NCBI GenBank assembly: GCA_030704615.1
Contig: CM060731.1
Location: forward strand, 77,252,001 to 77,316,000
Source: Takakia lepidozioides
Lineage: Eukaryota; Plantae; Bryophyta
Reading direction: 5' to 3'
Length of the DNA stretch: 64,000 nucleotides
Program-made: the position numbers and the translations under genes
Part shown: piece after piece, positions 1 to 64,000 of the stretch
How positions within the stretch are numbered: the stretch's first letter is position 1
Layout of the letters: each line of letters opens with the position of its first letter
The notes under the pieces: generated by a model
What the model saw: only the letters and a program-made list of their open reading frames with translations
The model's database searches: none
Told to the model about the DNA's origin: nothing

Positions 1-674
1 GGCCTGACCAAGAAACTCTCGAAAGGTTTTGTAAGGCCTGTGATATCATCTTCCATGATGAGAGTTGGGGTTTGGGTTGACATAGGTGAGAGTGATTTGA
101 AGTCTCTGAGTAGGGAAGGGATTTTTCCGTCTAGACATTTCCTTAGTTGGGAAGATGGCTCTGCTAGTCCAATTTCCATCACTTGAGAGGAAAATTCTGA
201 TGAGAACTACAGGAACCTCTTTCATCGCCTATGAGACGTATAAATGTTAAAAATGAGAAAAATCCCCTTTGGTAGTCACCACTATGATTCCGAAAGCAAC
301 TAGAGGGATGTCTAGTTAACATCAGAAGGGAAGAGATGAAGATTATTTGCTATCTCCCAAGATGCATTGAATCTATGTCCATGTGAAATGACTGGTAGTC
401 CTGCAATAAAAGTATGAAAGGGCTGTCTCCAGCTTGGGAACTTTTGTTGTTCAATGGCCAATGCTGTTTGTACTTGAAGCTTGCCAGCATAGCAGAGGAT
501 GTTTGAGAGTCTTAACTGCCAGCTTTTTGATAAAGAAACAGTGATAACAAGTTAAGCATTTCACAGCAAAGAGCTGATAACCATGATCCATTTGTGAATG
601 GCCATAGCTCAAATAAACTCCGCAGATTTGTCAGTGCCCCTGCATATAAATCTATGGTCCCCTCAAGTCCTTAC

Positions 675-2242
675 TCAGTAAGGCTTGCAGTCTTCTTCCT
701 CCTCCATAGCTCTTCCAGGTTATAGTAACTTCTCACATCCTCCCTAAACACATGGACGACAACACTACCTGCAGTTCAAATAGGGAAGTTAGAAATCATG
801 CTGTCAGAAATATGCATTTTGTGTACAAGTCTAATGGGCGTGGGTACTTATGCCATGAGGGGATTCAAAAGGAACACAAGGCCTCATTGGAACAAACTAC
901 AATCAAGCAGCTCAAGTAGAGCAATCAAGCCTGAAAGGATCGACACTGAAGAACATACCACAGTCAACCACCATCCACTGGTCACTGTCTCTGCCCTCCA
1001 CAGTTGGGTAGAGATTTGGCCCTATATTGCTCGACCGCTTCTTCACCTGTCACAGCATAAAGAAAAACCTTATTCTCCGACATCGCCTTTCTTTGCTGCA
1101 CTGCCTTCATCCAGGTATGATCCTTGATTTCAGACTGACAGGCCTACAGATGGAGAAGCCCGGGCAATGGACGAAGAGTGTGTGAAGCTCCTAAGCAGGT
1201 AAGACATCAATCCAGTCGTGCGATGATTGAGACCTCGCATAATCATCACCTCTTCTAAGAAACATTGTTGCACATATAGCAAATTGTCTTCACATCGCTT
1301 AGCAGCAACAATTGACATCATTGAACAGTTTAGAACATGTGAAACCGGTTTAAAAAATCTGTGGGTTGATTTGAATGTGTAAACTCACCTCAAAGACAAT
1401 GGAATCAGCTACCCCTCGCATGTGTCTGGTGGAGTGTGCCGAGGCAATAATCAAATGATCAGTCCACTCACAAAGATCCCGGACTGGCAGCACCTCTACA
1501 TCTTCAGCCCGGAGTTTATCAAGAATTTTGCACACTTCTTCAACGCTCAGGACATGGAGGTAGCTGCGGCCTTGGCGGTCTGGTTGTGGCTCTGCATCTT
1601 CCAACAGGCATTCACCTCCATCTTCCTGCATGCACCCTGCCCTCATCAGATAGCTGCAGGCTGGTATGCATAAGGTGGGAAAGCGGGAACCTTTTCTATG
1701 AAAGTAGAGAGCCTTGGTAAAACAAAAACCGCGGAAGAGGGGAACATTCTTGAAATCTACCAGCATTGCATAGAGTCCCCTCGTTCACTGTAAGCTTCAT
1801 CTATCCGTTTACAGTCCTTTTACCAGTGAGATACCAGCTGTATGTAATTTGATATGGTATACCCTCAAGTCAAGCTTACAATGTAGAAATCCTCCGCCTC
1901 AGTCGCTTCTAGTGCTCCCTCCTCCTTAGTTCCTTCTGGTTCTGACCGGATTGTTTCACCTGGCTCTGATTCAAGCAATGCGTCGATCTCTTTCAAGTAG
2001 TGGGAGGATCCAGAAAACGTCGATGCTGTGCGGAGACATCCGTATGAATGAGAAACTGGAAAAGTATTACTCTCAGATTGTGCCAATTGAGACCACGAAA
2101 AGAATCCAGCAGACGAATCTGAACCAATGATGATCCAAGAAGAGAGGAAGGACGGTGATGAGGGAGGGCCACAGATACGCGCAGAGGACGAAGCCAGCAA
2201 TCGACTGAGTAAATGCAGACTGCGCAGCGATGGCCGCGGCAT
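675..2242 (-). CDS. RsfS/Iojap (MALSU1-like) ribosome silencing/assembly factor, probably mitochondrial; 4 exons (2242-1880, 1625-1389, 1046-959, 768-675)
   Basis: The spliced reading gives LSVEEVCKILDKLRAEDVEVLPVRDLCEWTDHLIIASAHSTRHMRGVADSIVFE-VKKRSSNIGPNLYPTVEGRDSDQWMVVDC-GSVVVHVFREDVRSYYNLEELW, the RsfS signature (W..VD.G..VVH.F....R..Y.LE.LW). Introns are GT-AG and in phase. The N-terminus is R/S/L-rich, like a presequence. Confidence 0.9.
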
Positions 2243-2606
2243 AATTTATCAGCTCAAGTAGCTCTCTCCACCAAAGTCTTCGCCACCGATCTCTTCTCCA
2301 ACACTTGTGTCTCCTTATACATGGACTGCATCAATGTGGCGTATTTTTCTTTCAAGCAAGAGCGAGGATCCAAGTGCTCCGCCTACCTCCTTCACATTCA
2401 CAACTACCTCCTTCACTGATCCAACTCTCAAGAATCTCCCTCAGGGTTTAGGGTTCAATGACTTGGGATGCTGCCGGTCGCCATTCTTACAAATACCGGT
2501 GGTAGCCTGTCGCCCAGACGGTAATGTCTTAGCTTCTAATTCTACTGGTGACAAATCTTGTCTCAGCTTACTTTTTCATCAAGTATAAAGTTATCTCAAT
2601 GGGCTT

Positions 2607-2725
2607 TGTTGTATACTGGTACCGGAGTTAAAGTTTTTACCTTTAACTTATGGTGGTCTTATAATTTGCTGTATACTGGTACTGGAGTTAAAGTCTTTAC
2701 CTTAACTTACCTTGGTCTTATAATT
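2607..2725. repeat. Two imperfect ~60-bp tandem copies in the RsfS/bL27 divergent promoter
   Basis: TGTATACTGGTAC(C/T)GGAGTTAAAGT(T/C)TTTACCTT...GGTCTTATAATT occurs twice in tandem. Confidence 0.85.
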
Positions 2726-2953
2726 CTTATCTGCTCAGGGGACCCGGAGTCTCGGGATGATAGAAACTGCAGGCCGACCGAGGTGGAACTGCCGGCTCGC
2801 ATTGCTTCGGCGCCCCGAACCTCGCACTCGGTCCGAGCCACAGTGCCTCGTCCTTCAGACTAGCACACAGATTCTGTGCTTGAAAGTTGAAAGGGAGAGC
2901 TGGGTTTTGGTGCAGAATCTGTGGCTCGAGTTGGGTTTCGTGCTTGACCAAGT

Positions 2954-5508
2954 ATGGCCATGGCGATGGCCGCCATACCCTCCCTGACAGGGATGCTGAG
3001 GGGCCTGAGCTTGGGTTCCAGCTCGTCTTCTTCCTACATGGTGGGGGAGGGAGGAGCGGGAATGCTTTGTAAAAGAGGGAATGTGTCATTGCCCACGCAA
3101 ATGTTGGAGCTGACCATTGAAGCGGCGCACAAGAAGGGGTCGGGAAGTACAAAGAATGGCCGAGATTCCAAGCCCAAGATGCTTGGGGTGAAGATCTATG
3201 GTGACCAGGTGGCGCAACCTGGATCCATCATCATTCGGCAGCGGGGCACTAAGGTCTCCTTCTGACACCCTGTCTTGTGAATTGTGGTGAGGGAATATCA
3301 GGGCCGCAAACAGCTTGTCACGCCAACTCAGAAACTCTGTCTCTTCCTTCAAAACTGGTCACTGGTTCTTTGACCACAAGGCAAGCAAACTCTGATTAGG
3401 GAAGTCCTTCTCTCCCCCACACATATACACACAAAAACAGGTTTGAGTTTTGAACCACAGCGCACTCAGGTCCGCTCTCTCTTTCCCCATGTCATGGGCT
3501 CCTCATGGACTTTGAATTCAATTGGCACGGCTGGATCCCACTTTTATCTCCCCCATTCCCCATTGCCGCACAGTTCATCCATAAAGCCTGCTTGCGACTG
3601 CACAAGGCCATCTCCTTACTCAGGTCCCAGTAGCCCTCTTATCTAACAGCTGCATGTGCATTCCAATATTTTTTGCAAATGATGGACAGAAACAATGTAG
3701 CTCCGGAGTGAGATTCTCTCTCTCTCTCTTTCTCTCTCACCCTTTCAACCAGTTGAATCGCATGCCTAATACCAGATACCCTAAGGTAAACAAATCTGTT
3801 TCTTGTAAAGAAGACCGTCTTGAAATAGGTTGAGAAGATTTTCAAGTACCTGAATATCTGACCCTGATAGATGAAGCTGACCTGGAGGCTGAAGTGTCTA
3901 ATGCCTTGTCGGAAGCATGAAGATTGCCAAACAAAACAAAGTTAGGGACAAACCTTCCCATTTCCATTTTGTGACATGGGTGAGGACCGGCCTACCGACC
4001 CTCGGCACTAGACTGAAATTTAATCTCGGGACTGGGAGTCTACCTTTGAACAATAAACAGATGCAGAGAGGATAGGGAAATTGTCAATGCCCGATGTGTG
4101 GGCAGCGTGAAGCCAGTATTCATTTTCTCTGAAACAATGTTGGGGACATTCTCATCAGAGAGTGATCGTGTTCAGGACCATCAAGAACATAGTCCCTGCA
4201 CCTCTGCACACTAACTTCCAAAATCTCGAGGCTGACCCTAAAGCCTTGGCCCTGTTGGGGTCTAATTGCTGGGCAGTTCACACACAGCAGATCATGCTTG
4301 TGGAAGGTCTTTCTGGAGGAAATCTGAAAATCCTGAACCAATTGCTTATACCAAGGTAAGTCCTACTACTGGAGTGAGCCCCTCACAAAGATAGTATGTT
4401 CCCTCTTGTTCGGCCCAAGTGGGGGCGGGGTCACAAGTTTACATTGTTTCTGAATCATTCTGCATATCTGCCTGCTACAAAGGGTCATTTATGTTTCCGA
4501 TTGTTGGACATATCTGTATGCAGTTCCATCCTGGAAAGAACGTTGGACTAGGGAGAGACTACACCATTTTCTCGTTGATCGATGGCCTTGTCAAGTTTGA
4601 AAAATTTGGGCCGGATAGGAAGAAGGTACACGTCCTTGCATTGGGTGTTCCGTGCATTTACTCAGCTCTTTCTTCTACATTCATAGTTTTGGTCTCTTGA
4701 AATATACTCTCTTTGTCTGTTACATCTACATTAACAATAGAAGAGTTACCTGACACCTTGGGCATGGGGACTTCCTGTAAACATTGGTGTCTTGGCGTCA
4801 TGCCAATGTGATAAGAGACACCTAAGTCATGGCAAGCCACAACGGTGGCTCCAGTCAAGTTAAACCCTGGTTAGGTAATTTCATGGTCACCACCTCAGCA
4901 TTATGCTATGCCATCCTAGTTTTGAACTTTGACATCAAGTGTAGCAGAACGGAATTTTTTTAGAAGTTTCCTTCATCAACAAAGTTGCCCACAGGATTAG
5001 ATAGTACTTCATTTAGCTTGGTTTGTCCCAGGATCAGAACATCTAAAACAAAGTCATGCATAGAGATAAGGCTAATGCTGTGATCACGTTGAGATAATGA
5101 ATGTGGTGATATTTTCTATGGTTGGTGCTCAATTGAGTGGGCCTATCCATCGATATCAAATACCTTGTTTGCCAAATCTTATTATCTATGTGCGCTATGT
5201 CTGTACTAACCTGCTTTGTTCTAGCTCCTGCATGCACAGAGCCAGGAAGAGATGGCAGGTTTAGAGCAGGCCCTCAATTCTGGCTTCTCTTAGTTCTTGA
5301 TGTGTGTGCCGTGGGGTGGTTGTAGGTGAGTGTTTACCCAAGGCTAGAGGAGGTGGTGGAGAACCCAAACAGCAGGAAGGTTAGAAGGCGAGAATTCTAC
5401 AGGGAGCGCCGTGAGCGTCGCAGGGCTTATCTGGAAGGCCAGTTCTTTGAGCCAAGCTTGGCTATGGCTTCAGCTGAACCTGTCGATCAAGCGGATTGTG
5501 CTAGTTAG
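2954..5508 (+). CDS. RPL27: Plastid 50S ribosomal protein bL27 precursor; 3 exons (2954-3253, 4524-4625, 5326-5508)
   Basis: A Ser-rich transit peptide is followed by [82 protein letters not shown] and the plastid-type C-terminal extension [14 protein letters not shown]. Confidence 0.95.
4192..4433 (+). repeat. Dispersed ~240-bp repeat, copy A (RPL27 intron 1)
   Basis: Aligns by eye with 24421-24668 (shared blocks TCTCGAGGCTGA, GGGCA..TCACACACAGCAGAT, AGGTAAGTC.TACTAC, AGCCCCT.ACA, GCGGGGTCA) and with 20910-21052 on the minus strand. Confidence 0.75.
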
Positions 5509-5713
5509 TTGGTGTACTGGAGCTTCAAGTATTGCTCCTGCATAATTGCTTTTTGTATATCCCATTTTTATGTAAAACTTGAGAAGCAAAGAAGCTTTGT
5601 CCATTGTGCTAGTTAGTTGGTGTACTGGAGCTTCAAGTATTGCTCCTGCATAATTGCTTTTTGTATATCCCATTTTTATGTAAAACTTGAGAAGCAAAGA
5701 AGCTTTGTCCATT
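5495..5713 (+). repeat. Perfect 108-bp tandem duplication spanning the RPL27 stop codon and proximal 3' UTR
   Basis: 5495-5602 is identical to 5603-5710, with ATT microhomology at the junctions. Confidence 0.95.
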
Positions 5714-6066
5714 ATCCATGAGGGGAGTTTGGAAGGATATTTGGCATCTGTCTATTCACCTCATTCCCTGATGCATGCAAATGGGGTGCTCAAGACTGTG
5801 GCAAACAATTCTTGATAGTACATCTTATCACTCTCGTCTTATCAAGTGAAGTCTTATCAAGTGAAGTGTGTGACTGTTAGGCCTTTTGGGTGCCCACTGC
5901 CCATTTCAAGCCATCACATGAAGTATAAGTGAAGTTGGCAGAATGCTATGTAAACCTCAGCCACTGAAGAAGGATTGTGAGCTTCAATCTTAAAACCTGA
6001 GGAGTTATTCAATCCATGGTGGAGTCGGTATCTCTCTGACTAGTTGTATTAGGTACTGGGGGTTGC

Positions 6067-6447
6067 TCATGCTCTCAGAATGCTTTTTACCGCACGTTCT
6101 GCAACCTCCACATCACCATGAATTTTGCAGGCACCAAGCAAGGCCATCCACACTACAGAACCTGGTTTGATTGGCATTTTATTAATGAACTCCTCTGCCT
6201 CACCCAACCGGCCTGCCCGGCCGAGAAGGTCCACCATGCAGCCAAAATGCTCAACTGTAGGAGTAAGGCCATGATTGTGACTCGTTGACTCAAAGCACTG
6301 ACGGCCTTCATCCACTAGGCCCATATGGCTCCGCATATGAAGGTGATACTGTTCAGCTTCAAGCCTTCATGTTGCATCTCCTCAAATAGTCGCACAGCCT
6401 CCCTAGCAGAGCCATGGTGGGCACAACCTGCGATCATTGCACTCCAT
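6067..6447 (-). pseudogene. PLS-class PPR gene fragment (P2-L2-S2-E1), frameshifted and truncated
   Basis: WSAMIAGCAHHGSAREAVRLFEEMQHEGLKLNSITFI / frameshift / SHMGLVDEGRQCF...[62 protein letters not shown] has no upstream repeats and no E+/DYW domain. Confidence 0.85.
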
Positions 6448-6595
6448 CCCCTTCAGCCATACTACAAAACACTTGAGAGGCCAGATGCTGGAAACCCACA
6501 ATGCTGCGCTGCTTGAGAGGGAAAGCCGCATTGTCCTGACAAACCAACAAGAGATCATTGATCGCTGCCGACTCTGCGAGGTTCCGTTACAAACA

Positions 6596-6680
6596 CGACG
6601 ACGATGACGTGGCTGACGACGACGTGGCGTGGCGACGATGACGTGGCGGAGACGATGATGTGGCGACGATGATGTGGCGT
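6596..6680. repeat. Short tandem array of a ~14-bp unit GACGATGA(C/T)GTGGC containing three ACGTGGC (ABRE/G-box core) motifs
   Basis: Seen directly in the sequence. Confidence 0.75.
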
Positions 6681-6831
6681 TATAGCACCCTATTCCTGCT
6701 CTACTCTAAACTAGGCTCCGACTTTGAGTCGTCGCTAGAAATAGTGAAAGAGGGGAGGATTTGACAGAGGACCTGACGGAGGAGCCCAGGCTACGGGAAT
6801 TCGGCGAAAGTACCATCAGATTGTACGCGTC

Positions 6832-6864
6832 CATTAAGTTCTTACATTATACCTATTGTCTTCC
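6832..6864. mobile_element. Solo terminal sequence matching the right TIR tip of the 18-kb MULE
   Basis: CATTAAGTTCTTACATTATACCTATTGTCTTCC versus CATTAAGTTCTTACATTATTCCTATTATCTTCC (60565-60597): 2 mismatches in 33 bp. Confidence 0.8.
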
Positions 6865-6961
6865 TGATTTACGTAAGTATAATACGCGTTCTTATAGTGA
6901 GTGCTACAAAAAGTGTTATTTTTTTTTTTGGTTATCTTAGGTTAAAGGGAGTGGACTGGAC

Positions 6962-8495
6962 CAGTGGTGGGCAGTTATCAGGTTTTCGTTAGCTCCTCCG
7001 GTGCAGGTTCTTTGCCAGTTTCCCCTTCTTTAGAACCTCCGGAGGCGGTTAAATGGACAAAGGAAAAAATTAAATAACCTGCCGGAGGCGGTTCTTTGCT
7101 GTTTAAAAAAAACCCGGTTAAGTTCAATTCCGGTTATTAAAGACCTTTGCACAGGCGGTTTTTTGGACTGGTTCTGGAAGTGCAATATACTTCATAACTG
7201 GTAGATAACCGGCGGTCCTTAAAACGGTTATATTGTGGTCATGTAAATGAACTATTTATTTAAATTTTTTTTACATATAATGAAATGATGAAAATATTTA
7301 AAAACAAATCTTAAATAAATGCCAAGCAGGGATTGACCAGCCATGCAAGATGGTTAGCCCTTGAAACTGGATCATCCAAATGATCAATAATGGACATCTT
7401 AGTTACCAGATTGGTGTCACATTAATCTTAGCAAGGGTATATGCTGACACTATTTATTGATAACCGGGTCCTTTTTTAAGGCCATGGCCGACCAAACGTG
7501 CTCGCGGGTTCTCAAAGCCCGCCCTTATCTCAACCCCTAGCCTCCACTGGATCGGTTTATATCCGGTTTTTTTAATTTTTGCACCTCCTCCAGATATATA
7601 TATATATAACCGGTCTAATAACAGGCGGTTATAACCGACCAAAGTTCATAACCGCCCAACACTGGTCTGCGCCGGATCTGTTTATATCTGGTTTTTTTTA
7701 TTTTTGCACCTCCTCCGGATATATATATATATAACCGGTCTAATAACAAGCGGTTATAACCGGCCAAAGTTCATAACCGCCCAACACTGAACTTTGGCAG
7801 GTTATAACCGCCTGTTATTAGACAGGTTATATATATATATATCCATCCGGAGGAGGTGCAAAAATAAAAAAACCGGATATAAACAGATCCGGCGGAGGCT
7901 AGGGGTTGAGATAACTGGCGGGCTTTGAGAACCGGCGAGCAAGTTTGGTTTTTTATTTATTGGTATCCGGCCATGGCCTTAAAAAAGGACCCGGTTATCA
8001 ATAAACAGTGTCAGCATATACCCTTGCTAAGATTAATGTGACACCAATCTGGTAACTAAGCTGTCCATTATTGATCATTTGGATGATCCAGTTTCAAGGG
8101 CTAACCATCTTGCATGGCTGGTCAATCCCTGCTTGGCATTTATTTAAGTTTTTTTTTAAATATTTTCATCATTTCAATATATGTAAATTTTTATTTTATA
8201 AATAATTCATTTACATGACCGCAGTATAACCGTTTTAAGGACCGCCGGTTATCTACCAGTTATGAAGTATATTGAACTTCCGGAACCGGTTCAAAAAACC
8301 ACCTGTGCAAAGGTCTTTAATAACCGGAATTGAACTTGACCGGGATTTTTGAAAACATCAAAGAACCGCCTCCGGCAGGTTATTTAATTTTTTCTTTTGT
8401 CCATTTAACAGCCTCAGGAGGTTGTAAAGAAGGGGCAATTGGCAAAGAACCTGCACCGGAGGAGCTCCCGAAAACCTGACAACCGCCCACCACTG
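6962..8495. mobile_element. Non-autonomous hAT-type element organised as an inverted (foldback) dimer of a ~700-bp MITE
   Basis: Termini are CAGTGGTGGGC...GCCCACCACTG with an 8-bp TSD GACTGGAC at 6954-6961 and 8496-8503. Arm 6962-7664 is reverse-complementary to arm ~7788-8495. Internal right-end TIRs (ATAACCGCCCAACACTG) end at 7664 and 7789. Many AACCGG/CCGGTT subterminal motifs are present. Confidence 0.9.
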
Positions 8496-9043
8496 GACTG
8501 GACACCCTATTAACTTTATAGATAAGGAACCAAAAAGTCCAGGCATTAAAAAAAAACCTCTGGTGGGTGCCGTGGGGCTGACCAAGTGCTCTTAAACTCC
8601 TATACCGTAGTAGTGTCTACGTGTATACCCATCTCCATCCGTGCATGTTGCTATAGCAAATTCTAAGCTTGCTTTCAGCAGTACTTTTCCACCAACACCA
8701 AAGATATTAACTCTCAAAGAAAGGAATGCAGACTCAGGCGACAGCATCAAGCATGAATGTGCCTGCAACTTCTGTTGCCAGCTTTCATGGAGTTTCCTTG
8801 AACTATAATTACCAATGTTTTGAGCTTTTGAGCCATTTCTAGTGTACAAGCTGTACACTACACTTACACATTGTAAAGTATACCATGGAGGCTTTGAAGC
8901 TGCGAGCTTCACATTACCACGCCCATTGTAAGCTTGTAAGAAACGAGGGATCCTGGTTAGAAGTAGAAGTCTGGTATTCTTGAGCAACATTTCCTCTTCA
9001 TTTCTGAGTACACCTCCCTGAACAAATATCCCAACATGGGTCT

Positions 9044-12000
9044 TCAGATCCTGAACGTGACTAGCTTGGGATCTATCTCCTCTGGCACCTTCCTTGCGAG
9101 GGGACATGGAGGTAGAGCCTCAGCGATGCACCTTGCTTGCAGTAAATAATTCGTGTACTTCTTTCTGGATGGAGGTAGTCCTCTAGTAGTATCTGGCATA
9201 GAATGAAAAAGTTGATTGTCTCCGTACCCAGGTTCCATAACGATAAAATCCAGCATTGTAGGTTTGAAGGTCCAGTCTCCAGTGTACCAATTGAAGTCAT
9301 ATAGTGGGAGAAATCTTTGACCAAAATCTGCTATGAACTCGATGGCAGAGAGAATGAATTCAAACTCCTCGTTTGTGATGTAATACGCGAAGCTTAGCCT
9401 TGCCCAGCCTGGCTTTATGCCTCCATGACCCTGTGATCCAAGCAAAGAGATTCATTAATCAATTCCATTCAACTATGTCAACTAAAGCACAATCTTCCTG
9501 AAATTTGTACATACCTGCAAATGAACAAAAGCGGCACTCAATATTCCTGCATCATCGTTTTCATGTCAGTCTGAGCCATTGCCTGCAACGTGTTCTCCAA
9601 ACGTTGATCCCTCTTTGTCCCTGTTTATCGGGCATACTTCAAGTGACCAAGTGGAATGACTCTGTACCTCATGCAACTTAGTGAACTACCATCTTCCACC
9701 AATCTTGAACGAAAGATTCACGAAAATAATAGTCAATCTAAGCTGCATGAAGACAGATTATTGTACCAAAAAACAAGGAATTGTCCTTGTGAGACTGGAA
9801 AGTACCTTCAATAGTCCATTGCGAATGCATAACGATTGGTCCTCATCCACTCCCAAAAGAACATGACCGTATGGACCCGCACATGCACAACCTCCTCTTG
9901 CTTGAATTCCAAACAAATCGTTGAGCAACTTCACTGTAAACCGGCCATGCAGTGGCTTCCCTCTTTGAGTTGGTGTCACTGGCTTTTTCTGAATCATCCC
10001 TTGCCTTCTGCTCTTCAATCCTGAATTGTGCTCTGAAGAGTGGGACTCTCGATGTGGTGAGGAGCAGTGGAAGGGGCTATGCAATGACCTCAATGGCACC
10101 CTGACCCAACTTTCCAACATCTTCAACGAAGAGCGTCCAGGACTCTCATTCGCTGTAACCAACTCAACGTCCTTACTAACTTGAGATGCAAAGTCCTCAA
10201 CCCTACAAGTTTGGAACTCCAGTTCAACATCATCGTCCAGATCGCTGTGCAGTGAGGAGCGAGTATCTAAAGGACTAATAGAATATGGGTTAGAATATGG
10301 ATTTTGTGAAGATATCGGTGATGGTCTTCTTGAAGGCTTCCGCGATATGTTGAGGAGCTCTTTGGCGAACGACCTTAGCGGAGACCGCCGATGACTGTCT
10401 TTTGAGGTAACTGACTCACCGTGCTTATGAATATGAGACTCGTCATACTCATCCAGATGAGATGTGTGCACAAGAAAGGATATGATTGCTATTCGTCTGG
10501 CTGTAGTATTCCCCAGGAGGTGGATGTTCTTGTGCTTCCTCAGCTTTTCGATGGCAGATACAATGAAGAACAACTCCTTCTTCTTGATGAGGTTGGTGCC
10601 CATCTCCTCTTTCACCCATAAAGCGAGGGCGCATCGAATCTTCTGAATGATCGGCGGAGTGCCAGCATCCTCCCGGGCTTCGATATCTTCAACATATATA
10701 GTGTCCTGTCAAAGGGGCGTCAAAGTACGTTGAATCATATGAAACACGCACTTGAGACACTCCTTCCAATGCAAAAAGACAACAAGCTCAACAATCTTTC
10801 CTTTGCAATCCTTGAAGAATGAGCCTAATAGAGGCCTAATAGCTGCGAAGACAATCTACGGGCCTGTTGCCAAAGGCCAGCAAATATCTGGCGTATTCCA
10901 CAAGAGGCTCAGCAACTGTAAGACTGTCGTACTGGATCATATCCTGTATAGGACTTCATCGATTACTCAGGGTTCTCATGCCGAGTTTGGGACCCTTTAC
11001 GGATAACTCTACTGACAGGATTGTATCCGCCCTGGCAAATGTTGTGCTTCTTCAACCACATGCAGCTACAGTAAGGCTTAACCCGTATGTCAAGTCTTAA
11101 ACTGGGGCACAAAATCTGAGTAGAAGAGCTTATAGGATGATGACCTCAGCTTGAAAATTGTTCACATACTCAACCGTACCACCCCCACAAGTCGACGGAG
11201 GGTTACTTCCAAGAAGATAAAGCTTCTTGTTCATTAGCAAAATGCCTGGAGTGCCAGGCCCCCCTACAAACTTGTGAGGGCTCAGGACAACAGCATCATA
11301 GCCATTGCTCTTCCCTGACCGCATATCGATATCCACGTACGGACCACTGCCATTGTTGACGAGCTTTCCATCAGGAATTTCATCACTAAATCATGACATA
11401 GTCTTGTGTGCGCATGGTTAGCATTAGAAGAGAAAACTGAATTGGGCAAAGCCCCACAGCTTATTGATCTATAATTAAGCGGCTACATCAGAAGCATGTA
11501 GATGACCTCCAATGATCTACAATTTTCAGCAAGTCATGAATACTAATGAATTACTTTTTTGGAACCCTCAGCGTTTCAGAGAACATTTTCAGCATAAGAT
11601 CCTCAGTCTTCTACCACAAGCTAAGGAGCTGAGGAAAACGATTCATACATTATGATCAGAGATAAAAGCAGGAAAGAGCAACTCAGTACCAGCTCGAATA
11701 ATCAAAGCAGACATAGGCCCCTCGTGCATGCAGTAGTTCAGAGATGGCACGTGTATCACAGAGAATACCAGTGACATTGCTGCATGCTGAGAAGGAACCC
11801 AGCTTAGGGCGGCCGTGGTATTTGGAGTTTTGCAGCTCTGCCTGCAATTTTTGAATGTCGAGTAATCCATCCTTGTTTACTGGAATTTCGACCACCTGTT
11901 TGAAACGCACGTCACACCAGCATGCCTTCTCAGATACATCTATCTTTACATATAGTTCAATGCGGGTGCATCTTTTCAGGGTGAGTTGCTTCTAGATGCA

Positions 12001-13541
12001 ACTTATCAAGAACTCCGCTTCAAATATGGTCATAAACATGAGACTGAAAGTATAGAAATGAGCAAATCCCAGAGACAACAAATCATGGAGGTCTACAAGA
12101 AGAAAACAAAAACTATCTGTGGGTAAATTCGCCTCTAATCTTCTCAACCATAAGAGACGAGACAATAGTACCTCAGCCAAGCTGTGGCGCCATGACAGAA
12201 GGTTCGAGTGATGCTCGTATGGCCCCACATACACAACCCACCTCTCCTCAGCCTAGACACAGCATGCACATGCTATATTTTAAAGCGAACCTCTTACTGT
12301 TAGATTTGGTCGATTCATGCAGACCTGTAGCATGAGTTGAATTCACCAAGCCATATTACGCTCTTTCAATAGTTTTCCATGTTAACAAAAGCACTCAGAA
12401 CTGTACATAAAGTTGATGAGCCAAAAAATTGGATGTGCAGTCCCAGTCCTGAGAACATCTTATTGCCGATGTCACCCAGCCAGTCCTCCATTGGGACGAG
12501 TTAAGTAGTGCATATAAGTTTACATATCCGAATAGCACTTCACATCAAACTAGAAAAGGCTTTCCAGCAAAGAACCGTACCTTCAGGGTACTTAATATCC
12601 TCGACCTCAAAGTGGAGGGGACCGCGATCCCCATGACTTCTTGCAGCCTTTTTAAGGCAGCTGTACTGCCGGTTCCACAGAAAAAGAGGGCCTCCTCCCG
12701 GGTGCCCCTAAGACAATGCTTGATGTATTTGTGAGCTTCTGTAACATAGTGGCTAGTCCGGGCCCCTAAGAAACTGTCCTCAGTATGTGTGTTGGCTGCA
12801 TGTATGTGCACAGCTAATCATATCATTCAAAGTACAATTCGTCATTGTTGCACACAAAGTTACTAATAACGAACGTCAAACTACTTTGCGGTACTGACAA
12901 ATCTATCTGAAAACACAACTCTCGGGAATTTCTGTCCACTACATTGAAAGTTGACGAGTTCGTTCCAAGATAAATCTAGAAGACAGTACCGTAGAAGGGA
13001 AGCACATTGCGGGCTATGAACGTCTCAATGTGAGCAAGAGACCGTCCTGATGCGGTGTGGTCTGCGTAAGTGATCGGGCGCATGCCAAATGGGGTTGCAA
13101 ACTCTTGATCCCGCCCAATTATCTGTGAGCGTAGCCATGCGCATTTTCCTGCAGTTCGAACAGACAGCTAAAGAAATAAGTTTGCATATATACATGATGG
13201 CTAAGACAGTCATCTGGACCATCAGAGTTTAGCTTTCGCTTTCTCGGATGAGCTAGTTCTTACGTCTTGAAGTACGATTCTATAGTGGCATTTAGTCTGA
13301 CTTCAGACGATATCTCTTTCCATGGGTTCTCGAATGATTCTGCAATAGGTATCCCTGGCAGCTTGGCATCAGAGCGGCTGAACAGTCAATCACAGAGCGA
13401 TAGCTAGAATTTCGTAAAGCACTCACCTTCTGTGCTCTCTTTTGCCTGCTCCAACAATGGGGGATTGAGCTCTACCTTGTTGCCCAGCGTCAGCTGCATG
13501 CCCCACCTTCTCCCCTGCGGCGAACGATTGCCTAAACCCAT
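9044..13541 (-). CDS. Aminotransferase class-V / cysteine-desulfurase-like PLP enzyme; 8 exons (13541-13427, 13148-12990, 12795-12581, 12252-12172, 11895-11690, 11346-11145, 10705-9806, 9430-9044)
   Basis: Motifs YADHTASGRSL, ANTHT, GPYEHHSNLLSWR, GSFSACSNVTG, SPHKFVGGPGTPG (PLP lysine), REDAGTP, GIQARGGCACAGPYGH (catalytic Cys loop) and KPGWARLSF. All introns are GT-AG and in phase. The start ATG is either 13541 or 13499. Confidence 0.9.
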
Positions 13542-15158
13542 ATAATCTTACTGTCAGAACTGTGGATTCTGTTGTGTGGATGCAGACGAAGCAATCTGTG
13601 GTGCCCTTGGCAACCTTGTATCAGACCATCTCTGCAAAGCTCTTATAAGGCTCAACTGCTTCGGATGTGAGCTTCAAGTCTTAACTCTTGTCTTAACTCC
13701 AGCCAGGCTCCATCAATGCTTCTGTTCGCAACCGCCCACAAGCCTCCAAGTCTCGAGTAGGTACATACTACACATACCAACCCAGCTCTCAAAGTCAAAT
13801 CCAAAATTTTGGAGTTGAAATTTTCTGAAATTCCAATTCCAATTCCAATTTTCATTTTTGTTTTGGAAAACAAATCCAATTTTGGAAATTTTTCTGAAAT
13901 TTTCCGAATGGTCCCCGGATTTTGTGCTGAGTCCGGCGACGTTTTCCAGGCCACGTCATGCTTTGCCAATATTTCATTTCCCAGGACCACCTCATTCCAA
14001 CCGTCGAGGCCGGTTTGTGGCGGGGTGATGTGGGGGCGATGAGGCACGGGGAGGAACATGTTGACATTGGAGTCAATAGGGAGATCAATTGAGGCCTAGC
14101 TTGATTTAGGTAGTTTCTTGTTCCTCCTCTCCCTCTTCCTTTCCCTCGCTTTCCCGGGTACTACCTTCTTCTCAGTTCTAGTTCTGGTCACAAGGTGGTA
14201 TCCCCTCTGTGCTACTTTGAGGTTGTTCAATTTTCGTCTCTCTGTCCATGAAGTTTGAGAGCCTCTGTCCCCTCTTTTACCCAATAATAATGATAATAAT
14301 ATATAGGGCCCACCTTCAAAAAGATGACGGTTATTAGGTAGCATGTGCGCATGCTCAGGCTGCTCGGAGCATGATCATGCGAGCTGCACAAGGGATAAGA
14401 TTAATTTTTAGACTCTCCTCGTTCTGCTGTAGCTGGAATAGAAAGATTATGTTCCTAACTAATTTCTTTCAGGAGTCATGCAGGCTCTGTAACAAAATTG
14501 CTAGATTTCATTTTTGATTGCAACTTATGTTTTCATCATGCTTTTGCGGCAATAGAGGAATACTCTTACTAAAGCCAATATAATTTTTAGTGTGACTTCA
14601 TCCTGATGGGATATTGCCTTCCATTTATTGCATGAATATACAAAATTAAAGAACATGAGGATTTGTTGTCTAAGGTGATCTAACAGATGCCTATGTTAGA
14701 TGTACTCAACACTCTGCACACAATCAACCCAGCTCAAGCTACTTGCTTCAGTCCAGAAAGTCTCCCTTCCATTGAGAAAGACTTTCTTAGGCTACATAAG
14801 TCATGACAGACCTATTGATTCATCAACAAAAGTAACTCTTTTGCAACAAGATTCTCTTTTCTTTTCTGATGGTATTTCTGACAAGAATGCGGGCAACAGT
14901 AACCACATTGCACATTGGGGGTGATAGCCCCACATGCACTTAAAACACCCACACAGTGAGGAAAATCCAGTGCAAAGTGCTATCCACTTCATAATTTGGT
15001 AGCAGGACACTAAGTGAGAGTACAAACTTGGAATATCTTTTTGCTCGATTCTTTCACTAAAACCAAGCCATGCAAGGGCATAACCACGGACTACTGTAAA
15101 TGAATTGTGTTGTGTGGTAATGAAACCCCCAAAAAGCCGTCTGATGTATTCATTCGTG

Positions 15159-18100
15159 TTACTCAGCTTTGGTGGGCTTTGTGTGAGACCTGTGGGCCCT
15201 CCCATACTTCGAAAGAAAGAAATTGGTGAAGAACATCAACAGCGACAGGGAGTAGAAGAAGAGCATCTGCCACACCCAGAGAGTTTTAACTTCGGTCAAT
15301 AACTTTTCACCTAGGCTATACCTGCTATGTCACTAGAGCACCCTTCCTCCCTAGTTTGAACTGCAGCCCTGATGGGTCACAACTTGTGACTGCAATAGCT
15401 TATTGCACAGATCCCATCATCCACAGTGACATAGAACACTTCCACCCACAGACTGTTAGTGAATATAAACTTCCTCATGGGCCTCACAATTGGCTCAAGA
15501 GGTGAACAGCAGAAAATAGAACTTACTCGAGGTACGTTCTTCGCATATGCAGCAGGCCTTAGCATGCCATAAAGGGCTTGTGCAATGAAGGACAAAAATT
15601 GAACCATTTGCATCATTGTCAGGTACCTGTATTATTCATACAACAGACCCAATTAGGAATATATTCTTCATCAACGCTCCAAGAACATGGGGCCCTGATT
15701 CCAGGGCCATCGGCCAGTAGTTGTGAGCATGCACAATCTCAGATACCATGTACTGAAAGCTTTGAAAACCACTCCTGGTCCCACGGGCAAGTACAGACCT
15801 TCTCCTTGGATGACAATATAAGTGGACAATCAGAGGCATTGCCAGATATAGTATGGCATAATGGCTTCATTAAAAGATGACTAATGCCAGCGAGAGCTAG
15901 GGGTTTCGGTGACTGTTTCTACCCTTGAGGGAAATTGCCTCACTGAGGAGGGGGTGGAAGTTAATCTGGTTGAACAAAGTGATGTTACCCACAACATGGC
16001 CAGGCCTGATACTGCAGAGTGACCAATGCCCTAAACACTGCACTACCTACTGAATCAAGCTCACCACATAGAGCAAAGGACAAAAGTAAGCATCTCCACT
16101 TACTTTCCCCAGAAAAGGTACTTGCGCCTGTGGCGCTCTTCCTTGGCTACGGTGGCAGCCAGCAGATAGTACAAATACATGGCCACATGAATCCATGAAT
16201 TGAATGCCGCTGAAAAGTAGGCTGCACGTTCGCCCCACAAACCTCTTGTCAGCAACCCTCTGTCTCTGCCTTTGTTTAGTATGGTTCCAAGTTCCTTCTG
16301 TTTCATCCATCTCTCTTTCTCTTCCTGTCTCTCAGACAGTTTTGAAACAAGCCAATGTTGCTAGTCTGTTTCTTGGATGGCTTCAAACACAACATAGAGA
16401 GTATATTGTGACTTGTCCTGGATTGTGAATCACTAGGGCCATAATACGATGAGTTGGGCTACACCCCAAACCAGGTAAGGTCTCTAAACTGCTCAAATTA
16501 TTAAAACTTTCAGAGCAGCCCTACATGCTGCTACTCATAATAGAGTACAAAATGCGGGAAATGGAAAATAGTTTGACACTCACCATCACCAGTTGGAGAG
16601 AGATAGCTTATTATCCACCATACAAATGAAATGCTTGCATGATGGTAGAGATGAAGGTAGGTAACTTGCCGTAGATTTCTCCTCCAAAGCATCACTGCCT
16701 GTCAAAGACCCAGCAAGAGCCACTTTATTAAGTAGCATTCGGATTCTGTGAATGAAGAAGACCCGTAAAGTAACATGACCAGATTTACCAACTCCTGACT
16801 GGGCTAAATGGCTCTCAAACAAGATAACATAGGTCAGGTTCATGGTTTCTTACCGTGTCCACAAACTCATACAGCTTTGAAACGTAAAAGAGGTAAATGT
16901 AAAACCCCATCTGCAAGGAACAAGGCCACACTCTTTAAATGTATGCCACTGGCACTAGACAATGAAATTCTTTGCAGCAACTCACAGCAGCTTCACATGA
17001 GCTCTTGATGCCCTTCAATCACACTAAACTGGCCACACTACGACCATAGTCAAATAGTGAGGACCAACAAGCATATCATAGCGACTTGAGGATTCCATGC
17101 AGCAATGTCAATACCTTACAGCAAACCCAGAGAACTTACTTTAAGTTCCTTATCATTGTAGGGGTTACCCCAGAAAGAGTATCTGCCACGTACATAACAA
17201 AAAGACGGTCACATCAGGGTGGCACAAGAGTCATGCAAGAGAAAGTCCTATGGAGAGTCCTAAACTGGGTTTCTGCTTTTTTGAATGACGTTGGACAATG
17301 CCCAACCCCACCAAATTGGGAATAGTTCTATCATCCTTAACAATCCATGCATACAAGTGCCAGCTTAAACTCTGGTGCTAATGAGAGGTGGCTATATACC
17401 CCTACAAGCTATGAAAATTGCGCTGCATCTGAGCATATATGTCCGGGATATGACCAATGTGTTTAAGGCGATTGCAACCAGTTCCTCGAATTTCCTTATA
17501 ATGCCTGCCGGATGGCCTGTGGGGATTGATCCCATCAATACAAATAAGTACATTTTGGTGAAAAGGCTTACGAAGTAAGTGCACTCTTGGCCAATTGAGA
17601 AGTTGGCCCAAATGGAACGTCTTTAGTTTTCACAATGGGAGATTCAACCAACCAAGATTAAGCTAAAATCGGTGAAGACTGCCCACTTTCCTGCAGAGAA
17701 CCCTTCTGCGTTAACTTCATTCCAGATTCTTGTGCTTCATAAGTCATCGTACAAATTTGATTGTGAATTCTTCAGTCGAGAATCAACTCGTCCATTTCGT
17801 TCCAGCGATTTCACGAGCTTATGTATTTTAATCACTACTACTAGGTTCTTCCGAGGAATAAACCATGACAATGCAACTGCATGCAGAATTCGATGCCCCT
17901 ATTTGAAATTTCTACTCTGGATCGGGCTGGAGTCAAATTTAGAACATTGTACGTGAACGAGACAGTGTGAGAGACAGACCTGTGCCGCATTGCCTCGCTC
18001 AGTATACCAACACCCAGGTACAAACTGAGGCCGCAGAGGAAACTATTGTGAAGAATGACGAACCGTTGCAACCATGTAGGATCCCGGACCCTGGGCTTAA

Positions 18101-18455
18101 GGCCAGCACGCTTGATGTGGGAGGACCAAATCAACACAACGAACAGATATGAGAAAATGGCAAGCACCACAGGAGCGGATCTTCTGACAAAAGGCAAGTC
18201 CCCGGTAATGAAACTGGGCTTGCGCATATCCAGACCCACAAAATTTTCCAGGAAGGCATGGACGGAGTTATCGATCACAGCCGACAATGTGTGCGGCCTG
18301 GTAGGGGTGTCGAACGACAGTACATTCCAAGTCGGCAGGAAGGACTGGAAGCTGCTCACATTCCGGGTTGCCTCTCCGCCAGAACCCAACAACCAGCTTA
18401 CTTGACTAGACTTATTCTCCAGCACCCTCAACCACTCCCCTTGGCTGACTGCCAT
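15159..18455 (-). CDS. ELO/GNS1-SUR4 family fatty-acid (PUFA-type) elongase; 7 exons (18455-17980, 17182-17140, 16910-16854, 16698-16584, 16221-16104, 15626-15527, 15266-15159)
   Basis: Small exons missing from the ORF track were read by hand: YSFWGNPY, FYVSKLYEFVDT, LHLYHHASI (His box), NSWIHVAMYLYY, YLTMMQMVQF and a C-terminal KPTKAE. The sequence resembles the Physcomitrium PSE1 and Marchantia ELO elongases. Confidence 0.92.
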
Positions 18456-20763
18456 GTTTCCCAACTCCGTCTCGCACCTCCCGAGCTCCCAAATCTCACT
18501 CACTCCCTTTGTACACCACAGGAATCGGGACACCAAAGGGGTTCATGTCCTCTCCCTCCCTCTCTCCACCTGAAGAAAGAAGCTCATGCTGCGGCTCAGA
18601 ACGTCGCAGCGAGGATGAGGTTTGAATTTCAGTTTCTCCATGGTTCAAGCCTATTATAGCTTCTGCCTTTGCTTCCAGGATAGATGGCCCTGCTACCATT
18701 CATTCCTATTTTGCAGCACACTCGTGACTCCTTGCCCTCCATCTGTCCTCCTCTGCTACCCACCCTCACCCTTGCGGGCCCACCTCCTCAATTTTTCATC
18801 TCCTTCTCCTTTTCCATCTCACATCCTCCAGAGGAGAGCCCTTCCGGCTCACAACACTCCATCTTTCATCCTTGGCTTGAAGGAATGCTTTTGCCACCAC
18901 CTACACGTTTGTCTTGTGTTTTAGAGCTAGAGAAGCCGGGACTATTTGCCTGGTCGGTGCGTGGTGGTCGGTGCGTGGTGGTCGGTGGCGTTCATGGTGG
19001 AAGCGAAGGACTGCAAGTCTCTAGGAAGTACACAGTGAAAAGTAAGTTCTGGAGGAACTTGCATTGAATGGTATCTTGAAGCTTGCATTCTCTCTCATGT
19101 GACAGTTCAGATCAGAACTAGCAAACAAATGTAACGTTTCAAGTTTCAACTTAAAAATTGAAGGGATATCTTCTCCCTGGAAAAATATCCTGAAATCTAG
19201 GGGTTGTGCACCTTTTCAACAAGACCCTTTTGAGTTCTCTCTCGACCTCAATCTTGTCTCTCCTCTCCTCTTCTCCCTTGCTTTACTCCCTCCGTTATTC
19301 ATCTTTGAACCCAACTTTCTTATGATGATATGGAGTCAATGCACAACTACTCCAAACTTTGTACTGGAAAATATACGGCTGCAAACGTCGTTTTCCTTTG
19401 AGGATTGAAGGCTGGACTGCGCCCATTACACTAATCAGCTGTTCCAAACTCTCTGAACTTAACTTTCCTCTTCTTGAGCCCTCCAGTCTTTACTCCTCTC
19501 TTTCAACTTAATCCTATGAGATGTTCAAGTTGCATTTCTTCTTGAACACTAGAAAGCATGTGGAAGAGGCATATCAGAGAAAATTCTCAGTAAAACAACA
19601 CTTCTTACTGCTAGTGCAAGTGATGACCGTAGTTGGCTTTGCTTCTAGACTTGCCTATGCCCTTATGACCGTTTTGTGCTGATCATTCTGTAGTCGATTT
19701 TGAAGAGCTCTTGCAGCTTTGTTGAAGAGAAAACAAACAAGGAGGTTTTGGAGTGCTGAATTTCTCACTTTGTCCATCAACCCCTGCCAGGGCCCACGAG
19801 GTGAGGAAGCATGTTCTCATCAAGGGCCAAGGCTGACAAGGACCACGCGCACAAGAAATTGCGGCAGCACCTTGTACTCTTGGGTTTGTGGTTAGCAGCG
19901 ATTCGTGCAGCACCCTTTTTCATTCATATGTACAAAAACAAGAAACTTGATTTTTGTGAGTAACAATCAACTGATTGAATGAGGATGCATCAATCTAACA
20001 ATGACATTATCAAGAATGATGCTGAGCTGGTAGATGTCCCAGCAAAACAGCTTCACCACAAGCTTCTGCAATATACAATCCGACATACCGGAAGGGGATG
20101 TCAGAACTACAATACTGGTTGAGAACCTTTCAGCGTTGATCAGATCTTGCATAGAAGCTCTTTCTCCAAGTCACCATTCATATACCATGAAGTCTGCCTT
20201 AATCTACATGATGACATTTGCAAAACCAGCCCATCTTGCAGGTACAACGCACTCCTACAACATGAACATTGGATATCCATCGCTCTCTGTACCTTTTCAG
20301 AAGATCAATTGCTTGATGGGTATTTAGATTCTTTGTTGTATGCATCAGCTGAATGTCAGAGTTCGTGTGGGTATTATTTTGACCACAGAACAATAATACT
20401 CTGTGAAGTCTGTTAAGTTTCAGATCTGATTTGGAGTAAAAAAGACTTCAATCTTGTCATCATAAGAGTCTGCGAAGTTTTTTGTCTATGAAATCATTTA
20501 GAATAAAAGTCTCTAATGACTTCCAAAGCCAAAATGATAGCTTCCTTTTACCTTGAGTTTGGAAAAATAAATGCAATTCCCTGTAACCACCTGATAAAGT
20601 ACACGGGTGTAGCATATTATTATCATTCTGAAGAGGGCATGGAGCTAATATGTATGTTAACATGAGACCCATACACCACTACAGCTCCTCCCCAGGACCA
20701 TTGTACCCTCTCCCCAGAGAAGAATGTCCACTGTGAAGGAGAGGCAGATCCCTTGTAATAACC

Positions 20764-25896
<5,133 letters not shown>

Positions 25897-26966
25897 AGCT
25901 TCTCTTCAAACTCAACCCCTCCTTCAATTCCTTAGCAAAAAACCGCTCCAAATTGATATGGGTCCTTCTCCACAGACCCCAGCTTCAACGCAATGCAACG
26001 CTGAGGATTGCGAGAGAGAGAGAGAGACACGAGCATATATGAGTATCCGAAGCCCACCACTCCCTTGCTGCTTTGACGGATGAAACATCTCTGTTCATGG
26101 ATGTAATAGCTCTGTTCGTAGATGAGAACGTAAGTCAACAGTCAACCCTTCTGAATGAAAAACTGTCACGATGAAGCCGAATAAAAGGTCAGCTGAAATA
26201 CGAAGGAAATTACTTTAAGACATTTTCTAAGAGAATACTTACCTTAACTTTAAGAAAACTGCTGGTAGAGTCTGTAGTCTGTACCCAAAAAGAAGAAAAG
26301 GAAAAAGAAGAAAAGGAAAGGAAAAGGAATCTTAATTATTATCTTTTTAATAAAGAGAAAAAGGGAAAGAAAAGGATAACTGCGCGCCGTCACCGATATA
26401 GCCGGGTATATCGTTGGCACCGTTTCATCGACAGACTCCTGACGCCGTCGACGGCGACGGACCTATGAACAGTTCGTCCGTTCAACGGCGACGTACGAAC
26501 AAACGAAGATATTCGTCCGTTAGTTATCGACGGACGTTGCAAACGAAACTACTTCGACGCTTTCGATCTTTGGAGTTTCTTTCACGCTTGCGAGGTTTGC
26601 TCCAGATATTTTTATGAGCTTCTTCGTTGATCTTACGAGATAATGTGGTAGATCGCACACCGGCCGTTGGAAATCCATCTGCAGAGAAGCGGAATCAAAG
26701 ACGTGCACAGTGTGCATGCAGAGAGATTGCGTGGACATGATGGAGGCAGGAGGAAGAATCGTGGGCATGAATAGAGTTGCGTGAAAGATGTAGTTTTTCT
26801 GGTCAACTAGACCATTTTGCTGTTCTGGAGAGATGTCTGTACCTCCAATCATCGACAACTGAAGAGCTCCTACTCAGATTGGATGTTTGACAAGATTTTC
26901 ATGGTGGTCCCACGGCATTCACTAGACAGGGATTGCAGAGTTGATTGCGTGCTGTAAGATCTGCAG

Positions 26967-28350
26967 TTGTCGTGGTCCAACGAGCCTCAGTACGTGTGTA
27001 AAGCTTTACCTTTCTCTGCTTCGTCCTCTTCATGCTGCAAGCTTCGTCTGCGATCTCGCATAAGCAGGGGGATGGCACCCAGCTCCGCTGGACTCGTGTG
27101 TGCGGGTGGAGAGGCCATGCCGATGCACTGGCTTTCTCGTTGCAGTGAGCAGGCGCGAAGCTTCACACAATGCAGCACATTAGCGGCTCTGGACGTGAAA
27201 TGGGTTTCCAGCTTGGCAGTGCGGGGCCCCAGACCCCTGCAGGGGACCTCCCAGCCTTCAGACATGCCCAAGAAAGGTACATAGATGTGACTCTTTGCGT
27301 TCGTTTTGCAGTCTCTAAGCTGGATATTGTCCTTGATAAATCCAAGCAGACTGACATCCATCTCCGCCGAAGCAGTTCCCTTTATTAGCACACACGGTCC
27401 CAGAAGGCCATAGTCCCTGTAGGATACTTTCGCCCCTCCCCTCCCCCAGGAGCTGTTTGCCGGATCTGATCCCCCAGGATTTATGAGATTCATCCTGAAA
27501 TTGTTAGATTGTCCACACCAAACAACATCATTACGGGCTAATGAGTGTGTAATGCAGGGGTGAGTTTACACATCTTGCTAGCAAATGCAACAGGGATTTC
27601 AGCACTGCTAAAACCCTCCCTTTCACTGCACAGTTAATGAGGGAGAGGAAGAGAAAAAAGAAACTTCATAGATGTCCCAGCTCAATTAAAGATCTATGTT
27701 TAAAAACCAGCACTTCTCAATAGAGAGGGAGGCCAATCAGAGTTTAGCATAGTTCTCACATCCTTGTAGGTCTTCACGCAGGTCAAGCAATGAGCAAAGA
27801 ACGACTCTGGCTGGAGTTCTTCCCAGCTCCTTCAAAATGATGGGACTACAGGTGATCATCACTGCTGCTTTAACCGCAATTTGGCCACACTGACAGGAAA
27901 TTACAAAGGAGAGCTTGTGACCGAAGCCGGTATGATGATTTTCTATGGACTGCATTGTACCTCCAGTTGCTTAAAATAAAACCATTTTTGCTCTTGTTGT
28001 GAAAAGCGATCCTTTCTATTGGGATCAAGGGCTTGTTTGACAGTAGCTTGTCAAAGGTTGTCTTATGCTATTTGAATAGGGTTGGAGCTTTAATGGTTGT
28101 AGACTGGTTTATGCAAGACTGTCAATTGAAGCTATGGCAATTCAGCTGTCCACTGGTGGTTTCTGCAGAGAAGTCCACAATCACCAGACTTCGGACATAA
28201 GCATATAAATGAAATCCTTCACTGTAAGGGTTGGTCAAACTCTCCTTGGGTGAAAGCAGAGCTCCTTGCGGTGATGCAAGGTCGAGTCCAATCGGTTGAT
28301 AGTTCTAAGGTCAATGTATACCATAGAGCTCCAGGCCGAGAATACAATAG
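26967..28350 (+). CDS. Putative upstream (targeting-peptide) exons of the DYW-PPR gene: ~26967/27072-27276 and 28146/28169-28350
   Basis: 28169-28350 is open and ends AAT AG|GTATT (phase 2), matching the acceptor TACAG|G ATG at 28515/28516. The donor AAA G|GTACAT at 27276 (phase 1) matches the acceptor TTCAG|CT at 28145. The 26967 exon is S/R/C-rich. Confidence 0.5.
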
Positions 28351-28516
28351 GTATTGTTCTGATAAGGATTCAAGGATGTTAACTCAGTAGCGGTACAGTT
28401 TCTTGTCAAAAGTTGATGACGGCAGGAGTTTTGTGTTATCTTGGAGGGTTCTGAGAAGTATTAAAGACTTTTGAGATATACTATGTGAGTTTGACTGCAA
28501 ACTTTTTAACTACAGG

Positions 28517-30733
28517 ATGGCAGGGTTGAATGGTTCACACTTATTGCAATCAGGCTCATACACCATCACCACTTCTTTTGAAAGAGGCCGAAGAGTTGAT
28601 GAGGACTCTTCTGGCACTTTCAGCATGGTGACAACACTCTGTAAGGCAGGGCAACTGATAAAGGCACTGCACATTTTGAATCAAGAAGTCATGTCAGCAG
28701 ACTCCGACACTTACATACTTCTCTTGCGGGAGTGCATCAAAGTTAATGACCCAGACAAGGGAAAGCAGGTGCACAACCACATTATTCAAAGTGGATTCAG
28801 GCCAAACAGCTTTCTACTCAACACCCTTGTCAACATGTATGCCAAGTGTGGGAGTGTAGTGGCAGCACGCCAAGTTTTTGACAAAATGCGTAAGCGAGAT
28901 GTGTTTACATGGACTATAATGATGGCAGGATATGTGAAGCATGGGTATGGTAGGGAGGCTATTGAGATCTATCATCGAATGAAACGGGAAGAGGTGATGC
29001 CCAACCATGTCACATTCGTTTGCGTTCTCAAGGCATGTGCGAGCCTAGGAGCCCTGGAAATGGGCAAAGAGGTTCATGCTGACATAGTCACAGCTGCAAT
29101 TGTGCCGGATGTTATTTTGGAGACCGCCCTTGCAAACATGTATGCCAAATGCGGGAGCATGAAGGATGCATGTCAAATGTTTGAGAATATGGTTGAACGA
29201 GATGTTGTCTCATGGAATGCGATGATTGCTGGATACACTCAGCGTGGGTTTGATAGAGAGGCTGTCGACAAGTATGAGCAAATGATACAAGCAGGGATGT
29301 CTCCCAACAAGGTCACCTTCATTTCCATTCTCACTGCGTGTGCCAACCTGGCAGCTGTGGACAAGGGCAAAGAAGTTCACGCTCGCATCATCAATGCTGG
29401 AATTGCACCAGATATCATTCTGGAGACTGCCCTTGTTGACATGTATGCCAAATGTGGGAGCATTAAGGATGCACACCAAATCTTTGACAATATGGCCCAT
29501 CAAGATGTGGTCTCATGGAGTGCAATGATCGCAGGATATGCTCAGCAGGCGTGTGGTAGGGAGGCTTTTAAGATGTATGAGCAAATGATACAAGAAGGGG
29601 TGACACCCAACAATGTGACATTCATTTCTGTTCTCAATGCCTGTGCCAGCCTGGCAGCTGTGGAGAAGGGCAAAGAGGTCCATGCTGAGATCATCAAAGC
29701 TGGAATTGCGACAGATATCATTCTGGAGACTGCCCTTGCTGACATGTATGCCAAATGTGGGAGCTTAGAGGATGCACGGAACGTGTTCGACAGTATGGCT
29801 CAACGAAATGTGGTCTCATGGAATGTGATGATCGCAGGATATGCTCAGCATGGATGTGGTAGGGAGGCCCTGCAACTATGTGAACAAATGCAGCAGGATG
29901 GCTTGATGCCAGACAATGTCACCTTTGTATGTCTTCTCTCTGCATGTAGCTATGTGGGACTCGTGGATGAAGGCCTTCACTACTTTGATTCCATGAGTCG
30001 AGATCATGGCCTCACTCCCGCAGTGGAGCATTTTGGCTGCATGGTGGACCTTCTTGGCCGTGCAGGGCAATTGCGTGAAGCAGAGAATTTGATTGACACG
30101 ATGCCAGTAAAATCAGATGCTGCTGTATGGCGGGCCTTGCTTGGTGCCTGCAGAGTTCACGGTGATGTGAAGCTGGCAGAACGTGTAGCAAAATGCCTTC
30201 TCAAGTGGGATCCACATCACCCTGGAAATTATGTGCTACTATCAAACATCTATGCCGCGGCTGGCAGGTGGGAGGAGAGAGCAGAGGTGAGAAAATTGAT
30301 GGAGGACAGAGGTGTCAGAAAGGAGCCAGGGTGCAGCTCCATTGAGGTGGACAACCATATGCATACCTTTTTTGTAGAAGACAAGTCGCATCCACAGACA
30401 CAGGAAATCCATGCCGAATTGAACAGATTGCTTGGGCTCATGAAGAAGGCCGGATACGTGCCTGACACTCGCTTTGTATTACATGATGTGGAGGATGAGC
30501 AGAAGGAACTGTCTCTTTGCCACCACAGTGAGAAGCTGGCCATTGCTTTTGGACTCATCAGCACACCCCCTGGTAAGCCTATCCGCATCATCAAGAACCT
30601 TCGGGTTTGTGGTGACTGCCACACAGCTACCAAGTTCATCTCCAAGATTGTGGAGCGAGAAATTGTCGTACGGGATGCCAACCGCTTTCACCAATTCCAA
30701 GGTGGCGATTGTTCTTGTGGGGATTACTGGTGA
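28517..30733 (+). CDS. PLS-class PPR protein with E/E+/DYW deaminase domain (organellar C-to-U RNA editing factor)
   Basis: Repeated P-L-S triplets ([12 protein letters not shown]), P2-L2-S2, PG box [24 protein letters not shown] and terminal CSCGDYW. Confidence 0.97.
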
Positions 30734-32135
30734 GACGAACATCATGCATGAAAGAAGTACACCACTTTTAAGGACGAATTCTAATCTTTCTGCACTTGTT
30801 TATTTAGGTAAGTTGGAAAAGCCCAATCCTTTTACTTCACTTTCTGTGAGCTGCCCATGGTGGTGACCACAATTTAAGAACATTTGTTGAGCAGCTCCAG
30901 CCTGTCACTTGACACCTTATGGCATAGCTGTCAACAGCTTAGTCGAAGCAGTAGGCAAGAAAGAAACGTCTGGAAGTCACCGAGGTGGAAGTTTTGCACA
31001 ACTGAACAAGGAACTCCCAGACATTCCTAGGTATTCAGGGGTGATTTCCTTTCAAGTGACTGGGAACATCATGTTCCTCCATTCATTTATTCCTCCCATG
31101 CCCATGAACTACAGAGGCAATCTACAGAAAGTGAGAATATATGGCAAAGAAAGAAAGAACCTTATCATGGCTTCACCGATTTCAACTCTTGCAAGAGTAG
31201 ACGTCAGACTGCAGAGTAGAAACAGACCTTCCAGCCACACATACGTTTTCCTCCATCTTTCGGAAGGGGAAGATCAACCCAAGAACGCCATAACTACAGA
31301 TTCCATGAATGCTCATGGAAATTCGTTCTACCCCCCTCCTATCTGCTCGATTCAGACGTGCGTAGATTGCCAGATGGACCAATTCAAGATCACTTGTCTA
31401 AAGACAGATGCACAATTATTCCTGGTAGTGTGCTCGGCAAGGAAATGCGAATGAAGCCTAGGCTCATCGATCATTCTAGTTTCCGTTAAGTTGCACAAAC
31501 ACCAAAACTTCTTCGACATCCACTGATCGGTGTGTCGTGCAGTGTTCCAAATTCCAACCGTTCGACATCGCAATGGTCTGCGGGTTCCTTGTCGGTTGTG
31601 TCCCTGATCCGACGGATCGTTGCCATGGACGAACGGGCTGGAAGACCAAATTGCAATAGCGGCGGATGGAACGACCGGCAGAGCGCATTCACAAGAGAGT
31701 GACAATTACCTGCTCCTCCTATCGGAAGCTTGGATTAGAAGGTCAATGTGACAGAAAGAAGAAGAAAGGAAGTGTAACGTCATGAAGCAAGCCAACACAT
31801 GCTTCAATACGAGTCACGTCAGAATGCCATGAACAACCGCTTCGTGTTGCCATTGGCTGCATCGAACTTCACAATACCTTCGTGTAAGGTTGAATATAGG
31901 AACATCTTGAGGAAAGGTTTCGATTCTGGTGCTCACAAGGTGGATGTTGTTTCCGGTTCATTTGCTGATCGAATTGTGGATTCTTCAATAATAACAGGTT
32001 ATACTTTCATTCAGGCGAGTGAAGAGACTGTAGTATTATAAGTTACATCGAATACGGCCATGGCTATAAACATTTCAATTTTGTCGCACGCGTTCTGCAT
32101 TGGAAAAGAGGTTGTTCCTGGCCAAGTGTCTGTAG

Positions 32136-34165
32136 GTCTAACCGATCAGTTTCCTATTTCTGAAAGAGAAGATATGCAACCACGAACAATTGGCAGAGGG
32201 GAAAGTCCAGACTCTGCTGAAGACGGGGAGTGCTTGCCTTACTCTCAAAGAAAATCGAGACCATCACAGAGACGGAGAGCTCTGCGAATTACTTTTTCCG
32301 ATGGAGGAGACAAGGAGCCTGACTGTGAGAAGGCAGAGAAAGCACATACGTCATCTGAAAGAACCTGCAGCACAGAGAGAGGCGATAGACCTCCAATTCC
32401 CGAAAGGGTTCCCAGCAGGTCACCAACTCCTGAGAGAGAGAAATCTGAGGTAATGCCAACATAAAAGCAATGATTGTTTTTGCAGCTAATTGTCAGAGGG
32501 TGATGATCTGTTGATGTACTATTCAGACCAGCCACACAGTTCTAGTATTAGGGCTGGCCTGACACGCTCACAAAGAGCCAGAAACAGAAACCAAATTCTT
32601 TTTGCTTATACAAGACTTCCCAAGTGGTGATAGGTGCTAATGTGTGATATGCGCGAAGAGTGCGCCAAAACATTGGGACTTGAAAGAAATGAACTGGAGC
32701 TCTATGGTCTTTGTCATATCCCTCCAACAGTGGAAAAAGGGAGGCTCCTCAAAGACCAATCTGGAATGATGCACTTGGGAATTGTTGTCAAGAAATCTGG
32801 TAAGCAGAGATCCCTTAGAACCGCGACTAGCCCTAAGCATTTGTCCTTACGCACCCAATTACACCATATTATTGTACCAAGGAAAATCTCCAAGTTACTA
32901 TGAATGTCATGCCTCACTTGCACCATAGAATCAACCAGCTCTTAAACCTGGCCAGATATAGATGCAAGTTAGAATCTGTGACACCGGCCTGTCCTGTGAG
33001 AGGTGAGAAACTGTACCAAGAAGCTACAGATTTGATGAGTCGGGCAGAGTCTCAAGTGTGCTGATAGCAACATAACTAGGGCTTGATTTGGCTTTTCAAC
33101 AGACCTCAGTCTGCAAACCATTGAACAGCTTGTTGTGGACAAAGAGAAAGCAGAGCGAGCCTGTACGTTCAAAACTCACTGTAACTAGGGCCCCTTTTTC
33201 TCAGAGATGAGCTCACACTTGGTGTCTAGGCATCCAGCTTAGTCCATTTGCAGACTATTAGGATTTGCATTTCATGGTAGTAAAGCACGAAATCAAATTC
33301 TCCCAAGTTCTATAACTTTCAATTCTATGCCAAAGCACTATCAGCTGCCAACCCTGGGTCCTATTCTTCCAGACCTGCTTATAATATTGGTTGCTTTGGG
33401 GCGTATCCTGCATTCAGGAGATGCCCTTCTAACTTAATTGTCTTGCAGATAATGGGAAAGTGAAGGAATGTGATGCTTTGACCAAGAAATCTGACAGACT
33501 ACTGGAGGAAGTTGTATGTCTCAGGTATTCTAACCCCCTTCAAAATACTGGAATGCACTTTCCTTTGCATATCGTAATAAGGAGAGTGTTGCAAATACAA
33601 GAGCTGGCTTTGTTTCCTTTTAAACATATACAGCCCAAAACTGCACAATCAACTCCATGTGATGTGCAGGACTAAGTTGGAGCATGCAAATCGTCTCCGC
33701 AAGGCAAGTGAAAGGTCCACTGAGAAGCTCCGCACGGAATTCGATAAATTAATAAAGGTTTTCAGCCACACGTCCAGAAACCCTTAGCATGAGAGACTTG
33801 GAGGTTCTTAGAATTAGAGGGCAGATGTATAAGAAATGATGGCAAAGTGTGATGAATCTGCAATATTGGCTACTGCAGAAGGGTGCCCGGTCATGGGACC
33901 TTCCTGTGTGCTAACTTGTTATCAACAGACCAACAACTATGAACATACATGAAATGTATCATGGATTTACTGGTAGATCTGGTGGCACTCCAATACTGCC
34001 TGCTTGACTTAGTCTTAGGAGGCTGACGACACTACTAAACACTAAACAGCGAACACTCCTACTCAGCATGTTTCTCTTCTGGTTTGTGATGTAACTCTCT
34101 CGTGCATTGTATTGTTGCAGGATTTCTTTGCCGATAGTGATTCGTCCCCATTTGCAACGACGTAG
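32136..34165 (+). CDS. Uncharacterised multi-exon gene with a C-terminal coiled coil; 5' end uncertain
   Basis: A chain of open segments bounded by AG/GT: ...RSPTPEREKSE (ends ~32449), VLMCDMREECAKTLGLERNELELY, LSLQTIEQLVVDKEKAERA, KVKECDALTKKSDRLLEEVVCLR, TKLEHANRLRKASERSTEKLRTEFDKLIK, DFFADSDSSPFATT* (34121-34165). No family recognised. Confidence 0.55.
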
Positions 34166-35778
34166 TAGAGAAACGTTAAACACCGGGTGGACCTTCATAT
34201 TTGCAGCTTGCATCTGGTCAGGAATGAGCAGGAGAGTGGAAGCTAGCTAGATTTATATTTGCAGCTTCCAAAGTCGATTCACACATCAGATCGCAAAGAA
34301 CCCTTTGGACAACACCAGTTTCTTCTTAGGTGGCCGAATGACAATTGTCGTGGCAGGAATGGAATGTGCACCTTGTGTATCAAACCTGCATGACCTTTGT
34401 ATCCAAGATGGAAACATGATAAAACTACCGCCAATATCAACGGGTTGCAACTTGGTAGTTAGTCAGCATAACTTTCTCCACATACATATGTCATATATTG
34501 CAAAAAGAGGATGCATATACATTATGCCAGCCACCAGCACAGGAAGCTACCACATGCTAGGAACCAGTCAGCTTTGTCGCATCTCCACCTGAGGGGTGGA
34601 AGTAGAAGCTGAAACTGCAATACCATTCAAACACAACCCAAAGAGCTTCTGAAATGTGATGCATGCACTAGATAGAAGAGAATGGCTGTCTCAAGTGAAA
34701 TACTCGTAACTTGTTGTAGTACTGAACAACTTGGTCATTCAATGGATGTACTACTTCCAAGTTAGTTGGGGCTCTAAAAATGATCTGCTTGTTAAGACCT
34801 AGTTGCAGAGAGCAGTCACCCATGAGGACTTTCAAATCAGATCAACACAAACAAGGGTCTGCTCTTGACCCTATAGCAGGCACACCAGAAACTTTTGAGT
34901 ATCAAATATATAAACATCTACGAACAAAACTTCCGAAAGAAAAATGAAAAAAGGATCACCAACATTGACAGACACCACACTGGAAAGTAGGAAACTTAGT
35001 TCTCAGTGTTTTTAAGAGCTCTGATCAATGGAACCAAGCGGGTTCTCCACAGCTGCAAATTTCTATGAGAGTACCAATGGCCTTTATAAAACAGGTCTCT
35101 TTTCGAACTTCACCAACAGAAGACCATCAGCACTGGGACCCTGACATGTACACCTACCAAGCATGCCAAAAGTGACAAATGTGAAAAGCTTTCTACCTTT
35201 CAGTGAAAGATTGGAACTTGTAACAGCAAAAGTGATCAAATCTACCATGCAATAGAGTGACTAAAATTACACTGCACAGTAACACAGATTCACTCTCTAG
35301 TGAATGGGAAAAGGAGGGCAACTATCCACCTTGAGAGAGAATTTTCCACAAAGTAGGATTGCCTCCAGTGTCCAAACAGAGGTCTCCCTCTCTACCACTG
35401 CTCATGTTTTCAATGCTAGCCACCAACAGGCATAGTGAAAAGTAGGCCACCGTCTTTCGCGAAGGTATGGCTAGCCTAGAGGGAACTGTTGCAGCTAGCC
35501 AACTAATACAGCCTAGATAGAGTGCTACCCTGCTACAGACAACTGCTGCCCCAATAGCCTCAAAAACTTCCTTGTTTGCTTTCAGCTTACACCTCTGGCA
35601 CACCTCCCTTTCAACAGAATTTTTGGCAACGATTTTTGACAAAATGTACAAGGCAGGTGGCGGGCGGCTGGATCAAGCACTACACATCTCTGCCATATGT
35701 TGTTCAGAAGGACCCTGACCAGAACTGATCAACAAAATGGCGTGATTTTTCCGACAAAACTTGAAGAGATTGTGCCAG

Positions 35779-38700
35779 TCACCTCGACATGACCAGATTC
35801 GCAATAGGCATTGGTCCAAAGAGTACACCCCCAATGGGTGGCCCATGGATTGGTTTCAGGCTACTGTCGTGCCCTTGTCTCAACTTTTTCAGTTTTGAGG
35901 TCTCATCACTTTCTCCACTCCTCTCCCCCGATCGCCACCTCGGAAACTCCTCTGAGTCTTCACGCGATGCATTCTCTCCGTCGCTGATGGAGCCCTCTCG
36001 TTCTCGCATGCTGTCATTGCTGACCACTCTGTCTTCTTCCTTAGCTTGGTTCAGATTAGGTTGGCCGTGGTTGGCGCGGTGCTCTCCCCTTGCATTTAGA
36101 GGGTCACCCCCTGGTCGCATTCTCTTTCGAGCAGACTTCCACTTCAGCTCACTTGGAATTAAGTTACTGCCTGCATTGCTTAGGATAAGAGGAGACCCCA
36201 GACTTGTGAGGACATCACTAATGCCAAGCTCTTGTTGGGGGATGTCTGACTTTGTTCCTTCACATTCACTTTCTTGAGGGCCAGCCTCTTCCTTCTGAAA
36301 TTCCGCCTCACTAGCAGCACAGTTGGCAACAAAATGCAGCAAGTCTTCGGCCTCCTCTGACAGAGACTTGGCATTCCTCTCCTCAGACCCGGAGCTGTGA
36401 TCAGGACCGTGTGACTCCTTGCATCCTCCATCACTGCCCAACGAAGCACCATAACCAAAATGCGGCTGCTGCACATATCTGTCTTTTAAATTGGATGCAG
36501 AAAAAGATGGAGAATTCAATCGAACCGGAGATTGGAAAGCGTGCAAATTGTTCTGCCAAAAGACCTCTGAAGACTTTTTTTCGGCAGAGGGTGGCTGCCC
36601 ATAGATGGTGGCTGGAGAAGAAAGGCTGGCAGCAGTGGCTGCACTTGGGTTGGATTGGACATCAACCCACAATCCATTGACCCAGTCTTTTGAGATCCGC
36701 AAGTGGATGGATTGAAAAACTGCTGTATCACCCTCGCCTGCACACCGCACACAATGTCTCAATCATGGGTGGCCTTCGTTAGCAGGGCTTGCATTGACTA
36801 CCTACAGACTCCAACATCAAGCTAAACGGGTAGGCTGTAAACTCTAGCAGTCCAGCTTGCAAATGTGCATTAGGATACTCTACACTGTACCAGAATCCAA
36901 AATAAAACCTGGGCATGAATAACATACCACCGCAACCAGCTCAATGGCCACATAGATCAACAAATTAAAGGACGCGGTTGCGAAAGCAAATACCAATTCA
37001 AATACAACCAAATGGTCCAGAACGACCAGGAGTTCATACAAGCAGGGCGCCGATAATCGAGCACTATCAAAGTCCTGAAATTGGAGGATGACACCTGAAT
37101 CTAACAGCCCAAGAATATCCCACCCCAAGCAATACAAAGGTTGTTGATGCAAACATTCAAGGGAAGCTCATGTTGCGACAAAACTACACACAACTGAAGA
37201 GGTACCTGGAAAGTACACTTGCACCTCCTCCCCAGCTCCCTTGCTTACAACAATGCCCTCCCACCATCCATCATTCCACCAGGCGTCAACAGCTTGTCCG
37301 ATACAACAGTCAGGGGGGAGAGGACTCGGAAATGGAAAGGGCCGAACAGTGGTCCGACCCCTAATGCGAATTCCCAGTCTGTCAGGCGCTACTATTCTCC
37401 ATGCCATGACCCATTCCTGTAATCACATACTGATGGAAGTTAAAAGCTTTACAAAGTCACTTCCACACACATGACAACTTATCCAGTATGGTCTAACAGA
37501 CGATAGAATTGAACCAGCTACTAATGCACAAAACCCCTTCATGTGCTATACCACTCAGGGCTCCTGCTTTCCAAATGGAACTTAGGTAAGGACTCCACAA
37601 ACACACACCTCCAGGTTGCCACTGTCGTCCTCGTTCTGCAGCTCATCATAGCGAACTTGCAGGCGTCCTGCATCTCGCCTTAAAACAGTTCCTTTAAACC
37701 AACATCCCCGCAAGCCACTGTCCTGTGACAAAATTTCAATCTGATCCCCAGCTTGAAACATTGGTTGGCGCTCTTGGGCACCACCTCCATCTTCACGCTT
37801 GTCCCACCTTCCACTTGATGAGGGTTTTGTGTCTCCAGGAGATGAAACATTGCAAGCATCCCCCCCTGCTGCAGCAGCCCCATCGATGACAGAACGCCCA
37901 ACATCAGCAGCAAGGCCTGGAGAAGATACCCGAGTCGATGTATCCCCTGCACTTGCACCAAGCCTTCGATCAGCAAACCCCACCCGCCGCCGTGAGCTTC
38001 GGGCAGTGCGGGGACCTCGCCGGATCACATTTCCCAGCTCAAACTCTTCCTCCTCGTCCAACTCCAGGTCCTCACTCCCCGGTTCATATGAAGGAGAGCA
38101 ATCCCCTCCAGGTGGCGGCCCCAATCCAAACGATAACAAAATCTTCTGGTGCCAATAACCCTTCACCTCCTGAATGCTGAAAGACTTGATGCCCTCATTG
38201 TTGTCAAACTGTCGTGAACACACATGAACCAATACAGCAGCATTGGCAGGCAACATAGCCATGCACTTCTCAAAGTGCTCGGGGCTCAGGACAGTGGCCA
38301 GCCCATCCACACACTCCACACTCAAGACCTGGGGAAAGGAGGTAAAAAACACTTCATTGAGATGGGGAGCAGGTGGTGGGATTTTGCATGCTAGCTCATT
38401 GGTTTTGTGGAACCACCGCACTCGGAGCTTTTTTCGCATCTTCTTGTCCTCATACATGTCCTCGACATATGCAATGTGCCGTTCCTTCTCTTCTGTCATC
38501 ACATAGACAAAATCCTGGACCTGCAACCAAATCAGGTGCCAATGACGTTATTATAGAATGATGTCAATGACAAGTTTCGGATCATTCAACAACCCAATAA
38601 ATTACAGGTTTGCAAAATGCCAATAGAAAGATACTCTCACAGGGAGGCCCCAACATCTCCTACCCCATCACATGAGGTCGACCAACACTACCCGAAACGC

Positions 38701-40306
38701 TACAACCATCATCTGCCAAAGCATGTCGAGATACAGAGGTTTTACCAAGATTATAGAGCCATTGCGTGAGTAACTGCAGCACAAAGATTTATCAAATGAA
38801 GGTCATACCCTGACACCCATTTCCATCAACTGCAAGAACCCTAAATACAACTGCCAGAAGGGAGAGAGAGACATGCATACCGAAATTGTGATACCATTCC
38901 GGAGGAATGAGTGGAAGTGTCGAAGCCTTTTGCGACAGCTCCATGTGTTGCCTACCCACACGACATCCCCCTTCGCACCTGCCACCTGCTTCTTCACATC
39001 ACGCTCCTATGGCAACCCACCACAACAAGATTGTGAGATTTAAAACTCAACCCTTCTCAGCATTTGTTGCATTGAGCAGTCCAACTTGAAAGATAATCAG
39101 AAGACACAATTAGGTGTAGCTTCATCACCGCAGAACATTGGATCTGCAGAAGAAAGATAATCCCATAACATCTTAAAATAGCTGTGTAAGGAAAAATACT
39201 AAAGAAAAACTCAGATGCTCTTAGGATCCTCTTTGGATCACAAAGAACGCAAAAAGGAAGGTGTATCACCTGGTCCAATTCTAGAGAAGAAGACCAAAAC
39301 CACAAAGCCTACTTGGCAGGGAAGGGGAGTAACATACATGTCGTTGCCAGTTTCTGTCCTCTTGACCGCTCTCCTGAGCTTCCCCATTCTCTTCCTCCTT
39401 GCCAGTACCAAACTCGGGTGATTCTGGCACCTCCTGCTTTGGCGAGCCTGTCACACGATTGCAGATCGAAGTTTAAACAACAGCTGGCTGCCAACTCTCT
39501 GAACAGTAAGGCCAGACCTCAAGTATGAACTGGTAAACCTGCACGCCAGGTTTCCTTCATACTACTAAGCTGGTCCGACAGACCATGACACAAGTTTGAA
39601 AGGCCATTGATCAACTCAACATGCCAAGGCCAGAAAACCTTTGGACACCTTCCAAACGGAAGGAAGCAGTCCTTCACTATTGCGACTTGCATGTGTCACT
39701 CCCTTTATCAAAGGGTCTGTGCAGAGATTAGTAAGGGAAACCACATCGACAGGGTGTTCATCCTACCATGTATGTTATTCAAAAACAAAAATCCATGCTA
39801 CAACCCCCTCCACAATCGTCTACGAAGATCTACACCAAAAAGCAACTGCCATGCACCGAAACTGGTAAGCGAACCAGAAGCAAATCCAACAGAACCGGAA
39901 AACCCAGCGTTCATAAGCATCTCTGTTTGCCCGTGAATGCCAGCTTCGATAGAAGCCTTGTGAAACTACCCCGTTGGAAATAATGTTTGCAGCTACCTGA
40001 AACATGATTTGGCTCAGAAGACGATGGGCGAGTCTTTGTAAGCAGCGAAGATAGCCAGTCTACAACTTCCCTCCGTGCTCGCCATTTGAATGCGGAGGTC
40101 ATTGATCTGTCCAACCCGGCCAGAGGAAGAAAATCATCGCAGACCACATATACCATATGACGAAGGCTGCGCTCGGTCCCAACCACTGCCAAGCAATGCT
40201 GGCCATGGCGGTCCTTCAGATAGTAGTGAACTACACGGCTCCCCCGATCATGAGACACAAACTGCTCTTCCCAATCAACAAATCGCCTGAGGTTCTGAGA
40301 TGCCAT
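35779..40306 (-). CDS. Agenet/Tudor plus BAH domain chromatin protein (At1g68580/At5g55600-like), multi-exon
   Basis: N-terminal FVDWEEQFVSHDRGSRVVHYYL...AVVGTERSLRHMVY, WSCRKRLRHFHSFLRNGITIS, BAH (VQDFVYVMTEE..IAYVEDMYED..VRWFH, LSVECVDGLATVL), Agenet EILSQDSGLRGCWF, PDRLGIR..GR..VRP and AVDAWWNDGWWEG. Confidence 0.9.
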
Positions 40307-42423
40307 GAAAGGTGTTGTACACCAAGCGGGCCAGTGACCACTGCATCCGCCCTGCACTCATGTGCTAGAAAGGCAGGCTGCTACTGCACAGTCAAGGCCA
40401 TGCAACATACTCGAGGCCAACAACGGCCGTAAAAGTTGCCGAAATACCCTTCGTCCACAGAGCCACGTGAAAACGATGACAGTCACAAAAGCTTGGATGG
40501 GAGGGTTGTCCTTCCCATTAGCGGAGTTTGTTCGTAAGGGTTTGAAAAAGCCCCGATGCTCCACAGCCGATGAGGAAACCCTCCTCAAACAACCACCAAC
40601 TTTGGCAAATTTGTCTCCACCAGAACTAGGACACGGAACCTGGAGCACAAGGCTAATATGACTATTTACAAAGAGCGCACAAAGGAATGGCGGAGCAAAG
40701 ATCAGGAAGCGATACTGCGAATACTAACTGAGACAGGAAAAAGTACAAGAGGCAGAAGCGGATGGGCCACGGACCGGTTACAGCCCCTGGAAGCGGCTGC
40801 AAGACGAAGAATGGAAGAAAATGGGGAACGGCCTGGGAAAGACGACAGACTACATGCACCAGGGGGGCTAGGGCCCAAACTAAGGACTCTCCCAAGGGTA
40901 CGGTACAAAGGCGTTAAAGCACAAACATTGCTACAGAATAGAAAGCTTCCAAGGGAAAGGAGAAAGCGGAGACAGAAAGCCCGGAGACGGAAGGAACGAG
41001 GCGACCAACACCGACGAGGAACAAAAACGAGATGACAAGACAGCAACCAAGACAGAAATCAGGGCAGGCAACTCCACCATATCAACGACAAGAGAAACCA
41101 GGAAGGAAAAGGAATTGAGATAGAAGAGATATGAGAAAACAGCCCGGGGCCGGTGTGGGATAAGGCAAGGGGCACATGCCCCCAGCGGCGATAACTGCTA
41201 CAAAAAGATGCTCCGCTACTGTGACACCACAAATCACAGACAACAGGAAACGCCAAGACACACACCACAGCAAGATAGGGTCCCAGCCCTAGGCGGGGAG
41301 GGGGAGGACGAGAGGATGCGGCATAAAATGACGAAACTAGAAAGACATTTCATCAACGAGACCCGAAACATTCACACACAAGGCATGTCAATACACTCTC
41401 CATCATCACAACGCCACACCTACAGCGCAACACGGACACTAGAGAACGCAGCGATGCGAGGAAGGCAGAGCATACTCAGAAGAAGAACACGAAGAAGGCA
41501 AAGGGCAAGCAGCAGGCAGGCAGGTAGAGAGAGGCGCCTTCTACCTCGGTAATTTCCCACAATTACTTACCCCACCTTCACCCAGGGTAACGTTTTCAGA
41601 CGTGTGCAAAATGTGACGGGTGTTTTCCCACCGGCTGAACCGGTCTCTATTCGCTCCTTCCCGCTAACATCCGGTAGGAAGGGCTTACGTGTCGACACGT
41701 CCGTCTGCATGCCACCTATATATTTTGGTCATTTATTATTATTATTATTGCTGATATTGAATTCGGCAGATATTTGGGGGTAGCTACTGTATGGATAATT
41801 TCATCATCCTTGGACAACAAATACAAGACAAAATAATACACGCTACCTATAAATCTGGGATTGAAGGGAAAATGAACTCATTTGTTGGCGAGTTCAGTAA
41901 CACCAACGATGTTTGTCATCACGTTTTTCTTTCTGTGTCTCTTGTCTTACATGGCCACACCAGTTAAGGGCTACAGGGATTTGTACCCAGGACTAGTTCA
42001 ACGTTGAGGCGCATGTACGTAGGTAGGTCTGTAGGTAGGTGTATGAATACCCAATTAGGTAGGTAGATAACTACCTACCAACCTTCCTAAGAGACCGAAA
42101 TAAATGAATGTGGCAGTCAGAAATAAACGGATGAATATTGTCCAGACAAGAATGTGAAAATGGATGAATTATCTCTGAATGAAAAGGGACTTAATGGCAG
42201 GTACATTGCGTATGGTCCGTAGGCTAGGGCTAGGGTTTAAGGGGAAGATAATAGGAATAATGTAAGAACTTAAAGCGAGCGCGTCAGGACGGTCCAGCAG
42301 TGACACCCCGTACCGCCGGTTCTCCGCCTCCAGCAGCCGGCTGGGCTGAGTCAATCCCTCCCCACCCCGCTCTCATCCCGCGCGTCGTCGTTCTGCGACA
42401 CTAGTCCGTCGCTTCCACCACAC

Positions 42424-43473
42424 TAACCACCATGTAACCTATGTAACCCTCACCAGGTGTAACCCTATGTAACACCGCAGAGTGTCACCCCTACCCCTAT
42501 GTAACCCTCACTCCATGTAACCCTCTGTAAAACTTTGCAACCCATGTAATCCTCTGTGACCCTCTTAACCCATGTAACCCCATGACCCTCTGTAACCCTC
42601 ACTTGTAACCCCATGTATTCCTCACCACCATGTAACCCTCTGTAACCCATGAAACCCTTTGTAACACCGCAGAGTGTCACCCTCACCAGGTGTAACCCTC
42701 ACCACCATATAACCCTCTGTAACACCGCAGAGTGTCACCCTCACCCCTATGTAACCCTCACTCCATGTAACCCTCTGTGACCCTCAGTAACCCTCACCAG
42801 GTGTAACCCTCTGTAACACCGCAGAGTGTCACCCTCACCCCTATGTAACCCTCACTCCATGTAACCATCTGTAACCCATATAACCATCTGTAACCCATCT
42901 AACCCTCTGTAACACCGCAGAGTGTCACCCTCATCCCCATGTAACCGTCACTCCATGTAACCCTCTGTGACCCTCTGTAACCCTCACCAGGTGTAACCCT
43001 CACCACCATGTAACCCTCTGTAACACCGCAGAGTGTCACCCCCACCCCTATGTAACCCTCACTCCATGTAACCATCTGTAAAACTTTGCAATCCATGTAA
43101 TCCTCTGTGACCCTCTTAACCCATGTAACCCCATGACCCTTTGTAACCCTCACATGTAATCCCCTGTAACCCTCACCACCATGTAACCCTCTGTAACACC
43201 GCAGAGTGTCACCCTCACCCCCATGTATCCCTCTGTGACCCTCTGTAACCCATGTAACCCTCTGTAACACCGCAGAGTGTCAGCATCACTCCATGTAAAC
43301 CTCTATGACCCTCTGTAACCCATGTAACCCTCTGTAACCCGTGTATCCCTATGTAACACCGTAGAGTGTCACCCTCACCCCCATGTAACCCTCACTCCAT
43401 GTAACCCTCTGTGACCCTCTATAACCCTCACCACCATGTAACCCTCTGTAACACCGTAGAGTGTCACCCTCAC
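42424..43473 (-). repeat. Left subterminal modular array (TGTAACCC core), part 1
   Basis: Modules TGTAACCCTC, CCATGTAACCC, CACCAGGTGTAACCC and GTAACACCGCAGAGTGTCACCC; reverse complement of the right array. Confidence 0.95.
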
Positions 43474-44064
43474 TTGCAAAATGAATGGTAAGGGTTTAGG
43501 GATAAATGCTTAAGGGTCTTTTAGGGTAAAGGGTTTAATGTAAAGGATTTTACTAGGATAAAGGTTTACTAAGGTAGGGGTTTTGGTTTAAGTTAGAAAT
43601 GGACAAACAAACATGGAAGACCGTTTGTCGCTAGACACAGACTCGCTTAGAGGTCCAGAAAAATGATGAGAACATGAGAGGTATTAGTTAAGGAGTGGCA
43701 AATTGAAAAGTATGGCAATAATGATAGGGTAAGGGTCCTCTTAGTGGGATACCTCAATTGGAGACTTGGCTTGAGTCAAGTGCAAGCACTGAGAGACGGA
43801 CTGGAATTGGCGCAATAACGAGACATTGGAAAAGAAAGACTCCAGGGGTTGTGCCAGCATTTTTTTTTTTTGGTGCACTGTCTGTTTTGTAAGCCAGAAT
43901 CCCCCGCACGAATATTTGTAGATGAACAAAATGTACAGAAGTGCAGAGTCCAACACGTCAAAAAAAATAAAATGAACGTCCACTGCTCACTCGGCGGCGA
44001 GAATATTTCCCCAGTATTGGTCGTATTGTTCCATTACACCCCGGTAATGATCGTCAAGCAACAT

Positions 44065-44858
44065 TCATTTGGTCCAAAAATCTCTGTATTTCTTAATACC
44101 ATTTTTGATGAATGACTGTTTTTCGGAGGAGTCGTCCCCGACTCCCAATATCGGTCTTCTTGGAATGGCATCTGGATCTTTTTCAGGGAGATTTGGAGTC
44201 CTATCAGGGTTGGATTTCCACATCTTAACGCTGGAGTTTGTATGAAGCCACTCCGAATCAGTAGCTGACTTCTTGTACTTCAAAATGGGCCAGCCATCCG
44301 CTTCCTTAAAAAACCGAAAGACATGCATATCTGAGATCCCGACCAAAGCCTCATTTCCATCAAGAATACAACACTTAACAAACTTCTTGAAGTTGGGAAC
44401 CTCCTGAATAATTAGAGGAATGAATTGCATATCTTGGGAGATCATGAATGACCTCATCAAATCCAATGTAGGTACTGCGTTCTTTTAGCTTCTTCGAGAG
44501 ATAACTAAAGAATCCGTCAATATCCTCATGCGTGTGCCCGACCATGAGAAAACCAAGTTGGATCTCTTCAAAGACATCTTTGGCAGTAAGGAGGGATAGA
44601 AAAGCAAGCATCCATCTGTTCTTATTGTCCTTGGAAGAGTTGTCCAGCAAATAAAGTCGTCTAGGAAGTGGTCGAGCACCATGTTTATCTTGCGGCCTGC
44701 AAGGTTTCAGAGCCTCCAAACATCTCGATTTACCTCTCATGAGCGTTTCAAAAAAATCATTTTGAACTTCAGTGTCGAAAATATTCCTGGATTCCCGGCA
44801 TGTCGACTTTTCCAGTTGGCGCAGGCACCGAGCCAGCGACCCAATTGTGAAGTTTGAG
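44065..44858 (-). pseudogene. Captured fragment of a Sola-like (DUF7869-type) DDE transposase, frameshifted
   Basis: SNFTIGSLARCL...RPLPRRLYLLDNSSKDNKNRWMLAFLSLL...FEEIQLGFLMVGHTHEDIDGFFSYLS. The coding frame starts exactly at the array junction, with a frameshift near 44465. Confidence 0.75.
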
Positions 44859-45397
44859 TTACCCTCACTCCATGTAACCCTCTGTAACCCTCACCAGGTG
44901 TAACCCTCACCACCATTTAACCCTCTATAACACCGCAGAGTGTCACCCTCACCCCCATGTAACCCTCACTCCATGTAACCCTCTGTGACCCTCTATAACC
45001 CTCACCAGGTGTAACCCTCTGTAACTCGTGTATCCCTCTGTAACACCGCAGAGTGTCACCCTCACCCCTATGTAACCCTCACTCCATGTAACCCTCTGTA
45101 ACCCTCACCAGGTGTAACCCTCACCACCATATAACCCTCTGTAACCCATGTAACCCTCTGTAACACCGCAGAGTGTCACCCTCACCCCCATATAACCCTC
45201 ACTCCATGTAACCCTCTGTGACCCTCTGTAACCCTCACCACCATGTAACCCTCTGTAACCCGTGTATCCCTCTGTAACACCGCAGAGTGTCACCCTCACC
45301 CCTATGTAACCCTCACTTTATGTAACCCTCTATAACCCTTTGTAACCCATGTAACCCTCTGTGAACCTCTGTAACCCATGTAACCCTCTGTAACTCT
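44859..45397 (-). repeat. Left subterminal modular array, part 2 (resumes after the insert)
   Basis: Same modules as 42424-43473. Confidence 0.95.
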
Positions 45398-45565
45398 ACC
45401 TCGTGTACATCATACACGTGTAAACTTTGCGACGGCCGAATGGAGGTTGAAATGGAGGCCGAAACCCTAATTTGCTCTCTCCATCTGTTTTCCAGATTCC
45501 TAGCTCGCTCGTTTTTTTGCTTTGGGGCATCAGCTTTCTGCAATTCCCGTGGCGCCCAATCGGCT

Positions 45566-45940
45566 TCACACATCAATGCGAAAGATTTGTAGTTCATTCA
45601 GTTCAGTATCGTCCTCCCAACAACATACAAGACAATGCTTTCCGCGCAGCGATCCGGCAAATCTATTACTACGGTTTCCTCTACGATTGATACGGTTGTC
45701 TCTATCCTTTTTATTTCTCAATATCATTCTTGTTGTTTTGTCACCGTCTGGAAAGGGTTTTGTTTCTTTCGGTCTAGCCATGCAAGCAGCCGCTCATTTG
45801 ACGGGGTGCCCATTCACTCTCCTCTCGTGTATCTTTTGTTCACACACCAGCCGGGGCAGCCTACTCATCGTTATTCTGGATGCAATATGTATCGAATCCT
45901 GCATGTTCTGCAAGCACTGCCAACCGGTTACATGTCTGAT
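45566..45940 (-). pseudogene. Degenerate inverted paralogue of the zinc-finger exon at 46961
   Basis: LAEHAGFDTYC...EQKIHERRVNGHPVK*AAACMARPKETKPFPDGD aligns with EHEHATMIAYC...EVKVDKSRLNRHIVDGTAACMARPKGTKLFPDAE. Confidence 0.65.
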
Positions 45941-45962
45941 GGTTTATATTTCGCTTGTGTGC

Positions 45963-46492
45963 TATGGTTACACACAGGGGGTTACACGGTGTTTTCTTTC
46001 TCAATACATGGTGGCTTGGTAGACGGTTTAGTAATGGAGGTTTAGATGGGGTTGACATATTTGATGGGTTACGTGGATGTTGTGCTCGCGGAGCCACATA
46101 GGCTAGGGTTACATGGGTGGGGCGATACGTTGACCATGTTTACCTGGAGGTTGCATACTAATGGTTTGATATGACAGGGTTACATCGATGTTGTGTTCAA
46201 GACAAGTCTGTCACCAACACTGAAGTGTTATGGTTACACACAGGGGGTTACACGGTGTTTTCTTTCTCAATACATGGTGGCTTGGTAGACGGTTTAGTAA
46301 TGGAGATTTAGATGGGGTTGACATATTTGATGGGTTACGTGGATGTTGTGCTCGCGGAGCCACATAGGCTAGGGCTACATGGGTGGGGCGTTACGTTGAC
46401 CATGTTTACCTGGAGGTTGCATACTAATGGTTTGATATGACAGGGTTACATCGATGTTGTGTTCAGGACAAGTCTGTCACCAACACTGAAGT
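45963..46492. repeat. 266-bp tandem duplication inside the MULE
   Basis: Near-identical copies start at 45963 and 46229 (TATGGTTACACACAGGGGGTTACACGG...CACCAACACTGAAGT). Confidence 0.9.
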
Positions 46493-46960
46493 CTGTCTCC
46501 AACACTGAAGTCACATAGACTAGGGGTACATGAGGTTGTGACGAAGGGTTACATCATATGTGGGTACATGACAGAGGGTTACACTCGACGTGTCTCACAT
46601 GCGGGTAACGGCTGGTTTGTCGCGCTCACAAGTGTAGGGTTACGGTACACTCCGCTATTCCAGGTGACACCGGGATTGCAACTCATATACATGTGAGTCA
46701 GTGCGGATATAATTGATTGCAAGCCGCCAGATTTTAATGAACCGCCGTCTTTCGCTTAACCGACGTGCCTTACGGGTGACATCTAGCTAGCTTCATTCTT
46801 CGTTCTTTGATCATTGTTCAGTTTTTCCCTTCTCGCAGCAGTTTCCTATTCTTCCTGCACTCCTTGTTGTGCGTGCTCCCTGCTGTGCGTTCTTCGGAAT
46901 TCTCTTGGTCTTGTCTTGCTCTTGCTCTTCTCTTCTCTTCTGTCAGCTTGTTCTTTTGCC

Positions 46961-49900
46961 ATGGCTGATTGTTATCTGTTCCCTGAAGAGGCTACTATTC
47001 CATTTGATCACTTGAAGAGGGATGGCGAACGAGTTCGCTTCTGGTACACTGAGCATGAGCATGCTACAATGATCGCGTACTGCCACACCAGGTGTAGAGA
47101 GGCCAAGGTGGAGGGAGCAAAGGGCCGGCCTAAGTTCAAATGTCCTTACTGTGGGGAAGTAAAGGTAGATAAGAGTAGATTGAATCGGCATATTGTCGAT
47201 GGAACGGCCGCATGTATGGCCAGACCGAAAGGAACAAAACTGTTTCCTGATGCGGAGCTCAAGCATGCCATGGTTGTTGAAAATGTGGTGAATTCTGTTC
47301 CAGCTTCTGCTGTTGATGCATATCATGCATGGATTCTGCAAAATATGGTGGCTTTGGGTGAGATTGCAGATCCTATTGAAGTGCCTGCTGTTGTACCTTC
47401 TTTGGCTACTTCTGCTACAGAGGTTCCATCTTCTGGTGCTCATGCTGTTTCTGTCCCTGGTCCTTCTGTTCGGCAGGTTCCTAACGAGAGAGACAAGCGG
47501 TGATTGAGCCCGCCTCTACATGTCCCTATTGCAAAGAAAATCAACATTGGAAACCGGGGAAATCGGAGCTCAAGGTTCATCTTGCGAAAGTGAACTCCAG
47601 GCTCAATCCTTCTGCTACCACATGGCCTTATTCCTCAGTTCCCATTTCCGAAAGTCAATGAGAAGGGGTTTTGGCCGGCATTCCAAGCATTTGTTGCGCG
47701 AGGCGAGGGCGCAGTCCATGCGACAGCTGCAAAATCAAGTTGAGTTCTATCGACGGACAATCAAGTTAGATTCCCTGCCATTTCTCTGTTTTTCAAATTT
47801 CGAGCTGTTGTCTATCCGTGTAACCCTTTGTTTTACCCCCCCCGTCTCTCTTGTGGCGTGTAACCCAGAGTGTAACCCACCTACAGAGGACCCCTTTTAA
47901 AAATCCCTATGGTGTGTAACCCACCTCTGTGTAACCCCGTGTAGCCCACCTTCCTTGTAACCCATTTTTCATGTGTAACCCCTCACGCTGTATTGCGCAA
48001 GGAGCTCGACATCATCTTAGAAGCGATGATATAGAGAGTGTGGTTGATGCCCACAAGGCGTTTACAGCCTAGCCGGATCATGGTCCGTTAATGATAGCGG
48101 AATTGAATCGGGTGAAGGAGTATTTAGAGAGCATAGGGCATCCTGATATGCCAAAGCAGAAAAAGAAAAAAGGTGGAAGACTTACACGGTCCATCGAGAG
48201 AGCCAAGCCTCACATGATGATGACACGATGGACGAACCAGCTCTTGGCAATACCGACCTTGACGATGCCAGAATTTCAAATCCTCTTGTCATCACTATTA
48301 CTATAGATGAAATCGAAGGTTTGGTTGTTCTAGATCCGATGGAATTCACTTGCGATTTTGCGGAAGGATTGATCAGTCAAATGGAGAATCTCACCAAACC
48401 GCACATTGGACCGCCACCACTCCTTTTGAGAATTCTGGCCCACAACGATGTAAGAAATCATGGCAGGTCAGTTTCCCAAACGCATCCCAGGTTGGGGTTC
48501 ACGACTGACCTTCTGGAAAGTGCTCTTACGGTCTCAAAGGTGAAGGACCTGGTCGATGAGAATTACGGTTTTAGTCTGATGTACTTTGCACAACCTGGTG
48601 ACGGAATTGCGACCTTGGATTCTGAGCTCGAGGACTTAAGATCGAGTTTGAGTACAGAAGAGTGGGGTGACATGTCAGTTAAGATCAATGGAGCTATACA
48701 GTTTTGCAAGGCAAGCCGTCGTCGCGCCGCCCACCACTTTGCGATCCATCAGAAAGAATCGTTTATCCAGCTTTGGTGTTGTGGCCTCCTCAGCGAATCA
48801 CCAACAAAAATGGACTTCAATGCGCGTTTGGACATCTAGTATATGAGAGACCTTGGGTCTGTAGTGCCTTGGTATCTCTGTAAGTGTTACTCCATCCACT
48901 GTCACCCCTCTCGTCGTGTAACCCCTTTGTGTGTAATCCTGTAATCAGTGTAACCCTCACTATGTGGAACCCTGTACTCAGTGTAACCCTCGCTGTGTGT
49001 AACCCTGTAATCAGTGTAACCCTCGGAGTATGTAACCCTGTAATCAATGTATCCCTAATGTTACCCCTCGTTGTGTTACCCTAGATTTGTTACCCTCTCG
49101 TTGCGTAATGCAAACTACTGTCTCTAACAGGGTGGTGTAACCCACATCGTCTAATCCGAACCACTGTCTTGTCCTAGTCAGTATAACCCTTACATAGTGT
49201 AACCCTTGCACTTTCAAAAACCTAGTTCCACGACTAAAAACCTTTGTCTTTTCCCCGATGCAGATGAGTCCGAGCTCATGACCAATCAAGTCGCCAATGC
49301 GTTCAAAAACCTTTTTGAGGCTCAACGTGAGCTTCACGAAGTTGTGTATGGGGCCCCTCCACAATGCGATACAGGGGGCGCGCAGACGAGTGATGGGCCC
49401 TCTGTGTTATAGGATGAGGAGATGGTTAAACCTCGTCTTCATTCAATTTCCGCCCCGCAAAGCGACGATGTACATGACGAGGACATCATTCCAAGTCAAT
49501 CTGCCGTTGTATCTTTGTCGCAGGTTGGTGAATTGTACTCAACCCAGCTGCACTTAGGGGTGAACCTAGCAGACTTGATGCGGGATTTGCCCGTGAATTC
49601 TGATACTGATACTGAAGATGATACATCAAGGTGGAACACCCAAGTGCAAACCTCTTTGTCCGCAGCCCCAGTCATTTCTTTTAGAGGTCTTAACCGAAGA
49701 ACCGGGGACCCGCTTGACAGAGTCTGTGTATGACTTTGAATCTGGAGATGCTGGGTTGAACCCTCCATGCAACAATGTAAGTATTTGTGAGGATCATGTG
49801 GTCAACCTCTCTAAGAATGACACTGTTCGAATGATGCAGACCGAAGATCCAAATCATTTCGCGCCACAACATGTCACATTGGAGGAGGTGGTCAGTATTG

Positions 49901-52447
49901 AGGGTGACATTGTCCGGGGGATTGAGCAGACAGACAGTCACCGAGCCTTCGTGGGTCACATTGATGCGGAGGGTGACACTGCAAGGGGAGGAGGCCCTAA
50001 AACCGAGGGTTACACTGCACCTGAGGGTGACACTGCGCAGAAAGGAGCAACAGGGAAGGAGGGTTACACTGCACCTCAGGGTGACACTGCGGATACCGGT
50101 GTGGCTGACACTACTGTGAGGGACATTGTCGTGGGTGACACACCATTGCCCGTGAACACTGCAACTTCCGTTGAGAGTGACATTGACATGGGTTACACTG
50201 GTAGGGGTGACACCCCATAGCCAACCCACATGGCAGATGTCCGTGAGTGTAACACTGCCATGGATGACACTCCACTACCATTAGTCGTGGAGGGTGACAC
50301 TCCTTTGCCATGGCCACTAGTCGTGACGGATGACGCTCTTCCGCTAGTCAACATGGTCTTGGAGGATGACAGTGCGGAGAAGGGCGACACAATCAAGGAT
50401 GGCATTGAGGAGGTTGATGCAAAGAAGAGTGACATTGACATGGGTGACACGGGGAAGGGTGTCACCGAGGAGGTTGTCAGTTGGAAGGGTGACACAGAGC
50501 AGGGTCACACTGAGAAGCGTTTCACTGTGGAGAGTCACGAAGAGAATGATGTTGCGGAGCATCGTGACACTGAGAAGAGTGACACTGCCAAGGGTGACAC
50601 ACATAAGATTGTTACTAAGCAGGGTGACACTAGGAAGGAACCCGATGAGAAGGGTGACACTGCGAAGAGTGACTCTGATAAGGCGGCCAAAGAGAAGGGT
50701 GACACCGAGAACAGTGACATTGAGAAGGTAGCCGAAGAGAAGGGTGACACTGAGATGCGTGACACTGAGGAGGTAGCCGAAGAGAAGGGTGACACTGAGA
50801 AGAGTGACACTGAGGAGATAGCCGAAGAGAACGGTGACACTGAGAAGAGTGACACTGACAAGGTAGCCGAAGAGAAGGGTGACACTGAGAAGCGTGACTC
50901 TGACAAGGGGTCTGAACAAAAGGGTGACACTAACAGGGGCAACACCGAGGAGGTGAGTTGTGACACTTCTGCCCTTGGTCAGTCACCTCCCCAGCACGTC
51001 TCAGACGAGGGAGTGCAGTCTTCAGCACTTGCAGCAAACTCAGAACAAGGCACCTCTGGCCCAGAAATTCCCCCTACCGGCGGCATTGTCACCTCTGGCC
51101 CAGAAATTCTTCCTACTGGCGGCATTGTTAGGGTTGCAGAGAATCCCAGGAGGTCAAAATGGCCGCCTGCTCAAAGAAAGCGGTTGGCTGAACCCCCTAG
51201 CGCTGACAAAGAAGTACATGTTCTTGTCGCACCCAAAAAACAGCGAACCAAATCGAAAGGCAAAAGTGCAGGGGTCTCCGAGGTTGACGTTGTCCAGCAG
51301 CAAGAGGTCCTTGCCAAGCACTTGCGGGAGCGTTCGAGGTACCTCATTGTACTTTGATCCTCTCTGATTGCGAATATTGATTATAACTCTTGTATGATGC
51401 ATCGTAATGTTCGTAATGTGCGGTTTTTTGTGCAGACTAAAACAACGGTACTTGACGAAGTTCAGAATGGTGTCGGACCCTCCTGGGGCGCCCGAAGTGA
51501 AGTTTTATTATGGCAATGTCTTCGTGACTTCTACCCCGTTACAGTTTTACTTGGAAGAGACAGATTTTGAGCCGATGTATAAAATAAGAGCAACTGTCAC
51601 AGATGCATTGCTCTCAGGTTACAACAAACTTCTGGAGGCCAAATTGTTTAAGGCTATCGCACCTGAGTTTGTCATCTGTGCTCCTTTCCAGTGGCATGTC
51701 ATGCGTACCAATTAATGGTAATGATCTGCAGACGCTATTCGGGTTGGTGCAAGAATGGTACACTCAGGATGCCCGAGGGATGGTGTTCACAAAGAATCGA
51801 GATCTTGTGGACGTGGTTGTCATCCCTATTGTCTTCGAGTAAGTAATTTGAGTGTTGACTGATCATGTTGGGTTACACTCCTCTGTTCTACACTGAGTTG
51901 CACTAGTTTGGATTTGCACTGCTGACTAGTTGTGTTACACCGTTTAGAGTTACAGTACAAAGGGTTACACTACTGGGTTACACCACAATGGGTTTCATTG
52001 GAGAGTTTTTTTTCTATTCTGACGTTACGGCTTTGTTTGTGTTGCAGTGATCACTGGAGTGTTGTTGTTTTAGAGCGCCGAGGTCGAATAGTACATTTGG
52101 ACTCCCATAAAACCATTGCCCGACCCAAACTCATTGAAGGAATTTTGCGAAATTTTGCCATAGCGTTCTTTGATTGCATGCCTGGATCTGATGACTTCAG
52201 TTGCGTCATGGAGAGGATGGAATGGTTTAAGGCCAGTGTCCCCCAGCAACGGAGCTGTTGGGAGTGCGGCTATTATGCACTTTGTTTTGTGCAATTTTAC
52301 TTGAAGTGGAAGTTCAATGTGAAAACCACAGAAGATCGAACCCGTCATAGGCGGGCGTTTACTGCAAGTTGGTTCGACGAGTCAACCATGATAGCTTCCC
52401 GTACTCATATGATTAATTGGCTGTTTAACTCTTCTCAATGTAACTAG
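46961..52447 (+). pseudogene. MULE cargo gene: N-terminal CPYC zinc fingers, acidic Gly-Asp-Thr repeat region and C-terminal Ulp1/C48 SUMO-protease domain; disrupted by stops and frameshifts
   Basis: CPYCGEVKVDKSRLNRH....C and CPYCKE...KVHL; KGDTEKSDTEEVAEE repeats; VVVIPIV..DHWSVVVL..IVHLDS..VPQQRSCWECGYY (His-Asp-Cys plus Gln). In-frame TAG codons at 49410 and 50218. Joining these pieces into one gene is inferred. Confidence 0.75.
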
Positions 52448-52542
52448 CAGCAGTGTAGCCCGATCCATGAAACCCCTATTGCATGCAAATTGTAGTGTAA
52501 ATTACTGTGTGACTCAGAACATTGTAACTTCTAGCCGTGTAC

Positions 52543-54053
52543 CTGATAGCATTGATTTCTGCGTCTGCATCGTCGATAACAAAAGCATTTGGCCTCCAAT
52601 CTAGTTTGCTCTGAAGAAGTCGGTCGCGAAGACGTTTCATCCAGGGGCTCAGGTCAGTTGTTTTATTTCTCGCTGATATAATATAAGCAACAGGTATGTC
52701 GTTGAGCCATTCGTCGAACACCATCATGGTATACATTGGGAACTGTAATGTCACAATGGTACAAAAATGAATAAGGTGAGTGTTGTAATATTGGAAATAG
52801 TTGCATGGCACTCACATTTCAGAATGCAATGAAAGGTAAAGCGTGACACGAATACCTTATTTTCGTTGGTCTCAAATGTTGCATCGCAGGATACTACACA
52901 GTTGTGTCCCAGGTCGATCATTTTCTGTTTTTGCCACTCCGTTTGTATTCCAATCACGAACTTCAAATCACCCGCCACTGACGCTGTCTCTTCATGGTAG
53001 AAGAAGACGCTTTCAGGATTGCTATCGATCCACATACGTACACTTTGTGCATCATCTGGATGTTTTTTGTAACTCTCAATCGCAAGCTTGTCGGCAATGT
53101 TTCTCACGTCGTACTTGAACAAGAAACAATCGCGACTCCACTCCATGCCTGGCTGAGACGCACAAGCTTCCTGGAGCTGTTGAGTGTGTTGTGTCATAAT
53201 CATAGCTGGAGATAGGCCACTACGAAGACTATCGACGATCCACTGTTTCATATCTTGGCTGAGACGAGGGGCATGCACGAATCGCGTGAATGGGAAGAGG
53301 GGTCAGCTGAACCATGACATGGTTTTCCTTTTGCATCCACATGCTGTTTCTGGAAGTATGTGATGATTGCCAACTCTGGATCTAGAAAACACTGGCCAAC
53401 TTTGAAGCTATATGTACACCCACGTTTGTATGACTCTCCGAAATCCACTGCCTTACGTCTGATTCGCTTGACTGGTTTTTGATTATCAGAGGCTGCTATC
53501 GGTTTATCTTTCTTCTTCACAATCGGCGGGTCTGTGCACCTATCTACCGGGCCGTAGCAGCAGTGGTACCTGCAAAGAAAGCATACAAAGCGAGGAGGGT
53601 TATCGCCATATACGACTTTGCTAGGCCAGCAGAAAGAAGTGGGGCTGGGAATGTTATACAACCCTCGTAAGTGACTTACTTATGTCACTGACGATAACTG
53701 TTTGCACGCGGTGTCGTCAGATCTGGCAACTCACGGTACCTTCGATCTTGAACATAAAATTGGGTCTTCCCATCCACTCTACTCCTTTCTCCCTCCAGAA
53801 AATCAGGAATGCGAGACCATGGAACGACAGCTACTTTGATGGATATACGTTTCCCTTTTCCGTGGGAAACCTGGCGTATCCAACGGAGGTTTGTGTAATT
53901 GAAAAACCCGTCTATGGGTAGCTGTAGGATGCATTTCAAATGAGATACCAAATGCTGCAAATGACAGAGTTATCCCGCCTCGTCTTTCAAACCATTTGAT
54001 TCCAATGCTGCTTTGCGTTCCTCGTCTAGCACCTTCACGGCAGCACATGCCAT
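52543..54053 (-). pseudogene. MULE transposase of the SWIM-type (At1g60560/At4g13970-like) clade; frameshifted and 3'-truncated
   Basis: VPWSRIPDFLEGE, YHCCYGP, KRGC.YSF, QHVD..G.PCHG, DDAQSVRMW, VFFY, FVIGIQTEWQ, CDATF, PMYTMMVFD..IPVAYII and FVIDDADAEINAIR. There is a frameshift near 53285, and no further exon fits before the convergent Ulp1 stop. Confidence 0.85.
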
Positions 54054-54344
54054 TACCGGCAACAGTACCACCAGTACAGTACAAATCGCAGAACACACAC
54101 GGGCAACACAGCGGAGCCCTCGGGACCGCACGACGTCTGCGCACCTGGTGAAAATGACGCGCGATGATGGAGTTACACGTGGGTTTTGATGTCACCGAAT
54201 CGTGTAACCCAGGTTTGAATTCAAAATATCTGACACCTCTCGGAGCCCGCCAATTTTCGCCGGGCACCAAAGGGCTACACGAACAGGGGTGACATGCGTT
54301 GGGGATAAAGGATGGGGTGACACGAGCTAGGAGTGACACGATCG

Positions 54345-57300
54345 GGTGTTACACGGAGGGGATTGACACAATATCGGGGTTACATGGTGGGGTTACAATG
54401 TGAGAGTTACACAATGAGGGTTACACGAGGCGGAGTTACAAGGGCTGACGTGCAGAGGGTTACAGGGATGATGGGGTTACACGAGGAACAGGAGTTACAC
54501 GGAGAGGGGTACATGGGATAACATGATACAAGCTTGCATTGGGGTTACACGATGCGGGTTACATATGGTGGGGATTACATGGGATCACATAATGAGAGGG
54601 TTACATGATACGGGATAACATGAAATGAGGGTTACACCCCGCGGAAAAACAGAGGATTACATGGGTTACAAATGGTTACAGAGGGTCATGGGGTTACATG
54701 GGTTACAGAAGGTCATAGAGGGTTACATGGAGTGAGGATTACATGGGGGTGAGGGTGACACTCTGCAGTGTTACAGAGGGTAACATGGGTTACAGATGGT
54801 TACATGATGGTGAGGGTTATAGAAGGTCACAGAGGGTTACATGGGTTACAGAGCGTCAAAGAGGGTTACATGGATTACAAAGGGTTACAAAGGGTTACAT
54901 GGAGTGAGGGTTACATAGGGGGTGAGGGTGACACTCTGCGGTGTTACAGAGGGATACACGGGTTACAAAGGGTTACATGGTGGTGAGGGTTACAGAGGGT
55001 CACATAGGGTTACATGGAGTGAGGGTTACATGGGGGTGAGGGTGACACTCTACGGTGTTACAGACGGTTACATGGGTTACAAAGGGTTACATAGAGTGAG
55101 GGTTACATAGGGATTAGGGTGACACTCTGCGGTGTTACAAACGGTTACATGGGTTACAAAGGGTTACATAGAGTGAGGGTTACATAGGGGTTAGGGTGAC
55201 ACTCTGCGGTGTTACAGAGGGTTACACCTGGTGAGGGTTATAGAGGGTCACAGAGGGTTACATAGATTGAGGGTTACATGGGGATAAGGGTAACACTCTT
55301 TAGTGTTATAGAGGGATACACAGGTTACAGAGGGTCACATGGGTTAGAGAGGGTCACAGAGGGTTACATGGAATGAGGGTGACACTCTACGGTGTTACAG
55401 AGTGTTACATGGGTTACAGAGGGTTACATGGTGGTGAGGGTTACACCTGGTGAGGGTTATAGAGGGACACAGAGGGTTACATGGAATGAGGGTTATATGG
55501 GGGTGAGGGTGACACTCTACGGTGTTACAGAGGGTTACATGGATTACAGAGGGTTACATGGTGGTGAGGGTTATACCTAGTGAGGATTATAGAGGGTCAC
55601 AGAGGGTTACATGGAGTGAGGATTACATGGGGGTGAGGGTGACACTCTGCGGTATTACAGAGGGATACACGGGTTACAGAGGGTTACATGGGTTACAGAG
55701 GGTCACAGAGGGTTACATGGACTGAAGGTGACACTCTGCGGTGTTACAGCGGGTTACATGGTGGTGAAGGTTACACCTGGTGAGGGTTATAGAGGGTCAC
55801 AGAGGGTTACATGGGGGTGAGGGTGACACTCTGCGGTATTATAGAGGGATACACGGGTTACAAAGGGTTACATGGGTTATAGAGGGTCACACAGGGATGG
55901 AGTGAGGGTGATACTCTACAGTGTTATAGAGGGCTAGATGGGTTAGAGAGGGTTACATGGTGGTGAGGGTTACACCTGGTGAGGGTTACAGAGGGTCACA
56001 TGGGTTACAAAGGGTTACAAAGGGTTACATGGAGTCAGGGTTACAAAGCGGTGAGGGTGACATTCTGCGGTGTTACAGAGGAATACACGGGTTACAAAGG
56101 GTTACATGGTGGTGAGGGTTACACCCGGTGAGGGTTACAGAGGGTCACAAAGGGTTACATGGAGTGAGGGTAACATGGGGGTGAGGGTGACACTCTGCGG
56201 TATTACAGACGGTTACATGGGTTACAGAGGGTAACATGGTGGTGAGGGTTACATCTAGTGGGGGTTAAAGAGGGTTACATGGAGTGAGGGTTACATAGGG
56301 ATTAGGATGACACTCTGCGGTGTTACAGAGGGTTACATGGGTTACAGAGGGTTACATGGTGATGAGGGTTACACCTGGTGAGGGTTATAGAGGGTCACAG
56401 AGGGTTACATAGAGTGAGGGTTACATGGGGGTGAGGGTAACACTCTTTAGTGTTATAGAGGGATACACGGGTTATAGAGGGTTACATGGGTTAGAGAGGG
56501 TCACAAAGGGTTACATGGAGTGAGGGTGACACTCTGCGGTGTTAAAGAGTGTTACATGGGTTACAGAGGGTTACATGGTGGTGAGGGTTACACCTGGTGA
56601 GGGTTATAGAGGGTCACAGAGGGTTACATGGAGTGAGGGTTATATGGGGGTGAGGGTGACACTCTACGGAGTTACAGAGGGTTACATGGGTTATATAGGG
56701 TTACATGGTGGTGAGGGTTATAGAGGGTCACAGAGGGTTACATGGAGTGAGGATTACATGGGGGTGAGGGTGACACTCTGCGGTGTTATAGAGGGATACA
56801 CGGGTTACAGAGGTTACATGGGTTACAGAGGGTCACAAAGGGTTACATGGACTGAGGGTGACACCCTGCGTTGTTACAAAGGGTTACATGGGTTACAGAG
56901 GGTTTCATGGTAGTGAGGGTTATAGAGGGTCACAGGGTTACATGGAGTGAGGGTTACATGGGGGTGAGGGTGACACTCTGCGGTGTTACAGAGGGATACA
57001 CGGGTTACAGAGGGTTACATGGGTTACAGAGGGTCACAGAGGGTTATATGGAATGAGGGTGACACTCTGCGGTGTTATAGAGGGTTACATAGGTTATAGA
57101 GGGTTACATGGTGGTGAGGGTCACAGAGGGTTGCATTAGGGTTACACGACGTGGGTTACATATGGTGGGGATTACATGGGATCATATAATGGGAGGGTTA
57201 CATGATGTGGGATAACAGGGAGTGAGAGTTACACCCCGCGGAGTAACAGAAGGTCATGGGGTTATATGGGTTATAGAGGGTCATAGAGGGTTACATGGAG

Positions 57301-60300
57301 TGACGGTTGCATTGGGGTGAGGGTGATACTCTGAGGTGTTACAAAGGGTTACAGAGGATTACATGGTGGTGAGGGTTACAAAGGGTCACAGAGGGTTACC
57401 TGGGTTACAGAGGGTCACAGAGGGTTACTTGGGTTACAAAGGGTTACAGAGGGTTACATGGAGTGAGGGTTATATAGGGGTGAGAGTGACACTCTGCGGT
57501 GTTACATAGGGATACACGGGTTAAAGAGGGTTACATGGTGGTGAGGGTTAGAGAGGGTCACAGAGGGTTGCATGGAGCGAGGGTTACGTGGGGGTGAGGG
57601 TGACACTCTGCGGTATTACAGAGGGTTGCATTGGTTACAGAGGGTTACATGGTGGTGAGGGTTCCACCTGGTGAGGGTTACAGAGGGTTACATGGTGGTG
57701 AGGGTTACAGAGGGTTACATGGAGTGAGGGTTACATAGGGGTGAGGGTTACAGAGGGTTACATGGAGTGAGGGTTACATAGGGGTGAGGGTGACACTCTG
57801 CGGTGTTAAAGAGGGTTACATGGGTTATTGAGGGTTACATGGTAGTGAGGGTTACACTTGGTGCGGGTTATAGAGGGTCACAGAGGGTTACATGGGGGTG
57901 AGGGTGACACTCTTCTGTGTTACAGAGGGATACACGGGTTACAGAGGGTTATATGGGTTACAGAGGGTCACAGAGGGATTCATGGAGTGAGGGTGACACT
58001 CTACGGGTTTACAGAGGGTTACATGGTAGTGAGGGTTACACCTGGTGAGGGTTATAGAGGGTCATAGAGGGTTACATGGAGTGAGAGTTACATGGGGGTG
58101 AGGGTGACACTCTGCGGTGTTACAAAGGGATACACGAGTTACATGGGGGTGAATGGACACTCTGCGGTGTTACAAAGGGATACACGAGTTACAGAGGGTT
58201 ACATAGGTTACAGAGGGTCACAGAGGGTTACATAGGTTACAGAGGGTCACAGAGGGTTACAAGGAGTGAGGGTGACACTCTGCGGTCTTACAGAGGATTA
58301 CATGGTGCTGAGGATTACACCTGGTGAAGGTTATAGAGGGTTACATGGAGTGAGGGTCACATGGGGGTGAGGATGACACTTTGCGGTGTTACAGATGGAT
58401 ACACGAGTTATAGAGGGTTACATGGGTTACAAAGGGTTACATGGTGGTGAGGGTTACAGAGGGTCACAGAAGGTTGCATTGGGGTTACACGATGCGGGTT
58501 ACATATGGGAGGGTTACATGATGCGGGATAACATGGAGTGAGGGTTACACCCCGCGGAGTAACAGAGGGTTACATGGATAAAAAGGTTACAGAGGGTCAT
58601 GGGATTACATGGGTTACAGAGGGTCACAGAGGGTTACATGGGGGTGAGGGTGACACTCTGAGGTGTTACAAAGGGTTACATGGGTTACAGAGGGTTACAT
58701 GGTGGTGAGGGTTACAAAGGGTCAGAGAGGGTTACATGGAGTGAGGGTTACATAGGGGTGAGAGTGACACTCTGCGGTGTTACAAAGGGATAAACGGGTT
58801 AAAGAGGGTTACATGGGGGTGAGGGTGACACTCTGCGGTGTTACAAAGGGTTACATGGTCGTGAGGGTTCCACCTGGTGAGGGTTACAGAGGGTTACATG
58901 GAGTGAGGGTTACATAGGGGTGCAGGTGACACTTTGCGGTGTTACAAACGGTTACATGGGTTACAGAGGGTGACATGGTGGTGAGGGTTACACCTGGTGT
59001 GGGTTATAGAGGGTCACAGAGGGTTACCTGGAGTGAGGGTTACATGGGGGTGAGGGTGATACTCTGCTGTGTTATAGAAGGATATACACGGGTTATAGAG
59101 AGTTACATGGGTTACAGAGGGTCACAGAGGGATACATAAGGGTGAGGGAGACACTCTGCGGTGTTACAGAGGGTTACATGGTGGTGAGGGTTATACAGGG
59201 TCACAGAGGGTTACATGGAGTAAGGGTGACACTCTGCGGTGTTACAGAGGGATACACGAGTTACAGAGGGTTACATGGGTTACAGAGGGTCACATAGGGT
59301 TACATGGAGTGAGGATGACACTCTGCGGTGTTACAAAGGGTTACATGGTGGTGAGGGTTACAGCGGGTTACAGGTGAGGGTTACATGGTGAGGGTTACAG
59401 AGGGTCATGGGGTTACATGGGTTAAGAGTGTCACAAAGGATTACATGGGTTGCAAAGTTTTACAGAGGGTTACATGGAGTGAGGGTTACATAGGGGTGGG
59501 GGTGACACTCTGTGGTGTTACAGAGGGTTACATGGTGGATAGGGTTACACCTGGTGAGGGTTACAAAGGGTTACATGGGTTACAGAGGGTCACAGAGGGT
59601 TACATGGAGTGACACTCTGCGGTATTACAGAGGGTTACATGGATTACAAAGGGTTACAAAGGGTCACAGAGGGTTACATGGAATGAGGGTTACATAGGGT
59701 GGGGGTGACACTCTGCGGTGTTACAGAGGGATACATGGGTTACAGAGGGTCACAGAGGGTTACATGGAGTGACACTCTGCGGTATTACAGAGGGTTACAT
59801 GGATTACAAAGGGTTACAAAGGGTCACAGAGGGTTACATGGAATGAGGGTTACATAGGGTGGGGGTGACACTCTGCGGTGTTACAGAGGGATACATGGGT
59901 TACAGAGGGTTACATGGTGGTGAGGGTTACACCTGGCGAGGGTTATAGATGGTCACAGAGGGTTACATGGAGTGAGGGTGACACTCTGCGGTGTTACAGA
60001 GGGATACATGGGTTACAGAGGGTTACATGGTGGTGAGGGTTACAAAGGGTTACATGGAGTGAGGGTTACATAGGGGTGAGGGTGACACTTTGCGGTGTTA
60101 CAGAGGGTTACATGGGTTACAGAGGGTTACATGGTGGTGACGGTTACAGGGGGTTATAGGGGGTTACAGGTGAGGGTTACATGTTGATGGTTACAGAGGG
60201 TCACAGAGGATTGGGTTGCAAAGTTTTACGAGGGTTACATGGAGTGAGGGTTACATAGGGGTGGGGGTGACACTTTGCGGTGTTACAGAGGGTTACACCT

Positions 60301-60370
60301 AGTGAGGGTTATAGAGGGTCATGGGGTTACATGGGTTTCAGAGGGTTGCATAGGGTTACATGGTGGTTAG
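54345..60370 (+). repeat. Right subterminal modular array (~6 kb; GGGTTACA core) with higher-order structure
   Basis: Modules GAGGGTTACA, TGGGTTACA, TGGTGGTGAGGGTTACA, TGGAGTGAGGGTTACA, CCTGGTGAGGGTTA and GGGTGACACTCTGCGGTGTTACA. Confidence 0.97.
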
Positions 60371-61189
60371 TGGTTACTGGCGGACTGGTGGAAGCGGCGG
60401 ATTGGTGTCGCAGAACGACGACGCGCCGGGGGCGACGACGCCGATGGGATGAGAGCGGGGGTGGGGAGGGATTGACCGAGCCCAGCCGGCTGCCTTTCGA
60501 TGGCTGCCGGAGGCGGAGAACCGGCGGTACGGGGTGTCAGGGCTGGACCGTCCTGACGCGCTCGCATTAAGTTCTTACATTATTCCTATTATCTTCCGGT
60601 TTAAGGCAAGGGTGTTTAGTGTGCTTTGCTTATTATTAACAAGAGCGAAGGTCGATCGTCCAGAACCGTCAGATCCGTCCTCTAAGGAAATATGTATATT
60701 ACCAACCATTGGATAGAGTTCTGAGTTCCAGCTAGGTGATTCTGGGCTCAAATCCTGCGACCTGGTGTGGTAAGGTAATTAATTAATTGAAGGGTCTCAA
60801 AGTTTGGAACGTCTCTGATTTTTCAAAATGCACCCCTCCCCACACATGGACGTGGATGGGCCCTTGGCCGACCTGCACGCAGTTGCCTAGCCCAGGGTGG
60901 GTCTCATGTATATTGGGTCTATCGTCAATGGGGTGGGTCCACCTGGGCCTTTGGGTCAAGTGACACGGTAAGTTAGGCAATGAATTCACAATTTATTTAT
61001 CTTTTCCCGTGCAGTCCTATTGTGAAGAAACTTGGCAAATGGAATCATGGGTCTCCAGTAGCGACTTTCTTAAGAAATTTGGAAAACAGCACGAGTGGCT
61101 ACAGAGTTTTGCAAAAAAATAGCCGTACATTCTGTTCATCCATTGAAATTAGGATAGAATCATCCACTTCTGTACTTTAATCCATTTAT

Positions 61190-61346
61190 ATCATCCATAT
61201 TTGGCAAATAACATCCATTTTTTATTTTTTATTTGGAGAAGTTTGGCGATTTCATCCATGAGAAAACAGGGAATTTGCAACAGAATATTCCATTTTATTT
61301 TTTGAGGTCGAAATCTGGCAAAAATTCGCCAATAAAAAAAACGCTG
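61190..61346 (-). repeat. Probable terminal fragment of a small non-autonomous DNA element
   Basis: The minus strand begins CAGCGTTTTTTTTATTGGCGAATTTT (CAG-type terminus, GGCGAA motifs). No matching other end or TSD was found. Confidence 0.35.
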
Positions 61347-61418
61347 ATCTCCATGTATATTGTCTATTGGGGGAAAAAACTTCAATTTTTTTCGAAAGTC
61401 TAGAAAGGGGGTCTATTA

Positions 61419-62053
61419 CAGTGTTGGACTGGTATACCTGGTTTAACCTAGGTATGGAATACAGGTATGAATGTATATATTGAAGAACATACCACAGTCG
61501 AACCGGTGTAACCCATGTGATACACGTACTGGGGGAGTATGGCTTTAGGATTCCCCGCACACATACCATACCAGTCTGGGTATATGGAGGAATAGCATGG
61601 TTCCAATACCAATATTGCGGTGAGTTCATGGCGAATGGAGGTAGGTATGAGTATATGTTAGTGCAGCTAGTTATACCCTGTACTACAATTTGGTTAATTC
61701 AAGGCTCCATGTTGCAATTTAGACTTCATTTGCTGCTACTTTGGGTTACCTTTGCCGAGTGTTTCACGGCTTGGATTAAAATTAGCTATGTGCTAAATGA
61801 CATTTATGTCTATGTATGGTGAGCTGTAGAAATACCATACCAGTGCTCATATCCCCCAGTATCACTACAGAGAAAGGGCAATACCAGTACCATACTCATA
61901 TACAGCCCAAAGTACAACTACTCATACCAGATTCATACCCAAGTTGCTCATACCTGTATAGATACCTATACCAGCCTAGTATGAAAAAGGGGTGGGATCC
62001 TTCATACCAGGACCAGTCTGGTATTAAAAAATGGACATACCAGTCCAACACTG
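61419..62053. mobile_element. hAT-type MITE (635 bp)
   Basis: Perfect 17-bp TIR CAGTGTTGGACTGGTAT...ATACCAGTCCAACACTG; 8-bp TSD GTCTATTA/GTCTATTG (7/8 match); many GGTAT/ATACC subterminal motifs. Confidence 0.88.
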
Positions 62054-62072
62054 GTCTATTGTTGGCCTGTCT

Positions 62073-63830
62073 TGTCACCCACTGGCCCTAGGGTTCCTCC
62101 CTTCTAAGGATCACCTTGCATAGGGCCCAAGATTTGAGGACCTCATAAGCTTATTGATATCTCAAATTGGTTTGTCAATGGTGCCACATGGATTCAACCG
62201 CGTAGTGTTGTCTCCAATGATCAAAACGATCACAAGAGATTAGAGGCTTAAAACCGTCTGAAATTTCACTCCTATCACATTACCTTCCACAAACTGAGGA
62301 AGAGGTAAGCATGCCATTTTTTTACAACCAATGTAAGAATGGAACTTCACCTCCCAGGAATTTAGCTGCATATCCGCAGAACATCTGAGATGGGGTGCTA
62401 CGGTCCTTTGCCTTGAAGGCAGGGGGATTATGCCACAAGAAGGATTGTTCTTGTGGTGCGGGCAACGGCAGCAGTAGGAAGGTAGGGGCTAAACGACCTT
62501 TGAGTGTTGAAGACACTCAAGAGGACGAAGGCGTTCACTAGGTCTTTCCACAACCGGGTTGCGGTTGGGGACGCCGAATGGGGGTGGTCATGGCATAATG
62601 AGTCGTAGTGGGGGTGGTATAGGACTGACCGTGGGGTTGAGGTCTTGTGATGGGAGTCGTGGGGATTCATGGGCTCACCACGGTCCATTAGGGCGTGGTG
62701 GGTGAGCCAAGACTCACCATGACTCATTACAAAGAGTCGAGGTTTTACGGTGGTGGTTCATAAAAAAAGACTTGGGTTGCCAACACCTACAGAAGTATAT
62801 ACATGGAGTTGTAACCTCGAAAACGGTGCAAGCCTTATTAAGCGACGACCAAAAGTTAGTGAAACTAGCAAGCGAGTAGGAAAACGATCAAGTGTGGGGA
62901 GCTATCCCAGACTGCCTACAACCAAAGAGAATTTCCACTCAGCCCACGTAATCGAGGATTGCGTGGGGGAGCAAAAAGGGATCGTTATGGCCCGATGAGC
63001 AGCCAAAGCTCCAAGTTGGCCCGACGGCCAATCTGGGAGTTAGGCACACGCACCAAAACAAGTAACTATGACATGAAATGGAGTTTACTGAAGTGAGATG
63101 TGGGACACATGGTATCATAGCTTAGAGTGCGATCGTCCTTGAGATCGGACTCGCCATGGGATCGGGCAAAGTCAAGCGAAAGCGGAATGGTCCAAAAGCC
63201 GACGAACCTAGTGAGCCCGGTGGGGGCGACCCGATGCCAAAGCAGCAAAAGAAAAAAAGAAAAACCTCTCAGAGGGTGATGCTACCCAAGATCAAGAGCT
63301 ACTTGAGGAATTGGAGTCCAATGATTTTCCCGAGTCGTCTCCGGATCATCAAATGTCCCAGATGCCGCCAACATTTTGGGAAAGCTATTGGCTCAGTTCG
63401 GTGGGACTCTTCAAGATGTGGTGAAAGCTGCCTGCAATGTCACTTCCGCAAAATCGAAGTTTAAAGTGAAGCCATAGGAACCCGACATCTTTGAGGGCGT
63501 CCAGAATCAGAAGGCGCTCAATACTTGACTCCTGAAGTTTATGTAGTATTTCCAGGCATGAGTGTAAGCAAGGACGGAGTGAAAATGGTTCCCACCTATT
63601 TGAGGGGCTATGCTCAACAATGTTGGCAGAAACGTCTTCAAGACCAATGACCCACCCTAGACTCGATGAGTTGGCATGGCTTCAAGGAACTCTTGAAGAA
63701 GCAGTTCGTGTCTCTTAATGCATCCTAGCTTGTTCGGGACAAAATGAGGAACTTGAAGCAGACGGATGACATTCGGGGCTATGTTCAAGCTTTCAATGTG
63801 CTCTTACTTGAAGTCACAGATATGGCGGAA
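62073..63830 (+). mobile_element. Ty3/Gypsy LTR retrotransposon relic: putative 5' LTR (~62073-63107), tRNA-iMet PBS (63110-63121) and degenerate gag
   Basis: TGGTATCATAGC is one mismatch from the canonical TGGTATCAGAGC and follows ...GGGACA. The gag remnant reads TYLRGYAQQCW...SMSWHGFKELLKKQF...VRDKMRNLKQTDDIRGYVQAFN..LLEVTDMAE, with stops. The LTR 5' end is tentative. Confidence 0.75.
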
Positions 63831-64000
63831 CCAAAAATTCCTCTTGTATGTTATCATTGGCCAAATTTCGTGACACCAAGTGGATTATATTGAGTGTCAT
63901 TCGGTGCCATGTCACTCCAATATGTGTCATTCGTGAAAGGAGATGTGGAAGATTTGACAACATGGAAACTGACGTACTATAATGTTAAAGATCGCACGAT

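Follow-up and report, generated by a model that had tools for sequence, protein, structure and literature searches.

What kind of unit ends, on both sides, in kilobases of G-rich repeats whose G-rich strand points outward as it does in a telomere? This question is raised by a locus in the 64-kb stretch of Takakia lepidozioides DNA that was analyzed here as a whole (the window), for which the original prediction had proposed a single Mutator element built like a mini linear chromosome. Our results support the conclusion that positions 42243 to 60597 (18,355 bp) constitute one element of the Mutator superfamily with foldback-type arms and Ulp1 cargo, the components of which are listed in Table 1. 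The matching TIRs and the perfect target site duplication (TSD) by which a single element had been proposed were both recovered. The two copies of GGTTTAAGG that flank the element are identical at 9 of 9 positions, an agreement with a chance probability of about 4e-6, and their length is that of Mutator TSDs (about 9 bp, with a range of 8 to 11). The left TIR (178 nt) can be aligned from end to end with the reverse complement of the right TIR (228 nt); identity in the aligned blocks is 95.7% (177 matches, 8 mismatches), there are three larger indels of 13 to 19 nt each, and in this alignment the pairing continues past the TIRs into the arrays. Even without the arrays, both TIRs thus exceed the length of about 100 bp or more that is typical of Mutator elements. 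They had been described as GC-rich; this does not apply to the outermost 31 nt of each, which are AT-rich. No further element termini were found between positions 42243 and 60597.

Table 1. Positions of the features of the Takakia element and its target site duplication in the window
Feature	Position	Strand	Remarks
Left TSD copy, GGTTTAAGG	42234-42242		
AT-rich 31-bp terminal motif, exact end of the element	42243-42273	+	Also present at the right end
Left TIR, subterminal part	42274-42420	+	GC-rich, specific to the subfamily
Outer left arm	42421-43475	- (G-rich strand)	58 GGTNACA-type cores; 9 modules GTAACAC-N-GTGTCAC
Unrelated 1.4-kb block interrupting the left arm	43476-44860	-	DUF7869 protein fragment at 44375-44740 (-)
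Inner left arm	44861-45397	-	34 cores
Accessory gene region, inward from the left arm	46814-52447	+	Three ORF features, no exon model
C2H2-like zinc-finger ORF (weak)	46814-47503	+	E = 6e-4, below Pfam cut-offs
Acidic Gly-Asp-Thr repeat ORF	50230-51357	+	
Ulp1/C48 protease domain	51932-52447	+	PF02902, 24.3 bits (cut-off, 20.7)
MULE-type transposase remnant, inward from the right arm	52542-53622	-	Approximately residues 70-378 of an 825-aa homolog
Right arm, inner transition zone	54290-54649	+	Irregular cores with looser spacing
Dense right arm	54650-60369	+	Core-rich array
Right TIR, non-array part	60370-60597	-	31-nt terminal motif at 60567-60597
Right TSD copy, GGTTTAAGG	60598-60606		

The element belongs to a high-copy family with an exact end. 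The summed depth of public reads in one run (X1) was about 56 in the flank, about 64,000 in the bin containing the tip and about 200,000 in the array bins. In a second run (X2), 18 contigs with unlike flanks stop at position 42242, and read contigs diverge past position 42273. One further contig ending at 42242 was present in the sole independent sample (X5, 1.75 Mb), which, when examined for the empty site, covered the flank in part and not the junction. The 31-bp terminal motif is shared, with 2 mismatches, by a different element of the window at 6834-6864, and comparison within the window indicated that this tip is combined with a different subterminal repeat in another subfamily, which suggests that the arrays and the tip evolve separately. 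Neither the terminal motif nor the commonest 24-nt arm word was matched in scans of metagenomes (0 hits each). Arm words were found in the literature only as primer matches, with none for a 17-nt arm word, and our literature search found no paper that joins moss, Mutator-like and foldback. The window also harbors a DYW-type PPR gene, whose named relatives (52 to 58% identity) are from lycophytes, Ginkgo, conifers and mosses.

The transposase was identified through its relatives. An exhaustive HMMER search with the 183-aa exon at 52754-53302 on the minus strand returned 365 relatives, 107 of them at E values of 1e-10 or lower, and a word-index protein search with the same exon gave no match. 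Among ten full-length relatives scanned, the Pfam MULE domain (PF10551) was above its curated cut-off in four (P0007, P0029, P0036 and P0049) and the ZSWIM1-3 RNaseH-like domain in three (P0029, P0036 and P0049), and these domains sit directly after the stretch matched by the exon. The next exon of the element itself (exon C) reached an E value of only 0.058 against PF10551 when the exons were searched apart, so that membership in the superfamily rests on the homologs; these support assignment to the MURA/MULE-type DDE transposases, as judged from sequence similarity. P0007 is located in an AT-rich plant chromosome, and no arrays or long TIRs were found around it. Among the short homologs, the two closest (P0001 and P0002) are on contigs of 1.4 to 2.6 kb, too short to reveal such features.

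Homology to the transposase stops at approximately residue 378 of 825. When the C-terminal halves of eight homologs were compared with the window, nothing was detected at E values of 0.4 or lower, although two of these halves matched each other at 3e-29. The transposase therefore lacks its C-terminal half or more (approximately 54% of the closest full-length relative), and the complete catalytic domain of an autonomous copy was not found. Since the transposase is truncated, this copy is non-autonomous and cannot move by itself, a property that the original prediction did not mention. The Ulp1 cargo that it did mention is present inside the element, with a PF02902 domain above its cut-off. No VANC-type or other above-threshold DNA-binding domain was detected with Pfam in 20 interior ORFs, a result that applies to ORF pieces, among which a divergent protein could escape.

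The arms are mirror-image arrays of the 8-nt word GGGTTACA and make up about 40% of the element; array mapping reproduced the extents given earlier, about 1.6 kb on the left and 6 kb on the right. The left arm (1,592 bp) consists of two arrays that are C-rich on the plus strand, and the right arm (5.7 to 6.1 kb) is G-rich on that strand, its array extending from about 54650 to 60370 and being preceded, from about 54290, by a zone in which the motifs are looser. All 213 copies of GGGTTACA in the window lie inside the element and 0 outside it, as do 71 of the 72 copies of its complement. This 8-nt core is the most frequent 8-mer in both arms, at about one per 30 bp, and of the 436 cores counted, the left arm holds 92 and the right arm 344. 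The right-arm cores (span 54500-60375) are spaced 10, 9, 16 to 17 or 25 nt apart, and 23 modules GTGACAC-N-GTGTTAC occur among them. In the arrays GGGTTACA recurs about every 17 to 30 bp between a few kinds of spacer, with tandem periods of 10, 19 and 29 nt, and the 8-nt core persists in at least four unit types that differ in their spacers. Segments of opposite arms are 87 to 97% complementary over 140 to 314 nt. The TIRs are thus largely composed of inverted subterminal tandem repeats, with arms of unequal length, both of which are traits of foldback elements.

Within the right arm, a 160-bp unit has been duplicated locally with 98% identity (59560-59914). This evidence comes from TRF rows; when the right arm was compared with itself by megablast (96% identity or higher), no entry was obtained. 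The splitting of the left arm by a 1.4-kb block had not been noted before. That this block is a nested transposable element was considered and rejected, as the block is bounded by neither TIRs nor a TSD and occurs only once in the window.

Do the arms resemble telomeres in more than composition? The G-rich strand does run 5' to 3' outward in both arms, as had been claimed, with a GC skew of about -0.5 in the left arm and +0.5 in the right. The heptamer GGTTACA equals the fission yeast telomere core (bioRxiv 10.1101/047837), and 25 of the 27 canonical G-quadruplex (G4) motifs in the window lie in the arms, all 20 of those on the plus strand of the element being in the dense right arm. The motif counts support the proposal that the arms are prone to form G-quadruplexes. 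These observations raise the possibility that the arms cap an excised linear element or recruit telomere proteins, which we regard as highly improbable. Because the arms are an inverted repeat, their polarity is mirrored, and an outward G-rich strand is a 1-in-2 outcome that carries one bit of information. Telomerase-like units would stand head to tail, but each of the 210 fission yeast-type units in the right arm stands alone, with 0 adjacent pairs, and together they cover only 1,683 of its 5,721 nt (29%). TTTAGGG, the usual telomere repeat of land plants and here assumed for the host, occurs 0 times in the arms. Moreover, 178 to 228 nt of TIR sequence that is not G-rich lies outside the arrays, so the arrays are not terminal, interior blocks of GGGTTACA occur in both orientations, and cut-and-paste transposition of MULEs needs no capped intermediate (PMC5499845). 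The likeness to telomeres, a common heptamer and an outward G-rich strand, is coincidental, and the picture of a mini linear chromosome is not supported. An assembly artefact, in which the arms were collapsed or misjoined or two adjacent elements were taken for one, is hardly credible. Short-read contigs break at 42269, short of spanning the arms, and a foreign block lies within the left arm, but the perfect 9-bp TSD is situated exactly at the two outer termini, no extra termini occur inside the element, and the window contains no Ns. It is unlikely, too, that the arms are selfish or neutral minisatellites that grew without a role in the TIRs of dead copies. This would fit a non-autonomous copy with very unequal arms, one of them disrupted, and the ongoing tandem growth evident from the local 98% duplications; in Galileo, the longest TIRs are those of non-autonomous copies (PMC3573991), and satellites can be seeded by foldback repeats (PMC4079207). 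However, the 8-nt core remains constant over unit types with different spacers and recurs in unlinked interior blocks, which looks like selection on the word rather than the copying of one unit.

The copies of the word in the interior bear on what might read it. Blocks of GGGTTACA are found at 45.9-46.8, 47.8-49.2 and 54.3-54.6 kb, and between 45400 and 54650 there are 51 core matches on the G-rich strand and 23 on the C-rich strand, against about 2 expected per strand. In interior non-coding blocks and in a coding repeat alike, the word is not needed for end binding by a transposase, and this speaks against that function. This raises the possibility of an anti-silencing platform like that of VANC, in which the accessory protein of the element (zinc finger, acidic repeat, Ulp1), not the transposase, would read GGGTTACA in arms, introns and spacers and keep copies free of repressive chromatin. 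The targets of VANC are tandem repeats in the non-coding DNA of VANDAL elements, with motif density determining binding (PMC5735166), and here as well a word that is rare elsewhere forms dense same-orientation blocks in the non-coding interior and in the arms, one arm is adjoined by an accessory gene that may encode a zinc finger, and a sister subfamily shares the 31-bp tip but not the subterminal repeat. Against this explanation, the interior ORFs contain no above-threshold DNA-binding domain of the VANC type or any other, the zinc-finger match is below Pfam cut-offs, about 24 of the interior matches belong to a coding GGTGACA repeat, and the terminal arms, where the transposase sites of foldback MULEs lie, contain about 80% of the cores. 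We consider it possible but doubtful. A combined reading, which we put forward tentatively and judge to be rather unlikely, is that GGGTTACA co-evolves with a reader that the element encodes (either the zinc-finger/acidic-repeat/Ulp1 protein or the N-terminal domain of the transposase), the two forming a family-specific recognition system, an independent counterpart of VANDAL/VANC whose kilobase arms would also serve transposition and whose sister subfamilies would keep the 31-bp tip and exchange the array word.

Our results are probably best explained by a non-autonomous copy of a high-copy foldback-type MULE, with the arms acting as a multivalent protein-binding platform. Such an element would have inserted as a single 18.4-kb unit, thereby generating the 9-bp target duplication. 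Its ends would comprise three layers: the 31-bp terminal motif as the likely cleavage and recognition site, a GC-rich and subfamily-specific TIR of about 150 to 200 bp, and a kilobase-scale irregular array of GGGTTACA between few kinds of spacer. The putative zinc-finger/acidic/Ulp1-protease gene and the transposase gene would run inward from the arms, tail to tail. As the latter appears to end after the region of the second catalytic aspartate, transposase would have to be supplied in trans. By analogy with Muta1, the arms may load a DNA-binding protein encoded by the element, most likely the transposase, and the earlier notion of massed protein-binding platforms agrees in this respect with the published Muta1 experiments (PMC5499845). 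The arms may lengthen and shorten independently through slippage or unequal exchange, which would explain their asymmetry (1.6 kb versus 5.9 kb).

The Aedes aegypti element Muta1, classed as a "type 2 foldback" MULE, resembles the Takakia element in its 8- to 9-bp TSDs, in a TIR whose short terminal motif precedes subterminal repeats that share one orientation and are separated by linkers, and in natural non-autonomous copies with unequal repeat numbers per end; more subterminal repeats lead to more transposase binding and excision (PMC5499845). Muta1 differs in scale, its 145-bp TIR containing 9 repeats of 12 bp and the whole element measuring 3.2 kb, whereas the Takakia element has 92 and 344 cores in arms of 1.6 and 5.9 kb, spans 18 kb and harbors several unit types and an extra gene. 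The arms of Drosophila FB elements reach several kilobases and pass gradually from units of 10 bp to units of 20 and 31 bp, which resembles the periods of 10, 19 and 29 nt found here. FB, Tm1 of nematodes and FARE1 of Arabidopsis all share with our element composite tandem-repeat TIRs, unequal arms, 9-bp TSDs and affiliation with Mutator (PMC3169594, PMC4486113, PMC4079207), the superfamily to which foldback elements mostly belong (PMC4079207). They differ in that their repeats are unrelated and that neither Ulp1 cargo nor a word in introns has been described for them, and the host here is a non-seed land plant.

Ulp1/C48 genes are carried inside MULEs of Arabidopsis (KI-MULEs), melon, rice and grapevine, in either orientation, and the arrangement found here, with Ulp1 opposite to the transposase, is also present in grapevine MULEs (PMC2528002). 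Kilobase tandem-repeat arms have not been described for these elements. In VANDAL21 of Arabidopsis, non-coding DNA is packed with a fast-evolving, same-orientation short word, VANC acting at YAGTATTAY arrays, and its accessory gene, like that of the Takakia element, contains peptide repeats (PMC5735166). VANDAL21 differs in having a VANC-type domain, none of which was found here, and no long TIRs, whereas in our element the word lies mainly in the arms. Like the Takakia element, MuDR of maize has long TIRs and a TSD of 9 bp, and its two genes converge, each beginning beside a TIR; its TIRs of about 215 bp are free of arrays, mudrB takes the place of the Ulp1 gene, and the element is 4.9 kb in length.

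Unequal foldback arms made of tandem repeats are thus well established (PMC4079207, PMC3169594, PMC4486113), and the original prediction overstated its case in regarding such arms as usually far shorter and this kind of element as undescribed. The Takakia element is best regarded as representing a new family of an already known kind, and it demonstrates no new principle.

The element provides a well-bounded case of the lengths that foldback arms of plant MULEs can attain, with 436 cores and about 40% of 18 kb given to the arms. It also points to a family that varies in the length of its arms, in its subterminal word and in its terminal motif, each separately from the others, and this separate variation makes the family a usable test of the role of subterminal repeats, be it transposase loading or anti-silencing, and of the seeding of satellites by arms. 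For genome annotation, recognition of this architecture matters in that such arms would otherwise be labelled satellite or telomere-like DNA.

Our results show that the 18,355-bp element, present once in the 64-kb window, is a non-autonomous copy of a foldback-type, Ulp1-carrying MULE. The original prediction had assigned it to the Mutator foldback elements with Ulp1 cargo, and this assignment is supported by its TIRs, its target site duplication (TSD), relatives with MULE domains, and a Ulp1 domain above the Pfam cut-off. Alignment of the left end with the reverse complement of the right end starts at base one, and the first 31 nt, which constitute the AT-rich tip, are identical except for the final base. 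In the GC-rich TIR stretch that follows, 177 positions match and 8 differ within the aligned blocks, three larger indels are present, and the non-array TIR is 178 nt long at the left end and 228 nt long at the right end. The TSD, GGTTTAAGG, is a perfect 9-bp direct repeat, and no extra copies of the terminal motif or the GC-rich TIR were found within the element. Because the TIRs match, the TSD is perfect, and internal termini are absent, the two outer ends appear to form one pair, with the entire unit representing one insertion event. The insertion target (42214-42242 and 60598-60620) is TAGGG/TTTAAGG-like.

Features of the element and of its surroundings (window positions)
Feature	Position	Strand	Remark
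Ribosomal protein L27 gene	2954-4697		two exon-like ORFs (Pfam PF01016, E 2.5e-18 and 6.4e-12)
PPR-repeat fragment	6070-6336	-	Pfam PF01535, 1.5e-7
Short GACGATGACGTGGCG-type array	6599-6679
Tip-bearing relative	6834-6864	-	two mismatches
DYW-type PPR gene	28517-30733		intact, intronless, 738 aa
TSD	42234-42242 and 60598-60606
Element	42243-60597
Left arm	42421-43475 and 44861-45397	C-rich +	GC skew ~-0.5
Unrelated block	43476-44860		1.4 kb
DUF7869 protein fragment	44375-44740	-	Pfam E 1.9e-26
ORF, weak C2H2-like zinc finger	beside left arm	+
ORF, acidic Gly-Asp-Thr repeat	beside left arm	+
Ulp1/C48 protease domain	beside left arm	+	passes Pfam cut-off
Interior word block	45.9-46.8 kb	G-strand
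Interior word block	47.8-49.2 kb	C-strand
Word in coding Gly-Asp-Thr repeat	49.9-50.9 kb	G-strand	as GGTGACAC
Transposase-like pieces	53622-52542	-	three, adjoining, beside right arm
Interior word block	54.3-54.6 kb	G-strand
Right arm	~54650-60370	G-rich +	GC skew ~+0.5; looser zone from ~54290

Four public runs from the source organism were compared at the left junction; their contigs are short, and depth is thus a rough guide. In run X1, depth was approximately 56 in the flank, 64,000 in the bin with the tip, 1,200 to 14,700 in the GC-rich TIR, and up to 217,000 in arm bins. In run X2, 18 contigs stop exactly at 42242, at the predicted left boundary of the element, with unlike flanks beyond, as does one contig from run X5, an independent sample. 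This jump in depth and these junctions demonstrate an exact element end and a family that is highly repeated in the genome. Approximately 23 contigs carry the tip yet part ways after 42273, and the tip is common to subfamilies differing in subterminal sequence. A further tip in the window is followed by unrelated sequence and has no partner end there; it could represent either a Pack-MULE-like relative or a solo end. Its subterminal part harbors a short array, and a PPR-repeat fragment lies approximately 500 bp inside it. The L27 gene, at lower coordinates than this end, is an ordinary host gene. The best named relatives of the DYW-type PPR gene (Diphasiastrum, Ginkgo, Cryptomeria, and mosses) are only 52 to 58% identical, and the protein collection thus contains no annotated close relative of the host.

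The element harbors two convergent genes whose ends are approximately 30 nt apart, each beginning next to an arm. Maize MuDR is arranged likewise, with two convergent genes that each start beside a TIR. Transposase exons were searched singly rather than as a joined model. Queried by itself against a set of 1.84 billion representative proteins, the 183-aa piece retrieved 365 relatives, including 107 with E <= 1e-10. Among ten full-length relatives (682 to 1,048 aa) scanned for domains, Pfam MULE exceeded the curated cut-off in four and the ZSWIM1-3 RNaseH-like domain in three; four more had sub-threshold ZSWIM matches only, and three had no match. These domains immediately follow the window-matching stretch, and the element's own next piece reached only E = 0.058 against PF10551. 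Homology ends at approximately residue 378 of 825, and the C-terminal halves of eight relatives matched nothing in the whole window, although two of these halves match one another (E 3e-29). On these grounds, this copy lacks half or more of the transposase, the last catalytic residue being among the missing parts, and is non-autonomous. Three ORFs adjoin the left arm, and domain scans of twenty interior ORFs revealed no further domain and nothing VANC-like.

All 213 copies of the word GGGTTACA in the 64-kb window lie within the element, and the word is the top 8-mer in each arm, at about one per 30 nt. As predicted, the arms measure ~1.6 kb and ~6 kb, together ~40% of the element. They are more complex than simple tandem repeats, with a GGTNACA core (61% GGTTACA) at spacings of 10, 9, 16-17, and 25 nt, a few spacer types (GAG, TG, TGGAGTGAG, and TGGTGGTGAG), and a dyad module, GTGACAC-N-GTGTTAC, in 23 copies on the right and 12 on the left. 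Tandem Repeats Finder returned periods of 10, 19, and 29 nt, higher-order units of 77 to 304 nt, and one 160-bp unit duplicated at 98%. Segments of opposite arms are complementary at 87 to 97% over 140 to 314 nt; because this complementarity is out of register, each arm appears to have been reshuffled and expanded on its own. Word blocks are also present in the interior in both orientations, alternating across 45926-54630. Just inside the left arm (45959-46492), a 266-bp unit with GGTTACAC words is tandemly duplicated at 98% identity. The unrelated block that divides the left arm bears a DUF7869 protein fragment; it lacks its own TIRs and TSD, occurs only once in the window, and may stem from capture, filler DNA, or rearrangement. 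Degenerate plant-telomere-like words stand at its start (TTTAGGG at 43495 and 43520).

The element had been likened to a mini linear chromosome with telomere-polarity arms, and this reading was not sustained. GGTTACA is the core heptamer of fission-yeast telomeres (bioRxiv 10.1101/047837), and each arm indeed has its G-rich strand directed toward the element end, but the likeness goes no further. The 210 fission-yeast-type units parsed in the right arm are all isolated, none adjacent to another, and cover 29% of it; TTTAGGG is absent from the arms; the arrays are subterminal, with 178 to 228 nt of ordinary TIR beyond them; and interior blocks take both orientations. Since inverted-repeat arms necessarily mirror each other in polarity, an outward G strand is a coin toss. 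The predicted G-quadruplex richness was found, 25 of the window's 27 canonical motifs lying within arms, but it is a consequence of the word's GGG and demonstrates no function.

Each feature of the element has precedent. Foldback elements, mostly of the Mutator superfamily, have composite tandem-repeat TIRs, unequal arms, and 9-bp TSDs (PMC4079207, PMC3169594), as this element does; FARE1 of Arabidopsis is a plant example (PMC4486113), seeding of a satellite by foldback repeats was shown earlier (PMC4079207), and Ulp1 domains, also shared, are carried repeatedly by MULEs, in either orientation (PMC2528002). The prediction of an undescribed giant foldback MULE family therefore holds for the family, of which a literature search, with Repbase and Dfam outside its scope, found no published description, but not for the kind. 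Novelty lies in the family as such, in the lineage of its host, whose genome is non-seed-plant-like and contains DYW-type PPR genes, in how large the arms are, and in the way the features are combined.

The main rival explanation for the arms is an accessory protein that would bind the word and lift silencing, like VANC of Arabidopsis VANDAL21, which binds a 9-nt word in same-orientation tandem repeats of non-coding DNA and removes silencing (PMC5735166). Such a protein would fit the interior word blocks and the fact that tip and array word have evolved separately among subfamilies, but no VANC-type domain was found and ~80% of cores are concentrated in the terminal arms. A third possibility is passive satellite growth within dead copies, as non-autonomous copies of Galileo have the longest TIRs (PMC3573991); however, the core is kept across several unit types, which suggests that the word may be under selection.

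We favor a role in transposition, by analogy with the mosquito MULE Muta1, a type 2 foldback whose terminal motif is followed by nine 12-bp subterminal repeats (PMC5499845). More repeats increase transposase binding, a repeat is needed for cleavage, excision in yeast increases as repeats are added, and one naturally occurring non-autonomous copy carries three repeats on one end and seven on the other (PMC5499845). Because our element has the same three-layer end, at far larger scale, and Muta1 activity depends on its repeats, we infer that the arms may serve as multivalent platforms onto which a protein encoded by the element, most likely the transposase, is loaded, and that they would lengthen and shorten via slippage or unequal exchange.
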